Positions 1-64,000 of a DNA stretch of 64,000 nucleotides are shown in pieces. The translations under genes were made by a program, and so were the position numbers. The notes under the pieces are model-generated. The model saw only the letters and a program-made list of their open reading frames with translations, ran no database searches and had not been told where the DNA came from. Origin of the DNA: Azolla caroliniana (taxonomy: Eukaryota; Plantae; Polypodiophyta). The stretch's first letter is position 1. The number at the start of each line of letters is the position of its first letter. The DNA lies in the NCBI GenBank assembly GCA_043228905.1, contig JBHGNT010000013.1, positions 7,688,001 to 7,752,000 on the forward strand, written 5' to 3'.

Positions 1-1305
1 CTATTCAATAGGCCCATTTCAGCTCCTTCGCTGCTATGACTCCGACTCTTGTCGACCCATCGGTTCATCCGTGTTGGTGTCAATTTCCGCTGCCTTCTTG
101 TCTGCTTGGCCCTTAGTTGTTCCGGCTCTTCCGAATCCAACTATTGAACTGAATCAGCTTCCTCCGATTTGTTCCAACTCTTGTCCGAGTTGGTAGTCTC
201 CAACTCGTCTTCCATTTTAGGCCCTTCACCACCTCGGACCACGTCCGGGTCTTGGCCTTCTTCCGGTCGGCTCTGTCCTTCTTGACTCTGTCGCAGCTGC
301 CGCTTGCTTTGACTTGTTCGGATGTGCCAACTCCTTCAGTCGGCTCGGCTTGCCCTATCTGCTCATCTCCCCCCTTGGTTCTTTCTTCCTCATCGGCTCC
401 TTGGCCAATGCCATCCGTTCTCGTTCTTGTTCTCCCCCTCAAGTGTGGCACATCGAGATACTCAATGCCGAGCATCTCCGAAAAATGTTGCAACTTGTCC
501 GATCCGAGCAGCTTGGTGAAGATGTCGGCAACCTGCCAATCCGTGTGAACATACCGAGGTTCAACTTCACGGTTCAAGACCCGCTCACGAACAAAGTGAT
601 AATGCACTTGTATGCGCTTTGTCCGAGCATGGAATACAGGGTTCTTGGCGAGTTGTATGCTGCTTACGTTGTCACAATAAATCAGGATCGGGGTCAGCAC
701 CTCGATCCAGAGGTCTCCTAGTAGTCGCCGAAGCCAGATGGCTTCATAGGTGCCAATGGTAGTGCTGCAGTACTCAACCTCAGTGCTCGATAGAGCCACT
801 GTTCGCTGCCTTTTGCCGCTCCATGCAACAACCGCGATACCAAGAGAAAACATGTAACCGGAGGTGGATTGGCGATCCAATGCATCACCAGCCCAGTCGG
901 CATCGGTATATGCGACCAACTTTCCAGCTATATCGTGTCCGTATAACAGTCCCCAGTCCTTCGTGTCGCTCACATATCGCAATAGTTGATGCGCGCACTG
1001 AAGGTGCTCCACAGTCGGCTTTTGCATAAACTGGCTGATCACCCCGACTGGATAACTAATGTAGGGTCGGGTGATCATCAAGTATATAAGGCTTCCGACA
1101 ATTTGTCGGAACCGTTTCTCATTGTAGGCCGGGCCAGAGTCAGGACATAGCTTCCCATGTGTCATTGGCATCAAATGCCTGCATTTCTTCCTCGATAGTA
1201 GCACGCCAATTTGTTGCCAATTTGCGCCTTTTGTTGCTTCTATGTAGCTCTCTAGCTCACGCACTTTCACCACCTTAGTCATGCATGCATAGTGATGTGC
1301 CATGT

Positions 1306-1500
1306 ACTCATTGTAATCGTACCTCTAGACGGCTTTCTTTTGACGGGTTGAACGGTGTAACTTTTCATTACCCGGTTTGAGGCCCTTCTTGGCTGGTTCG
1401 GACACTCATTGTAATCGTACCTCTGGACGGCTTTCTTTTCACGAGTTGACTGGCGTAACTTTTCGTTACCCGGTTTGAGGCCCTTCTTGGCCGGTTCGGA
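1306..1500. repeat. Two-copy tandem duplication, period about 98 bp, in the Copia INT-RT linker
   Basis: ACTCATTGTAATCGTACCTCT...GGCCCTTCTTGGC.GGTTCGG starts at 1306 and again at 1404. Confidence 0.85.
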
Positions 1501-3804
1501 CTTCCTTTTTGAAGATCCGCCTTCTTCCTTTCGGGGGTCAAATTCGTTCCGATCCAACCCTTCACTGTTGATATCGTATTTCAACATCTTCTTCTTCCAC
1601 TTCTCTTTGCGCGTGAATCGTCTCCTTGGTTGCTTGCGCGGGGAGAGCACATCAGAGTCTCCACTACTCGATGGTTCATCATCCGACTAGTCATCCCGAC
1701 TTAGCCGCTCGTTTGGCCCACTTTGCCGGAATGAGATCAGACTCTCATCTAGAGTACCGAAGTCTTCATCTTCTACCTGGAGCTCTTTGGGCTCACTAGC
1801 CTCATCTTCAAGAATCGGGTCGGAGTCAGAAGTTGGAATCGATAGAGAGTACCATGATGCCGATTCATCAAACTCGACATTTCGGCTTACTCGGACCTGT
1901 TTAGTCTGGGGGTTATAACACTTATACCCCTTCTGCTCATGCGAGTAACCGACTAGGATGCACTTCTTCAACATCGGATCCAGCTTCTCCGTTTCTCATC
2001 CGGTACATGCACATATGCTATGCTTCTGAATATTCGAAGGTGTTTCAAATTCGGATTCTGCTCGAAATATAGCTCATGTGCTGACACCTTGTCACTGATC
2101 CGGTTTTGGATGTAGATGGCCATCCGGACCGCCTCAGCCCAATAGAATTTGGGCATGCTCTTCTCCTCTAGCATTGCCCTTGCCGCGTCAACAATCGACC
2201 GGTTCTTTCTCTCGGCCACACCGTTTTGTTCTGGTGTGTATCAGCAATTGAATTCTCTCCGAATTCCGTTCTGTTGTAGATCACAGTTGAATTGGCCGGA
2301 AAAGTATTCTTTTCCACCATCCAACCGCAGACACTTGATCTTCCTCTCCGTTTCCCTTTCAACTAAGCTTTGAAGGTTCCGGAAACAGTCAAAGACTTCT
2401 CTTTTCTTCTTGATGAGATAGATCCACATGTGTCAGCTGTAGTCGTCGATGAAAGAGACGAAATACCGACTCCCGCCAAGACTAACGTTCTGTGTCGGTC
2501 CCCATACATCTGAATGGATTAGATCAAGCTTGTTACGGCTCCAATTTCGTTCGGTGGGGAATGGAAGCCAGTGTTGCTTCTTGAGTTGGCAGGCTTCACA
2601 TATTTGGGCCTTCCGGCCACTAAACTTCGGCAATCCGAACACAACTTGTTTCGATTGCAGATCTTGAAGCCTCCGGTAGTTCACGTGGCCGACCCGCTTA
2701 TGCCAGAGATCGATATCCGATTCAATCTTCTATTCTTTTGCAAACATGGCGGTGCCAACATCATTTGTGTTGAGGATGAACATCATCCCTTCTTTGCGCC
2801 CTTGCGTGATTATCTGGCCTTCTTCCTCAATGAAGCACCTGCATTCCCTGGTCGACTATTTGTCCGACCGATACCAGGTTCTTTGTGATAGTCGGAATGT
2901 GTACTACGTACGCCCATCGGCTTTCCCTTTTGTCCGACATGGCTTAAAGGGACTTCTCCGACCTACACAATTGAGTGAGGGGTGTCGTCTCCGGTTTCAA
3001 CAATCCCCGGTTGTTCCGGTTTCTCTAAAAATGAGAACCACTCTTAATGGCTCCTCATATGGTTAGATGCTCCGGAATCAACGTACCACACTTCCTCCGG
3101 TCCGGAAGTGTTCTTCTTCATCGAGTTGGCCATGTGCTTCATCACAAAGGTTGGCCCCTTTCCGGTCTTCTCGGTTCCAGATCCTTCCGATCCTTCGGCG
3201 TATTGCAAGCTTTGCTAGTTTCCTTGTCAGATCTTGCTAGATCTAGATTTATCCGAATCGGTGTGCTTCTTCCAACTCTCACTTTCTCTGTGGCCTTTCT
3301 TGCCATAGTACCAGCATTCTATTTCGGCCTTTCCTTACCGGTTTCCGTCACTGGCTTGACTCCCCCTGCTTGTGGAGGGTTCGGTTCTGCTCTTGCCGGC
3401 CGCCTCCATTGCGTGCCGACCCACCTCGTCCTCCACCCCCATGGGGTCGATCTGCCTCTGTGTATAGCATCCGACTGTCCGATTGAGTGGTCCTTGACCC
3501 ACTCGCGTGGTTTTCTTCGATCATCAACATTTATTGTAAGGTGAAGAAGGATGATAGTTTCTCCTGGGTGCAAATTGCCATCCGGATTGGCCCGTACCAT
3601 TGTGCTAGACCACCGAGACAGATCTGGACCATCTCTTCTTCGTCCACCATCACATGGATGGACCCGAGCACGTCACAAATCTCCTTTATCTTAGTGTTGT
3701 AGTCCATAACCGACATATCTCTTTGCCGGATGTTGTTCAACTCTTGTCGGAGCTACAACTTACGAGCTGTGGTACCGTCGGCTGTAGAGGTTCTCAACCC
3801 TCGT

Positions 3805-3816
3805 GCTTTGATACCA
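3805..3816 (-). promoter_or_regulatory. tRNA-iMet primer-binding site
   Basis: Minus strand TGGTATCAAAGC directly after the LTR-terminal CA. Confidence 0.9.
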
Positions 3817-4229
3817 TGTGAAAGTTAGCATGCAGAAGGTTGACAAAACCGGATTAGCCGGGTAGCAACAAATAATAGAAAACATAGGTTCAATGGAAGC
3901 TTGAGAATATTTAGCATACACGGGAGAGACAGAGAGAGAGAAGAACATAAAAATCTATTCTAAAATAATAATCCTCTCTGTACATAGAATGTGCTCAAAG
4001 AGCAATTTTATACAAGTCCATAAAGGACTGATAGAAGTACTGACAGTTACTTCAATGCTCATACGAGTGACTGTCACTGACTCCCAAAAATATGCCTACA
4101 TACTATGCTGGATCCGTAGTCCTCTAATGGCATACCGGTTTCAATCTGATCCAGCTCCTGGTTCCGAATATCATCCGGACACCGATCTGGTTCTCCGATT
4201 CGGATCTGGTTGAACTTGCTCGCTCAACA
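3817..4229 (-). repeat. Copia 5' LTR
   Basis: TG...CA ends, next to the PBS, similar along its length to 49469-49882. Confidence 0.88.
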
Positions 4230-5210
4230 CTTTTGTAAGTCTGTTATCTGTGCATTGTTCCCTGCTTCTGCTTGCATGAGTTTTTCTTCAGCTACCAAGA
4301 GATCTAATCTTTTCTTTTCGTACCTAGCCTCTAATTCTGTGCAACGTGTTTGTAATTCAGTGTTTGCCGATTCCAATTGTCGTTTTTCTTTGTTATGCAC
4401 CTCTTGTGTTGTGGTCTTTTGAAGTTCAGCTTCGGCCCATTGTGTTGCAAAATAGTCTTCCTGAATGCGAACATATTCTTCTACCTCCAATATTTGTTCT
4501 GTTTGTTGTTTGTTTTCCTCCTGTTGTTGCGTCAATTGTTTTTAAGCCGTTTCATCACATTATCCTTCGCTTCCAGCCATTTGCCGATTTCAGTCTTAGC
4601 TAAAGCTTATTCGGTCCGCCATTTTTTGAACTTTGGTTTCCGCTTCTTCTGCTCTGGTTGTTGTAGCACTGATTCTTCTTTCGGCTTCATGTAACTTCTG
4701 ATGAAATTCCTTATCAGACTTTGAAAGTCTGTCAGGTAACTGTCTTGCCTGTAGTTGGTCCTCAGGTTTTTTCAATTTTTCTTCTGTTTGTCGAAGCCTA
4801 TCCAACAATTCCTCTTTTTCGGCTTGCCTTTTTGTACATTGCTCATTTAGTTGCTCTATTGCTACCGTTTCATTGTTATAGGCTTCTGCCATATCTCTGG
4901 CTGCCCTGCTTGCTTTCTCGTATTCCCTAAGCACTTCCACAAGTTCTTCGTGTAAGGACAACATTTGAATTGCCTTTCCCCTAGTCTTGGCATTCCGTTG
5001 TCGCCCGATGCAATCGATTTCTTGTTGTTCCTCCGGTTCGACAACACCAATTAGTGATTTCTGGATCATAATACTATCCTTGTGCTCTTGTGCCAATCTT
5101 TCCAAGACTTCCTGCATTTTGTGCGCTAACCATTCAACCAATTCATAGGAAGTTCCGAATTGTAGAATAGTTGCTAGTTCGTGTGCTGCCGGAGATACTT
5201 CGGAAAAACC
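4230..5210 (-). pseudogene. Fragment of the Gypsy accessory coiled-coil ORF (homologue of 31030-32136)
   Basis: AHELATILQFGTSYELVEWLA...GRQRNAKTR...LVEVLREYEKASRAARDMA aligns with AHEFSALLQFGTSFELMEFLA...GRQRNAGVR...LVEVHRELAKVSTGAKEMA. Confidence 0.8.
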
Positions 5211-5969
5211 TTAGGGTAAAAGCATGCGAGTGGAAACACTATTATAGCTAATTAGCTACTAAAATGGCTACAACTAATTAGCTATTTGTTTAGCTAGTTT
5301 TTTGTGGGAAAATCATAAGGATGGTTTACGAAATTTTATGTTTTATTAGTTAAATACATGTCATTTAATTTATGACAATACTCAAATATTTGAACTTTGG
5401 TTTCTGACGTAGTGGAACATGGGGAATAATGCCATCATCTAAGGTCGACTTGAATGTCATCAAATTCTTGATAATCCCGAGTTCGAGTTCGAACTCCAAA
5501 CAGATGGAGTACTCTGAGCATGAACGCAAATGAAGCTCCCGCAGCAGTACAAAAACTCCGAGATCGACATTGGAGTCCCAAACAAGGATGTCTCGAAGAT
5601 CAGGGTGTAGTAGCAAGTGTGTTTCTAATTGATAGAATTTCGTAGTATGGTTGATTTTTGCCTTTAGTGATGATCAGGGTTTGTGTTTCCCTTAAGTGGT
5701 TTAGGGTTTCTGATTACAAATTTCAGATTACAAGTTTCTAGTTACAAATATCTGATTACTGTGGCAATGTTTTGTAATTTTGCACCAATTCTCATGACAA
5801 ATTCTGATTAGGGTTTCTGATTGTTTTAGTGGTTGATTTTTCTAATACATGTTGAAAAGGACAAATTACAAATTTCAGATTACTATCTCAAAGTGTTGTA
5901 ATTTTGCACCAAATTCACATTAAAAATTATGTTTTTGCACCAATTCTAATTACTGATTTTCTATTTCAG

Positions 5970-7288
5970 GTGGCTCGTTCCTCCCTATCGTAGAGTGCTA
6001 AACTTCACAAAATTTTGCGAGCCAAAGGAGGACTTTCACAACATATATGGTCTATCGTTCGAGGGTATTGACCCTGCTATTCTAACAGATAGATTGATTA
6101 GTGATGTAGACTGGATGTTAGTATATAAAGTGCCTAGAGTGAAAGGCAAGGTCAAGCTCAAGCATGTACGGCCAAACCTGTACGACTACTGCATGAGACT
6201 ACATTAGAAAGTACATCAAGAGATCTCGCTCAACAACGAGTTGTCCGTTTCATTTGCTAGAGCTTTTGCATACGAGTATTGCAAAATAGCGAAGTAATCT
6301 CATGACCCTGAAATGTATAGGGTAGCTTGGGCAATTTATGGTGAGGCATCGGTAGAAAGATGTCGGAAGATGGGGAGCTTGCAACAAAAAATTGCAAGAT
6401 TTTGGAGCATGGCAGTTGATGATGCAATTGTCTACTCCCAACAAACCCGCAAGTATACGCCACACCGACACACAATGAAATCCAATGTCAATGATACAGG
6501 TGAGACATTGATATGCTAAAAAATGTCCATGAAGCCTGTGAGACATTTGAGTTTTTTAAGACTGATTTAGAGAAAGCAACATTGGCTGCTGCGATAGAGA
6601 GCAAAGTCACTTTGGCAGTTACAACAATCAGAAATAAGATTCATGTACCTATTGTTTTGCCAGTATGTAATATGTTATAAATAACTTGTACATGAAAATG
6701 TGCTACTGAGGCATTATCTGGAACAGGTTGCTCAACATGAGCTTGAAATTGAGGGGTCGCTGGATTCCTAGCGGAAAATTCAACTACAGACAAAGATCTA
6801 GGTTCTTTTAATGAACCTGGACCTTCTAGGTGTAAATATTGTCGTTGATTACAATTTGGACAAGCTACAAGTAAGTTAATGATTCTTGTTTCTTGTTGTT
6901 GTATCTTCCTCATTAATGAATAATTAATTGGTAAATTTCTCGGTTGCGTTGAAGGAACAATACTCCCGTCAAGAATAGGTAGTTAGCTGCCTTAAGAAGC
7001 AGCTACATTTTGCGGAGGGGATGGTAAGGAGCAGACAAGAATTGGACCAGAACATTCTTGCTCCCTTACCAAATGAAGGAGAACCAAGAAACGATATATT
7101 GACTGTTCAAGCACGTTGCATCGCTTGTGGATAACGTGTAGAGGACAAATCAGTTACTCTGTTGGTTCACCTACAACCATGCCAGCATGCATACCATATC
7201 GTTTGTTTTCAATATGCATGTCGCATTGCTGCATTCTGTTTGGGGGATTGTAGTATAGCTCTCCCAGATGAGTGGAGAAAACACACAG
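5970..7288 (+). pseudogene. Decayed exon-like coding fragments including a RING-H2 finger (7117-7251)
   Basis: Manual translation CIACG*-x15-CQHAYHIVC-x10-CLGDC then a GT donor at 7289; TTTCAG acceptor near 5969 precedes ORF pieces 5995-6519. Confidence 0.55.
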
Positions 7289-7309
7289 GTAAAATTGTTG
7301 CTTGTGACC

Positions 7310-8376
7310 ATAGTGTAGCTAATTAGTTCAATCTTTGCTAATTAGGTAAGTTGTATAAAGTGTGGAAACTATTTAGTTGTTATGGTTGTAGTGTAGTAGC
7401 TAATTACCTAACATGTAGTTAATTAGCTAAGTGGTAGCTAATTAGCTACTACCATACTTTAGCTGAGTAGCTAATTAGCTAAGTGGTAGCCAATTAGCTA
7501 CTACCATAGTTTAGTTGAGTAACTAAGTAGCTAAGTGGTAGTTAATTAGCTACTACCATAGTTGAATACAATAGCTAATTATCTACTACCAGACTTTAGT
7601 TGAGTAACTAATTAGCTAAGTGGTAGCTAATTAACTACTACAATACTTTAGCTAAGTAGCTAATTAGGTACTACCAGAGTTTAGTACAGTAGCTAATTAG
7701 CTACTACCATACTTTAGCTGAGTAGTTAATTAGCTAAGTGGTAGCTATTTAGCTACCACCATAGTTTAGTACAGTAGCTAATTAGCTAAGTAGTAGCTAG
7801 TTAGCTACTACCATACTTCAGTTGAGTAGCTAATTAGCTACTACCATAGTTTAGTACAGTAGCTAATTAGCTAAGTGGTAGCTAATTAGCTACTACCATA
7901 CGTTAGCTGCGTAGCTAATTAGCTAAGTGGTAGCTAATTAGCTACTACCATAGTTTAATACAGTAGCTAATTAGCTACTACCATAGTTTAGTATAGTAGC
8001 TAATTAGCTACTACCATAATTTAGTACAATAGCTAATTAGCTAAGTGGTAGCTAATTAGTTATTGCCATACGTTAGCTGAGTAGCTAATTAGCTACTACC
8101 ATACTTTAACTTAGTAACTAATTAGCTAAGTGGTAGCTAATTAGCTACTACCATAGTTTAGTACAGTAGCTAATTAGCTAAGTGGTAAATAATTAGCTAC
8201 TACCATAGTTTAGTACAATAGCTAATTAGCTACCACTTAGCTAATTAGCTACTACCATAATTTAGCTGAGTAGCTAATTATGTAAGTGGTAGCTAATTAG
8301 CTACTGTACTACACTATGGTAGTAGCTAATTAGCTACCACTTAGCTAATTAGTTACTTAGTTAAAGTATGGTAGTA
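7310..8376. repeat. About 1 kb satellite-like array built on the palindrome TAGCTAATTAGCTA
   Basis: Dozens of AGTAGCTAATTAGCTA units joined by CTACCATAGTTTAGTAC or AGTGG spacers; a few units also at 5244-5298. Confidence 0.95.
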
Positions 8377-10360
8377 TATTTTTCAAGGTTTGCACACTTA
8401 TGTGACCGATTCTTTTATGCCACATTTCCACATTTGAGATTACACTTATTCCTTTTGCAAACATGGTTGTAATCTTTTTTGGCATATCCACATCTAACAC
8501 AAACATTCTTCCTTGACGTTTTCCTTTTGCAATAAGCTTTCCCTGTTTCTCTATAAAGCATCCACTTTGCTTAATCTTAACTTGCATTCCTTGCTCTACT
8601 GTTTGTCCAACAGAAATTAGATTTTTTGCAAGGTTTACAACATGCATCACATTCAACATATATTTTGTTTTTCCTTTTTCTTCCCACAATGGGATATCTC
8701 CAACATGCTCGATTGTATGAGTGGTGTTATCGCATGTCTGTACATAACCAAGAATATCTGGTTCTCTTAGACTTTCAAACCAATTTGCATGTCCTGCCAT
8801 ATGATTAACTGCCCCAAAATCTACATACCACATAAAATCTTCATTACATCTCTGTGAACATTCAGCCATTGCTGTTGTTTCATGTTGCGTCACAAATGCA
8901 CCATCTTTGTCACAATCTTCACTAGTTGAAGCATAATTATTTTGTTGTCTCTTCCCTCTTTTTTCATCATTTTGCTTTTTATAGCATTCAGCATGTGTAT
9001 GGCCTGGTTTTCCACAATACCAACAACCAGCATCATTCAAAAAAGTTTGCTTACCTCTACCTCAATTGCTCCCCCTGCCTCTGATGTTTCTTCCATTTGT
9101 AGCCTATTGTCCTCTTCCTTGATTGTTGTTGGTTCTAGCTGAACCAACTCTTCCATGGCCTCTTCCTCGGCCTCTTCCAGCACTATTGTAGAGGGTTTTC
9201 CCCTCAGTCTCAGAGTTTCCTTTGTTTACATCATCCATCTGATTTCTTTCTTCCTCTACAAGCATTGAAACTAGATCTGGAAAACTTGGGATGCTATCCC
9301 TTGTGAGAATAGATGTTTTGAAGCTTTTATATTGAGGTCCTAAGCCTCTTAAGCATATTTCCACCTTATCATCATCTTCTACCTTCACATTAATGGAAGC
9401 AAGTGATTCACATATGCTCTTTATATTCAGAGCATACTCATTCACTGACATCTTACCTTTTTCCAAGGTATTTAGCTCGGTCTTCAACTGAAGCTTTCTA
9501 GCCTTTGTGTTTATTGCAAATAGATTTACCAAACTGTCCCAAGCTTCTTTTGGAAGCAGAGCATCTTGTATGTGTCCAAGCATCGAATTTGAGATGCTAA
9601 GTGACAACCAATGCAATACTTTCCTTGCCCCTTGATTCCATTCCTTAAATGCTTTAATTTGTGCAGCAATTGGATTTTCTTCAGGGATCTCTGGAGCCTC
9701 TTCTAGGTCTCCTTCAATATAATCCCAATATCCTTTTCCCATCAGGAAATTTGTCATTCTAAATTTCCACGCAGGGAAATTATTTTTGTCAAATTTTTCT
9801 GTGATATTTGGCTTCCATTCTCAGCAGTCATTCTCTCTTTCAAATTAGGGCTTTTGCTACGTTTAACTTCATAGACAACTTTCTGATTCAGATCAACAAC
9901 CAAAAACAAACTTCTCGTATCTGTATTGTTCCTCTTTACGAGCAACTCTACTCTGATACCATGTTACGAAAGCACTACGACTCTTCTTTTTGCACAACGA
10001 ATCATGATGTGCTGGATCGTTAGTGTGCTCAAGACAGAAAGAAAGGGGGAAAGAGATTTACCTCTGTAACAATCCAAAAGCTTCTATTTCATTACACACA
10101 GAGCTCAACTCGCTCTTGTCAGATTTCTATTTTTCTATTCTTTTTCTTCTCTATGCTTTCTGTATCTACTACTTACTCTCTTACTTTTTACCTAAGTTAT
10201 AAGTGACTTTCATATGCAGCTAATTAGTTGTGAGTAGCTAATTAGCTTTGACTAACTAAATAGTTGTGCATAGCTAAATAGTTGTTTCAGCTTTATGTCC
10301 ACTAGTAGCTAATTTCCAAATAGCTACTATAGAATATCTCACTTACCAATATGCATCACA
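8377..10360 (-). mobile_element. Ty1/Copia 5' fragment (LTR 9962-10360, PBS 9951-9961, gag, protease, GAG-pre-integrase)
   Basis: TGTGATG...GTAACA followed by TGGTATCAGAG on minus; gag 9104-9757; CWYCGKPGHTHAEC; WYVDFGAVNHM; WHKRIGH; truncated at the satellite. Confidence 0.9.
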
Positions 10361-12368
10361 TACCTTTGTTGAGCTTGTTTCTCAACAGGCCTCACCATGT
10401 TCATATTGTGGATGACTAGCTTCGTTGAAATCATCGCTTTCTCTCTAGGAATCATGCTGAAATTGCCTCAATGCTTTTGGCTTATTAAATTTCTTGTTTG
10501 GTGGTCGATTATTACGTTTGCGGTTTTCCTAATAACGACCCCTCTATATTGTTCCCGGTGACCATTTTCTCGAGGTGGCGAATAATCTTGATCCCGATTA
10601 TTGCGATCATCCCTTCGATAATCGTTTTGTCGATCCTCCTCTCAACTTGAATCATAACTATCATTTCACATGTAATCATTCCGATTATTATTGTTATTTT
10701 GTTGTCGAGACTCGTCTCGTCGATCTGAATAATAGTTGTTATCATACCGATCATCCTCCTGAGATCGGTTGGTGAACCTATTTCAGGCGTCCTGGTAAGA
10801 ATCCTCTGGATGAATTTGTCTTACAAAGGTTGTCGCCTTATTTAGCAAATTGTATTCACATTGCTCTACAGAATGAGCTTTGGAATGACATATTGTGCAA
10901 TGAGTGCGCAAACTACATTCGATTGTTGAATGCCCAATGTTGAGACAAGTTGTACATTGTACTACTTGTCGAAATTGTAACTCTTCCAGTCTCGGCAAAT
11001 TATTGTATAGTGCTGACATATCTATACTTTTCTTATTTTTGTGAGTTCGATCCATAGCGAGTGCTTTATCAATCACTTGATCAATTGACTAATTCTGAAA
11101 ATCGAACACTGCTAGAGTTGTCCTCAATGGTTCACGGATTGCTTCCAAGAATATATCTTTCAATTCCTCATCTGGAATTGTCTTCGAAATTTGAAGTTGC
11201 AAATTCTGAAACCGAATAACCAATTGTGACACTGTTTCATGCGGTTCCTGATAAGATGCATAGAATTGAGCGATCAGATCTTTCTAAGGGATCTATCAAT
11301 GAAATAATTGGGTGAATTTGGAGGTTAACTGTTTGAATGTATCGAACGCTCGTAGGCCATTTTGAGTAAACCAATTTGCTAACGGGCCATCCAATGATAA
11401 GACAAACTCAGCAAATTTAGACTTATCTTCGGCTACTGCTGACAGTCTCTGAGCTCCATGGTTTATTTCCCATGTTGTCAAAAATTCCCTAATATGCGCT
11501 TCTACATCAGCGTCGTCTCGATATTTCGAGTAAGGGTAAGGCATATTGTCTTCACCCAGATATCGTAAAATGATACCTCTTCAGACTGTTGATCGTCCGA
11601 ATAATTATCGGTTAAGTCGGGAATTGAAGACCACCTCTGACCCGTGTGTTGTTGATCAGTAGCAGAATTTTCTTCGACACTTTGCTTGACTGATCGTGTA
11701 CGAGAGCGTTTACGTCTAATTGATGTATCCGAACTAGACGACATCCATTCGACTTGTTCTGTGCTGAAGGCAAATGTAACCGGGCGTGCCAAAATTACTG
11801 TGGTGATCAGTCGACAATCAACACCTATGACTGACAACTAGTAGTGTTGAACGTTCAATCCCCGAATGTTCTATCAAGAAACTGTGGAGTACGAATGGAA
11901 TGTTGAATTACTCCTATGTAGACTAACGATACAATATACTTGTATCGTGACCAACTAATTGGTATAAAACAGTTATGGTTAGTATGTAAATGAACAGAAT
12001 CCGAAATAGAAATAATATTCTAAACAACACCACACATGTCTTTCCTACTAACTAATAACTATATTAACTTCCCAAAATAGATGATAGTGTTACAATGCCT
12101 TGGGTTCCTTTTCCTTTTTTTATAGGTAACCCGTTGGACTGATACGTCAAGAATTACAACTTGCCTTATCGGCAAGAACTATAAAACTCTAACTAACTCT
12201 GATTTTCATAATTACTTTTTCACTAGTTGACAAAATTGTTGACTCATCGATCCAACTCCAACACTGTCTTTTCCGAACATTGTCGACTCTGACGTTTTCA
12301 TACTTGTCTGATGCCTTCCCTGACCGGCTAACATTGATGGTGGAGTTAGACTCCATATATTGGGCATC
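10361..12368 (-). mobile_element. Ty3/Gypsy (non-chromovirus) 5' fragment: LTR ~11799-12368, tRNA-Arg-type PBS 11779-11791, gag with two zinc knuckles
   Basis: Minus TGGCACGCCCGGT after LTR CA; gag 11296-11544; CTTCLNIGHSTIEC and CTICHSKAHSVEQC; outer LTR boundary uncertain. Confidence 0.75.
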
Positions 12369-13485
12369 AAATCCAATAACTATATTTTTTGAGGAAACGA
12401 AGAGAAAAAGGCTAGTAATAAATTGAGGAAAATTAGCATGTATTATTTTACAATTATGCAAAAAAGGCTACACGTTATGATCAACTCAAACTCAAGACCA
12501 TAGACCTATAACCATTCAATATAGGAGTAAGATATAAAGGTCAAACAAAATTGTGACGAGAAGAAAAACTCATAAAATGTTCCACTCGTGATTTCTAACC
12601 CTAATATTCACTCATTATTAGATAATGGCTGGTGTGATGCATTACCAATATACATCTAATGCAAACTCCATGAGATTGATTTGGCATCTATAATCAACAT
12701 AGGCCAAACAGAGTTCATACACAATCAAAAGAATCATGACTTAAACTGGATTTCTTACGCTATTCAACATTAGCAGTTCTAACTTTAGAATGTCTTGATC
12801 AACTCGATTTCTGGCAGGAATGAATATTTGTAGTTTAAACTTTAGAATCTGTTGACAAACTATGTCTAAACAATTACAAGGTTGTATCGGAGTATTAACT
12901 AGTATCCAATTCTTATCCCAAAACACAAGCCAATGAGATATGTCCTGTGCTATTCACTATGATGAAGCAAATAACCACAATTTTTAGCATAGTCTCTTCC
13001 ATTAAATGAAAACACTACATCATTATTAAGAATTTAAAGCAAAAAGGCATATACATGTATTCCACGTAATTCAGAATTCCAAACCAAAGATTTCCATCTA
13101 TATACAGATTAAAAATGAAAACACAACCATATGTCCAATACAATGCAGTCAACCTGTAATTTGTATCAAAGATTGTACAACATGATGTAGAAAATCATCA
13201 CACCCCTTTTTATGTAATACACTTATATCGCTAGCTGGAATTTTCAATGTCAGGCCAGACACATGCACACACAAAATATTAACTACCTCTCATTGCCATG
13301 CAAGTAACTTAATGAGAGAGGAGAGTAGACCAATAAAGATGTGACTACTGTTCAGTGAAAGTGTGTATTCACATCAGATAGAGTTACAAAAGAGAGTCTT
13401 TTGTGTTAAATAACGGTCTCATGATAATAGAAAACACCTGCAAACTTCATTGGGAATTCCAAATTTGTGAAGAAAAGGAAACTGG

Positions 13486-14511
13486 TCAAACCCTAAGGAT
13501 TTGCAACTTGGAAGAGAAAGCAATAGCCACCCAATCGGTCTGCGTAGATGACCACTGGAGCTGGTTAATCTCAGCTCCTGCCGTGTATGCAAGAATGGGA
13601 TCAAGACCACCGTCAACAGGCTGACTTATAGATGACAGGTCCCAAATTAATGCCTGTGAATCATCACCAGCGGTGCAGATATGGCAAGAACTATGAGGTG
13701 CCCATGCAATTGCATTTACACTTGCTTGATGCCGTTGGAGCTCAGCTACTGGAATTGTAGGATATCTAATATCCAGCACTACTATCTTGGAGCTGTCCAT
13801 GAGAATAGTGGCCATATATCGCGGATCTTGCTTATTCCACCCCAATCTTAGGAGTGGTGTATCAGGTTGAGGACTTTCATAGATAATAGTTGAGTGCTCC
13901 TTGTCCCGGAGGTCAAACACTCTTACAGACCCATCAGCAGATACTGATGCAAAGACTCCAACTCCACCCCACGCAATGTCGTAAACTTCCTTATCATGTG
14001 CAATTAACTGGGTGTCGACAGCTTCCTTTTCGATGTCCCAAATCGTACATGTTGTGTCAATGCTAGATGTTCCAATTCTCTTAGGTTCAGCCTCATTCCA
14101 ATCGAACGAGGTCAGAGGGGCACAATATTCATTGTTCCTATTGTTGTTCATTATACTCTTCAGTTGGACCTTGTCATCATTTACTTGCCAAATACGAAGG
14201 AAGTCTCCAGTTGTTGCCAATAAGTCTGGCTTCTGGCACTCCTTATCAGGAACAAACATTATCTTTGTTGGAGGATAAGGATGTTCAAATGACAACTTAG
14301 GATCAGATTTGAAATCCCCCGTCTTCTCATCAAGCTGGACGATCTCGACTTTATTTTTCGGTTCCTCAACAAAGCTTCCTATTGCCAACCGGAACCTTTT
14401 GTCTTTCCTGACACTCCAATTCATTCCATATATCTGCCAGGATGCTTCATATGTATAGATTTCAGACCTCTTCTGTGATTCTTGGGAATATGCATCCTGG
14501 TCATTGGCCAT
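13486..14511 (-). CDS. LWD1: WD40-repeat protein, LWD1/LWD2-AN11-DCAF7 family (341 aa, intronless CDS)
   Basis: Intact ORF from MANDQD; [56 protein letters not shown]-terminal [15 protein letters not shown] are closer to LWD than to TTG1. Confidence 0.95.
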
Positions 14512-14531
14512 TTGAGATGATCCCAATGAAA

Positions 14532-17102
14532 CTGTGTCACAAACATGAATTGAAGGGAAGTAAGCAGTGCAATAAATAATGATAAGTTGAGACTGCCCCC
14601 AAAACAATCAACATAAATATATGATCAAATATTATACACCACCAAGATCAATCAACTTAACCTAAATAAAGTTACATGTATTGGTACATATAAAATGCTT
14701 CAGAAAAAACTCACATAGAGTTTATTTTCAACTTTTCTTACTTTTTAGGACTACAAAATAAAATGGTTTTCATGATAGCATACAATTACTCGCATCAATT
14801 CCAAATCCTGAGTAGCAGAGAAATGCAGCAGCATCATAATATCATGACACCAATTATTGTACATCTTATGATATACAAAAATCACTATTAGTGGGTACAA
14901 TTTACCTGACTAATAATTTTTCTTTCTAAGGTTGATTTGAAATATATCCTCAGAAATTGTGATGGCCATACTGGCTAGTTTGGCTGGTTTATTAATCTTG
15001 AAGCTTCTAGTTTAAATGTTATGTTCTTTCTTCCATTTCATAATGGATATGAGTGTATTATTAAAGATTGTCCATCTTTCTAAAATAATCTTAAGAGGCG
15101 AAACCCCCCTTTACCTTCCAAATCACTTTCAATCACAACACTGTAGGATCCTGCAGGATCTTGTCTTATCACCAGGAACCACTTGTGAACCTAATGTAAG
15201 CAAGTAATAGTACATAGCACATGAAAGAAACTAATCTTTCCAAGAGAAATTTATTCAGGAAAAGAGGATCTCAAAATGCCAGTATGCATGCCTTTTTTTT
15301 ACTTTTCAAACATAAATATCGAATTTTGAGGGGCTTGCAAAACTATACTGTATTTGTTCTCTCTTTAATTATTAACCTCACATATAATAGACTTTGTCCT
15401 ACTCTATAAATATTTAAGATCTAATTAAGTATGGAGACTACAAAAGTAAAACTTTTGATGGAATAAGGGATTAATTTTGACAAGGTTTCAAAATCGAAAT
15501 TATTACGCTGAAACAATGACAGGAATTGTCTAAGTTTTTACCGCACATAAAACAAAAAGCCATGTAACATTTGAGGAGACTCTGAAAATTAACATTAATG
15601 ACAAACATATTAATATCTAGATAAAATTTTATGCCCATAAGAAGACACAGTAAAGGACCTTACTACATTATAGAAATGCAAATAGATGGGAGATAAATTT
15701 TCAATCAAGCATATGTGATAATGATTAACATAAAGGTTTGAAGAGCTTCAAAATTTTAAATGCTTTCAGAGTTTCCTAAAATCAAGAGCAACAACAAAAG
15801 CTCAAATGACAAGGGATTCAGGATTTTCTCACCCACCTGCCCAATCTTTCCATTTTTCTACTTCTATGCTATTTAATATCAAAGATGAGACTATGTAAGC
15901 CAGTTATGCCAATATGCATACTTTGAGGCATTGGATCGATATGAAGGCTGCTTCCATTATAAACAATTGTAATCAGCAAAAATCATTTCAAATAGGTGTA
16001 TGAACTTTTATTAGTGGCATTTGGATTGTAAAACTGTACCCCCACATTCATGTTGGAAAAGGGGTCTATCTTATTGACCTATGTATGGTCTCTCTCAATG
16101 TGAAACTTCTTCATCAAGTTCCTAAATAGGAATCGGAGCCTTCCCTCTTCACCGAAGACCCAGAATAGAATATGAACCAACGCATCCATAATGAAACAGA
16201 AGAAAAAGAGCATTTATAACATACACTCGTTCCCTAGCTCTATAACTTGATCTCATGTATCAATGGACATCATCTTTTGCACAGGATTCTTGCTTCATAA
16301 GATGATGTTTGAATTATCCTCTTAACATGAACCTTACATGATAACTTCCAAGAAAATAAGTGCAAACACAGACACAATATCTCAAGTATATACTGAGAAA
16401 TAGTGCCCCATCAAGGAATAATGATGAAGCATTCAGGCTTGTATCTTGGCTGAGAATACTACTGTCACATTATAGGAATCCTGGAATCAAATTAAGATGG
16501 GAACAAAACCCGTTTTAAGCATACCTAGTGGGTGGAAAGTTTATTTAGTTCTAAAAAGTTCAGAGTCTTATTCTCAAGGTACAGGTGCATGTTCTTTCTA
16601 CAAAAGCATATCTGAATTAAACAAAAAAATACTCATTAATTCATGCAATTCAGGTTTGAGTAGCCACAAAAAATTGCGAGAAGTGTACAGGTAAATGTTG
16701 ACACAACCCATGCTGATCAGGAGACATGTACAAAATTTATCATGGAAAAAATGATTTAAGGCCTAGTTCTTACCCAATATTGAAGAAAATCAGAAATCTA
16801 ATAAATTGCTATCATTTTCTCCGAGGATACAGGGAAGGTAGAGTTATTATGAATTTGAAACACAGGCCGAAACATAACAAAATTACAGTCTGTATTAAAA
16901 GACAGATGCACAGGCATACCTTTGAAGAGACTAAGAGCGAGAGGGTATGGCCACAGCTCTGATGTTTTCTTCTTCTTTTTCTTTGATGATGATGATGGCG
17001 ATGGCGATGGCGATGGCGATGAAAGCAGAAGAGAGGAGAAGTTGTATGTTATGACTGAGGCGTCGCGCCCATCACAGTCAAAGGGGAGGGGAGGCCACAC
17101 AC
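14532..17102 (-). other. Probable 2.6 kb 5'-UTR intron of the WD40 gene; non-coding first exon ~17103-17200
   Basis: Minus CACAG acceptor 20 nt before ATG; CAG/GTGTGT donor at 17102; AT-rich, apparently TE-free interior. Donor choice is inferred. Confidence 0.55.
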
Positions 17103-17110
17103 CTGCGCTA

Positions 17111-17144
<34 letters not shown>

Positions 17145-17311
17145 GATCTTGATTTCCTCCTTCTTCTATCTCTATCTATCCACCAGAATACATATAAAAC
17201 ACAAAGGACAGAGTAAACTAGACTTACCCCCATAGATAGATACATAGATAGAGCATACCATACAATAACTAACATACATATGTACATGGTTTAAGGCAAG
17301 TTCCACTGAAC

Positions 17312-18470
17312 TGTGCCAACTGTGCCACAGCTCACACGCACGCTCTTGCGTCTTTCTCTCTCTTCCTCTCTATTACTCTTTGTACAGAAGCACTTCGTTA
17401 TGTTCTGCACAATACCACACATCGCTATGTTTGCCCTAGGTGTATTTATACTCATACAATGTATGGGCTATTTACAAACATAGCTTTCTTTATTATTATT
17501 ATCATTATTGATCTCAGTTGATCATCCGACTAATCGACTCCTATGTTGATTTTCCACTCAGCCCGACTAGCTGACTCCCATGTCGGCTATCCAGTCAGCC
17601 CGACTAGTCGGCCTTGTCTTCGACCATTCGGTCGGTCCGACTAGTCGGTCTTGCCTTTGACTTGGATCATCTATCCAATACTGTCAACTTTCAACGTCGA
17701 CTCTCTCTTGTCTTCAACTGTCGGCTCTTCTTCAGCTCGACTAGTCGGCTCCTCCCATAGGAGGGACATATTTCTAATAAACTCCCCCTTCACTCCTGTG
17801 GGAGGCAATCAACTAGTAAAGTCTTTTGTCGACAAACTCTGAGTCTGTCCATAGGTACGTTCTTGGTGAGCATGTTGGATCCATTTTGCCAGTATGGATC
17901 TTCACGACGGTAAACTCTCCTTCATCCACTTTCTCTCACAACCAACGATACCTTCTCTATATGTGTTTGGTCCGGGAGTGATAAGCATCGTTCTTTGCTA
18001 GATGTATGGCATTCTGACTGTCACAATGAAGTAATAATTCTCTTTGCTTCATTCCCAACTCATTGAGAAAATTTCTCATCCATATCAGCTCCTTGCCGGC
18101 CTCTACCGCGACCATATACTCTGCCCTTGTGGTCGACAAGGCCGTAGACTTATGCAGTCTTGACTGCCCTTGCATGGGTCATCACATAATGTGATGTGGA
18201 TCGGCTGGAGTCTACATCCCCCGACATGTCTGAGTGGGTAAACCCTTCGAGCATAGGTTTTTCGACACCATACCTGAGACACACCCCCGAGGTGCCTTTC
18301 AAGTACCTGAGTATCCACTTGATTGCCAACCGATGATCTCTTCCTAAATTGCTCATGTATTGGCTTATTGCTCCCACAACAAATGTTATGTCTGGCCTCG
18401 TACAAACTATAACATGCATTAAACTACCAACGGCTGAGGCATATGGTACTTCCCTCATCTCGGCCTTTAT
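17312..18470 (-). mobile_element. Ty1/Copia (Tnt1/Tork-like) 3' fragment: RT end, RNase H, PPT 17782-17789, 3' LTR
   Basis: VPYASAVGSLM..CTRPDI, KWILRYLKGT, LHCDSQNAIHLAKN..HSRTKHI; AGGGGGAG PPT; LTR with CCGACTAGTCGG palindromes; outer boundary approximate. Confidence 0.8.
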
Positions 18471-18753
18471 CTTCTATTGAGAAACAAACTCAACTTCCCA
18501 TGAGTGGGAACACACTCTAGGATACTCAAGTGTGTGAACACCCCACCTCCTTGTATAGTAACTAGTGTGTCATAGAAACTAATGTCCTATGACACATATT
18601 CTTTAAGTATTTAAGACCTCTTTCCCAAGAGGCATTACTAATAAGAGAACTTAGAGAGAAGGTGACTACATAAGCACATTCTCTCTCTCTTTGTAACTGT
18701 TGGTCATTCTTGCTTCCCTGTTATACAGTTTTCTAATTTTTTGTAATCGTGAG

Positions 18754-18786
<33 letters not shown>

Positions 18787-18982
18787 CACACAATTCTTCC
18801 GCTACACAGAATCCATCCGATTCTTTACATGGTATCAAAGTGCGTGGTTGCTTGATCGAAGCCCATCGCCTCTACCTATGATGTGCCCGACTCCGCATTC
18901 AACATAAACTGACTGATCACTATAGCAGCCATCTCCACAATTCGTACCAAGAAGAAGAAGACAAAGCTCAACATGAACACAC

Positions 18983-19633
18983 ACAGAAGTACTGACTCGT
19001 ACTTCAATGCTCATCAATGAGCCCCTACACTAACTCCCAAATATATATTCCTCTGCGAAATATCTATCCAATGGCCTCCTGGTTTACGCACCACTACGGC
19101 CTCTCGTTGCACACCCAGTCTACGCACTGGTTTACGCACCCAATGTTGAGCTTGTATATCAACACTCCCCCTCAAGCTCAACTTGAGGTTCCGCTTGCTC
19201 TTCCGGATCTTCGCTCCGGCTTCACACCTTGCTCGCGCTCCTCGACTCGTTCGATTCCGCGCGCCTCGACCCTTTCGGTCGGCTTGTCTACTCGTGTGGC
19301 CTTTCTCAGCTCCCTTGTTGTCGTGGTGTTGGCGCCTCTTCCGCGGCGCTTTCCTCTGCTTGGCCTTCAGTTGATCGGCATCTCCAAATCAAACATTCGA
19401 ACCAAATCGGCTGTCTCTGATTCACTTCCGCTCTTGCCCGAATTGGTTATCGCCAATTCGTCTTCTGTCTTCAGGACCTTAACCACATCAGACCATGTCT
19501 TGGTCTTGGCCTTCTCACCCTTCTTGGCTTCATCTCCCCCTTGTTCGACTGAGTCCGGCTCTTCCCTTGGGTTGCTGCCCTTGTTTCTGCCTTTGACTTC
19601 TTCAGCCAACCCGAAATTGAATTCTTCATCCAT
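18983..19633 (-). mobile_element. Inverted Copia 3'-end fragment (partial LTR to 19164, PPT 19165-19172, C-terminal extension)
   Basis: Similar to 49670-50340 and to 1-330; lies within the gag of the plus-strand Copia. Confidence 0.8.
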
Positions 19634-20562
19634 GCGATGCCCTCGGGTCGATCAATGTTAGCATTGACGACGATGAAATGGTGTAGATTTGCCTCGAAGA
19701 CTTAACACCTTGGGTTTGGGGGCATTCGGTCGGTAGTCCTCACGAGGGAGAATCCTCCCTCCTTCTTCGATCTCTTGTCGATGTTTTTGGTCGAGGAGAA
19801 TCATGTTTGAACAAGAAGCAATGCACAAGAAGGACAAATGATCTATTCGAACTTCGATGGAGGAAGAGGGCAAGGTCGGGGGAGAAGAGGACGATTTGGC
19901 CAAGAGCAACCCCAAGAACACAACTTCTATTACCGACAAGACGTCTCAAACGCATGAGGCGAAGCATCCGGAAGAAGGGGGAACAATTAGGCCGGACCCA
20001 ACCGACAAAACAATCTCACTCAATGAGGATATTGTGGTAAATTCGGCCTCTATGAGGCAGAGTGTTAAAAAAAGAAGAGTGAGTCAGCCTCCACAAGCCG
20101 ACAACTCACAAACTACGCCTCCAACTCCGACTATGATAATCGTGGTAGAATGTTTGTGATGAGGCACAGAGCGCACTCGATGACAACCTCAAACTCGACC
20201 AACACCTCCAAACTAGAAGATGTATGGTTTGTCAACTCGGACGCATCGTGTCACGGACAAGTATAATAGAGTAGAACAAAGATAAGACTAGAGAACAAGA
20301 GAGAGTAAAAGAACAAGAACTCAACTTATAGAACCCGTAACTTGTGTTGTTCACCTTGATTAGAATCAAGGTGCACATGAGTATTTATACAAGAAGGTAG
20401 GGCTATGTAAGCCAGCTAGAAATAGAGTATGCATGAGGATGCATGCAATAGAGAAAGCATGATGATGCATGCAAGCTAGAAAATGAGAATACATGCAAGC
20501 TAGGAACTTCCAATGTTCAATCTACACTATATGAAGTTGAATTAAATATAAAGATGCATATG

Positions 20563-20617
20563 TAGCTCAAGTGGTAGGGTTGCCCAATAGAGACCATGAG
20601 GTCTTGGGTTCAATCCC
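20563..20617 (+). promoter_or_regulatory. tRNA-like Pol III A box/B box in the chromovirus 1 LTR (second copy 42251-42305)
   Basis: TAGCTCAAGTGG ... GGTTCAATCCC at tRNA-like spacing; no full cloverleaf. Confidence 0.7.
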
Positions 20618-21050
20618 TACCTTCTTTCGTGGCATATGTCTATGACATTATCCTCCCTCTAAGGCCGCCACCTAACACCCGCAATTGGTTTATGGGGTAT
20701 CGTTGATGAAAAGCGCGAATTGCCTCCGGTGCATTTTGTAAATGTGTAATTGGTTCCCATGTGGCATCCGAAAGAGGGTAACCTTTCCATAAGACCAAGT
20801 ATTGAAGTCTCCCTCGACGCAAGCGAGAGTCGAGGATCTGGTCAACCTCATATTCCTCACCTGTCGATAATTACACGGGCAGCGGCGGCGGAGGTTGTTG
20901 TCCCGGAATGCGAGAAGGATGATAGAGTTCGAGGAGAGAGACGTTGAAAACATTGTGAAGCTGAAATGTGGGGGGAAGCGATAACCGGAAGGCGACTGGG
21001 TTAACGTGCTCGAGGATACGGAAGGGGCCTAGCTTTTTGTAGTCGAGCTT

Positions 21051-21513
21051 CGCGACCTCTTTCTCTCTCTGTACAACGTTACGCACACAACTCTCGTGCA
21101 AAACAGAAAATGACAACTACCGCTCAAAGTTTGCCCTAAGTCATATTTATACTAATATGACTTTTCGGCTATTTACAAATATAGCCTCGATGGGCTCTCA
21201 GAAACATATTTACAAATATGTCTCTTCCTCCGGTTCTGCACCATCCGGCTCTCCGTAGCCGGGTACTCCTCATCCGGTTCACACCGGGCCTGCACCATCC
21301 GGCTCTCCGTAGCCGGGTACTACTCATCCGGTTCATACCGGGTCTGTATCATCCGGCTCTCCATAGCCGGTTACTACTCATCCGGTTCATACCGGGTCTG
21401 TATCATCCGGCTCTCCATAGCCGGGTACTCCTCATACCGTTTCGGCCTCGGCCGAGTTTGTTCGTCGGCCCTGTTCTTCTCCCTTCCCATCCGGAGGGAC
21501 CTGTCTCCCAACA
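21051..21513 (-). mobile_element. LTR fragment of another family with a 54-bp tandem repeat (~21236-21440, about 3.7 copies)
   Basis: Begins TGTTGGGAGAC on minus; unit CATCCGGCTCTCCGTAGCCGGGTACTCCTCATCCGGTTCACACCGGGCCTGCAC. Confidence 0.7.
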
Positions 21514-24121
21514 GAAGAGAGATATGAACATGTCGTCGACTAGGCTTGTTCCCTGCCAAAGCACCCACCCGCGGGACAAATCCCAGACGTATGCATCAAC
21601 CAACCAAGGTTGACACTTGCGGAAAGGGAAAATTGTAGAGATGCGGAGACATAGAAATGACTCTAACGAATAAAGAAGATTACAAAGATCGCAAGAATAC
21701 AACCGGCAGCCGGTATCTAACCCAAGAGAAAATAGAGAATGAGTGTGGAGCCCCTAACGGAAGCGCACGGGCTTTCACACAACAGAGGCGATTGCCACAA
21801 AGATCTGCAGATGACAACTAAAGATAGAAGGAGGAGAGAGAGCTCAGTTCCCGGACCGACAACACTTCGTCCTCACCCCAAAACGTGAAATCCTTTAGTC
21901 TTCTCCCCTCCCCTTATATAGGCAACTAGGGAGAGACCGTTACAGAGATTCACAATGAATTCCTAGGTAATTAATGCGCACAACCTAGTATATATTTACA
22001 TCAGTCAAATAAATCCTAAATATGTACAAGTTAATAAATCATGTGCACACGTGTAAGGGCCAATTCACGCATATATCCCTTGGATTCCTTCTATGGCCGG
22101 TTTTCTCCACAACATCCACCCCCGCCAAATTGTGCGTCCACCGGCACACGCCAAGACAGCCACCGGAGAAAACCACTTGTTCACGCCTCGCTCTCCGAAT
22201 CCTCGCACCCTCCAATCCGATCGTTACCATCGTCCACGTCTTCTAGAACCAGCTCATCCTCGTATCGCTTCTTGAACGCCTTGACCCCGCTTCCCGGCTG
22301 CCGGCACCGCCAGCCGTGTCCCGTTAAGCTCCGCAAGATGATACGTGCCATTATCGTTCGCGCTTATCACCGTGTAGGGCCCGAACCATCGCCTCAAAAA
22401 CTTGTGCACTGCCTTGTGCTGATTGTCGAGGCTACTATCATACACCAACACCCAGTCACCTTCCTCGATCTTCTTTGGTCGCAACCGGTGTATCCGGTCG
22501 AACCGGCCTTTGTTCCTTTCCCTTGCCATACGTAGCTTCTTCGTTGCCCGATCCACATCCTCCGGCCTCCGCTCAAGTTGTCATATCCGTGCCGCCAATA
22601 GCTCCTCCCGGCTCATCTCGTTTTTCCAATTTATCGCCGCCCACGACGAGATTGTACGCTCCACCGGCATGACTGGCTTCTGCCTTTTTACATACATCAG
22701 TTTCGCCGGCATGAACCTTGTTACCGAACTGTGCGTAGTCCGGTTTGCCCACAATGCGTAAGGAAGGAGCCGTGGCCAATTCCCCACTTTGTCTCCACAT
22801 GCGCGCACCAACGCCTTTACAACCGACCCGTGCCCATGTTCTACCTTTTCGTTCGCCTCTGGATTGTATGCCATAGTGAGAGAGAGCTTGATCCCTAACC
22901 GGTCGAACAACTCTTCGACTTCTTGCGTATCCAGCTCTCCCCGATCTGCCACGATCTTTCCTATGCACCCGTACCGACACACCACCTCCTCGATTAAGAA
23001 TCGGCACACCGCTGCAATTGTCATGTTCTGTAGTGCGCGGCCTTCCACTTGGTTCATTAAGTCCTCTCGTGCAAGCACCAGGTACCACATCTTCCCTACC
23101 CCCATCGGCATCGTTAGTAAGTCCACCATCCATTTGAAATGGACCGTAGGTGGGTAGGTTGGGTGAAGCTCGTCTCGGTGTCGGATCGTGGAGTGCAGCT
23201 GATAGTTCTCGCATGTCGTCACGAACCGGTGCACATCCCGGTACAGCCCCGCCACCAATACTTCTCTTTCAACTTCTCGAATGTGGCCCATGTCCCGTGA
23301 TGTCCGGCCCAGAGGCTCTCGTGGTAAGCCTTCAATAGCGCGCCCTGCTCTCCCTTCTTTATCACCACCTAGAGTGGCATGCCGCCCTTCTTCTTTGGGT
23401 GTTTCCATATGCTTCCTTCCCATAGGAAAAATCGGTAGGCCTTCTTTCGGATCCAGTGAGCCTCCTCTCTCGTCCATATCGTATCCGGCATCATTGTCTG
23501 TAGGAACCTTCCAATTTGGAGCCACTCCCTGTTGTACTCGCTCTCGCGGAACTCGTTAAGCGCTGGAGTGCTCCCTACCCTTGTCGTCACGTTAGCCGAC
23601 CCGAAGAAGTTATCGCCAACTTCTTCGTCATCTGAAACCATGCCGTCTTCATCGTTAAACTGCGCTCTAGAAAGCATATCGGCCATGGCGTTATCCTTTC
23701 CGGAGATGTGCCGTATCTCCGGATCCAAGGACTTGATGTATGCGATCCACCTGAGCATTGCTAGGTCCGGAGTCTGTTGATGGGTGGGGGGTGAAACCTA
23801 GAATGGCTTCATCCCCCTCCCAAGGGGGTTACGTTAGAGAGAAAGAGAGAAGTAAAGAAAATAGAGAATGACACAAAATGAGAGGGGGAAAATTGTATAT
23901 CTCATTACATGCCCCATAGGGGGTTTATATAATACATCCAATGTAACGGTTACATGACCGTTATAAATAAGACCGTTATACATTCTTGTACACATGCACA
24001 TAATTGTGCATGTGTCCATACACATACTCATCCTCAAACACTCATTTACTTTACACATACACATCAACCACATCATTACCAATACCCTTATACCTCCCTG
24101 TATATTCTTACGGGTAACACA

Positions 24122-24160
24122 TGGCACGCTTGTGGGACAGTGCATTGCACGGTGAACCCA
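24122..24160 (+). promoter_or_regulatory. tRNA-Arg-type PBS plus hairpin and T-arm-complementary box
   Basis: TGGCACGCTTGTGGGAC-A-GTGCATTGCAC-GG-TGAACCCA, 2 nt after the left LTR. Confidence 0.8.
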
Positions 24161-24559
24161 CTCGCCATGACAACTCTTCTCGACCGGAACTCCATCGGTC
24201 GTCTCAACAGTCGGAAATCCCTCAACCGGATCACTGCTCTACGATCAATAACTTCGATCAGAGCTTTGCTTGACTCGAACCTTCTTGTTCGGTCAACACA
24301 AGTCGCGATTGGATCATACACCAATCGGCTAGTTCACTGTGGCATGGGTTGTGAAATCGTGTTGTGCATTTGTGTATTCTTTCTTTCATCATGTGGAGTG
24401 AGTTTTATATTTTGTACCCTTTGGTCTTTAAAATTTTGCCCTCAAATTTTTTGAAATTTTATTTTCGGCCCTTGTGTTTTCGAAATTCTGCATTCTTCCC
24501 TCCAATTTTTGAAATTTTCTCTTCATACCCCTCTTCTTTTTCTTTTTATGTCTTCGTCT

Positions 24560-25600
24560 TTTGCTTGGCTATCTTCGCCGCTGTCACTCGGCTGTACTCT
24601 TGGTCGCATATCTGGGTTGCACTCTCGACTGCACGTCTTGGCCGCGTGTCTCAACCGTCTTTTCGACCACGTGTCTCGGTCGTAGTCTCGACCATGCATC
24701 TCGACCGCGCTTCTCGGTCGTACTCTCGACCACACGTCTCGGCCGTATTCTCAGTCGCACGTCTCAATCGTGCTCTCGGCCACGCATCTCGGCGGTGCTC
24801 TCGGCCACGCGTCTTGGTCGTACTTCTCGATCGTGCATCTCGGCCATATTTTGGTCTGTGCGTTTCGGCCACGCGTCACAACCGCGCTTCGCTTCGACCG
24901 CATGTCTCAGTCGCGCATTTTGGCCACATGTCTCTGCCATGCTCTTGGTCGCATGTCTCTAGCGGCATCGGCCATCTCCGCGCCTTTGTGATGGGCCGAG
25001 TCTCTCATGTCCCCGGCCATCTCTTTGGCTCTCTTGGCTTCCATATTATATGTGAGAAGAGGAGTTGCTTCCCATAGTGATGTGTCCACCTCGCTATAGC
25101 TATGTTGTGCACCTTCACTTGTCTGTCTCTCTTTGTCTTCTTTTTATTTCTGATTCTTTCTTTTTTTTGTTTCGTCTCTTCACCTTCTTTCCCTTGTCTT
25201 CTTTTCTTCTTCTCTGCGTTTGTCTTCTTCGTTTTCCTACGTCCTCTTTTCCCCTTCCTTTCCCCTGCTCTACGTCCGACTCGTTCGGCCTTTTGTCTCC
25301 CCGTCAGCAGCCGGTTCGGCGGCCAGCTCTGTTGTTGTCCGCTCTGTCGAACTTCGGCCCTCGTCTTCTACCGCTTGCCCGATTACTGTCGGACTCCGTT
25401 GTCTCCGCCGGTCGTAGCCGGCAGTCAGTTGGCCACGCTCACCAGTCGTTGTTGTCCACTGGCCCTGTCTGTCCGGCGGCCATCTCTCTGTCTAGTTGCT
25501 TCTCTCGACCGACCTCTGTTTGCCTATCTCTCGGCCGGCTCTCGGCTCCCGGCCGTCACACGGTCGTACTCTCGGCCACGCGTGTCGTACTCTTGGCTGC
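24560..25600. repeat. Degenerate short tandem repeats (CTCGGCC/CTCGACC-ACGCGT units) around a CT-rich tract
   Basis: Recurring TCTCGGCCACGCGT-like words at 24560-25020 and 25270-25600. Confidence 0.7.
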
Positions 25601-25764
25601 ATGTTGGACGATGTTGCGAGCATACCCTTGTCGAAGCCAGATCATACTACTTTAGTGTCTTTCCCACCACCTACAAAGAATCTATGGAATGATGTCTGCA
25701 ACAACTACGAGTGGTTGTCTTCTGAGGAGGAGGGAGAGGTGGAATGGGTGTGCCGAGCAGAGGA

Positions 25765-25910
25765 TGGAAGACAATGTCCCTCTCTATGGTGTAGCAATCT
25801 CCTTCCTCCATGTCCATCGCTTTGGAGCTCGTTCGCATCAATCCATGAGAACTGACCTCTTCCTTTGTAGACCACAAATACTGGATCTATGTCTGTGTAT
25901 TGGGCTAAGC
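25765..25910 (-). pseudogene. Captured vicilin-like cupin fragment
   Basis: QYTDIDPVFVVYKGRGQFSWIDANELQ / MDMEEGDCYTIERDIVF across one frameshift resembles cupin-1 motifs 1 and 2 of 7S globulin-like proteins. Confidence 0.5.
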
Positions 25911-26079
25911 GAAAATGCACGCATTTCTCCTGCCTATGTCTTGATGACTAGGAGACATAGCTTCGGATGGGTAGGTACTGATCGAACTCCTGAAAACCAG
26001 ATGCGCATTTGAGATTTGGGATCTGAACGACTGCCATGGAAGCTCTCGCTGCTGTTGCGTCGACTTCCTCTGATGGATT

Positions 26080-26395
26080 TAATTAAAGTCTCAACAGAAA
26101 CAATGTCACCTTCAATGGTCATCATGATCTGCAACTTTTTTATTCCATAACGAATAGCTACAAGCTTTGATGCTCCCCCAACCCAATGAAGACCAGGCTT
26201 GGTAACACTCCGAACTGCTTCCTCGAGTTTTGCCATATTAGTTTCATCACCCCATGGCTTCACATCCAAGAGAACAGAGGACTTGCCACTCTCTTTTTTC
26301 TTCGTACTAGCTTTCTTCTCAGCTTCGCGTTCAGCTGCAGCTTCTTTTTCCTCTTCAGTTCCTTCCCAGAGAGATCCAGATCATCATCATCAGCT
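26080..26395 (-). pseudogene. Captured intronless elongation factor 1B (beta/delta) C-terminal fragment
   Basis: DDDDLDL ... [33 protein letters not shown]...[28 protein letters not shown] is the eEF1B GEF domain. Confidence 0.9.
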
Positions 26396-26961
26396 TCCTT
26401 GGCAGCCTCTGCAGCAGCAAGTCGTCTTTTGAGGCCTAATACCCAGAGCTCTTCTCATCTGCAACCTTGCCTGGGTGGCCACCTCTATTTTCATCGCACA
26501 AATAGACTTTTAGGAGACGATTTTAGGGCTGTCATAGAGGGGCCCTAATAGGAAATGGTTGATGAAATGTACTGTTTCCTATTGTGGGTTTTGGCAAAGA
26601 TTAGGGTTTGTTGCGGTGGGTTTTAATAAGGATTGGAGTTTATGCAGAGAATCTGGGGGCTTGAGGAAGTGGGCTACAAGCATAAATAAAGATTTCAAGT
26701 AGAAATTAGAGTTTCCTTGTGATGTGGGTGATCATAGGGGATCTGCAAGCGAGAAAATGCAAAGAATCATCTTATATCATGCACCCTGCACACACATACA
26801 TGCAGACGTAGAGAGGGAGAGATAGAGATTAGTGATGGAGAGGGAGAGTGAGAAGCTTCTTCTCTTCAAAGAGAGTGACCCACACACACAAAGGGAGAAT
26901 GAGAGATTCATAAGGGAAAGGACTAGTGACCTCTTCTTAAGGGAGGTCGTCCGTTCGGGCG

Positions 26962-29900
26962 TTCGAAATAGATGTCATAGCAATCGCGGCAGAATATGCC
27001 ACGGCCACTGTTCCCCACGACGAGCCTTATGAACCAAACCCAGAGTCCATATTGGAACTCAGCAGAGCACGAGTGGCATTCGAAAGGGAAATGGAGATTT
27101 CACGACGAGTCACCGCTTCCGCTCTTGAAGAACTGAATGTGGGTACGGAATCGGAGCCTCGGTTCCTCTCCATCGCAAAGGAATTAAGGCCGGACCAGAG
27201 AATCACGATGATCACACTACTCACGGAATATAAAGATGTGTTCGCTTGGGCTCACGAGGACATGAAGGGGTTAGATCCCAAGTTCTATCAACATAAGATC
27301 AATTTAGCAACTGATGCGAAACCCGTCCAGCAGTGCCGCTATCGCATGAACCCCAATTACGCGACCCGAGTGAAAGAAGAAATTGACAAGCTCTTGAAGG
27401 CGGGGTTCATACGACTAATTAAACAAGCGACATGGCTAAGCTCGATAGTGGTCGTCCCAAAGAAAAATGGCAAAATACGGGCATGCGTAGATTACCGGAA
27501 ATTAAACGTCGTAACCATTACAGACGCATTTCCCTTACCCTTCACCGATAGCGTGCTGGCCGCCATTGCAGGCCATGAGATGTACAGTTTCTTAGATGGC
27601 TCCAATGGCTATAACCAGGTACGCATGCACCCCGAGGACCAAGAGAAGACGACGTTTGTCACGGACTAGGGAGTCTATGTGGCAGTGGTCATGATGTTCG
27701 GGCTAAAGACAACGCCGACAACATTTCAACGAACGATTACAGAGATCTTTGGGGAATACATTTCGGCGTTCATGCAAGTTTTTCTAGACAACTTTGCGGT
27801 ATATGTTGAAACAATAGACCATTTTATGCACTTACGATTGTGCCTGGAACATTGCCGCACCGCACGCTTAAGCCTGAATCCTGCGAAATGTGCCTTCGGC
27901 GTGACCAACGAGACTCTCCTAGGCCACATAGTCAGCAAAGAGGGAATAACGGTCGACCCAAACAAGATCTCCACGATTACGCAAGCCAAAACTCCGACAA
28001 ACGCCAAATCGCTTAGCCGGTTTTTAGGACAAATACGGTGGCATAGTCGGATGATACGGTATTTGGCGGACTTCGCCACGCCGCTACACGTTGCCGTACA
28101 TCGAACTCCTTTCCAATGGACTGCAACGGAGGATAAGGCCTATGAAGCACTTAAGATAATGCTCACACAGGCTCCCGTTGTACAACCACCAGTTTGGGTA
28201 AAGCCATTCCACGTGTTCGTCGACGCCTCAGACATAGCAATAGGAAGCGCACTAATGCAACTCACCGAACCAAACCGGTACATGCCAGTATACTACGCGA
28301 GTCGTAAATTGTCAACAGCTGAGCGTAACTATTCCACAACTGAGCGGGAGGCGCTAGGGATGATATATAACATCAATAAATTCCGACACTATTTATTAGG
28401 AAGGAAATTCACGTTCCACGTGGATCATTCGGCATTATTGTATTGGGTAGAGAAACAAGCCCTGACAGGGAAATTGGCGCGGTGGATGCTGCTGCTCCAG
28501 GAATTCGATTTCGTAATTCAGCACTGACCAGGAACGCAACACGCAGTGGCGGATTTTTTGTGCAGACTCGAGAATGGAGAAACAATACAGAAAGACGATG
28601 ACGATTTTCCGGACGCTGACATCTTGCGAGTAGCGACATTTGCAGAAAAAACGAAATCCACCTTTCCAGACCGATGGCTTATGGAAATGACGTACTTTTT
28701 AACTACAGGACTGTCTCCACCACAATTACGCACGGACGAGAAGAAACGACTAGCCGTCTGAAGCCGTCACTTCTGCCTCGTCGAAGGCATTTTATATCAT
28801 AAAGGAAGTGACTGCATTTGGCGACGTGGGGTCCCGTCAGGATGAGAAGGAAGCAGTTTTACGGGAGGCACACTGCGGCACGGCAGGCGGCCATTACGCG
28901 GGCGGCGTGACAGGCCGGAAAGTATGGCAGGCGGGCTTATGGTGGCCAACAACACAGAAGGACGCATCCGAGTATTGTAGAAAGTGTGATTTGTGTCAGC
29001 GAATGGGTTAGCCCGCGGAGGACGCAAGGATGCCACACCAGCCCGTATTACCGCTAGACCCCTTCCAAAAGTGGGGATTGGATTTTGTAGGGCCCTTCAC
29101 ACCAGGGGCGGCCCGTACGGGCAACAAATACATATTGGTAGCCACGGATTACTGCACCAAATGGGTAGAAGCAAAGGCACTACGTGAAAATACGGCGGCC
29201 GTCACAACCAAATTCCTTTACGAGCACATCTGGTGCCGGTTCGGCTGTCCGATTGAGCTCATCAGTGACCAGGGGAGTCACTTTCTCAATATGGTGGTTC
29301 GGGAACTAACACATCATTACGCCGTAGTCCACAAGAAGAGCACGCCATATTATCCACAGGCGAATGGATTAGCAGAATCCACGAACAAGACATTACAGAC
29401 CATTTTGAAGAAAACCTTCAATGAAAATAGAACGGACTAGGATACCAAACTACAGAGTGTGTTATGGGCGTACAAAACTAGTTACAAAACAAGCATACAG
29501 TCAACACCGTTCCGATTAGCGTTTGGACTGGAGGCTATGATGCCGATCGAATTTCAGCTATCGAGTTTGCGCATTCAGATACGGAACCGATTATCAGAAG
29601 CCAAGTCGGAGGAGGTACGGCTCTACCAGCTCCTCGAACTAGGGGAAAAATGCGTCCACAACATGGCTGTGTTGGAATAGGAACAACGACGGTGTAAAGC
29701 GTTTGTGGATCGACATCGGAACGCAAGGGAAAAGGAGTTCGCCGTGGGCCGAGCGGTGCTAGTTTTTCAAACACGCATGGGCCATATGCCGGGGAAGTTA
29801 CGTTTCCGTTGGACCGGCCCATACTGGATAATTGGAGCGGAACAAGGCACGTTCCAACTAGGAACGCTGGCTGGGGAAGAATTACGGCAAAAGGTGAATG

Positions 29901-29986
29901 AATTTCGGCTCAAACCTTACCTGGGCCCTACGCCACCTAACCCATTCACCCCCGAACAGGACAGAGTTGGGGAACCCGCAGCGTAA
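26962..29986 (+). pseudogene. Gypsy pol (RT, RNase H, integrase) with stops and a frameshift
   Basis: VPKKNGKIRACVDYRKLN, FLDN (YxDD site), [43 protein letters not shown]. Confidence 0.95.
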
Positions 29987-30135
29987 AATGGACAACCCCA
30001 TTTGTACTATAATGTAAAAATAGGTGGTAAATAACCATTAAAAAAAGAAAAAGAAAAAAAAGAAAAGAAGATAGTGACTATTAAAACGACTAAAGGCACG
30101 CACAAACTCCTAGTTCAAGAACACGCGGCACCACG

Positions 30136-33120
30136 ATGGCTCACTGCCCAATGAACCCTAAGCCCCAAAAAGAAGGAAACAGAAGATTTTTTGCACAAAG
30201 CAAAAACCCATCTTCTAGCTATCAGCGCTCCCATCACTCCTCCTCACCTTCTTCCCCATCCTATCTCAGAGCTCCAACTCACCACAACCAACCATCTCCT
30301 CCCCACGAACCTACTCTGGCGATGCCGATCTTCATCTCTACTGCCCTACGCCGATGGCTCGTGAAGAAACGCCTGGATGGGTACATCTGGGTCGCAGAAG
30401 CACCTCCGCACCCGGACGCCATGGACATCGCCAGGAGGCTTAACATCGAGACGGTCACCAACTCTTCCATCCGGAAGAAGTTGGACCTATCCTCACTAGG
30501 CGAAAGACATTTCGAAATACCTCCTGTAGAGGCGCTGCAACGGTATTTTGGGCCATATTCCTCCTCCGCCAAGGCCTATAGAACAAAACAAATTCCGGAT
30601 CCCTTCTTCCGTGAAGTTGCCAAGTTCCCGCTAGAAGTCGGATGCGTACATGTCAACGCATATGGGATGCCTAAGCAGAAAGCGGGCATCATCATTGATA
30701 CCTTTGAAGGGTGTGCCATCGACTGGGGAGTCATCACAGGGCCAGCGTTAAGGGAAGGCTTGCATGCGTACCAAGCAGGCAAAAAGCTCAGGCCGATCAT
30801 CCAACAATACCTTACGGTACTATTTCCACCCCGAGGCCTGCTAGCACCGCAACCCAGCCAACCCACGGCCCCGCCCCGATCCGTGAAACGCAGGTTAGCA
30901 GAGTTATCGGCCCCAGATTAGCCGGACACACGGACAACGCAGGAGGAATAGCCGAAACGCTCCAGTGAAGTAGCCCCAGAACCAGACACCGAAACACAAC
31001 GGGAAAGCCCCAAACCAAAACGGCGCAGATTGGAAAGGAAAGATGGGCGGGGGTTGGTAAAAAACACCCCCACGGCAACGGAGACACCAACCGAAGGCGA
31101 AGGCACCGCAGCAGCGGAACCGAATACCACCTTCGAAATCATCCGGGAGCCACGACCGATTATTACGACTCAGTCCCAACAAGGGAAAGCCGTATTGACG
31201 GCGGAAAGCGAGGTTTTGGCATATCCGGATATCCTGGATACGGCCCACGAGTTCAGCGCCCTCTTGCAGTTCGGTACTTCTTTTGAGCTCATGGAGTTCT
31301 TGGCAACACAACAGGTCAAAGCCGCCCAACGAATGGCCGAGGAGCATGCGGAACACCAGATGATCGAGCACACCCTAACACAAACAACGGAGAGCGACGA
31401 TGAGGACCGGATAGCCAAGGTCGGCAGACAGAGGAACGCCGGGGTACGGCGAGTGGGGATGGAGATACCGCCCTTAAACATGGCCCTAGTCGAAGTCCAT
31501 CGGGAACTGGCAAAGGTCAGCACGGGCGCCAAGGAGATGGCCATAAAAAATAAGAATGTCTGGAAGAAGGTTAAACTGATCAAAGCCGAACTGCAAAAAG
31601 CCAACACACGCAGCGCCGAGTTGGAAGCTCATGCGACTATGGCGCAACACGCAACCCCACCACCGAACCATGTCATCGACGCTCTAAAAGAAGAAATCGA
31701 GGCTCAGACCGCCATCGCCTCAAAAGCAAAAAGGGCTGTGCAGCTAGCAGAATCCGAAATTGACCGTCTTCGCGCAGAACTACGCCAATCCTCAGACAGA
31801 GAAAAGGAGATACAGGCTAACGGACGGAAGGCAGTAAAAACTCTTGAAGAAAAACTAGCTACGGAGGTAGCTCAACACATCCGGACAAAGGACGACAACG
31901 CACAATTACGAGAGGACGCGAAGAAATCGGAGGCGGCAATAGTAGGACTTCGGGCCTTGTTAGAAAAAAAGAAGGTATGGTTCGATGAGCAGTTGGTGGT
32001 CGAACAAGACAGAAGGCATCAGCTCGAAATCCGCCTAAACAATGAGATGGGGAAATTAGAAGAACAACATGCAAAGGAATCCCAGCTGTGGGCGGGCATG
32101 AAGACCACGTATGAGGAAGCGACAGCCGTTAAATAGCAAGAAATCACAAATCTCCAGAAGTCGATGGAAGACGCACGCAACCGTTGCCAGGCCATCACAG
32201 ATAACATGCGGATCCTTCTCCAAACAAATCGAGAGAGGTTCACAACACAATTCAAAACGGCGCTGGACAAAGGATGGATGGCGTGGGCAACCCAAGCAGC
32301 GGAATTGCACGCGTATCATGCGGACTGGGAGAACCGGCGTAAAGACGGTCGAGGTTTCTATAAACTAAATGAGGAGAGCATTGCGACCGTACGGGAGGAC
32401 CTAGCGCAAGACTATCGTGCGCTAGCAGACCAACACTCTGAAGAACTCGCACAACTCTTAGATGATTTTGGTGAAAGTCAGGAGGAGCTATTTCACCAGA
32501 TCACGCAGGCCGGCAACATGCGCACAAACGAGGAATCCAACGCGTCACCAATTCCGGCCCCAGCCGAAGAAGAGGAACCTCAGGCCCGATCACCAGAGAT
32601 GACAACGAGGGAGAATAGCGGGGGCCGACGAGCGGAGTTCCCCACAAAACCAGACAACAAAACCACTACCCAACAAGAGGTCCGGCCGCACGAGCCCACA
32701 CTATCATCAGACCACGCAGAGAACGGTGAGGACCAGGCGGAATCTCCGCCCCACTCCCAGGAATATACAAAAACGGCCAACACCACGGAGGACGTAACAA
32801 TGGAGGCAAAGTTGCAGCCGACTGCAAGCACGACAACGGTGGAGCCCAACCCACTAACTCAAGAAGAGCCTACCGTACCCGGACCACCCACACACGGCGA
32901 CGGGCCCTACATCACCTCCGGACGAGGACACCACAACAGAGCCGAACATCCGGGCCATTTTGGAAGAAGATTAAGGGATGGGTTCGACGTGCAAAGGCAC
33001 TGTCCCACCAGGCGTGCCAAAAGTGTTGATGGGTGGGGGGTGAAACCTAGAATGGCTTCATCCCCCTCCCAAGGGGGTTACGTTAGAGAGAAAGAGAGAA
33101 GTAAAGAAAATAGAGAATGA
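30136..33120 (+). pseudogene. Single accessory ORF downstream of integrase: globular N-terminal domain, long coiled coil, disordered tail
   Basis: ORFs 30136, 31030 and 32164 share one frame, broken only by three stops (30919, ~30966, 32134); homologues at 4230-5210 and 52049-52426. Confidence 0.8.
32979..33019 (-). promoter_or_regulatory. Inverted tRNA-Arg-type PBS module at the position of the PPT
   Basis: Minus TGGCACGCCTGGTGGGAC-A-GTGCCTTTGCAC-G-TCGAACCCA, 4 nt from the right LTR; no purine tract adjoins the LTR. Confidence 0.85.
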
Positions 33121-36100
33121 CACAAAATGAGAGGGGGAAAATTGTATATCTCATTACATGCCCCATGGGGGGTTTATATAATACATCCAATGTAACGGTT
33201 ACATGACCGTTATAAATAAGACCGTTACACATTCTTGTACACATGCACATAATTGTGCATGTGTCCATACACATACTCATCCTCAAACACTCATTTACTT
33301 TACACATACACATCAACCACATCATTACACATACCCTTATACCTCCCCGTATATTCTTATGGGTACAAGAGTCGCGCACCCGGAAACCATACCAAGAATC
33401 GGTAGGCAATCCGTCTCGATGATCACTTCTGTCCCGATCAGATAGTCCTTGTTGGCCTTGACTGCCGAAACGATACCCCACAGCTCGCGCTTGACTTGGG
33501 CGTATTCTCATTGTCGCTCGCTCAATACCTTCGCTCTGAACCGGATTGGGAACCGCGTGCCTCTCTCATCCTCCTAATTGACTACCCACCCTATCCTGGT
33601 CGGGCTCGTGTCTACGGTCACATAGATGGGGACTTCCTTGCCGTAGACTCTTTCCGGAGAGCCGGTGCCGCCGTAAGCGCCTCCTTCAGTCTCCGGACCG
33701 ACTCTGTGTGCCTCGGCTTCCACTCGAATTTACGCCCTTTCTTCAGCAATCCATAGAGTGGCTCCGCGACTTGGGCGTAGTGCGGGATGTAGATATGGTA
33801 GAATGCACATTCGCCCAAGAATCTCCGTACCTCCATAATCGACTTGCATTCTTCTTGCATTGCGGAGATAGCTTCCACCTTTGTTGGAGACGGTTTAGAA
33901 CCGTAAGGCCTGCACAAGTGACCGACCACTAGGATCTCCGATTGGCCAAACGCTGATTTCTCTCCGGAGAAGGTGAGTCGTGCGCCTTCTAGCCTTTGCA
34001 GCACCCTTTCGCAATCAACAATGTGGTTCAGCACGAACCTCTAGCATCCGTCCGGTCCAATCGTCTCGTCCTTGTCCTCCACCAGACATCCCTTTATTGG
34101 TATGTCGTCCAAAAATGGCATGGTGATGTCCGGGATGCCATCCCTCAGTACTTTATTCATCGCATTCACCATGTGCGCCACTGAGTTCGTACCTCCTTGC
34201 GGTAGGGTACACATCCGCACTAAGCCGAGAGGAGTCCACATCGTTGTGATATCTCTGCTCTCTACGGCTAGCTAGAACTCGTCGTACACCAAGTATAGAT
34301 CCCCGACCGAGTAGATCGAACTTCCGGCGAAGGCCTCCACAAATTCATCTATGGTCGGTCTGATACCTGCGTTACGGATGGTCACCTTATTGACCGGCTG
34401 CAGGTCCTGAATGAAGTGCAACGTGCCGTTTTTCTTTGGCACAATGAACCACCGATTCGAATATGGGGCGCTCAACGGCTTGAGGACGCCCATCTCCACT
34501 TTCTGCTTCAATAGCTCCATCAGCTTCGGGATGTGAGCTCTGGGTACTAGAATTGGCTTGAGATTCCACGACACATGCGGCACCGTGAATATCACCATTG
34601 GCTCTACCATCGTCGGGTCTACGCACCCGATCTCCTCCGGCAAGAATGCGAAGGCCTTTCCGTGCCTCCCGAGCATTCTCTGAAACCGGTCCTCCTCCGC
34701 CGGTAGTAGAAAGCCACCCCCACCGACCTTGAGCTCTCGTAGCGTTATGTCGAGAAACCGGTGTCCTATGCCGTCCGGATCTCGTAAACTCGGGTCCGAC
34801 GTGACCCCTTTCATCCGTAGCTTGCTGCCCTCCGGCAAGGGTACCGCGACTGGCCTCACCTTCCGGTCCACAGTCTTATACTTCGTATCCACGCAGGTCG
34901 TCCGATTTGACCTAATCCTCTCCTTGAAGTTCACCATGACTTCGTACATCTCTACCGAGCTAACTGGAATCGTCCGGCTTTCGCTAAGGCCTTCTTTGAC
35001 CACCCCGCATAGTTCCCCCAAGGTGTCATCGAAAGAGACCACCTCCACAACACCACTAATCTCTTCACCGGGGTGGAGAGCTCTGCACAACTTGAGCCGC
35101 TCGTCCACCCTCTTCTTCTCCCGACCATTGATGCCGGTTAATGTATAGCCTCCATTGTCGGAGAGCCAAAATTTCCTACCTACTATACATGTGTGGGGTT
35201 CCTCTAGACTATCGCGGCGCCACGCCTTGATAGCCCTTTCTAAAAATCCCCCCGGCTATTGCCGCAGAGGGTCTCGCGGTTACGCTCATGATTTGGTCGT
35301 ACGATCAGGAATTGGACGGACTGTCATCTGTCTTGAGTCTTTACGCGCGCGTACGCCGAACCGTTGTCAAGCACCTTTGTCTCCATGCGTGCCGCTGTGA
35401 TGTATGGTTCGCCGAGTATCACCTGGTGCGAGGATGTCTCCTGCACAAAGAAGAGTTGATCAATCTCGATGTCACCAATCTTCACGCGTACATTCGGGCA
35501 CGCTCCATGCAGTTCCTCCATGGCGCGTGTCGCCGCGCGTATCTTCCACCCATGCTTGGTGTTGATCGACCATTTCCCCTTTTTGTAAAAGTCCATGGAC
35601 ATTAGATTTATTTCGGACCCATGGTCTATCAACGCCACCACTGGCTCTTGCACGTCCCCGATCCGAACAGGGGTCTTCGTAGTGGCTCTGGCCCAATGTA
35701 ACTTCGAATAGTGGCTTTCCGCCAACTCGTCTTCCAGGGCCACATCCTCTAGGTGCGTAGTCCGCACCTCTACGAGTTTCTCCGGTTCCGGCTCCATGGA
35801 GAACCGTTTGCGCTTCACCAAGTCCATGATGGAGTCATGGAACTCCTTCTTGGCGATTCTGAGCACCTCCCTCAATGACAGCTCCACCTTGCTATCAAGG
35901 ATCCGTTCTTGGAGAACCTTCCACAGGTTCATTGTCCTTTCTATCTCGGTGCTTAGCCGGTAATCGGCCGGCTTGGCTTTGTCCGGCATGCCGGGATTGC
36001 CGACATCGCTCTTCTTCGGGCTGAACTGGGTCTACCTTTGCGAGGGACCTGCCCCTCCATCCTTCCCCACATGCTTGTCATCCACCAGAACCTCGTAGTT

Positions 36101-39100
36101 CTAGCATGCGGCTTCCACGAAGCCGGTCTTTTCCTCGATCGGGTCGTCCCATCCGGTGACCACCTGAAACCGCTGCTCCGCCCGCTCCATCTCTTTCTTC
36201 TTCAACGGAACCACGGAGAAGCCTTCTAGTACTAGCGACCAGAACCTAGCGTATTTCTCCTTTTGTCCCTCATTTCCCCCGACCCGGATACCTGTTGACG
36301 CCGCGTAATTAACGGCCTCCGCATGCCGCACCACGGCTTCTTCCATCAACCTCTTCATCCCGCCGCGCCCGATGTTCAACTCCAAGGCTTTCTGTGTTTC
36401 ACTCGTGTACACCCACCCGTCCTAGAGGTACACCACGTTGGTCCTCAGAGCCTCTGCGAAGTCCATGCACTCTTTCCGGATGTGACCGACCGCGTCACAC
36501 CACATGCATCGCTGCCCCGGTGGCGGCCTCTGGTTGCGAAGTGGCTCCCCGCTGTCTCTCCGGGCCTACGCAATCTGGAGGTCGCGCACCATTTGCGTTA
36601 GTTCTTCCAGAGTTGTTCCTCCGGAAGGACCCTTGACCACTCCGCTTGGGGCTAGGCCCGTCTCAACCCAACCCCAGCTATCTTCCTTCTGCGTCGGCGA
36701 AGGCTCATCGAGCCTTCTCGCTGGGACGGGCCTCGCTACCGACGACCCCTCACCACCCCACTCACGCTGTTTGTCAAAACGGCTACAGACTCTCTTCACC
36801 ACAGCCCAATCGGCCGTGAGCCCATCCTCCGTCTCCAACAGGAGACCCACCTGATCTCGATCCCGCGCGTCCACGGCTTTGACAAACAACAAGACGCAGC
36901 TTGTGTCCAGCACGGTCCTATCCAACACTGAGAGCCGTGTGAAGCGTTCTGCAAACTCTCGGAGAAGCGCGGATTAGTTTCTCCACTTTCCGGGAGTCTC
37001 CACCCAATCCATATTTTTCGAGGAGCCACCCTTCAAACTCTTCCCAGGTCCGACATCCAGCCTGTACCTCGAGCACCTCTGCATGGATGCCCGGTGTTGC
37101 CACCTGAGGGAATCTGGCTAATTTCCTGTCCTCTGGAATGTCCCTCATTACCATCTTGGCTCGATAGGCCTCCAAGTAGCTCGTAGCATCTTTTCCACCG
37201 AACCGGCCTATCGTGTCGACAATCGCTTCAATGGCCCTATCTAGGGCGCACGTGCCCTCGCGAGTGTTTACTATACGATCGACCGCTGCAGCCATGGCCT
37301 CAGCGAGCTCTGATCCTCTCATCTTCGACCCCTCTGCCGCCTTGTTTCACGTCGGGTTCACCAAATATATGTTGTGTTGTTCCGCTCACGCGGGAGAACC
37401 AAGGAGGGACCCCAGAGGCCCTGAACTGAGGAGCAAAATTGTGGCGAGGAAGAGAGATATGAACACATCGGCCGACTAGGCTTGTTCCCTGCCGAAGCAC
37501 CCACCCGTGGGACAAATCCCAGACGTATGCATCAACCAACCAAGGTTCACGCTTGCGGAAAGGGAAAATTGCAGAGACATGGAGACACAGAAATGACTCT
37601 AATGAATAAAGAAGATTACAAAGATCGCAAGATTACAACCGGTAGCCGGTATCTAACCCAAGAGAAAATAGAGAATGACTGTGGAGCCCCTGATGGAAGC
37701 GCATGGGCTTTCACGCGACAGAGGCGATTGCCACAGAGATCTGTAGATGACAACTAAAGATAGAAGGAGGAGAGAGAGCTTAGTTCCCGGACCGACATCA
37801 CTTCGTCCTCACCCCAAAATGTGATATCCTTTAGTCTTCTCCCCTTCCCTTATATAGGCAACCAGGGAGAGACCGTTACAGAGATTCGCACTAAATTCCT
37901 AGGTAATTAATGCGCACAACCTAGTATATATTTACATCAGTCGAATAAATCCTAAATGTGTACAAGTTAATAAATCATGTGCACACGTGTAAGAGCCAAT
38001 TCACGCGTATATCCCTTGGATTCCTTCTATGGCTGGTTTTCTCCACGACAATGGGGCTCGAGGGTGAGGTCACGATGAACATCTTGTAAGGTGTGCGCAC
38101 GCTTCTCGGCCGACGGAGTGATGGATATCTCCGGAATGGATATGTTGAACCGAGGGTGGAAACCGTAATTTGCAAAGAATGGAGAAACCTTAGTTGAGGC
38201 ATAGATATTGTTATTGTAGGCAAATTCCGCCAATGCAAGGAGGTCCACCCAATCGTCTTGTTTGTAGCTAATTGTACACCGGAGGTATTGTTCGAGGATT
38301 TGGTTGACTCTTTCGGTTTGGCCATCCGTTTGAGGGTGGTGCGCAGTTGACAAGTTCACAGAAGTCCTGAATGTCTGTAGAAGTCGGTGCCAAAAGTGGG
38401 AGATAAATTGGGGACCTCGATCATAAGTGACATTCTCAGGCAAACCGTGTAAGAGAACGACATTTTTAAGAAAAAGGGTAGTTGTCTCCTCCCCCGAAAT
38501 GGTTTTCGAACATGGGACAAAGTGAGCCATCTTCGAAAACCGATCGACGACCACTAGCACCGTGTCATGGTCACCGACTCAAGGAAGGTCGGTGATAAAG
38601 TCTATGGAGAGAGAAGCCCAAGGTCGACTGGGGATTGGAAGTGGGTGTAGAAGGTCGTATGGATGATGGTGAGCCGCTTTGGAGCGAGCACAAACGTCAC
38701 ATGTTTTGATAAATTCTTTGACCAATTTCCAAGGTTGAGGCCACCAAAACCCCCGAGAAAGCATTGCCAGCGTTTTGGCGACCCCAAAGTGTCAGACAAG
38801 AGGATCATCATGGCAAGTTTGTAGAACTTGGAGGCGACATGGGCCAGCTAGTACGTAAAGGAGGTGATTATGATAGATTAGCCCATCTTGAGTTGTAAAG
38901 TGACTAAGATCCAAGCTTTGCCTTTCCTGGAATGGGTTGTTGAGGCGCGCCATGATGTCAGTAGCGAAAGGGTTCGACGTGTTTGCTTGGGCAATCTCGT
39001 TGAGCAAGGAATCATCGTGCAACATATAGGTTGTGAACATTTGGAGTTGATCGGGCCGTAATAAACAATGTGATTGCTGAGAATAAGCGTCGTCACCTGG

Positions 39101-42012
39101 GTGCAATGCGAAATCGGGTCGCCGAGAGAGAGCATCCGCTTTCCCATGTTGAACATCGAGTCGAAACAAGATTTCGAAGTCATAGTCGGCAAGAAAAGAT
39201 GACCAGCGAGCTTGCCTCCGATTCAACGTACAAGTGGTGGTGAAGTAGATGAGATTCTTGTGGTCGGTCACCACCTGAATACGATGTTGCACCGTAGCCA
39301 GATAGGGTCGCCATTCAACGAAGGCCGAGATGATAGCTGCAAGCTCCTTGTTGTAGATCGGATAATTGATTTCCAAGGTTGTAAACTTCCGAAAGTAGAA
39401 GGCGACCGGATGTAGGATGCCGTCTTCATCGGGCTAGGACAAGACCGCACCTATGGCAAAGTCAGAGGCGTCGGTTGCAACCTGGAAAGGGCGGGTGGGG
39501 TCGGGGTGGACTAACAGGGGGGGGCAGAGAGAAAAGTTGCTTTGAGGGCATTAAAAGCATTGTGTGTTGTGGGGGTCCAAAGAAATGGAGTATCTTTCCG
39601 GGTAAGTTGGATGAGAGATTGGACTAGGGAAGAGAACCTGTCTATAAATTGTCTATAAAAATTTGCAAAACCAAGAAACGATTGTACCTCTTTTAGCCGA
39701 GTCGGAAGAGGCCAATCAGTGATTTCCGCGACCTTGCGTTCATCCATTGTGATCCCGGTAGGTGAGATCATGTAATCCAGGAATTCGACAGAGGTCTGAT
39801 CAAATCCACATTTCTCACTTTTGGCGAAGAGCCCATATTCTCGGAGTTTGGTGAGAACTAGCCGGACGTGGTGTGTGTGCTCCTCCAAGTTGGAAGAAAA
39901 AACTAGGATGTCGTCAAGGTAGATGACCATGAAATGATCGAGATACTCTCGAAAAATATCATTCATCATGTGCTGGAACACGGCCAGAGCATTGGTAAGG
40001 CCGAAAGGCATCACTTTGTACTCGAAATGTCCATAGCGCGTCCGAAAAGCCGTTTTCCACTTGTCCCTAGGCTTAATGCGCACCAAATTGTAGGCGCCCC
40101 GAAGGTCGATTTTGGAGAAGATATGCCCCATTTGGAGTCGATCGAGGAGCGTTGGAATTAAGGGCAGGGGTAATGATTACATACCGTAACTTTGTTGAGA
40201 CCCCGATAATCCACACATAAGCGTAAGGAGCCGTCCTTTTTTTTGACAAATAAGATTGGTGCCCTGACCGGTGATTTGGAGGGTTGAATGAAGCCTTTCG
40301 CAAGATTCTCAGCCAAATATGTGCGGAGAGCCTCAAGTTCGGGTTCGGATAACCCATAGATAGGACCGAATGGGGGATGCTCGCCAGGTTGGAGTTCGAT
40401 TGGGCAATCGTAGGGACAATGAGCTGGTAACCGATCAACATTCCACTTTTCGAAGATGTCGGAAAAGTCGCTATATCAGATGGGTATATTGGTGACAGGA
40501 ACGGTGAAATTTCCCGACACAACGGCTAGTGTAGCGACCAAACCGGACTCGATCGTAACAGAATCAAGAGAGTGTCGTGACTGAGCAGGAATTGGCGTTC
40601 TTGGAAAAGTGATGGAGCGGCTACACCAATCCACCGTCGGATTGTGTGTCTCCAACCAAGATAGCCCCAACACAATCGGATGTCGGGGAGTCACGATGAG
40701 GTAGAAAGTCAGTTCCTCCTGGTGTGCCCCGATTTGAACCTGGCCGTCGATCGCTTCAACGGATATGGGTTGTGATGTGCGGACGGTGGGGATATTATGT
40801 GCGCATACAAACGATTTATCGATAAAGCAAGTAGATGCTCCGGAGTCGAGCAAGGAATGAGAATGTATTGAAGTCGAACAAAAAAAAAGACTTACTTGCA
40901 AAGAAAACCCTCCTAATGACGGTACGAACTTGTAGGAGCATGGAGAAGGAGAGTAACGAGAAGCGTCCAACGGCATGGCTCCTACTGCAGCCAGACTTGG
41001 TCGTTTTCCTGTTGTCGAGGAACCTCCGCAAGATGTGCACAATGGAATTGGTGTCGAGGGCCTCGCACAAGACAGTGGTGGATGACATGGCCGGGGTTGC
41101 CACAATAGAGAGAAAGTCCACTGTCCCGACGATGTTGGCGTTGGGCTTCAGTTAGTGGTTGGAACCAAGCATGGTTGATCTCCATCGGGGTATGGGAATC
41201 GACCTCCATTGTGGTATGGGTTTCACTGACTGATGATAAGGTTGGCGTGGGTGACAAGTAGGGCCTGGTGATTGCTGCATTCCGAGAAGAAGCCTAAGAT
41301 CCGCGAGTCCCCCGTTCTTCTTGACGAAGTTCAAAAAGACAATTGTCACATTGGACAGCTTGGGAGATTACTTGAGATAGCGATGTGGTCTCCGGGAAGT
41401 TTAAGAGAAGAGTCTTGACATCATTTCGGAGACTGCGACGAAAATGGTCGCATAGGGCTTGGTCATCCCAAATAACATCGCAGGCAATCTGGGGAACTCT
41501 GAGGCGTAGACTGAGGCAGGACGTGAGCCTTGTTGGACAGAATAAAGCTTTGTGAGTGTCGTTCGTCGTCGATCTATCTCGCCAAATGTCGCTTCGAGCT
41601 CCTCAATGAAAGTGGTGAAGTCGTCCAAGAGAGGGAATGAGGTCTCGATCAAGGGTGCAAACCACGCTTGCGCTGGCCCAAAGAGAAGCGTGCCGACAAG
41701 CCCAACCCAAGAAAAGTCACTAGCATACCATTGGGGCTGTAATTGGATGATAAGCCGAATTTGGTTGATGAAGCCGCGAAGATACACCCTCGTGCTGTTG
41801 AATTTGTCGGGTAGGCTGATGGTTGGTTCGAGGACATATGGATGAGAAGAGGACGTGGTCGGGCTAGGTGTCAACGGTGGATTTCTTGAAGTGCCGGATT
41901 GCAACTCTCGTAATGATTCCCGAAGGATTTCATTCTCTAGTTGAAGTTGTTGCAAGGCTGCCATGATTTGGTCTAGGTTGTCGATGGAGTCGGACATGGT
42001 AGCAAGAAAAGG

Positions 42013-42023
42013 AAGGTGAACAA
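42013..42023 (-). promoter_or_regulatory. Self-priming PBS of chromovirus 1
   Basis: Minus TTGTTCACCTT is complementary to LTR 42124-42134 (minus AAGGTGAACAA), which starts about 27 nt after TATAAA at 42161-42166. Confidence 0.8.
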
Positions 42024-43184
42024 ACTGTCATGGACAAGTATAATAGAGTAGAACAAAGATAAGACTAGAGAATAAGAGAGAGTAAAAGAACAAGAACTCA
42101 ACTTATAGAACCCGTAACTTGTGTTGTTCACCTTGATTAGAATGAAGGTGCACATGAGCATTTATACAAGAAGGTAGGGCTATGTAACTAGGAACTTCCA
42201 ATGTTCAATCTACACTATATGAAGTTGAATTAAATACAAGGATGCATATGTAGCTCAAGTGGTAGGGTTGCCCAATAGAGACCATGAGATCTTGGGTTCA
42301 ATCCCTACCTTCTTTCGTGGCATATGTCTATGACACATCAAACCACATGACATCTCACGAGGATTGGTTCAAGGAGCTACAAAAGCCTGAATGACCTGAC
42401 TATGTGGAAACTGGGCATGATACAATTCACCCCATTCAACATATCGGCAATGTCCCATTTGGGGAAGAAGGCAACCAAACATACATCAAGAACGTTCTGC
42501 ATGTTCCTACAATAACAAAGAACTTGGTCTCAGTTGGCCATATAGTTGAACAAGGCATGCAAGTCCGCTTCAATGATGTAGGTTCTTCATTGAAAAAGAA
42601 GGCCGACTTATCGTTCGTGATTGGAAAGGTCAGATGTTCATCCTCGACTCTCACGAGATGAATTCGGCAATGTATGCCAAGGGCCAAAGAGCCGACACTG
42701 ACATAGAGCTGTGGCACAAGAGGATAGGCCACATTAATCTCCAAAAGCTCAAGGGAATGCAATCGAAAGGAGTTGTCACCAAACTCCCGACCTTCACAGA
42801 AAAGGGAATTGCAAGCATGTGCGAAGCTTGTCAATTTGGCAAACAACACCTACAACCATTCCCAAAGGAGAGGAACACAAGCAAAGGGATCCTGGATGTA
42901 ATACATTCAAATGTATGGGGACCAACCAAGACAGAAACATTCGGTGGTTGCTAGTACCTCGTAACGTTCATCGACGACTTCTCCAAACATACCTGGATCT
43001 ACCCCATGTGGGAGAAGAGAGAAGTGTTCGGACACTTCCAAAGGTTCAAAAACGAAGTCGAAAAGGCAACCGGTAGGCCTGTCCGATGCCTTCGATCAGA
43101 CGGCGGCAAGGAGTGTTAGGGATAGTACGGAGACAGAGAGGAGATTAGTACTAAGAGGAAAAGAGGGGAAAAGAGGGTGTAGAA

Positions 43185-43237
<53 letters not shown>

Positions 43238-46200
43238 GACAAAAGATATATTATGTAGAAAAAATATACAAGGATAGTTAGGAGGCTTAAGGCTGGTGTT
43301 GAACCGATTTGGTTCGAAATAATGCCTTGTGCCTCCTTATATAGTGTTTTTAGGAGTACTCCTGAAGTTTCTAGAATGTTCCAGAGAAATCTGGAATATA
43401 CATCAAATTTCTATGGTGAAATAATAAATGAAAAAAAAATAAATCTTTTGTATTACAATGTATAGTCTAATGGTAAGGGCTCGACCCATTTAACATAAGG
43501 TCATGGGTTCAAATCTTTCCATATCGTGACACTATCCCCCGCTCTAAAAACAACGAGTGTTACGAGTCGTTTTGGATTAGGGATCCGGTTTGTTTGGATA
43601 TTGACGATGGAAGTTTTCAAGAAGAGCATGAGCATTGGTCACATTCTCTATTGGTTCCCAAGTACGCTTGCTGGGACTATATCCTAGCCAATTGACTAAA
43701 TAGTAGAGCTTGTTGCGAACAATCTTGGAATCGAGGATGGCAGAAACCTCATACTCAGGTCCATCTTCAAGTTCGATGGGGGGATGGAGGTTGTTTGATA
43801 CGACCTGGGATAGTGCTGTCCTGATAGGGTTCTAGAAGAGAACTATGAAATACCAGATGTATTTGTAGTTGCAGCAGTAGATCGAGACGAAAAGCGACAT
43901 CATCAATACGGAAAGGGCCTAATCGCTGATAATCCAATTTATCACATGGGCGAGTAGTCTTGATGTGTCATCGTAATAGCGATACCTGATCTCCAATGTT
44001 AAAAGTGAATGGAAGCCGATGACGATCCGCATAATCCTTGTGGGTTTGTTGAGCTTGTTCTAAATGAGTAGATAAATCCTCTTGTATCTTGCATAGCGGC
44101 TCCAAACGATCCTCTGCACAAGGATTTGTGGGTAACTCCGGAGTTTTGAATACACACCACCGGGGATGGTAGCCTGTATAAGCATAAAATGGTGTAACAT
44201 TAATCGATGAGTGGATAGAATTATTATATGCAAATTCGGTGAAGTGGAGAATATCCTCCCAATCATCTTGGTGATAGCTTAGGAAACACCGAAGATACTG
44301 TTCCAATGTTTGATTTGTTTGTTCTACGTGTCCGTCTGTTTGCGGGTGGTAACCGGAGGAGAGGTTACAAGTGACCTTGAGCTTTTTGAAGTGCTGCTTC
44401 CAGAATTTTGAGACGAACTGAGGTCCAGGGTCGCTGATGATACTATTGGGGGGACCATAATGCGAACATACCCCATGCATGACAGTTTCAGCGGTTTCTT
44501 CACTAGTGATTTCCTTAGTACATGGCAGGAAATGGGCCATCTTCGTATATTGATCTACTACTGTTAAGATCACATCGAATCCCTTAGAAACTGGAAGATC
44601 TGTAATGAAATCTAGAGCAATGGATTGCCATCGCTTGCTTGGAATTGGTAATGGTTCCAATAAACCATATGGATGATGCCTTGGCATCTTTGCTCTATAA
44701 CATGTATCACATATCCGAACATAATTTTCGACAAATTGGCTCATATGGGGCCACCAAAATGATCGTTGTACTAAATCTAATGTTTTAGTACTACCAAAAT
44801 GCCCAGTTGTATATGTGTCATGACAATTTTGAACTACTAGAAGGCGACAAGAACCATTAGGAACATACAAGAGCCGCTTAAAGAATAGTTATCCATCATG
44901 ACATTCGAATTGTCGATAATCCAAACCTGGTTGTTATGACTGTGAACAAGATGCCCGAGAGGGGTCAATTTGTGCTAGAATGGCTTGAGCGAAAGCATCT
45001 GTCTTCAAGTCCTCACGTATGGTATCAAAAATGTGGGAATCCAATGGCATATCGAAAACCCGCGTTGCTTGCAGTCGTGCAGGTCCTAGGATTACTTGCT
45101 TTTGGTTATCGAATGCTGGCTCACCGGGACGTGGTGCTAGATATGAGCCTCGTGATAATGCATCTGCCTTCCCTTGCTGCTTTCCAGGACGATATGTAAT
45201 TTTGAAGTCGAAACGAGTGAGGAATTGGGCCCACTGAGCTTGACGTCGATTTAATACACGAGCATTCTGAAAGTAGGCAAGATTTTTGTGATCACTGACT
45301 TGATGAGAAGATCGCTCTAGAAAATGCCTTCATTGGGTAAAAGAGTCAACTATTGCCAATAACTCTTTATCATGAATTTCATAGTTGATTTCGGCGGTGT
45401 TAAACTTGCGTGAGTGGAAAGCCACAAGATGTGGATTTTCATCATCAGCTTGGTGTGAAAGAATGCTACCCAAAGCGAAATTCGACGCGTCTGCCTCAAT
45501 GATGAATGGTTTTGCCGGATTAACATGAGTTAGAATAGGAGCTGATGTAAATGCATTCTTAAGACTCTCAAAAGCCATGTCCACTTCTTTAGACCAAACA
45601 AACGACTCCCCCTTCTTGGTAAGTTGTGTGAGAGAAAGAATAAGCTTTGAGTAATCCTATATAAACTTGCGGTAAAAATTCGCAAAGTCAAAAAAGCATT
45701 GGACATCTCGCAATGAACATGGAGTCTGCCATTCTACCACTATTTTGACCTTAGCTAGATCCATAGAGACGCCTTCCGAGGAGATGGCATAGCCCAGAAA
45801 TTCCACCTGGTTGCACTTGAAGCTACAGTTTTCTAGTTTTGCATAAAGACCATGTTGTCGAAGCCATTTTAGTACTAACAGTACATGAGAATCATGCTCT
45901 TCTTGGGTCTTCGAATAAACCAGTAGATCATCCAAATATACGATCAAACAAATATCCAAGAGATCTCGGAATATATCATTTGACATGTGTTGGAAGACTG
46001 TTGGTACATTAGTGAGACCGAATGGCATGACTATATACTCGAAGTGCCCATATTTGGTGTGGAACGCGGTCTTCCATTCATATCCCAGTCGGATCCGTAC
46101 GAGGTTATATGCTCCTTGTAAGTTGATCTTTGTGAAGAACCTTGTACCATTGATCCATTCTAAAAGACTTGAGATAAGGGTAAGTGCATACCTATTCCTG

Positions 46201-48305
46201 ATGGTGACCTTATTCAAGTTGTGGTAGTCTACGACGAGACGAAGTGATCCATCCTTTTTCTTGACGAAGAAAATGGGTGCGCCGGTTGGAGATTTAGAAT
46301 GTCGAATGAAACCGTTTGCCAAATTCTCCTCTATATAAACTCGAAGGACTTCTAGCTTGGTTGGTGACCAATTGTAGATTGGTCCCCATGGTGGCTCTTT
46401 TCCTGGTTGTAAATCAATGGGGCAATCATACGTTCGGTGGTGAGGAAGCGTATTTCCTTGTACCTTATCGAACACATCGGCATACTGATGATACTTCTTT
46501 GGAAGTTGAACTCTAGATTCCTCTTTAGTAGTGTTGGAAGGTTTTACTAATACCGCGACGACAAACATTGCTTCCTTGCGTCCTTCCTCACGCAATTGTT
46601 GTAGCGAAATGGTTGCAATCTTATGAGTAGATCCTCAAATTTGTTGATATCGGATTTATCTTGTTCTCCAATCTATGTTTGGGTTATGTAATTCGAACCA
46701 CGGTAACACCAAGAAAATTGGATGATCTGGACTATTAATTATATTAAATGATACTACACACACCAAGTTATCTAGGACAACTTGAATCGGCTCTGACTCC
46801 TCTATGATTTTTTCGGAAGCAATGGGATGACCATCAATAATTACTATAGATGCTGGGCAAGAAAGTTTCTTAGGGATATTTGATGAGCTTGGGCAAAATT
46901 CCTATCCCTGAAACAAGAGTTGGTTCTGGAATCTAAGAGTGCTAAGACATGTACTGGAGGAGTACTTTTAGTACTAACCATTACTTGAGCTAAGAACATA
47001 TTGCTAACTTGCTTAGAGGAAATGGAACCACTAATGGGTTGCACAGATCTAGGGTTGTCCAACCAAATGGCTCCTATTTTGGTTGAACTTAATCATTTAA
47101 CTCTTCTTCTAGTTGACTAAGGATTTCAAATTTGTTTGAAAGGCTTGGGCTATTAGGACTATCAGACACACCTAGAGAAATAGACTCAGGTTTAGTACTA
47201 TTAGTACTAGCGATTATTTGATTTACCTACCTTCTTGGACGATGGGGAAAATTCACTGCAATATGTCCCGATCCACCGCAATAAAGACATAATCGATTTG
47301 CCCGACGTCACTGTGTTTCTTCTTCCATTATTGGTCCGCAACGATGTGTCGTGTCGATTTCCATTGGAGTCGGAGTATTTGTTAGAGACGTATTAAATGA
47401 ATCCCTTGGGAAAAGCTTTGCTACAATTGAAGCGTAGGTGGGCTCCGATCTTGCACTCGGCATTTGAAACTTACGTTCCGACCGTTGTTCGAAGAGGCGG
47501 TTATCGCATCGTACTGTGCGCTGTCAATGACTTTGGTTCTTGGGGGAAGGTCAAGAGTAAATCCTTGACATCGTTACATAGGCCATAACAAAATTTCTCC
47601 ATTAATGCTTGGTCATCCCAGGGGATATCAGAGGCGAGTAGACGGAAATTTGTAGCGTATGCAGAGGCTGGACGGTCACCTTGACGTAATTGTCGGATTT
47701 TGTTGATTGCTTTCTTGATGCTATCAGTATCTCCAAAACAGGCTTTAAACTCAATTATAAACTCTTCAAAATTGTTTGGTAATGGAGATTCATTTTCTAA
47801 CAATAGAGCGAACCATGCCAAAGTTGAGCCACTTAACAACGTGCCTACTAGACCCACTTGTGATGCATTGGTGGGATATTGGGAAGGATGCATTTAAATG
47901 ACTAATCATACCTGATTAAGGAATCCTCTAACTAAACTATGATCACGTTCCATCGAATTTCATAGGAAGGCCGATCTTGGGTTCTTTATGAATCCCTTGC
48001 ATACTTGGTCCTTGTTGTTGCAACGCTACAATGGTCGCTTCGAGCTGTTGCACGCATAACGCTAGTTCCCCATGTTGTTGTTGCGTCTGCTGTTTTTCTA
48101 AGGAGATTTGTTGAAGATCTCCCAACAGTTGTTGATTTTCTTGTGCCAATGTGAGAAACTTCTCTTTCAAGCATTGCAACTCCGAGAAAATGGATTGATA
48201 TTCTTAAACGCTAACAATGGCCATAGTATGAGAGAAAAGAGGAATAAGAGATTAGTATCAAGGGAGGGAGAAGTAAGAAGATAAAAGGAAGAGGAGGAAG
48301 GAGAA

Positions 48306-48317
48306 AAATCGGTTCAA
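48306..48317 (-). promoter_or_regulatory. Self-priming PBS of chromovirus 2
   Basis: Minus TTGAACCGATTT is complementary to LTR 48491-48502, about 31 nt after TATATAA at 48533-48539. Confidence 0.8.
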
Positions 48318-48380
48318 ACTGTCAGGAATAGTACCGAGACAGAGAGGCGATTAGTACTAAGAGGAAAAGAGGGTGTAGAA

Positions 48381-48425
<45 letters not shown>

Positions 48426-48658
48426 TGATGACAAAAGATATATTATGTAGAAAGAATATACAAGGATAGTTAGGAGTCTTAAGACTGGCGTTGAACCGAT
48501 TTGGTTGGTTTGAAATAATGCCTTGTGCCTCCTTATATAGGATTTTCAGGAGTACTTCTGAAGTTTCTAGAGTGTTCCTACTAGACCAATCTGGAATATA
48601 CATCAATTATCTATAGTGAAATAATAAATGAAAATAATATCTTTTGTATTACAATGTA

Positions 48659-48711
48659 TAGTCTAATGGTAAGGGTGAGACCCATGTAACATAAGGTCAT
48701 GGGTTCGAATC
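48659..48711 (+). promoter_or_regulatory. tRNA-like Pol III A box/B box in the chromovirus 2 LTR (second copy 43463-43516)
   Basis: TAGTCTAATGG(TAAG) ... GGTTCGAATC at tRNA-like spacing. Confidence 0.72.
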
Positions 48712-49468
48712 TTGCCATATTATGACAAGGAGTACTTCTCCAATGCTTTTACAACATATCTTCGAGAAGGATTCGAGAAGAAGGAATCCGGCGGGAGTTT
48801 ACCTACCGACACAGACCTCAGCAGAACGGAGTAGCTGAATGCAAGAATTGGCACATACTCGAGGTGGCAAGGGCAATGATGAATGAGAAACATCTGCCAA
48901 AGTCATATTGGGCTAAAGCGGCGAATACGACCATTTATTTGATGAATCATTGCACAACGTTAGGAGTGCACGAACTTTACACCCTGTGAAAAGTTCTATG
49001 GGAAGAAGCCAGATCTATTTCATGTTAGGATGTTCGGTTCAATTGCATATGTACATATTCCCGACGACCTGTGACAGGAGCTTGATCTCAAGTCAGAGAA
49101 ATGTATACTCGTAGGGTACTCACTCGAGCAAAAAGGGTATAAGTGCTTCAACCCTTCCACCAAAAAGCTATGAGTGAGTAGGGATGTAGTATTCGATGAA
49201 TCAACATCCTAGTATACAGTTGAATCAGCCCCGTTCAACACTGATGCGGAGGAGGATGATTGACCGAGGTTCACATAAGAGGAAAGTCCAATCTCAACCA
49301 AGTTGAGTGGACCACAAGAGCCTCCAAGTGCCAAAGCACATCGTGGCTGAGTTCGAAACAGGACAAAGGAAAGGCCAAAATGCCTGAGTACAAAGACTCA
49401 GTTGGAAATGAATCGACTCACTAATCCGATAGTGAGTTTGGCAGCTTAGATGTTCCTATCATGAGGAC

Positions 49469-51584
49469 TGTGAAATGCTACATGCAGAAGCTATACGAAA
49501 CAAAGAATACTGACAGAGAAAAAGCAGGTTTAATGGAGAGCTTAAGACACAATGTACGCGGGAGAGACGGAGAGGGAAAAACACACAGAAAAACTGAATT
49601 CAAAATAATGTGTAAACTCTGTACGTAGGATGTGCTCAGAGAGCACTTTTATACAAGTCCATACAGACTGACAAAAGTACTGACACGTACTTCAACGCTC
49701 ATAACTGAGCTCCTACAATAACTCCCAAATATATTCCCTCGCGGAATATCTGTTCAACGGCCTCCCGGTTTCCACACCGATTCGGCCTCTTGTTGCACAC
49801 CGGTTTGCACACCAGTTTACGCACCGATCCGGTTCTCGACTTGCACAGCCGATCCGGCCAATGTTGAGCTTGTATCTCAACACTCCCCCTCAAGCTCAAC
49901 TTGAGGCTCTTCCAGTCCTTCGCTTCGGTTTCTCTTGGCTTCACGCCTCGCTCGCGCTCCACGACCTGTTCGATTCCATGCGCCTCGACCCTTACAGTCG
50001 GCTAGTCTACTCGTGCGGCCTTTTCCAGCTCCCTTGCTGTCACGGTGTTGGCACCTCTTCTGCTGCCCTTTATTCCGCTTGGCCTTCAGTTGATTCGGCG
50101 TCTCCGAATCAAACATCCGAACCGAATTGACTGCCTCCGATTCGTCTCTGCTTCTGTTCGAATTGGCTATCTCCAATTCATCCTCAATTTTGGCCTTCTC
50201 GCCCTTGTTGGCGTCATCTCCCCCATGTTTGGCTGGCTCCAACTCTTTCTTTCAGCTGTTGCCCTCTCGTCCGCTTCTGGACTCTTCCGTGGATCCGCCT
50301 TCGGCTTCTTCGGCCAACACTAAATCGAATTCGTCATCCGATTTGATGTCGCAAACACATCCGCTCCTTCCTTGCTCCTTTCCTTCTTCTTGCGAGACTT
50401 TTCTCCCCCTCAAGTTCAGCACATCGAGGTGCCGCAACCTAAGTGCACCCAGAATTGCCGCAACTTGTTCAGACCAAGGGGCTTGGTGAAAATGTCGGCG
50501 TTCTGCTGATCCGTCGAAACATATTGAAGCTCAACTTCACGAGAGAGGACACACTCACAAACAAAATGCTAGTGCACCTCAATGTGCTTAGTCCAGGCAT
50601 GGAAGACAGGGTACTTCGCAAGTTGGATGTTGCTGAGGTTGTCGCAGTAGATCGTCCTCGGATAGAACACCTCCACATGTAGGTCCTAACGTAGCTACTT
50701 CAGCCAAATGGCTTCGCATGTTGCGACATCCACTCCTCGATACTCAACCTCTGTGCTTGACAATGCAATTGTCGGCTGCTTCTTGCTACTCCACGCGATC
50801 ATGGTGCTCCAAGGGAAAACACGAACCCGGATGTGGTTCGGCGATCGCCAACGTTTCTGGCCCAGTCGGCATCTTAGTGCGCGACAGTACCAGTCCGATA
50901 TAGTAGCCCCCGGTCCTTAGTGCAACTAATGTACTTGAGTATGCATTGTGCGCACTGAAGGTGCTCCTCCGTTGGCCGCGCCATGTACTGACTAATCAAG
51001 CCAAGCGGGTAACTGAGGTACGACCGGGTGATAGTCAAGTATATGAGGCTTCCGAATTTCAGTCAGAACCTTTTCGGGTCGCAGACCTTTCCGGAGTTGG
51101 GGCGAAGCTTCATGGTTTTGTCCAGAGGAGTTGAGACGGACTTACAGTCAGCCATCTCGAACTTGAGGAGCATACTTAGCATGTAATGTCGTTGGCTGAT
51201 CAGTATGCCTTCGGGGGTCCGGATCACTTCGATCCCGAGAAAGTAATGAAGGTCCCCCAGGTCCTTCATATCAAATGATGCCGCAAGCTGGAGCTTTACG
51301 TGGTCAATATCACCTAGGTCGACGCCGGCGATGACCAAGTCCTCAACATAAAGTAAAATACTAACCGGCCCAAGTCGACCTTGCCGGACAAACAATGAAG
51401 AGTCTGATTTGGACGTTGCAAATCCCATCCGACGCAATCGTTGCGTGATCTTCGTGTTCTAGGCACACGGGGCTTGCTTTAGTCCGTAAAGGGACTTCTT
51501 CAACCAACATACCCCCGAAGTGTTATTTTTGGACTGAAATCCGGGGGGTTGTACCATTTACACTTGTTCCTCAAGCTCGCCTCG
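49469..51584 (-). mobile_element. Ty1/Copia 3' part (RT, RNase H, extension, PPT 49883-49890, 3' LTR 49469-49882), same family as 1-4229
   Basis: LYGLKQA, LLYVEDL, MKDLGDLHYFLGIEV; RNase H ~50450-50900; LTR similar to 3817-4229. Confidence 0.92.
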
Positions 51585-52426
51585 TGTATGCATAAGCCAA
51601 TGTTTTCTCTTACGTAATCTATAGGGTGTCATCTCATTTCGTAAAAGCGATCTAACCACCACGTACCACAGTCTTTTGGTCCGATACCGGTTAGGAATTG
51701 AAGGTGTCGCCTACGGAGAGGAAGGCAACACAATTTGGTGCACCCGGTGGGACCGCGAGAAAAAACTTTGGTTGTTCGTTCTGTTTGGCTGGTTTCGAGG
51801 GTGGTGTTGGGCGGGGAGAGGGTATTGCCTATGCTATCTTATCACGACCGCGTATAGTGATGTTGTCCCCGTCTTTGGTGTTTTGCTTGTCTTTGGTTGT
51901 GGAGAGGGCCTGGTTGTCGTCATCTTGCCACTCTTCATGTCACAATTGCAACATTTGTTGTCGTTTAGCCCTAGGGGGTGGATCGGGAGTGCTAATGTTT
52001 GTCGTGGCGGTTGTGCTTGGGAAGGGTACAACACGACAATGTATTGTGCTAGTACAGGTAAAAATCGTTTCCCTGATTGGAAAGAAGTGAGATGGTTGCT
52101 TGGACACCTTCACTAGTGATGATCCCCCAATTGATTGCTCCCCCGCGGTAGGCCTTAATAATCAATCTTGCTTTTTTCTTTGGCATGCCGTAGGGGTTTG
52201 CGTGAATGCAGGCGTACTCAAGGAGGAAATGGGCTAGGTTCCCAAAGAACTCATTGGGACCTCCATGCGTGCGATGAGCTTTTCTTGAGAGTGAATATTC
52301 TTCGAAATGTTGTTCCAAGATGTGTTGAGGCGGTGCGTCGCTATCGTGCTCACCTCATCTTTGCAGATGAAGCGTTGCTGGGATCATGTTGTTGGAGATG
52401 GTGTCAGGGTGGATCCTTCTGGCGAT

Positions 52427-52809
52427 TGTTACCCCGTACGAGATGTACGGAGAGTCAAGTGTGATGAGCGAGGGTCGAATGTTATCATGATGTTGTTGTG
52501 TATGTGTAGGGGGCATAAATGTAATTGTGAGTCTATACATATGTGAACACATGCACACGTGTGTGCATGTGGATGGATACGAGGAGGTGTGAGTGAGTGT
52601 CCAGTATGAATGCTCGATGGGGCTTACACCCCTATGTATCTACCCCCTCTTGTACTATTTAACCCCTTATGGGGAATGAATGAATACAACAATAACCATA
52701 TTTCTCTCTCTCTCTCTCTCTCTCTTTGACATCTTTCTCTCCCCCTTAACGTTGAACCCCCTTGGGAGGGGGGTGGAGCCATTCTAGGCACCATCCCCCA
52801 CCCCTCAAT
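52427..52809 (-). repeat. LTR related to the element 3 LTRs, inverted
   Basis: Minus GGGTGGGGG..CCTAGAATGGCT..CCCCCTCCCAAGGGGGTT start and TACGGGGTAACA end match 23775-24119. Confidence 0.8.
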
Positions 52810-53099
52810 GCTTGTCTTGTTCTTCATGTTCTCTCTCACTGTCATACCATTCACCATCTCCACCATTCCACAATGCTTATCTCCATCATCACAACGATGG
52901 GCAATGCTTCTTGATGCACATCATGATCTCTCACCATCATCATCACACATACATTATCAATCTACCATGATTGTTAACCCTATTCCTATCTTTATCATTA
53001 TCATCATTAACCCTAACCCTAAAACCTATAACAACGATGGCCTGAGCTTCTGGGTGGGGAGGTGCATCCAAGACATTGAGATATCCTAAGAGGCCGCCG

Positions 53100-53425
53100 T
53101 GACTGAACATCTAGTTGCGGAGTTCTTTAGAGACTTCGAGCAGCATAGTAAGGGTTGTGTTGGCAAATCAGTCCCTCCGGATGGGATCCGGCTATGAATA
53201 AAGAGCGCTCGGTGAGAACCGGAAGAGATCGGGAAACCAGATCGGATGGACCTGGTCAGAACCGGAAGAGAAGACATATTTATAAATGTGTTGAGTAAGC
53301 CTATTGAGGCTATGTTTGTAAATAGCCCTAAGTTCATATAGGTATATATATGACTTAGAGCAATCACTTTAGTGTGTTGACTGTAATGTGGTTGTCATAT
53401 TGTTGTATGTGTATAACTGTTGTAC

Positions 53426-53473
<48 letters not shown>

Positions 53474-53630
53474 CGATACTCTATTGTAACCGCCACCTGG
53501 CGAAGATACAGAGCTCGAGGTCGTTGCCTCCGAGCCTCTGATTGTACTGTTCTCATATAGTGATAGTTGGAGTCTGTGGGCTCTCGTGGTCTTTTTCCCT
53601 ATTGGGGTTTTCCACGTAAACATCCTGTGT
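53100..53630 (+). repeat. Probable LTR fragment interrupted by the LINE
   Basis: TATA-like tract, (GA)n, and GGGGTTTTCCACGTAAA typical of plant LTR U5; possible end GTAACA at 58948; boundaries not resolved. Confidence 0.4.
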
Positions 53631-53759
53631 ACTTTGCCCCCCCGTTCCTCGGTGCCATGGACTCCCCTTCCTTTGGAACCTTTTTCTCCCTCTCCCTCTC
53701 CCTCCCTCTCCCTCCCTCCCTCCCTCTCCCTCCCTCCCTCCCTCCCTCCCTCCCTCCCT

Positions 53760-53796
<37 letters not shown>

Positions 53797-54199
53797 TCGT
53801 CTCTCTATAACGGCTCTTTCTGCCGTTGCTGTCGCCGTTTTTTGTCGTCGTCGTCGCCGTCGCCGTTGTCTGCTGCTGACTGTTGCTGTCGTCGTCTGAT
53901 GAGTACCGCTATTTGCTGTCGTCGCCGTCTTCTGCCTTCTGCAGCCGTCGCCGTTTGCTACCGTTTGTTGCCGTCGTTTGATGACTGCCGCCGTCACCGT
54001 CGCCGTCGCGGGGTGTTTCTTCTCCGTTTTCTCTTGATGTTGTGAAGTGCCATTTTCTTGACGAGTTCGTGGGTGGGTTCTTTTGGTGTGCTCGTCGCGT
54101 GCTACAAAATGCCAATGTGATTGCGACATACACACAAACTCGGCTAAGTCTCGAACCCATTTATTTTACCTTTTTCTCTTATTGACACCACAATGACGT

Positions 54200-55003
54200 C
54201 TAAATGAACTAAGGAAAATAAGGATATACAAGACGAGGCTATAAGTAAGGAGGACTTTTTAGATATGTTTAATCGTTTAACAAAAATAGAGATGGATATG
54301 AAAAAATGGGTGAAAGACACCGAAACCCACAAGAAAAAAGATAGAGAGGAAAAAGACGCCCTTAAGGCCGAAATAGAACAACTTAAAGTGGAAAACACTG
54401 ACCTTAAAAAACAACTTAAGGACATCGAGGTATCTCGAGAAGATGGTGAAATATCCTCTATAGAGGATATAAAGGACGAAATTAAAAAATTTAAAGAGGA
54501 AGTTAATAATAACATAGAGTTAGCTAAAACGGGTCGGGTAGACGTGGTTAAAAGAAACATTAAAATAGAAATAAAAGATGAAAAAATATTGTTAATACCA
54601 CCCTTGAAGAAGAGAAAATGCGTCAGGCCCGACGCTTAAATGTACGTGTCACTGGGCTCAAGGAAGGTGCATCCCCAAATGAGGATGCACAAACACTTGG
54701 GAAAATGTTTGGGTACACAGAGGCCCTACCTATCACCAAAGCATGAAGGGCCGGGCGTGACACAACTAGGAAGAGAGCCTTAGTCCTTCAATTTAAAGAC
54801 TTAGCCTCTAGAATCACTTTATTTAAGAAGAGACCAATCCTTCGAGGAGTGGGTGGGGACCCCATCTATCTCGATGAAGACCTCACTAAGATGCAAATTG
54901 AGCATCGCAAGAGTTGTATGCCACGAGTTATGCAAGCTCGTAAAGAAGGTCATCGCGCCTTTTACCGAGACGGGCGAGTGATCATAAATGATCACACTAC
55001 TAA
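54200..55003 (+). pseudogene. LINE ORF1 (coiled coil plus RRM/CTD-like region), frameshifted
   Basis: Coiled coil 54265-54639, then VRVTGLKE...RALVLQF...IYLDEDLT in another frame. Confidence 0.75.
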
Positions 55004-55013
55004 TTGACGGCGT

Positions 55014-58000
55014 GTGGCCCATGTGACAGAAAATGCACTTAGGATGACCTTATGGAATTGTAACGACGCACTCTGGGCACACCCCGGCCGCCTAGAGGAG
55101 ATACTAAAGGTATCTGATATACTTTTCTTGGTAGAAACACATCAGAGCCCAAATAGAGGACTCCTACGGGTCGAAGGATTCCGTTGGGAGTTCGCTTTTA
55201 GACAAATCTCACGTCGACACACTACTAGGGGATCTGGAGGTGCCTCGATACTGTTTCGTAGAGAGCTACATAATAGGATATAAATAATGAAGATAGACCC
55301 AGAAGCTCGTTTTATATGGGTGAAAGTCTCCACAAGCAAAGACCAGGCAATATTTTTCGCCATTTGTTACTTTCCCCCAAAAGGATCCCATTATAATATT
55401 GGTGGCTTGGCGAGATTAGTCGATGAAGGAATGCCACATGGGCCTTCTCCATACGAACCCCTATCGGATGACATAATCCGATATTCTTCCCAAGGAGAAG
55501 TATTTCTTGTAGGAGACTTCAATGCGAGAACCCAATCCCGACAATACACAGTATTTCAGATGAATAGAAACCTAGAAATGGTAAATGTCGATCCTTTAGA
55601 CATAGGCACCACACGTAGATCAAAGGATCAAGGTGCGGACGCCATGAGCTTTGGCCATCATCTGCTCGAACTTGGCAGTCAACACCGGATGGTCATATAT
55701 AATGGTTTAGCTAAGTGGACGGGCTTGGAAGAGCTCACATGTTTCCCACATGGAGGAGGGGAAAGCATAGTTGATTATCTAATAGGACTCCTTGAAGCTA
55801 CCCACATGATTAACTCCTTCTGAGTGGCCCCATGCCCTATTGTCGTAGACCATAGTTTCTTGTACTTCAAGCTAAAATGTGATATCTCTAAGGTCACCAA
55901 GTCTAGTCAACCATGCCATCACACCACAATACATTTCACACATGAGCTCTCTGACATATACTCTCAACATGTTCAAGCCCATCTCCCCTCCCTTGATCCC
56001 TCCCTACCGTTAGAAAGCCTTAGTACGAAACTCACACACATCCTTCACTCCGCAGCAGCTAGCAGTTTCCCATATACAAAACACTCAAATCAAGGTAGAT
56101 TAGGATCAATGCCACAAAATAAATGGTATGATGAGGATTGTAGGGACTTACATAGACAACTTACAGTATCACAACTCAATGGTAGTATTACCTCCATACA
56201 AGCTCGCAAAGAAATGCGCAAGATGACACGTCGTAAGAGACGAGCGTGGGAGGCATCCCAATATTGGGAATTCTACCATATGCTCATGAGTAGCGATTGC
56301 GCCATGGCATGGAAGAGACTACGGGAGCCAAGACCACAAACACCCATCGAAGATCCCGAAACTTGGCACACATATACAGAGAGACTTTACCAAATCCCAA
56401 ACCAACCACCCATTCCAATGCCTTCCACACCCCGGCCTATCACGGGGACACTTTTCACGACCTCTAGGGTCGTGAAGGTCATAAAGAAATTACCTCTAGG
56501 GTCGTGAGAGTGCCTAGCTCCCTTACTAACTCTAATCTTCAATTGTGCCCTTGCGGAGGGTTTTCCACCACAGTGGACTATGAATACAGTGGCCCCCACA
56601 CATAAAGGGGGGGGAGGGCCATGGACCCAAATACATATAGGACCATTATGATAGGCCATACCCTTGCTAAGTTATATGGTGTAGTAATGGAATCAGAGCT
56701 TAGCGACTATATGGAGACCCTAAACCTTCGTGCACCTGAACAAGCTGGCTTTAGACAAGCCTTCTCCACTATTGATCATATCTTCACACTTAGATGCATA
56801 ATTGACCAAACTAAGGCTCGCAAGAAGAAATTATATTGTTGTTTTGTGGACTTCCGCAAAGCCTTTGACACAGTCCCTAGAGAGCGGTTGTTTGATAGAC
56901 TTAAAAGCTTGAGGATACCAGATGATATGGTATGGGCCATCTACGCACTATATGAACAAGTGTCCGGGTGTGTCCGATGCCCCGGTGGCATATCTAATCA
57001 TTTCACTAGCACTATTGGTGTAAAACAAGGTTGCCCCCTATCACCGACGCTTTTTGGAATCTACATTGATGAGATCACAGATTTTATTGCTCGTGAGGGA
57101 GGCACCGGAGAGGTCCTTGGGGATACGCAGGTTCGTATCTTGCTATATGCGGATAAAATAGTTTTGCTCTCTGAATCCGAACACGACCTATAGAGGCACC
57201 TGAATGCCTTAGATGACTTTTGTGTACAACGAGGATTGGTAATGAATCTAGGGAAAACGAAAGTCCTTATCTTCCACACATCGGCCCAAGTTAGAGCTAA
57301 GTGTCACCTAACTATCTCCCATAGCCCAGTTGAGGTGGTTGGATCATACGTCTATCTCGGAGTCACTTTTAGTGCCCGCTCAAGTAAATTTTCGATGACA
57401 CAGGCAGCGAAGGATAGACTCACGAGAGGACATGCATCCCTCTCACTCCTAGAGAGACAATGCCACCAAGCACACTTTCAAGAGCCACGGACTAAAGGGT
57501 GGCTCTTTGACTCATTAGTGACCCCCTCCCTCATGTATGCATCAGCGGTTTGGGCTCCAGGATTACCATCTTTCATGTGGACTCAATTAGAAAGACCATT
57601 GGTGATGATGCTATCATGCCAACTGCGAAGCAAATCGACTGTACCACATGACATTATTAGGGCTGAGTTCACGTTACCCCCAATGTTAGTAGATGCACTT
57701 TTTCAACTTGTAGTCTTCATTCACAGGATACATAGCCAACCACATGATAGAATATCTCATCAAGCCTTTAAGGCCTCTCGATCATTGTATGAGTCCGGCT
57801 ATACTAGCTCATGGTATGGCATGATGGTGAGTTGGCTTCTTGCGAATGGTCTAGACATTAATAACCTACCTCCCCTTAGGTACAACCACACGAGTGATAA
57901 CACTTTAATCTCTCATGAGGACCGCAATAAAGTAATACACCAAGAAATATGGCAAATTTACACTCGGTGTAAATGGATCACCCCATTAGAGCCACTCCCA

Positions 58001-58713
58001 TCTAAAATGTTGTACTATAAGAAACACTTCATGCACTTCTCTGAGTTAGGTTTTATCACGCATCCAAAATATCTAGATGTATTCTTACCACATGCACTAA
58101 GGGTTGCCATTGGACAACTTAGAATATCATCTCACCAACTTGAGATTGAGAATGGCCGTACTAGTGGAGTCCCTAGGGAGGAAAGGATATGTAGGTTATG
58201 TCACATAGAGATAGAGGATGAGTACCACTTTACATGCAAGTGTCCAACCTATGCCGAGATAAGGGCAAAATACCAAGACATACTTGGTTCGTCTCCCACC
58301 CTCCCCAAACTATTAGATACTCTAGATATAAAGAAATTAGGCAAATACATTCTAGAGCTAAAACAACACAGAGAGAATAAGTTACAAAATGTTGACAATA
58401 ATGTTGCTAATAATCACGAACATGTAACAAATGAAGTTTTTCAGGAATAGGGAGAGACAACGAATGTCGGCACACTTGCACCACTCGGCCTTTCTATTGA
58501 TGAGGCAGAAAACCAGAGAAGAACCAGACGTCCTCGGGTGCCGGGTTTCAAAACAACTCGACGTGATGTGGAAGCAATATTGAAAATGAGGGAATGTGAG
58601 CTACACCGCCTAGAAGCCATGGCTAGGGCACTCTCTACATTGGAACCACGGGTCACACCCACATCAAGACCCTTTGACCCCCCACTTCTTTTCGAGAGGT
58701 TTGGGTGGAAATA
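55014..58713 (+). pseudogene. LINE ORF2 (AP endonuclease, RT, C-terminal zinc finger) with stops
   Basis: LWNC, LVETH, VGDFNAR, VDY; QAGFR, FVDFRKAFD, GVKQGCPLSP, LYADK; LRISSHQLEIENGR..ICRLC..EDEYHFTCKC. Confidence 0.92.
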
Positions 58714-58894
58714 AAATTAGGCTTAGTGTATAGTCACTTTCGAGTATATTACGTATTATACACTACTAGAACTCTTTTAGTTTAAGTTCTATTTTTTACC
58801 TAATTTTATTTTAGTCATGAGGATTGGATAAATACTCTTTTGTTGTAAACCAATTGTCTCATGGGCCAAATTTGGCCTTATGAAGACGTTAATA

Positions 58895-58928
<34 letters not shown>

Positions 58929-61900
58929 GTCCCTTGGTCGCCGTAACAAACAATGTTGTTGGAATTTAATTGGGGTCTTTTCCATTGTTTTCTTAGGCTT
59001 TCGTGTCTTCAATTGTTGGTGATTCTTAGTCCTTCCTCACCAAGGATTATTTCCAATTACTGTGTTTGATATACGAGCATTCATATCTATTCCCATTACT
59101 GTGTTTGATCCTTAAACGAAGTGGTCAAAGAATCGGTTGTGGCTGAGCAGTATTTCGCGTTGTTTTTCAACAGGCTAGAGAGTCAGGTAGATAGGGAGAA
59201 GGCCTTGGAGATGGAGAACGAGAGAAAGCTTGGTTAGAGAGAGTAGGCGAGTGAGAGCAGTTTTGCGCAGAAGGAGCGAAAGCTTGAGAGTTCTTGGAAG
59301 GAAGTGTGGTGACTCTGGCTATTGGTGATGTTTTTGTGTGGATGCCTCGGTTCTCGAGACGTGCCCTTGTGCCCTAGATTTAGAATCTTGCCTGCCATGC
59401 TGAGAGTTAAGGGCCACACGTCGTGTGAACTATTTGTACTTGCTTTTTTTGGACATTGTACCTCGACTTAAAATAATGAGTGGGTCTCTATTTTTTTTTA
59501 ATAATAATATTGTACATGTAGACGGTAGGTAGGGTTGTTACCGTAATCGAGGCGTGATACCCTCGTAATCTTCTATTGCACCTACCATCGTTTGGTCAAA
59601 ATCGTTCCATTGGTAAATGGGTTAGGTGGTGTCGTTCCACGGTACGGTTTCAACCAAAACCCGTTGACCCAATGTGGCAGCGCTTCGCCGGCTAGTGTGC
59701 TGAGTTGAAAGGTGTCGTTGTATGTGTCGATGATCCACAAAGGCCATATCCACCGGAATCGAAGCTTGCCGGGCATAGCCCCGAGTTTTGTTTGGAAAAC
59801 TAGGACCAACTGCCCGATTTCAAAAGTTTTGTTCGGTATTCGACAATGTTTGTCTATGAAGGCTTTCCTTCGTCTCTAGCCGTGCTCCAATTGAGCTAGA
59901 CTAGTAATTCATTGTTCTTCGGGTTCGAGCAATTGGACCAGACGCTGGTGTTTGGATTCTGATTCCGGTAATCGTTCGGCTATTTGTACTCGTAAGCTGG
60001 GTACTTGGAATTCAATGGGCATTACGGCTTCTATTTCGAAAGCTAGCCGAAAAGGCATTGAGCCGATATTGGTTTTAAAGGTCGTGCGATAAACCCATAA
60101 AGCACTGTTTAATTTATCGTCCCAATCCATGAGATTCTCATTGACGATTTTCTTAAGAATGGTCTGAAGGGTTTTATTTGTGGATTCGGCAAAACCATTA
60201 GCTTGGGGATAGTACGGGGTGCTTTTCTTGTGTACGACGGCGTAGTGGGAGGATAATTCGCATATGATTCGATTGACGAAGTGTCCTCCTTGATCACTTA
60301 CTAGCTCGATTGGACAACCGAAACGGCACCATAAATTTTCGTAAATGAATTTTGCGGTTGATGCAGTCGTGTTATCTCGAAGCGCCTTTGCTTCGACCCA
60401 TTTCGTACAGTAATTAGTTGCTATTAGTATATATTTGTTTCCGGTGTGTGTGGCGGGGGGTTTAAAAGGGCCTACAAAATCCAAGCCCCATTTTTGGAAT
60501 GGTTCCAAGGGAGGGATCGGCTGGTGAGGCATGCGGTCGCGCTGATTCGGTTGTCCCATCTGTTGACAGAGATCACATTGTTTACAAAAATCGTGAGCAT
60601 CCTTTTTCGTGGTCGGCCACCAGAGCCCACTCTGCTAGAATTTTCTGGCTGTGGCGTCACCTGCATAATGCCTGCCCGCAATTCCGTGGTGAGATTCCCG
60701 AAGTACCGCGTCTTTCTCGAATTGTCGAACTGCACGCCTCCAGATGCCATCTGAGGCTTTGTGATACAACGTATTCGTGAATAGATAGAAATTACGGCTT
60801 TAGACTGCTACCTGTTTCCGAGCATCAAGTGTGAGGTAGTTCGGGGAAAGTCCCGTACTTAGGAATTGTGTCATTTCGGTGATTCAAGCGTCGTTAGGAT
60901 CAGACTTGATGGGTGCTGTCTCGATAGAGAATAGGGCGGTGTCTGTTAAGTCACCGTATTCCTAGTTCGGCGGTTCTCCCGTTTCGAAGCGGCTAAGGTA
61001 GTCGGCAATCGCGTCTTGAACTCCTAGTCAGTGTTGAATCTCGAAATCGAACTCCTGAAGGAGAAACATCCATCGGGCTAACCGACCAGTCAGAGCTTGC
61101 TTATTTACATGGTAAAGTAGTGCCGAATGATCTACGTGGAACGTGAATTTTCGGCCGAGCAAATAATGCCGAAATTTTGTAACACTATATATTATGTCGA
61201 GTGCTTCTCGTTCCATGGTGGATTAATTCCTTTTTGTTGTCGAGAGTCGGCTGCTGGCGTAGTAGACTGGGCGATACCAATTTGGTGGGGTTTTCTGAAT
61301 TAAAGCACTACCGATCGCAATATCGGATACGTCCACGAATACGTGAAAGGGCTTTGTCCAATCCGGGGGTTGGACTACTAGGGCTTGGGACAACATGACT
61401 TTCAATGATTGGTATGCCATGTCCTCTCATTCTATCCATATAGATTGCTGCGTGTAAAAGGGTCGTGGAATCAACAAGGTATCGGAGCATACGACTATGC
61501 CACTGTATTTGGCCCAGAAATCGGCTGAGTGCTTTGGCCGTAGTGGGGGCCGGGGCATTCAAGATGGCTTGCACTTTGTCTGGGTCCATAGCGATACCCT
61601 CTTTACTAACAATGTGACCTAGTAAAGGTCCGCTTGTCACTTGGAAAGCACATTTGGCCGGATTGAGGCTGAGCCGTGTGTGTCAACATCTCTTGAGGCA
61701 TAATCGTAATTGCACAAGGTGTTCCGTGTGTTGTCGATAAACAACGAAATCATCAAGGAAAAACTTGCATAAAGGCTGGAATGAAGTCTTGAAAGATTTC
61801 GGAGATTATGCGTTGAAATGTGGCGGGGGTTGTTTTCAAGCCGAACATCATAAATGGCTACAAATAAACCCCATTTTGTTACGAAGGTTGTTTTCTCTTG

Positions 61901-64000
61901 ATCATCCGGGTGCATTCGAATTTGATTATAGCCATTGAAACCGTCGAGAAAGCTATAACAATTGTGGCCGGCCACCGTATTGAGGATGTTGTCGGTGAAT
62001 GGGATTGGAAAGGCATTTGTGATCGTGACGACATTAAGTTTCCGGTAATCCACAAAAACCCGGATTTGTCCATTCTTTTTTGGGACGACCACAATAGGAC
62101 TTAGCCATGTGACCCTTTTTACCAGCCGGATGAATCCTACACATAGTAATTTGTCTATTTCTTCTTTTACTTTCGCTGCATAGTTGGGATTCATACGGTA
62201 TCGTCGTTGTTGAATTGGTCGTGCGTCCGTTTGAACGTGTATCTAGTGGTAGTACTGAGGATCTAGGCCTTTCATGTCGTTGTAGAACCACGTGAACACG
62301 TCCTGACACTTCGTAAGCAGTCCTATTAAGGCCAATCTATCGCTAGTTGCTAGGTCTTTGGCAATTTTTACAATACGTGGCTCGGAAGGTGAGCCGAGGT
62401 TGACGTCTTCTAAGGTGGAGGGTTTTACACACTACGATATTGCTAATTCGTGGTCAAGTGCATCACGGGCTTGTCGAAGTTCTTTTATTGGTGTCGGGTC
62501 AGGTTCGTGGGAAACTTCGTGATCGATGGCATTGGTTACGTAGGGTTCGACGATCGAAAGGACGTCGATTTCAAAAAGCGGAACCATCGTAGGGTGGTTA
62601 TCTAGGAATGAATTCATCTCGTCGTCTGTGAGACCATCTAACATATGGACTCCTTCAGCGTATAATGGACTATTGTCAGGAGTCGGGGTTTGTGCTTCTG
62701 TAAAAATGCGGACTTTAGTTTTCTTGTGCCGAAATGAGATCATGTTACGCTGCCAGTGTTGCTTGATGTTGGCAGTACGCAGCCATGGACGTCCAAGCAA
62801 GAGGGGGTAAGCATCAGGGACCTTTAAGCATAGGATTATGGCTGACACGATAAAAGCGTGTCCTCCCAAGGTAAATTCCAAGTTTCAGATGAGGCCTATC
62901 GGGCGTATCGACCGTGTATCCGCCATTCGTAACCAGAATGGACACGACTCCGATTGAGTGATGCCGATCTTGTGGCATGTCGCTTCGCTAATGACATTGA
63001 CGCTTGACCCACCATCGATAATGCATCCGGGAACTTCGTGACCTTGTGAGATGAGTTGTATGGCTGGATTTTGTGTCCATCAGATGAGGTTCTGGTGTCC
63101 GGGCCTTGAGGTTTACGGATGGATGCAATGGATCCCGATTTGTGAGGGAATGGATTGTCTCCTTGAGGCGAGGTAACAGGTGGAGCAATTTATGTAGCGG
63201 CATTGAGATTTGGGAATCCGCGAACGCCTGCCACCCGGGATCGGCATCAGTGTGATCGGTAGAGCTAGGTCAATCTGAGTGTGTAGTCTGTAGTTGGTCG
63301 CGTTTCCGTTCATTGGATTCCACTATGTCGGCTTTCATACTGTCTATGTTGGCATTTTTGGTTGCATCTACCCAGTCCTTAGCCTGTTGCCGATGGGGCA
63401 GTGTGGTCGTGAAGGATAGTCAAGGGCGGAGTGCCCAGATCTGGCGCATGCCATGCATTGTAGCGCTTGCTGGAACTGTGTTTCCTCAATCATTGGTAAG
63501 GCAGTTTGAAGCGTGCCTGTGAATGAACTACTATGATGTACCCATTGCAAATGAATTGCTGCAACCACTTGCTCGATGGTTTGTTGTGAAAAATCCGTGA
63601 GAGCCAACGTCGTGTGTAAAGGGTCATAGAGGCCAGCCAGGAACGTATCCTTTAGATGGTTTGCTGAGACATCCTGTGCTAGTTGGCGATAGAGATCTTG
63701 AAATCGGAGAACAAACTAGGATACGACTTCGTTGGGTGCCTGTGTGAACATGTTTGCGTTCAGAAGCGGAAGGATTGCACATTCCACTTTTAGATTCCCT
63801 TTATAGTTACACAATTTTAGCTTGTTGTGAAATATGACGTGCACCAGTATCACATGATAAACCACAGGGGGTGAATTTATTGATTTATTAATCGGATACA
63901 TCTCTATACCGAGAGAACATGCTAGTTATTGGAGAAAATATAAATGTACTAGATTTATTCTTGCAATGTTTACACATTTAGGGTTGGTTTTTACCGCACA

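What the first reader, a model, noticed from the sequence alone, without database searches (positions are those of the whole stretch)
23775..33368. Gypsy element with two inverted tRNA primer-binding modules and no polypurine tract
Seen: after the left LTR is TGGCACGCTTGTGGGAC-A-GTGCATTGCAC-GG-TGAACCCA (24122-24160, plus). Before the right LTR, where the PPT should be, is the same module inverted (32979-33019; minus TGGCACGCCTGGTGGGAC-A-GTGCCTTTGCAC-G-TCGAACCCA). The LTRs are direct repeats about 98% identical with TSD GAGTC, so the unit integrated in this form. Established: LTR elements normally prime the minus strand at the PBS and the plus strand at an RNase H-resistant PPT. Inference: here the plus strand is also tRNA-primed, either on minus-strand cDNA or from an antisense transcript. 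Alternatively the RNA's own tRNA-like ...GCGUGCCA segment is the primer, or it pairs with the 5' PBS to circularise the genome. I know of no description of this arrangement.
Basis: partly seen in the sequence, partly recalled or inferred. Interest (0 to 1): 0.92.

Follow-up and report, generated by a model that had tools for sequence, protein, structure and literature searches.

The report
tRNA mimic replaces the polypurine tract
A group of plant jumping genes carries a conserved copy of a tRNA's tail where such elements normally have the purine tract that starts their second DNA strand, so a host tRNA likely starts both strands; the copy in this window is itself a two-parent hybrid, likely made when the copied tRNA tail landed on that mimic by mistake.

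Summary
The unit runs on the minus strand. The left module (24122-24161) is a sense copy of a tRNA-Arg-like 3' arm, split by a hairpin, 2 nt before the 3' LTR where the PPT belongs. It recurs in 85 modules from metagenome contigs, across 17 LTR clusters; 19 of 20 far ends carry a short true PBS. These loci were chosen by the module, so the share of relatives that keep a PPT is unknown. The window copy is a chimera: a non-coding element with about 6 kb of an autonomous partner (pol, extra ORF, mimic) inserted inverted inside its PBS. In 3 of 4 runs that partner continues into a different LTR. An 18-nt tRNA-type PBS on one side of the insert and the short PBS on the other point to a mistaken second strand transfer. 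Best mechanism, untested: host tRNA anneals to minus-strand cDNA and primes plus strand (0.5). Ten paper searches found no description. The scan has noted the family-level feature before, elsewhere in this genome.

The parts
23770..23774 (.). Target site duplication GAGTC (left)
23775..24119 (-). LTR, inferred 3' LTR of the minus-strand element; TATA-like box on - at 23924-23931, a second one on + at 23962-23969
24120..24121 (-). 2-nt spacer between the mimic's CCA and the LTR
   Evidence: 2 nt in 60 of 72 modules with a recognisable LTR end
24122..24161 (-). tRNA 3'-arm mimic at the PPT position: T-arm box, 4-bp hairpin insert, 17-nt acceptor-side box ending CCA
24162..26962 (-). Non-coding interior of a non-autonomous family (degenerate 12-13/25-nt repeats at about 24590-24960); about 100-fold lower contig depth than pol
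26069..26278 (-). Captured host elongation factor 1-beta/delta fragment (PF00736, E 5.5e-20), sense on the inferred transcript strand
26925..26962 (-). Remnant of the non-autonomous element's own short PBS side; left breakpoint of the insert, inside the PBS core
   Evidence: aligns with the PBS side of L006, L011, L015 and L035
26962..29986 (+). Inverted insert: 5'-truncated pol (RT, RNase H, integrase; no gag or protease), 6 stops and one frame change against P0006
30322..32586 (+). Inverted insert: extra ORF of unknown function (no Pfam hit), 3 stops in the aligned part; 8 unnamed homologues of 361-872 aa
32978..33001 (+). T-arm box and hairpin of the autonomous donor's mimic
33002..33019 (-). 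18-nt PBS, inferred to be copied from the tRNA primer; right breakpoint of the insert
   Evidence: (joint 26948 to 33002)
33020..33023 (-). 4-nt spacer between the LTR and the PBS, the same as in non-autonomous relatives L011, L016, L021 and L045
33024..33368 (-). LTR, inferred 5' LTR
33369..33373 (.). Target site duplication GAGTC (right)

Best explanation
These Ty3/gypsy elements carry a conserved copy of a tRNA 3' arm right before the 3' LTR instead of a polypurine tract, and a host tRNA-Arg likely anneals to the minus-strand cDNA copy of that site and primes the plus strand, so both strands would be tRNA-primed. Steps. (1) Shown: short PBS after one LTR; split tRNA-arm mimic in transcript sense before the other. 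(2) Inferred: tRNA primes minus strand at the 9-10 nt PBS as usual. (3) Inferred: once RNase H, whose catalytic residues are intact in relatives, clears the RNA, the cDNA exposes a 17+10 nt match. tRNA binds it as a three-way junction, with the hairpin between tRNA positions 59 and 58, and is extended through a 2- or 4-nt spacer into the LTR. (4) Inferred for this copy: the plus strong-stop DNA of a non-autonomous element, ending in an 18-nt tRNA copy, landed on the mimic of a co-packaged autonomous RNA, copied about 6 kb backwards, and returned to its own PBS. That gave the two full inverted modules seen here.
For: Position and orientation: in 14 of 83 loci the extra ORF lies antisense just beyond a module, none has it in sense there, and in 13 of 14 it stops before the module, so the module is non-coding. 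TATAWAWR lies on the strand opposite the module in 10 of 17 LTR clusters, on the module strand in 1. Unselected check: in 3 of 4 runs the pol/eORF family runs through a 17-nt mimic into an LTR after 2 nt (8, 8 and 4 contigs, agreement 0.88-0.99); that LTR end matches L034. Conservation outside the search pattern: the T-arm box is within 2 mismatches in 69 of 82 modules, against 0 of 238 control windows, across 17 LTR clusters. A fetched tRNA-Arg(TCT) 3' end pairs with modules as a three-way junction (bacterial stand-in). The mimic does not follow the PBS: L063, L064 and L075 have another PBS type with the same mimic, which points to a partner in trans. The mimic's own RNA has no common strong fold (z -1.5 to +0.4 in 5 of 5). 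Real-tRNA priming at the PBS: 18-nt sites occur at PBS ends (joint 26948 to 33002 in 3 of 4 runs), while 84 of 85 mimics are 17 nt.
Against: No RNA, cDNA or biochemical data: nothing here shows what primes plus strand. The host tRNA was not seen; identity rests on bacterial tRNAs with the same 3' arm (mostly Arg(TCG), one Arg(TCT)) and on recall. The 83 loci were picked by the module and come from one series of assemblies, so the lack of a PPT in them is partly built in and rows are not independent. The PBS-mimic mismatch is one lineage of 3 contigs. No autonomous member was seen at both ends. A tRNA on DNA is an RNase H substrate and could be cut before extension. No listed contig piece bridges either chimera junction (tables cut: 32 of 2,117 pieces shown), so a local mis-assembly of this copy is not excluded by reads.
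Confidence: 0.5

Rival explanations
1. The element's own RNA mimic survives RNase H and is the plus-strand primer: a structured, non-purine PPT that RT accepts because it looks like a tRNA end.
For: It sits exactly where a PPT sits. The hairpin could extrude from both strands of the hybrid and block cleavage. It needs no second tRNA and keeps the textbook order of steps (PMC5371799, passages).
Against: Loop letters vary freely while tRNA-matching letters, including the T-arm box outside my pattern, are kept across unalignable LTR families. An RNA paired to its own cDNA copy would not need tRNA identity. No shared fold of the mimic RNA.
Confidence: 0.22
2. An antisense transcript from the 3' LTR carries the module as a true PBS, and its strong-stop DNA serves as the plus strand (two minus-type initiations).
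For: The module looks like an extended RNA-type PBS. The window's LTR has TATA-like boxes on both strands. Hairpin variants keep a wobble pair on the module strand (7 of 85, a letter my pattern allowed). Inversion joints recur (window, L067, L002/L023).
Against: Only 1 of 17 LTR clusters (5 of 50 modules) has a TATA on the module strand. The wobble change is also the usual CpG mutation.
Confidence: 0.12
3. The mimic pairs with the 5' PBS to circularise the RNA or to self-prime minus strand, and plus strand starts by some other route.
For: The mimic's last 9 nt complement the PBS in 16 of 19 interiors seen at both ends. 5'-3' bridging is known in Ty3 and Drosophila gypsy (PMC1635307, PMC5371799; passages).
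Against: 3 of 19 interiors have a non-complementary PBS. 18-nt tRNA-type PBS copies exist. It does not explain the T-arm box, the fixed 2- or 4-nt distance to the LTR, or what defines the LTR edge. A purine-rich stretch further upstream (at least 13 of 15 purines within 104 nt in 21 of 79) cannot be the primer, or the module would be part of the LTR.
Confidence: 0.1
4. For this copy only: the two-parent interior is a local mis-assembly or a later DNA-level recombination, not a reverse-transcription error.
For: No bridging piece is listed. Repeats with shared 17-18 nt words can be mis-joined.
Against: The insert is bounded by the tRNA-type 18-mer on one side and by the short-PBS arm on the other. 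A single DNA parent would supply only one of the two forms. The LTR pair, TSD and split host frame are coherent.
Confidence: 0.15

Closest known systems
Canonical Ty3/gypsy reverse transcription (Ty3; PMC5371799, passages read)
   Same: LTRs, 5-bp TSD, tRNA PBS, gag-PR-RT-RH-INT in one frame with intact RNase H residues in relatives.
   Different: [quoted passage not shown]
Bipartite or second PBS of Ty3 and Drosophila gypsy (PMC1635307, PMC5371799; passages)
   Same: A second tRNA-related site near the RNA 3' end.
   Different: Those sites complement tRNA on the genomic RNA, and the elements keep a PPT. Here the site is identical in sense to the tRNA end including CCA, so tRNA can bind only the opposite strand.
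Plant non-chromovirus lineages Athila, Tat/Ogre/Retand, Phygy, Selgy (PMC6317226, passages and supplementary file 5; ATHILAfinder 10.64898/2026.03.20.713144, passages)
   Same: No chromodomain; 5-bp TSD and an extra 3' ORF as in the OTA group; tRNA-Arg PBS types occur in Ogre, TatIII and Retand.
   Different: No archaeal-type RNase H (not Tat). PBS is not Asp/Asn, and there is no PPT junction, which Brassicaceae Athila conserve. 5-bp TSD and an extra ORF differ from Phygy and Selgy.
Tf1/Tcn1 self-priming (PMC6317226, passages)
   Same: An element-encoded sequence complementary to the PBS exists in the transcript.
   Different: Self-priming replaces the minus-strand tRNA using the transcript's 5' end (detail recalled) and leaves the PPT; here the complement is at the PPT site and 18-nt tRNA-type PBS copies occur.
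Helenus TRIMs (PMC10886601, abstract and passages)
   Same: Non-autonomous LTR elements with tRNA-derived sequence.
   Different: There the tRNA-like part lies inside the LTR as a promoter, is not complementary to the PBS, and a PPT is present.

Membership tests
Ty3/gypsy LTR retrotransposons | Domain order PR-RT-RH-INT | tested here: met
   RT-RH-INT in the window; gag-PR-RT-RH-INT in P0006 and P0008, protease hit weak
Ty3/gypsy LTR retrotransposons | Direct LTRs with TSD | tested here: met
   one outer LTR end departs from TG..CA
Ty3/gypsy LTR retrotransposons | tRNA PBS next to the 5' LTR | tested here: met
   19 of 20 far ends; 18-nt site in the window
Ty3/gypsy LTR retrotransposons | PPT abutting the 3' LTR | tested here: not met
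   window both ends; no purine run of 10 or more in the last 60 nt in 0 of 79 module-selected loci; donor family
Tat/Ogre/Retand | Additional archaeal-type RNase H | tested here: not met
   no such Pfam hit in P0006 or P0008 or the window
Athila | PBS for tRNA-Asp/Asn and a conserved PPT junction | tested here: not met
   Arg-type PBS, no PPT
Athila | RT/RH/INT phylogeny within the Athila clade | not testable with these tools
   no labelled reference set (REXdb) is held; best named RT hits are unclassified Adiantum and Riccia proteins
Phygy/Selgy | 4-bp TSD, Trp/Ala PBS, no extra ORF | tested here: not met
   5-bp TSD, Arg-type PBS, extra ORF
Chromoviruses (Tcn1, self-priming) | Chromodomain after integrase | tested here: not met
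   no chromodomain hit at E 0.1
Bipartite-PBS elements (Ty3, gypsy) | 3' site complementary to tRNA on the genomic RNA strand | tested here: not met
   the site is tRNA-sense on the coding strand
tRNA-Arg(UCU)-primed elements | Match to the host's own tRNA 3' end | tested here: inconclusive
   no host genome; only bacterial tRNA-Arg stand-ins

The most novel reading that the evidence does not exclude
A whole lineage of non-seed-plant gypsy elements has given up the polypurine tract and primes both DNA strands with host tRNA, using a hairpin-split site that steers RT to extend a tRNA on DNA instead of cutting it; this window preserves a fossil of the pathway's built-in error, a 6-kb inversion captured at the PBS.
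Probability: 0.5. Interest if true: 0.9.

Novelty: new variant of a known kind. Interest (0 to 1): 0.8.

Why it matters
PPT priming of the second strand is treated as general for LTR retrotransposons and retroviruses (PMC5371799, PMC10886601; passages). A successful lineage without it would show a second solution and give a direct test of how RT chooses between extending and cutting an RNA on DNA. It also matters in practice: tools that orient or filter elements by PBS and PPT would read the non-coding members backwards, as happened here, or miss them. The chimera shows a route to inversions and to capture of coding DNA by non-autonomous elements.

Tried and rejected
No whole genome is held, and loci gave no genome handles. 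The module pattern found nothing in viral contigs or genome contigs; the integrase query found no relative in viral contigs. No tRNA gene in the window. No RNA holder listed. The second pol copy in the window (about 63700 to 59600, minus) has lost its 3' end and says nothing on the PPT. The EF1B search did not fix the host lineage (75-80% to many land plants). A motif search of papers returned only unrelated primers in the 30 of 77 listed. Coding constraint as the cause of conservation was rejected (13 of 14 ORFs stop before the module). A bidirectional LTR promoter as a family trait found little support. The lack of listed substitutions inside the module was not used, since variant hairpins fell out as loose ends. 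An anticodon-complementary box after the PBS did not change with PBS type in L063 and L064 and was not used. LTRs with a PBS on one side and a mimic on the other (15 of 26) may be collapsed assemblies or tandem arrays and were not counted as elements.
Full report
Observation. The LTR pair (23775-24119, 33024-33368; 98.2% over 342 nt; 8 of 345 positions differ), the TSD GAGTC and both inverted modules are as described. The TSD splits one RNase H frame of a host element, so the unit integrated whole. Neither inner end has a purine tract next to the LTR. The interior has RT, RNase H and integrase on + (26962-29986), an extra ORF on + with no Pfam hit, no gag or protease, and an EF1-beta/delta fragment on -.

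Relatives. One scan of metagenome contigs with the module pattern gave 85 stretches, of which 83 loci with 85 modules were held. They come from one series of assemblies and include near-duplicates. Of 86 modules (with the window's left one), 72 have an LTR-type end within 1-6 nt (2 nt in 60, 4 nt in 11, 5 nt in 1), 10 do not and 4 are cut off. The 64 with enough LTR sequence fall into 17 single-linkage clusters. 84 of the 85 locus modules match a tRNA end over 17 nt with one base missing; one has 18, although the pattern allowed both. The T-arm box after the hairpin, which was not in the pattern, is within 2 mismatches in 69 of 82, against 0 of 238 control windows.

In 14 loci the extra ORF lies antisense just beyond a module (28-57% identity to the window's ORF); none has it in sense there. 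In 13 of 14 the frame stops before the module. TATAWAWR lies on the opposite strand in 10 of 17 clusters and on the module strand in 1, the window's own, which has both. So the module is, in transcript sense, a copy of a tRNA 3' arm ending in CCA, 2 or 4 nt before the 3' LTR: the PPT position. At the far end of non-coding interiors (0.57-3.5 kb), 19 of 20 LTRs are preceded by a short PBS-type site; 16 complement the mimic over 9 nt and 3 (L063, L064, L075) are of another type. Such sites occur 30 times against 0-3 in shuffles.

Bias. These loci were chosen by the module, so they cannot give the share of the lineage that keeps a PPT. The unselected check is: contigs found through the window's own extra-ORF end run through a 17-nt mimic and, after 2 nt, into an LTR in 3 of 4 runs (8, 8 and 4 contigs); 24 of 276 loose-end rows were shown, and none shows a purine tract between that ORF end and the LTR. 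No autonomous member was seen at both ends.

The window copy is a chimera. Summed contig depth is about 100-fold higher over pol and the extra ORF than over 24612-26753 in all 4 runs (not a copy number). The LTR that follows the donor's mimic matches L034 and L080, not the window's LTR. Window 26925-26962 aligns with the PBS side of non-autonomous relatives up to the middle of the PBS core, and pol homology starts at 26962. Other copies join that PBS side straight to the 18-nt site and the right LTR (joint 26948 to 33002 in 3 of 4 runs, with related joints; 15 of 198 joints shown). So a minus-strand non-autonomous element has about 6 kb of an autonomous partner inserted, inverted, inside its PBS. 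The insert is bounded by the 18-nt tRNA-type form on one side and the short-PBS arm on the other. I infer a mistaken second strand transfer: plus strong-stop DNA ending in the tRNA copy paired with the mimic on a co-packaged donor RNA (17 of 18 nt, better than its own 9), copied backwards, then returned. No listed piece bridges the junctions, so mis-assembly is not excluded by reads (about 0.15).

Which tRNA. The host genome is not held. The module without its hairpin matches real tRNA 3' arms: 24 prokaryote loci, called mostly Arg(TCG), one Arg(TCT) and one Asp(ATC), and a few without a call; a looser pattern hit three phage tRNAs of other calls among 4 loci. The fetched Arg(TCT) end co-folds with four modules as a three-way junction, with the hairpin between positions 59 and 58, and with two short PBS sites over about 10 nt plus a weak second helix. 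That plant tRNA-Arg(UCU) has this end, and that copying stops at m1A58, are recalled and not tested.

Mechanism. Best (0.5): tRNA anneals to the minus-strand cDNA copy of the mimic and primes plus strand. For it: exact PPT position, PBS-like spacers, tRNA identity kept while loops and LTRs diverge, independence from PBS type, and no common self-fold. RNase H residues are intact in relatives, so the cDNA would be cleared. Rivals: the RNA mimic as its own primer (0.22), antisense-transcript priming (0.12), circularisation or minus-strand self-priming (0.1). No priming step is shown.

Known systems. Ty3 plus strand starts at a PPT (PMC5371799, passages). The second PBS of Drosophila gypsy and Ty3 complements tRNA on the genomic RNA (PMC1635307, passages). 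Helenus has tRNA-like LTRs plus a PPT (PMC10886601, abstract and passages). By PMC6317226 (passages and supplementary file 5) the element fails defining traits of Tat, Phygy, Selgy and chromoviruses, and the PBS type of Athila, whose PPT junction is conserved in Brassicaceae (10.64898/2026.03.20.713144, passages). PMC11963269 gave one background passage. Best named RT hits are fern and liverwort proteins (52-65%), and unnamed ones reach 72-77%; lineage and host are unplaced. Ten searches found no description of a tRNA-sense site replacing the PPT. Most were seen as listings only, subscription papers are largely missing, and the per-element table of PMC6317226 and bioRxiv supplements could not be seen and may bear on this.

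Earlier notes. Ten unreviewed notes from other places in this genome report the same family-level feature, and one from a fungal genome a similar single case. They were read after my reading was set and are not evidence. The reversed orientation and the PBS-inserted chimera did not appear in the lines shown.

Verdict. Observation confirmed, interpretation partly supported, new variant of a known kind, interest 0.8.

Noticed in passing
window 52429-53032 (-): Likely solo LTR of a related family with a longer outer part, flanked by a 4-of-5 target duplication and inserted into an extra-ORF homologue (52426 to 51894); read by eye, homology.
   Followed up: partly
window about 59600-63750 (-): Older, more decayed relative with gag, protease and pol (65% DNA identity to the insert); its 3' part is interrupted, among others by a LINE at about 55300-58450.
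   Followed up: partly
L002:737-1310 and L023:451-1082: A full module and, 570 nt on, a full inverted mimic plus LTR; the two contigs share the interior exactly but differ upstream, so another chimera or a mis-assembly.
   Followed up: partly
L067:187-1967: LTR, module and antisense extra ORF switch to an integrase in the opposite orientation at about 1226: another inversion joint.
   Followed up: no
L006:140-190: The only 18-nt module among 85, with an atypical LTR side; possibly the same kind of mis-transfer product as the window's right end.
   Followed up: no
PBS side of non-coding relatives; window 26927-26939: A conserved purine box about 25 nt past the PBS could pair with an Arg(UCU) anticodon loop (7 nt against the L093 tRNA), but it does not change in the families with another PBS type.
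   Followed up: partly
L029:1062-1137 and 2756-2828: Two tRNA-Lys genes in the flank of an element end; tRNA-gene proximity was not seen in the other 82 loci.
   Followed up: no
window 23919-23975: The LTR centre is symmetric: divergent TATA-like boxes around a 13-nt palindrome, in this LTR family only.
   Followed up: partly
window 30322-32586; P0121-P0128: The extra ORF (about 800 aa, coiled-coil middle, acidic tail) has no Pfam family and only 8 unnamed homologues.
   Followed up: no
window 7389-8376: Tandem repeat array with a period of about 255 nt and inverted self-matches.
   Followed up: no
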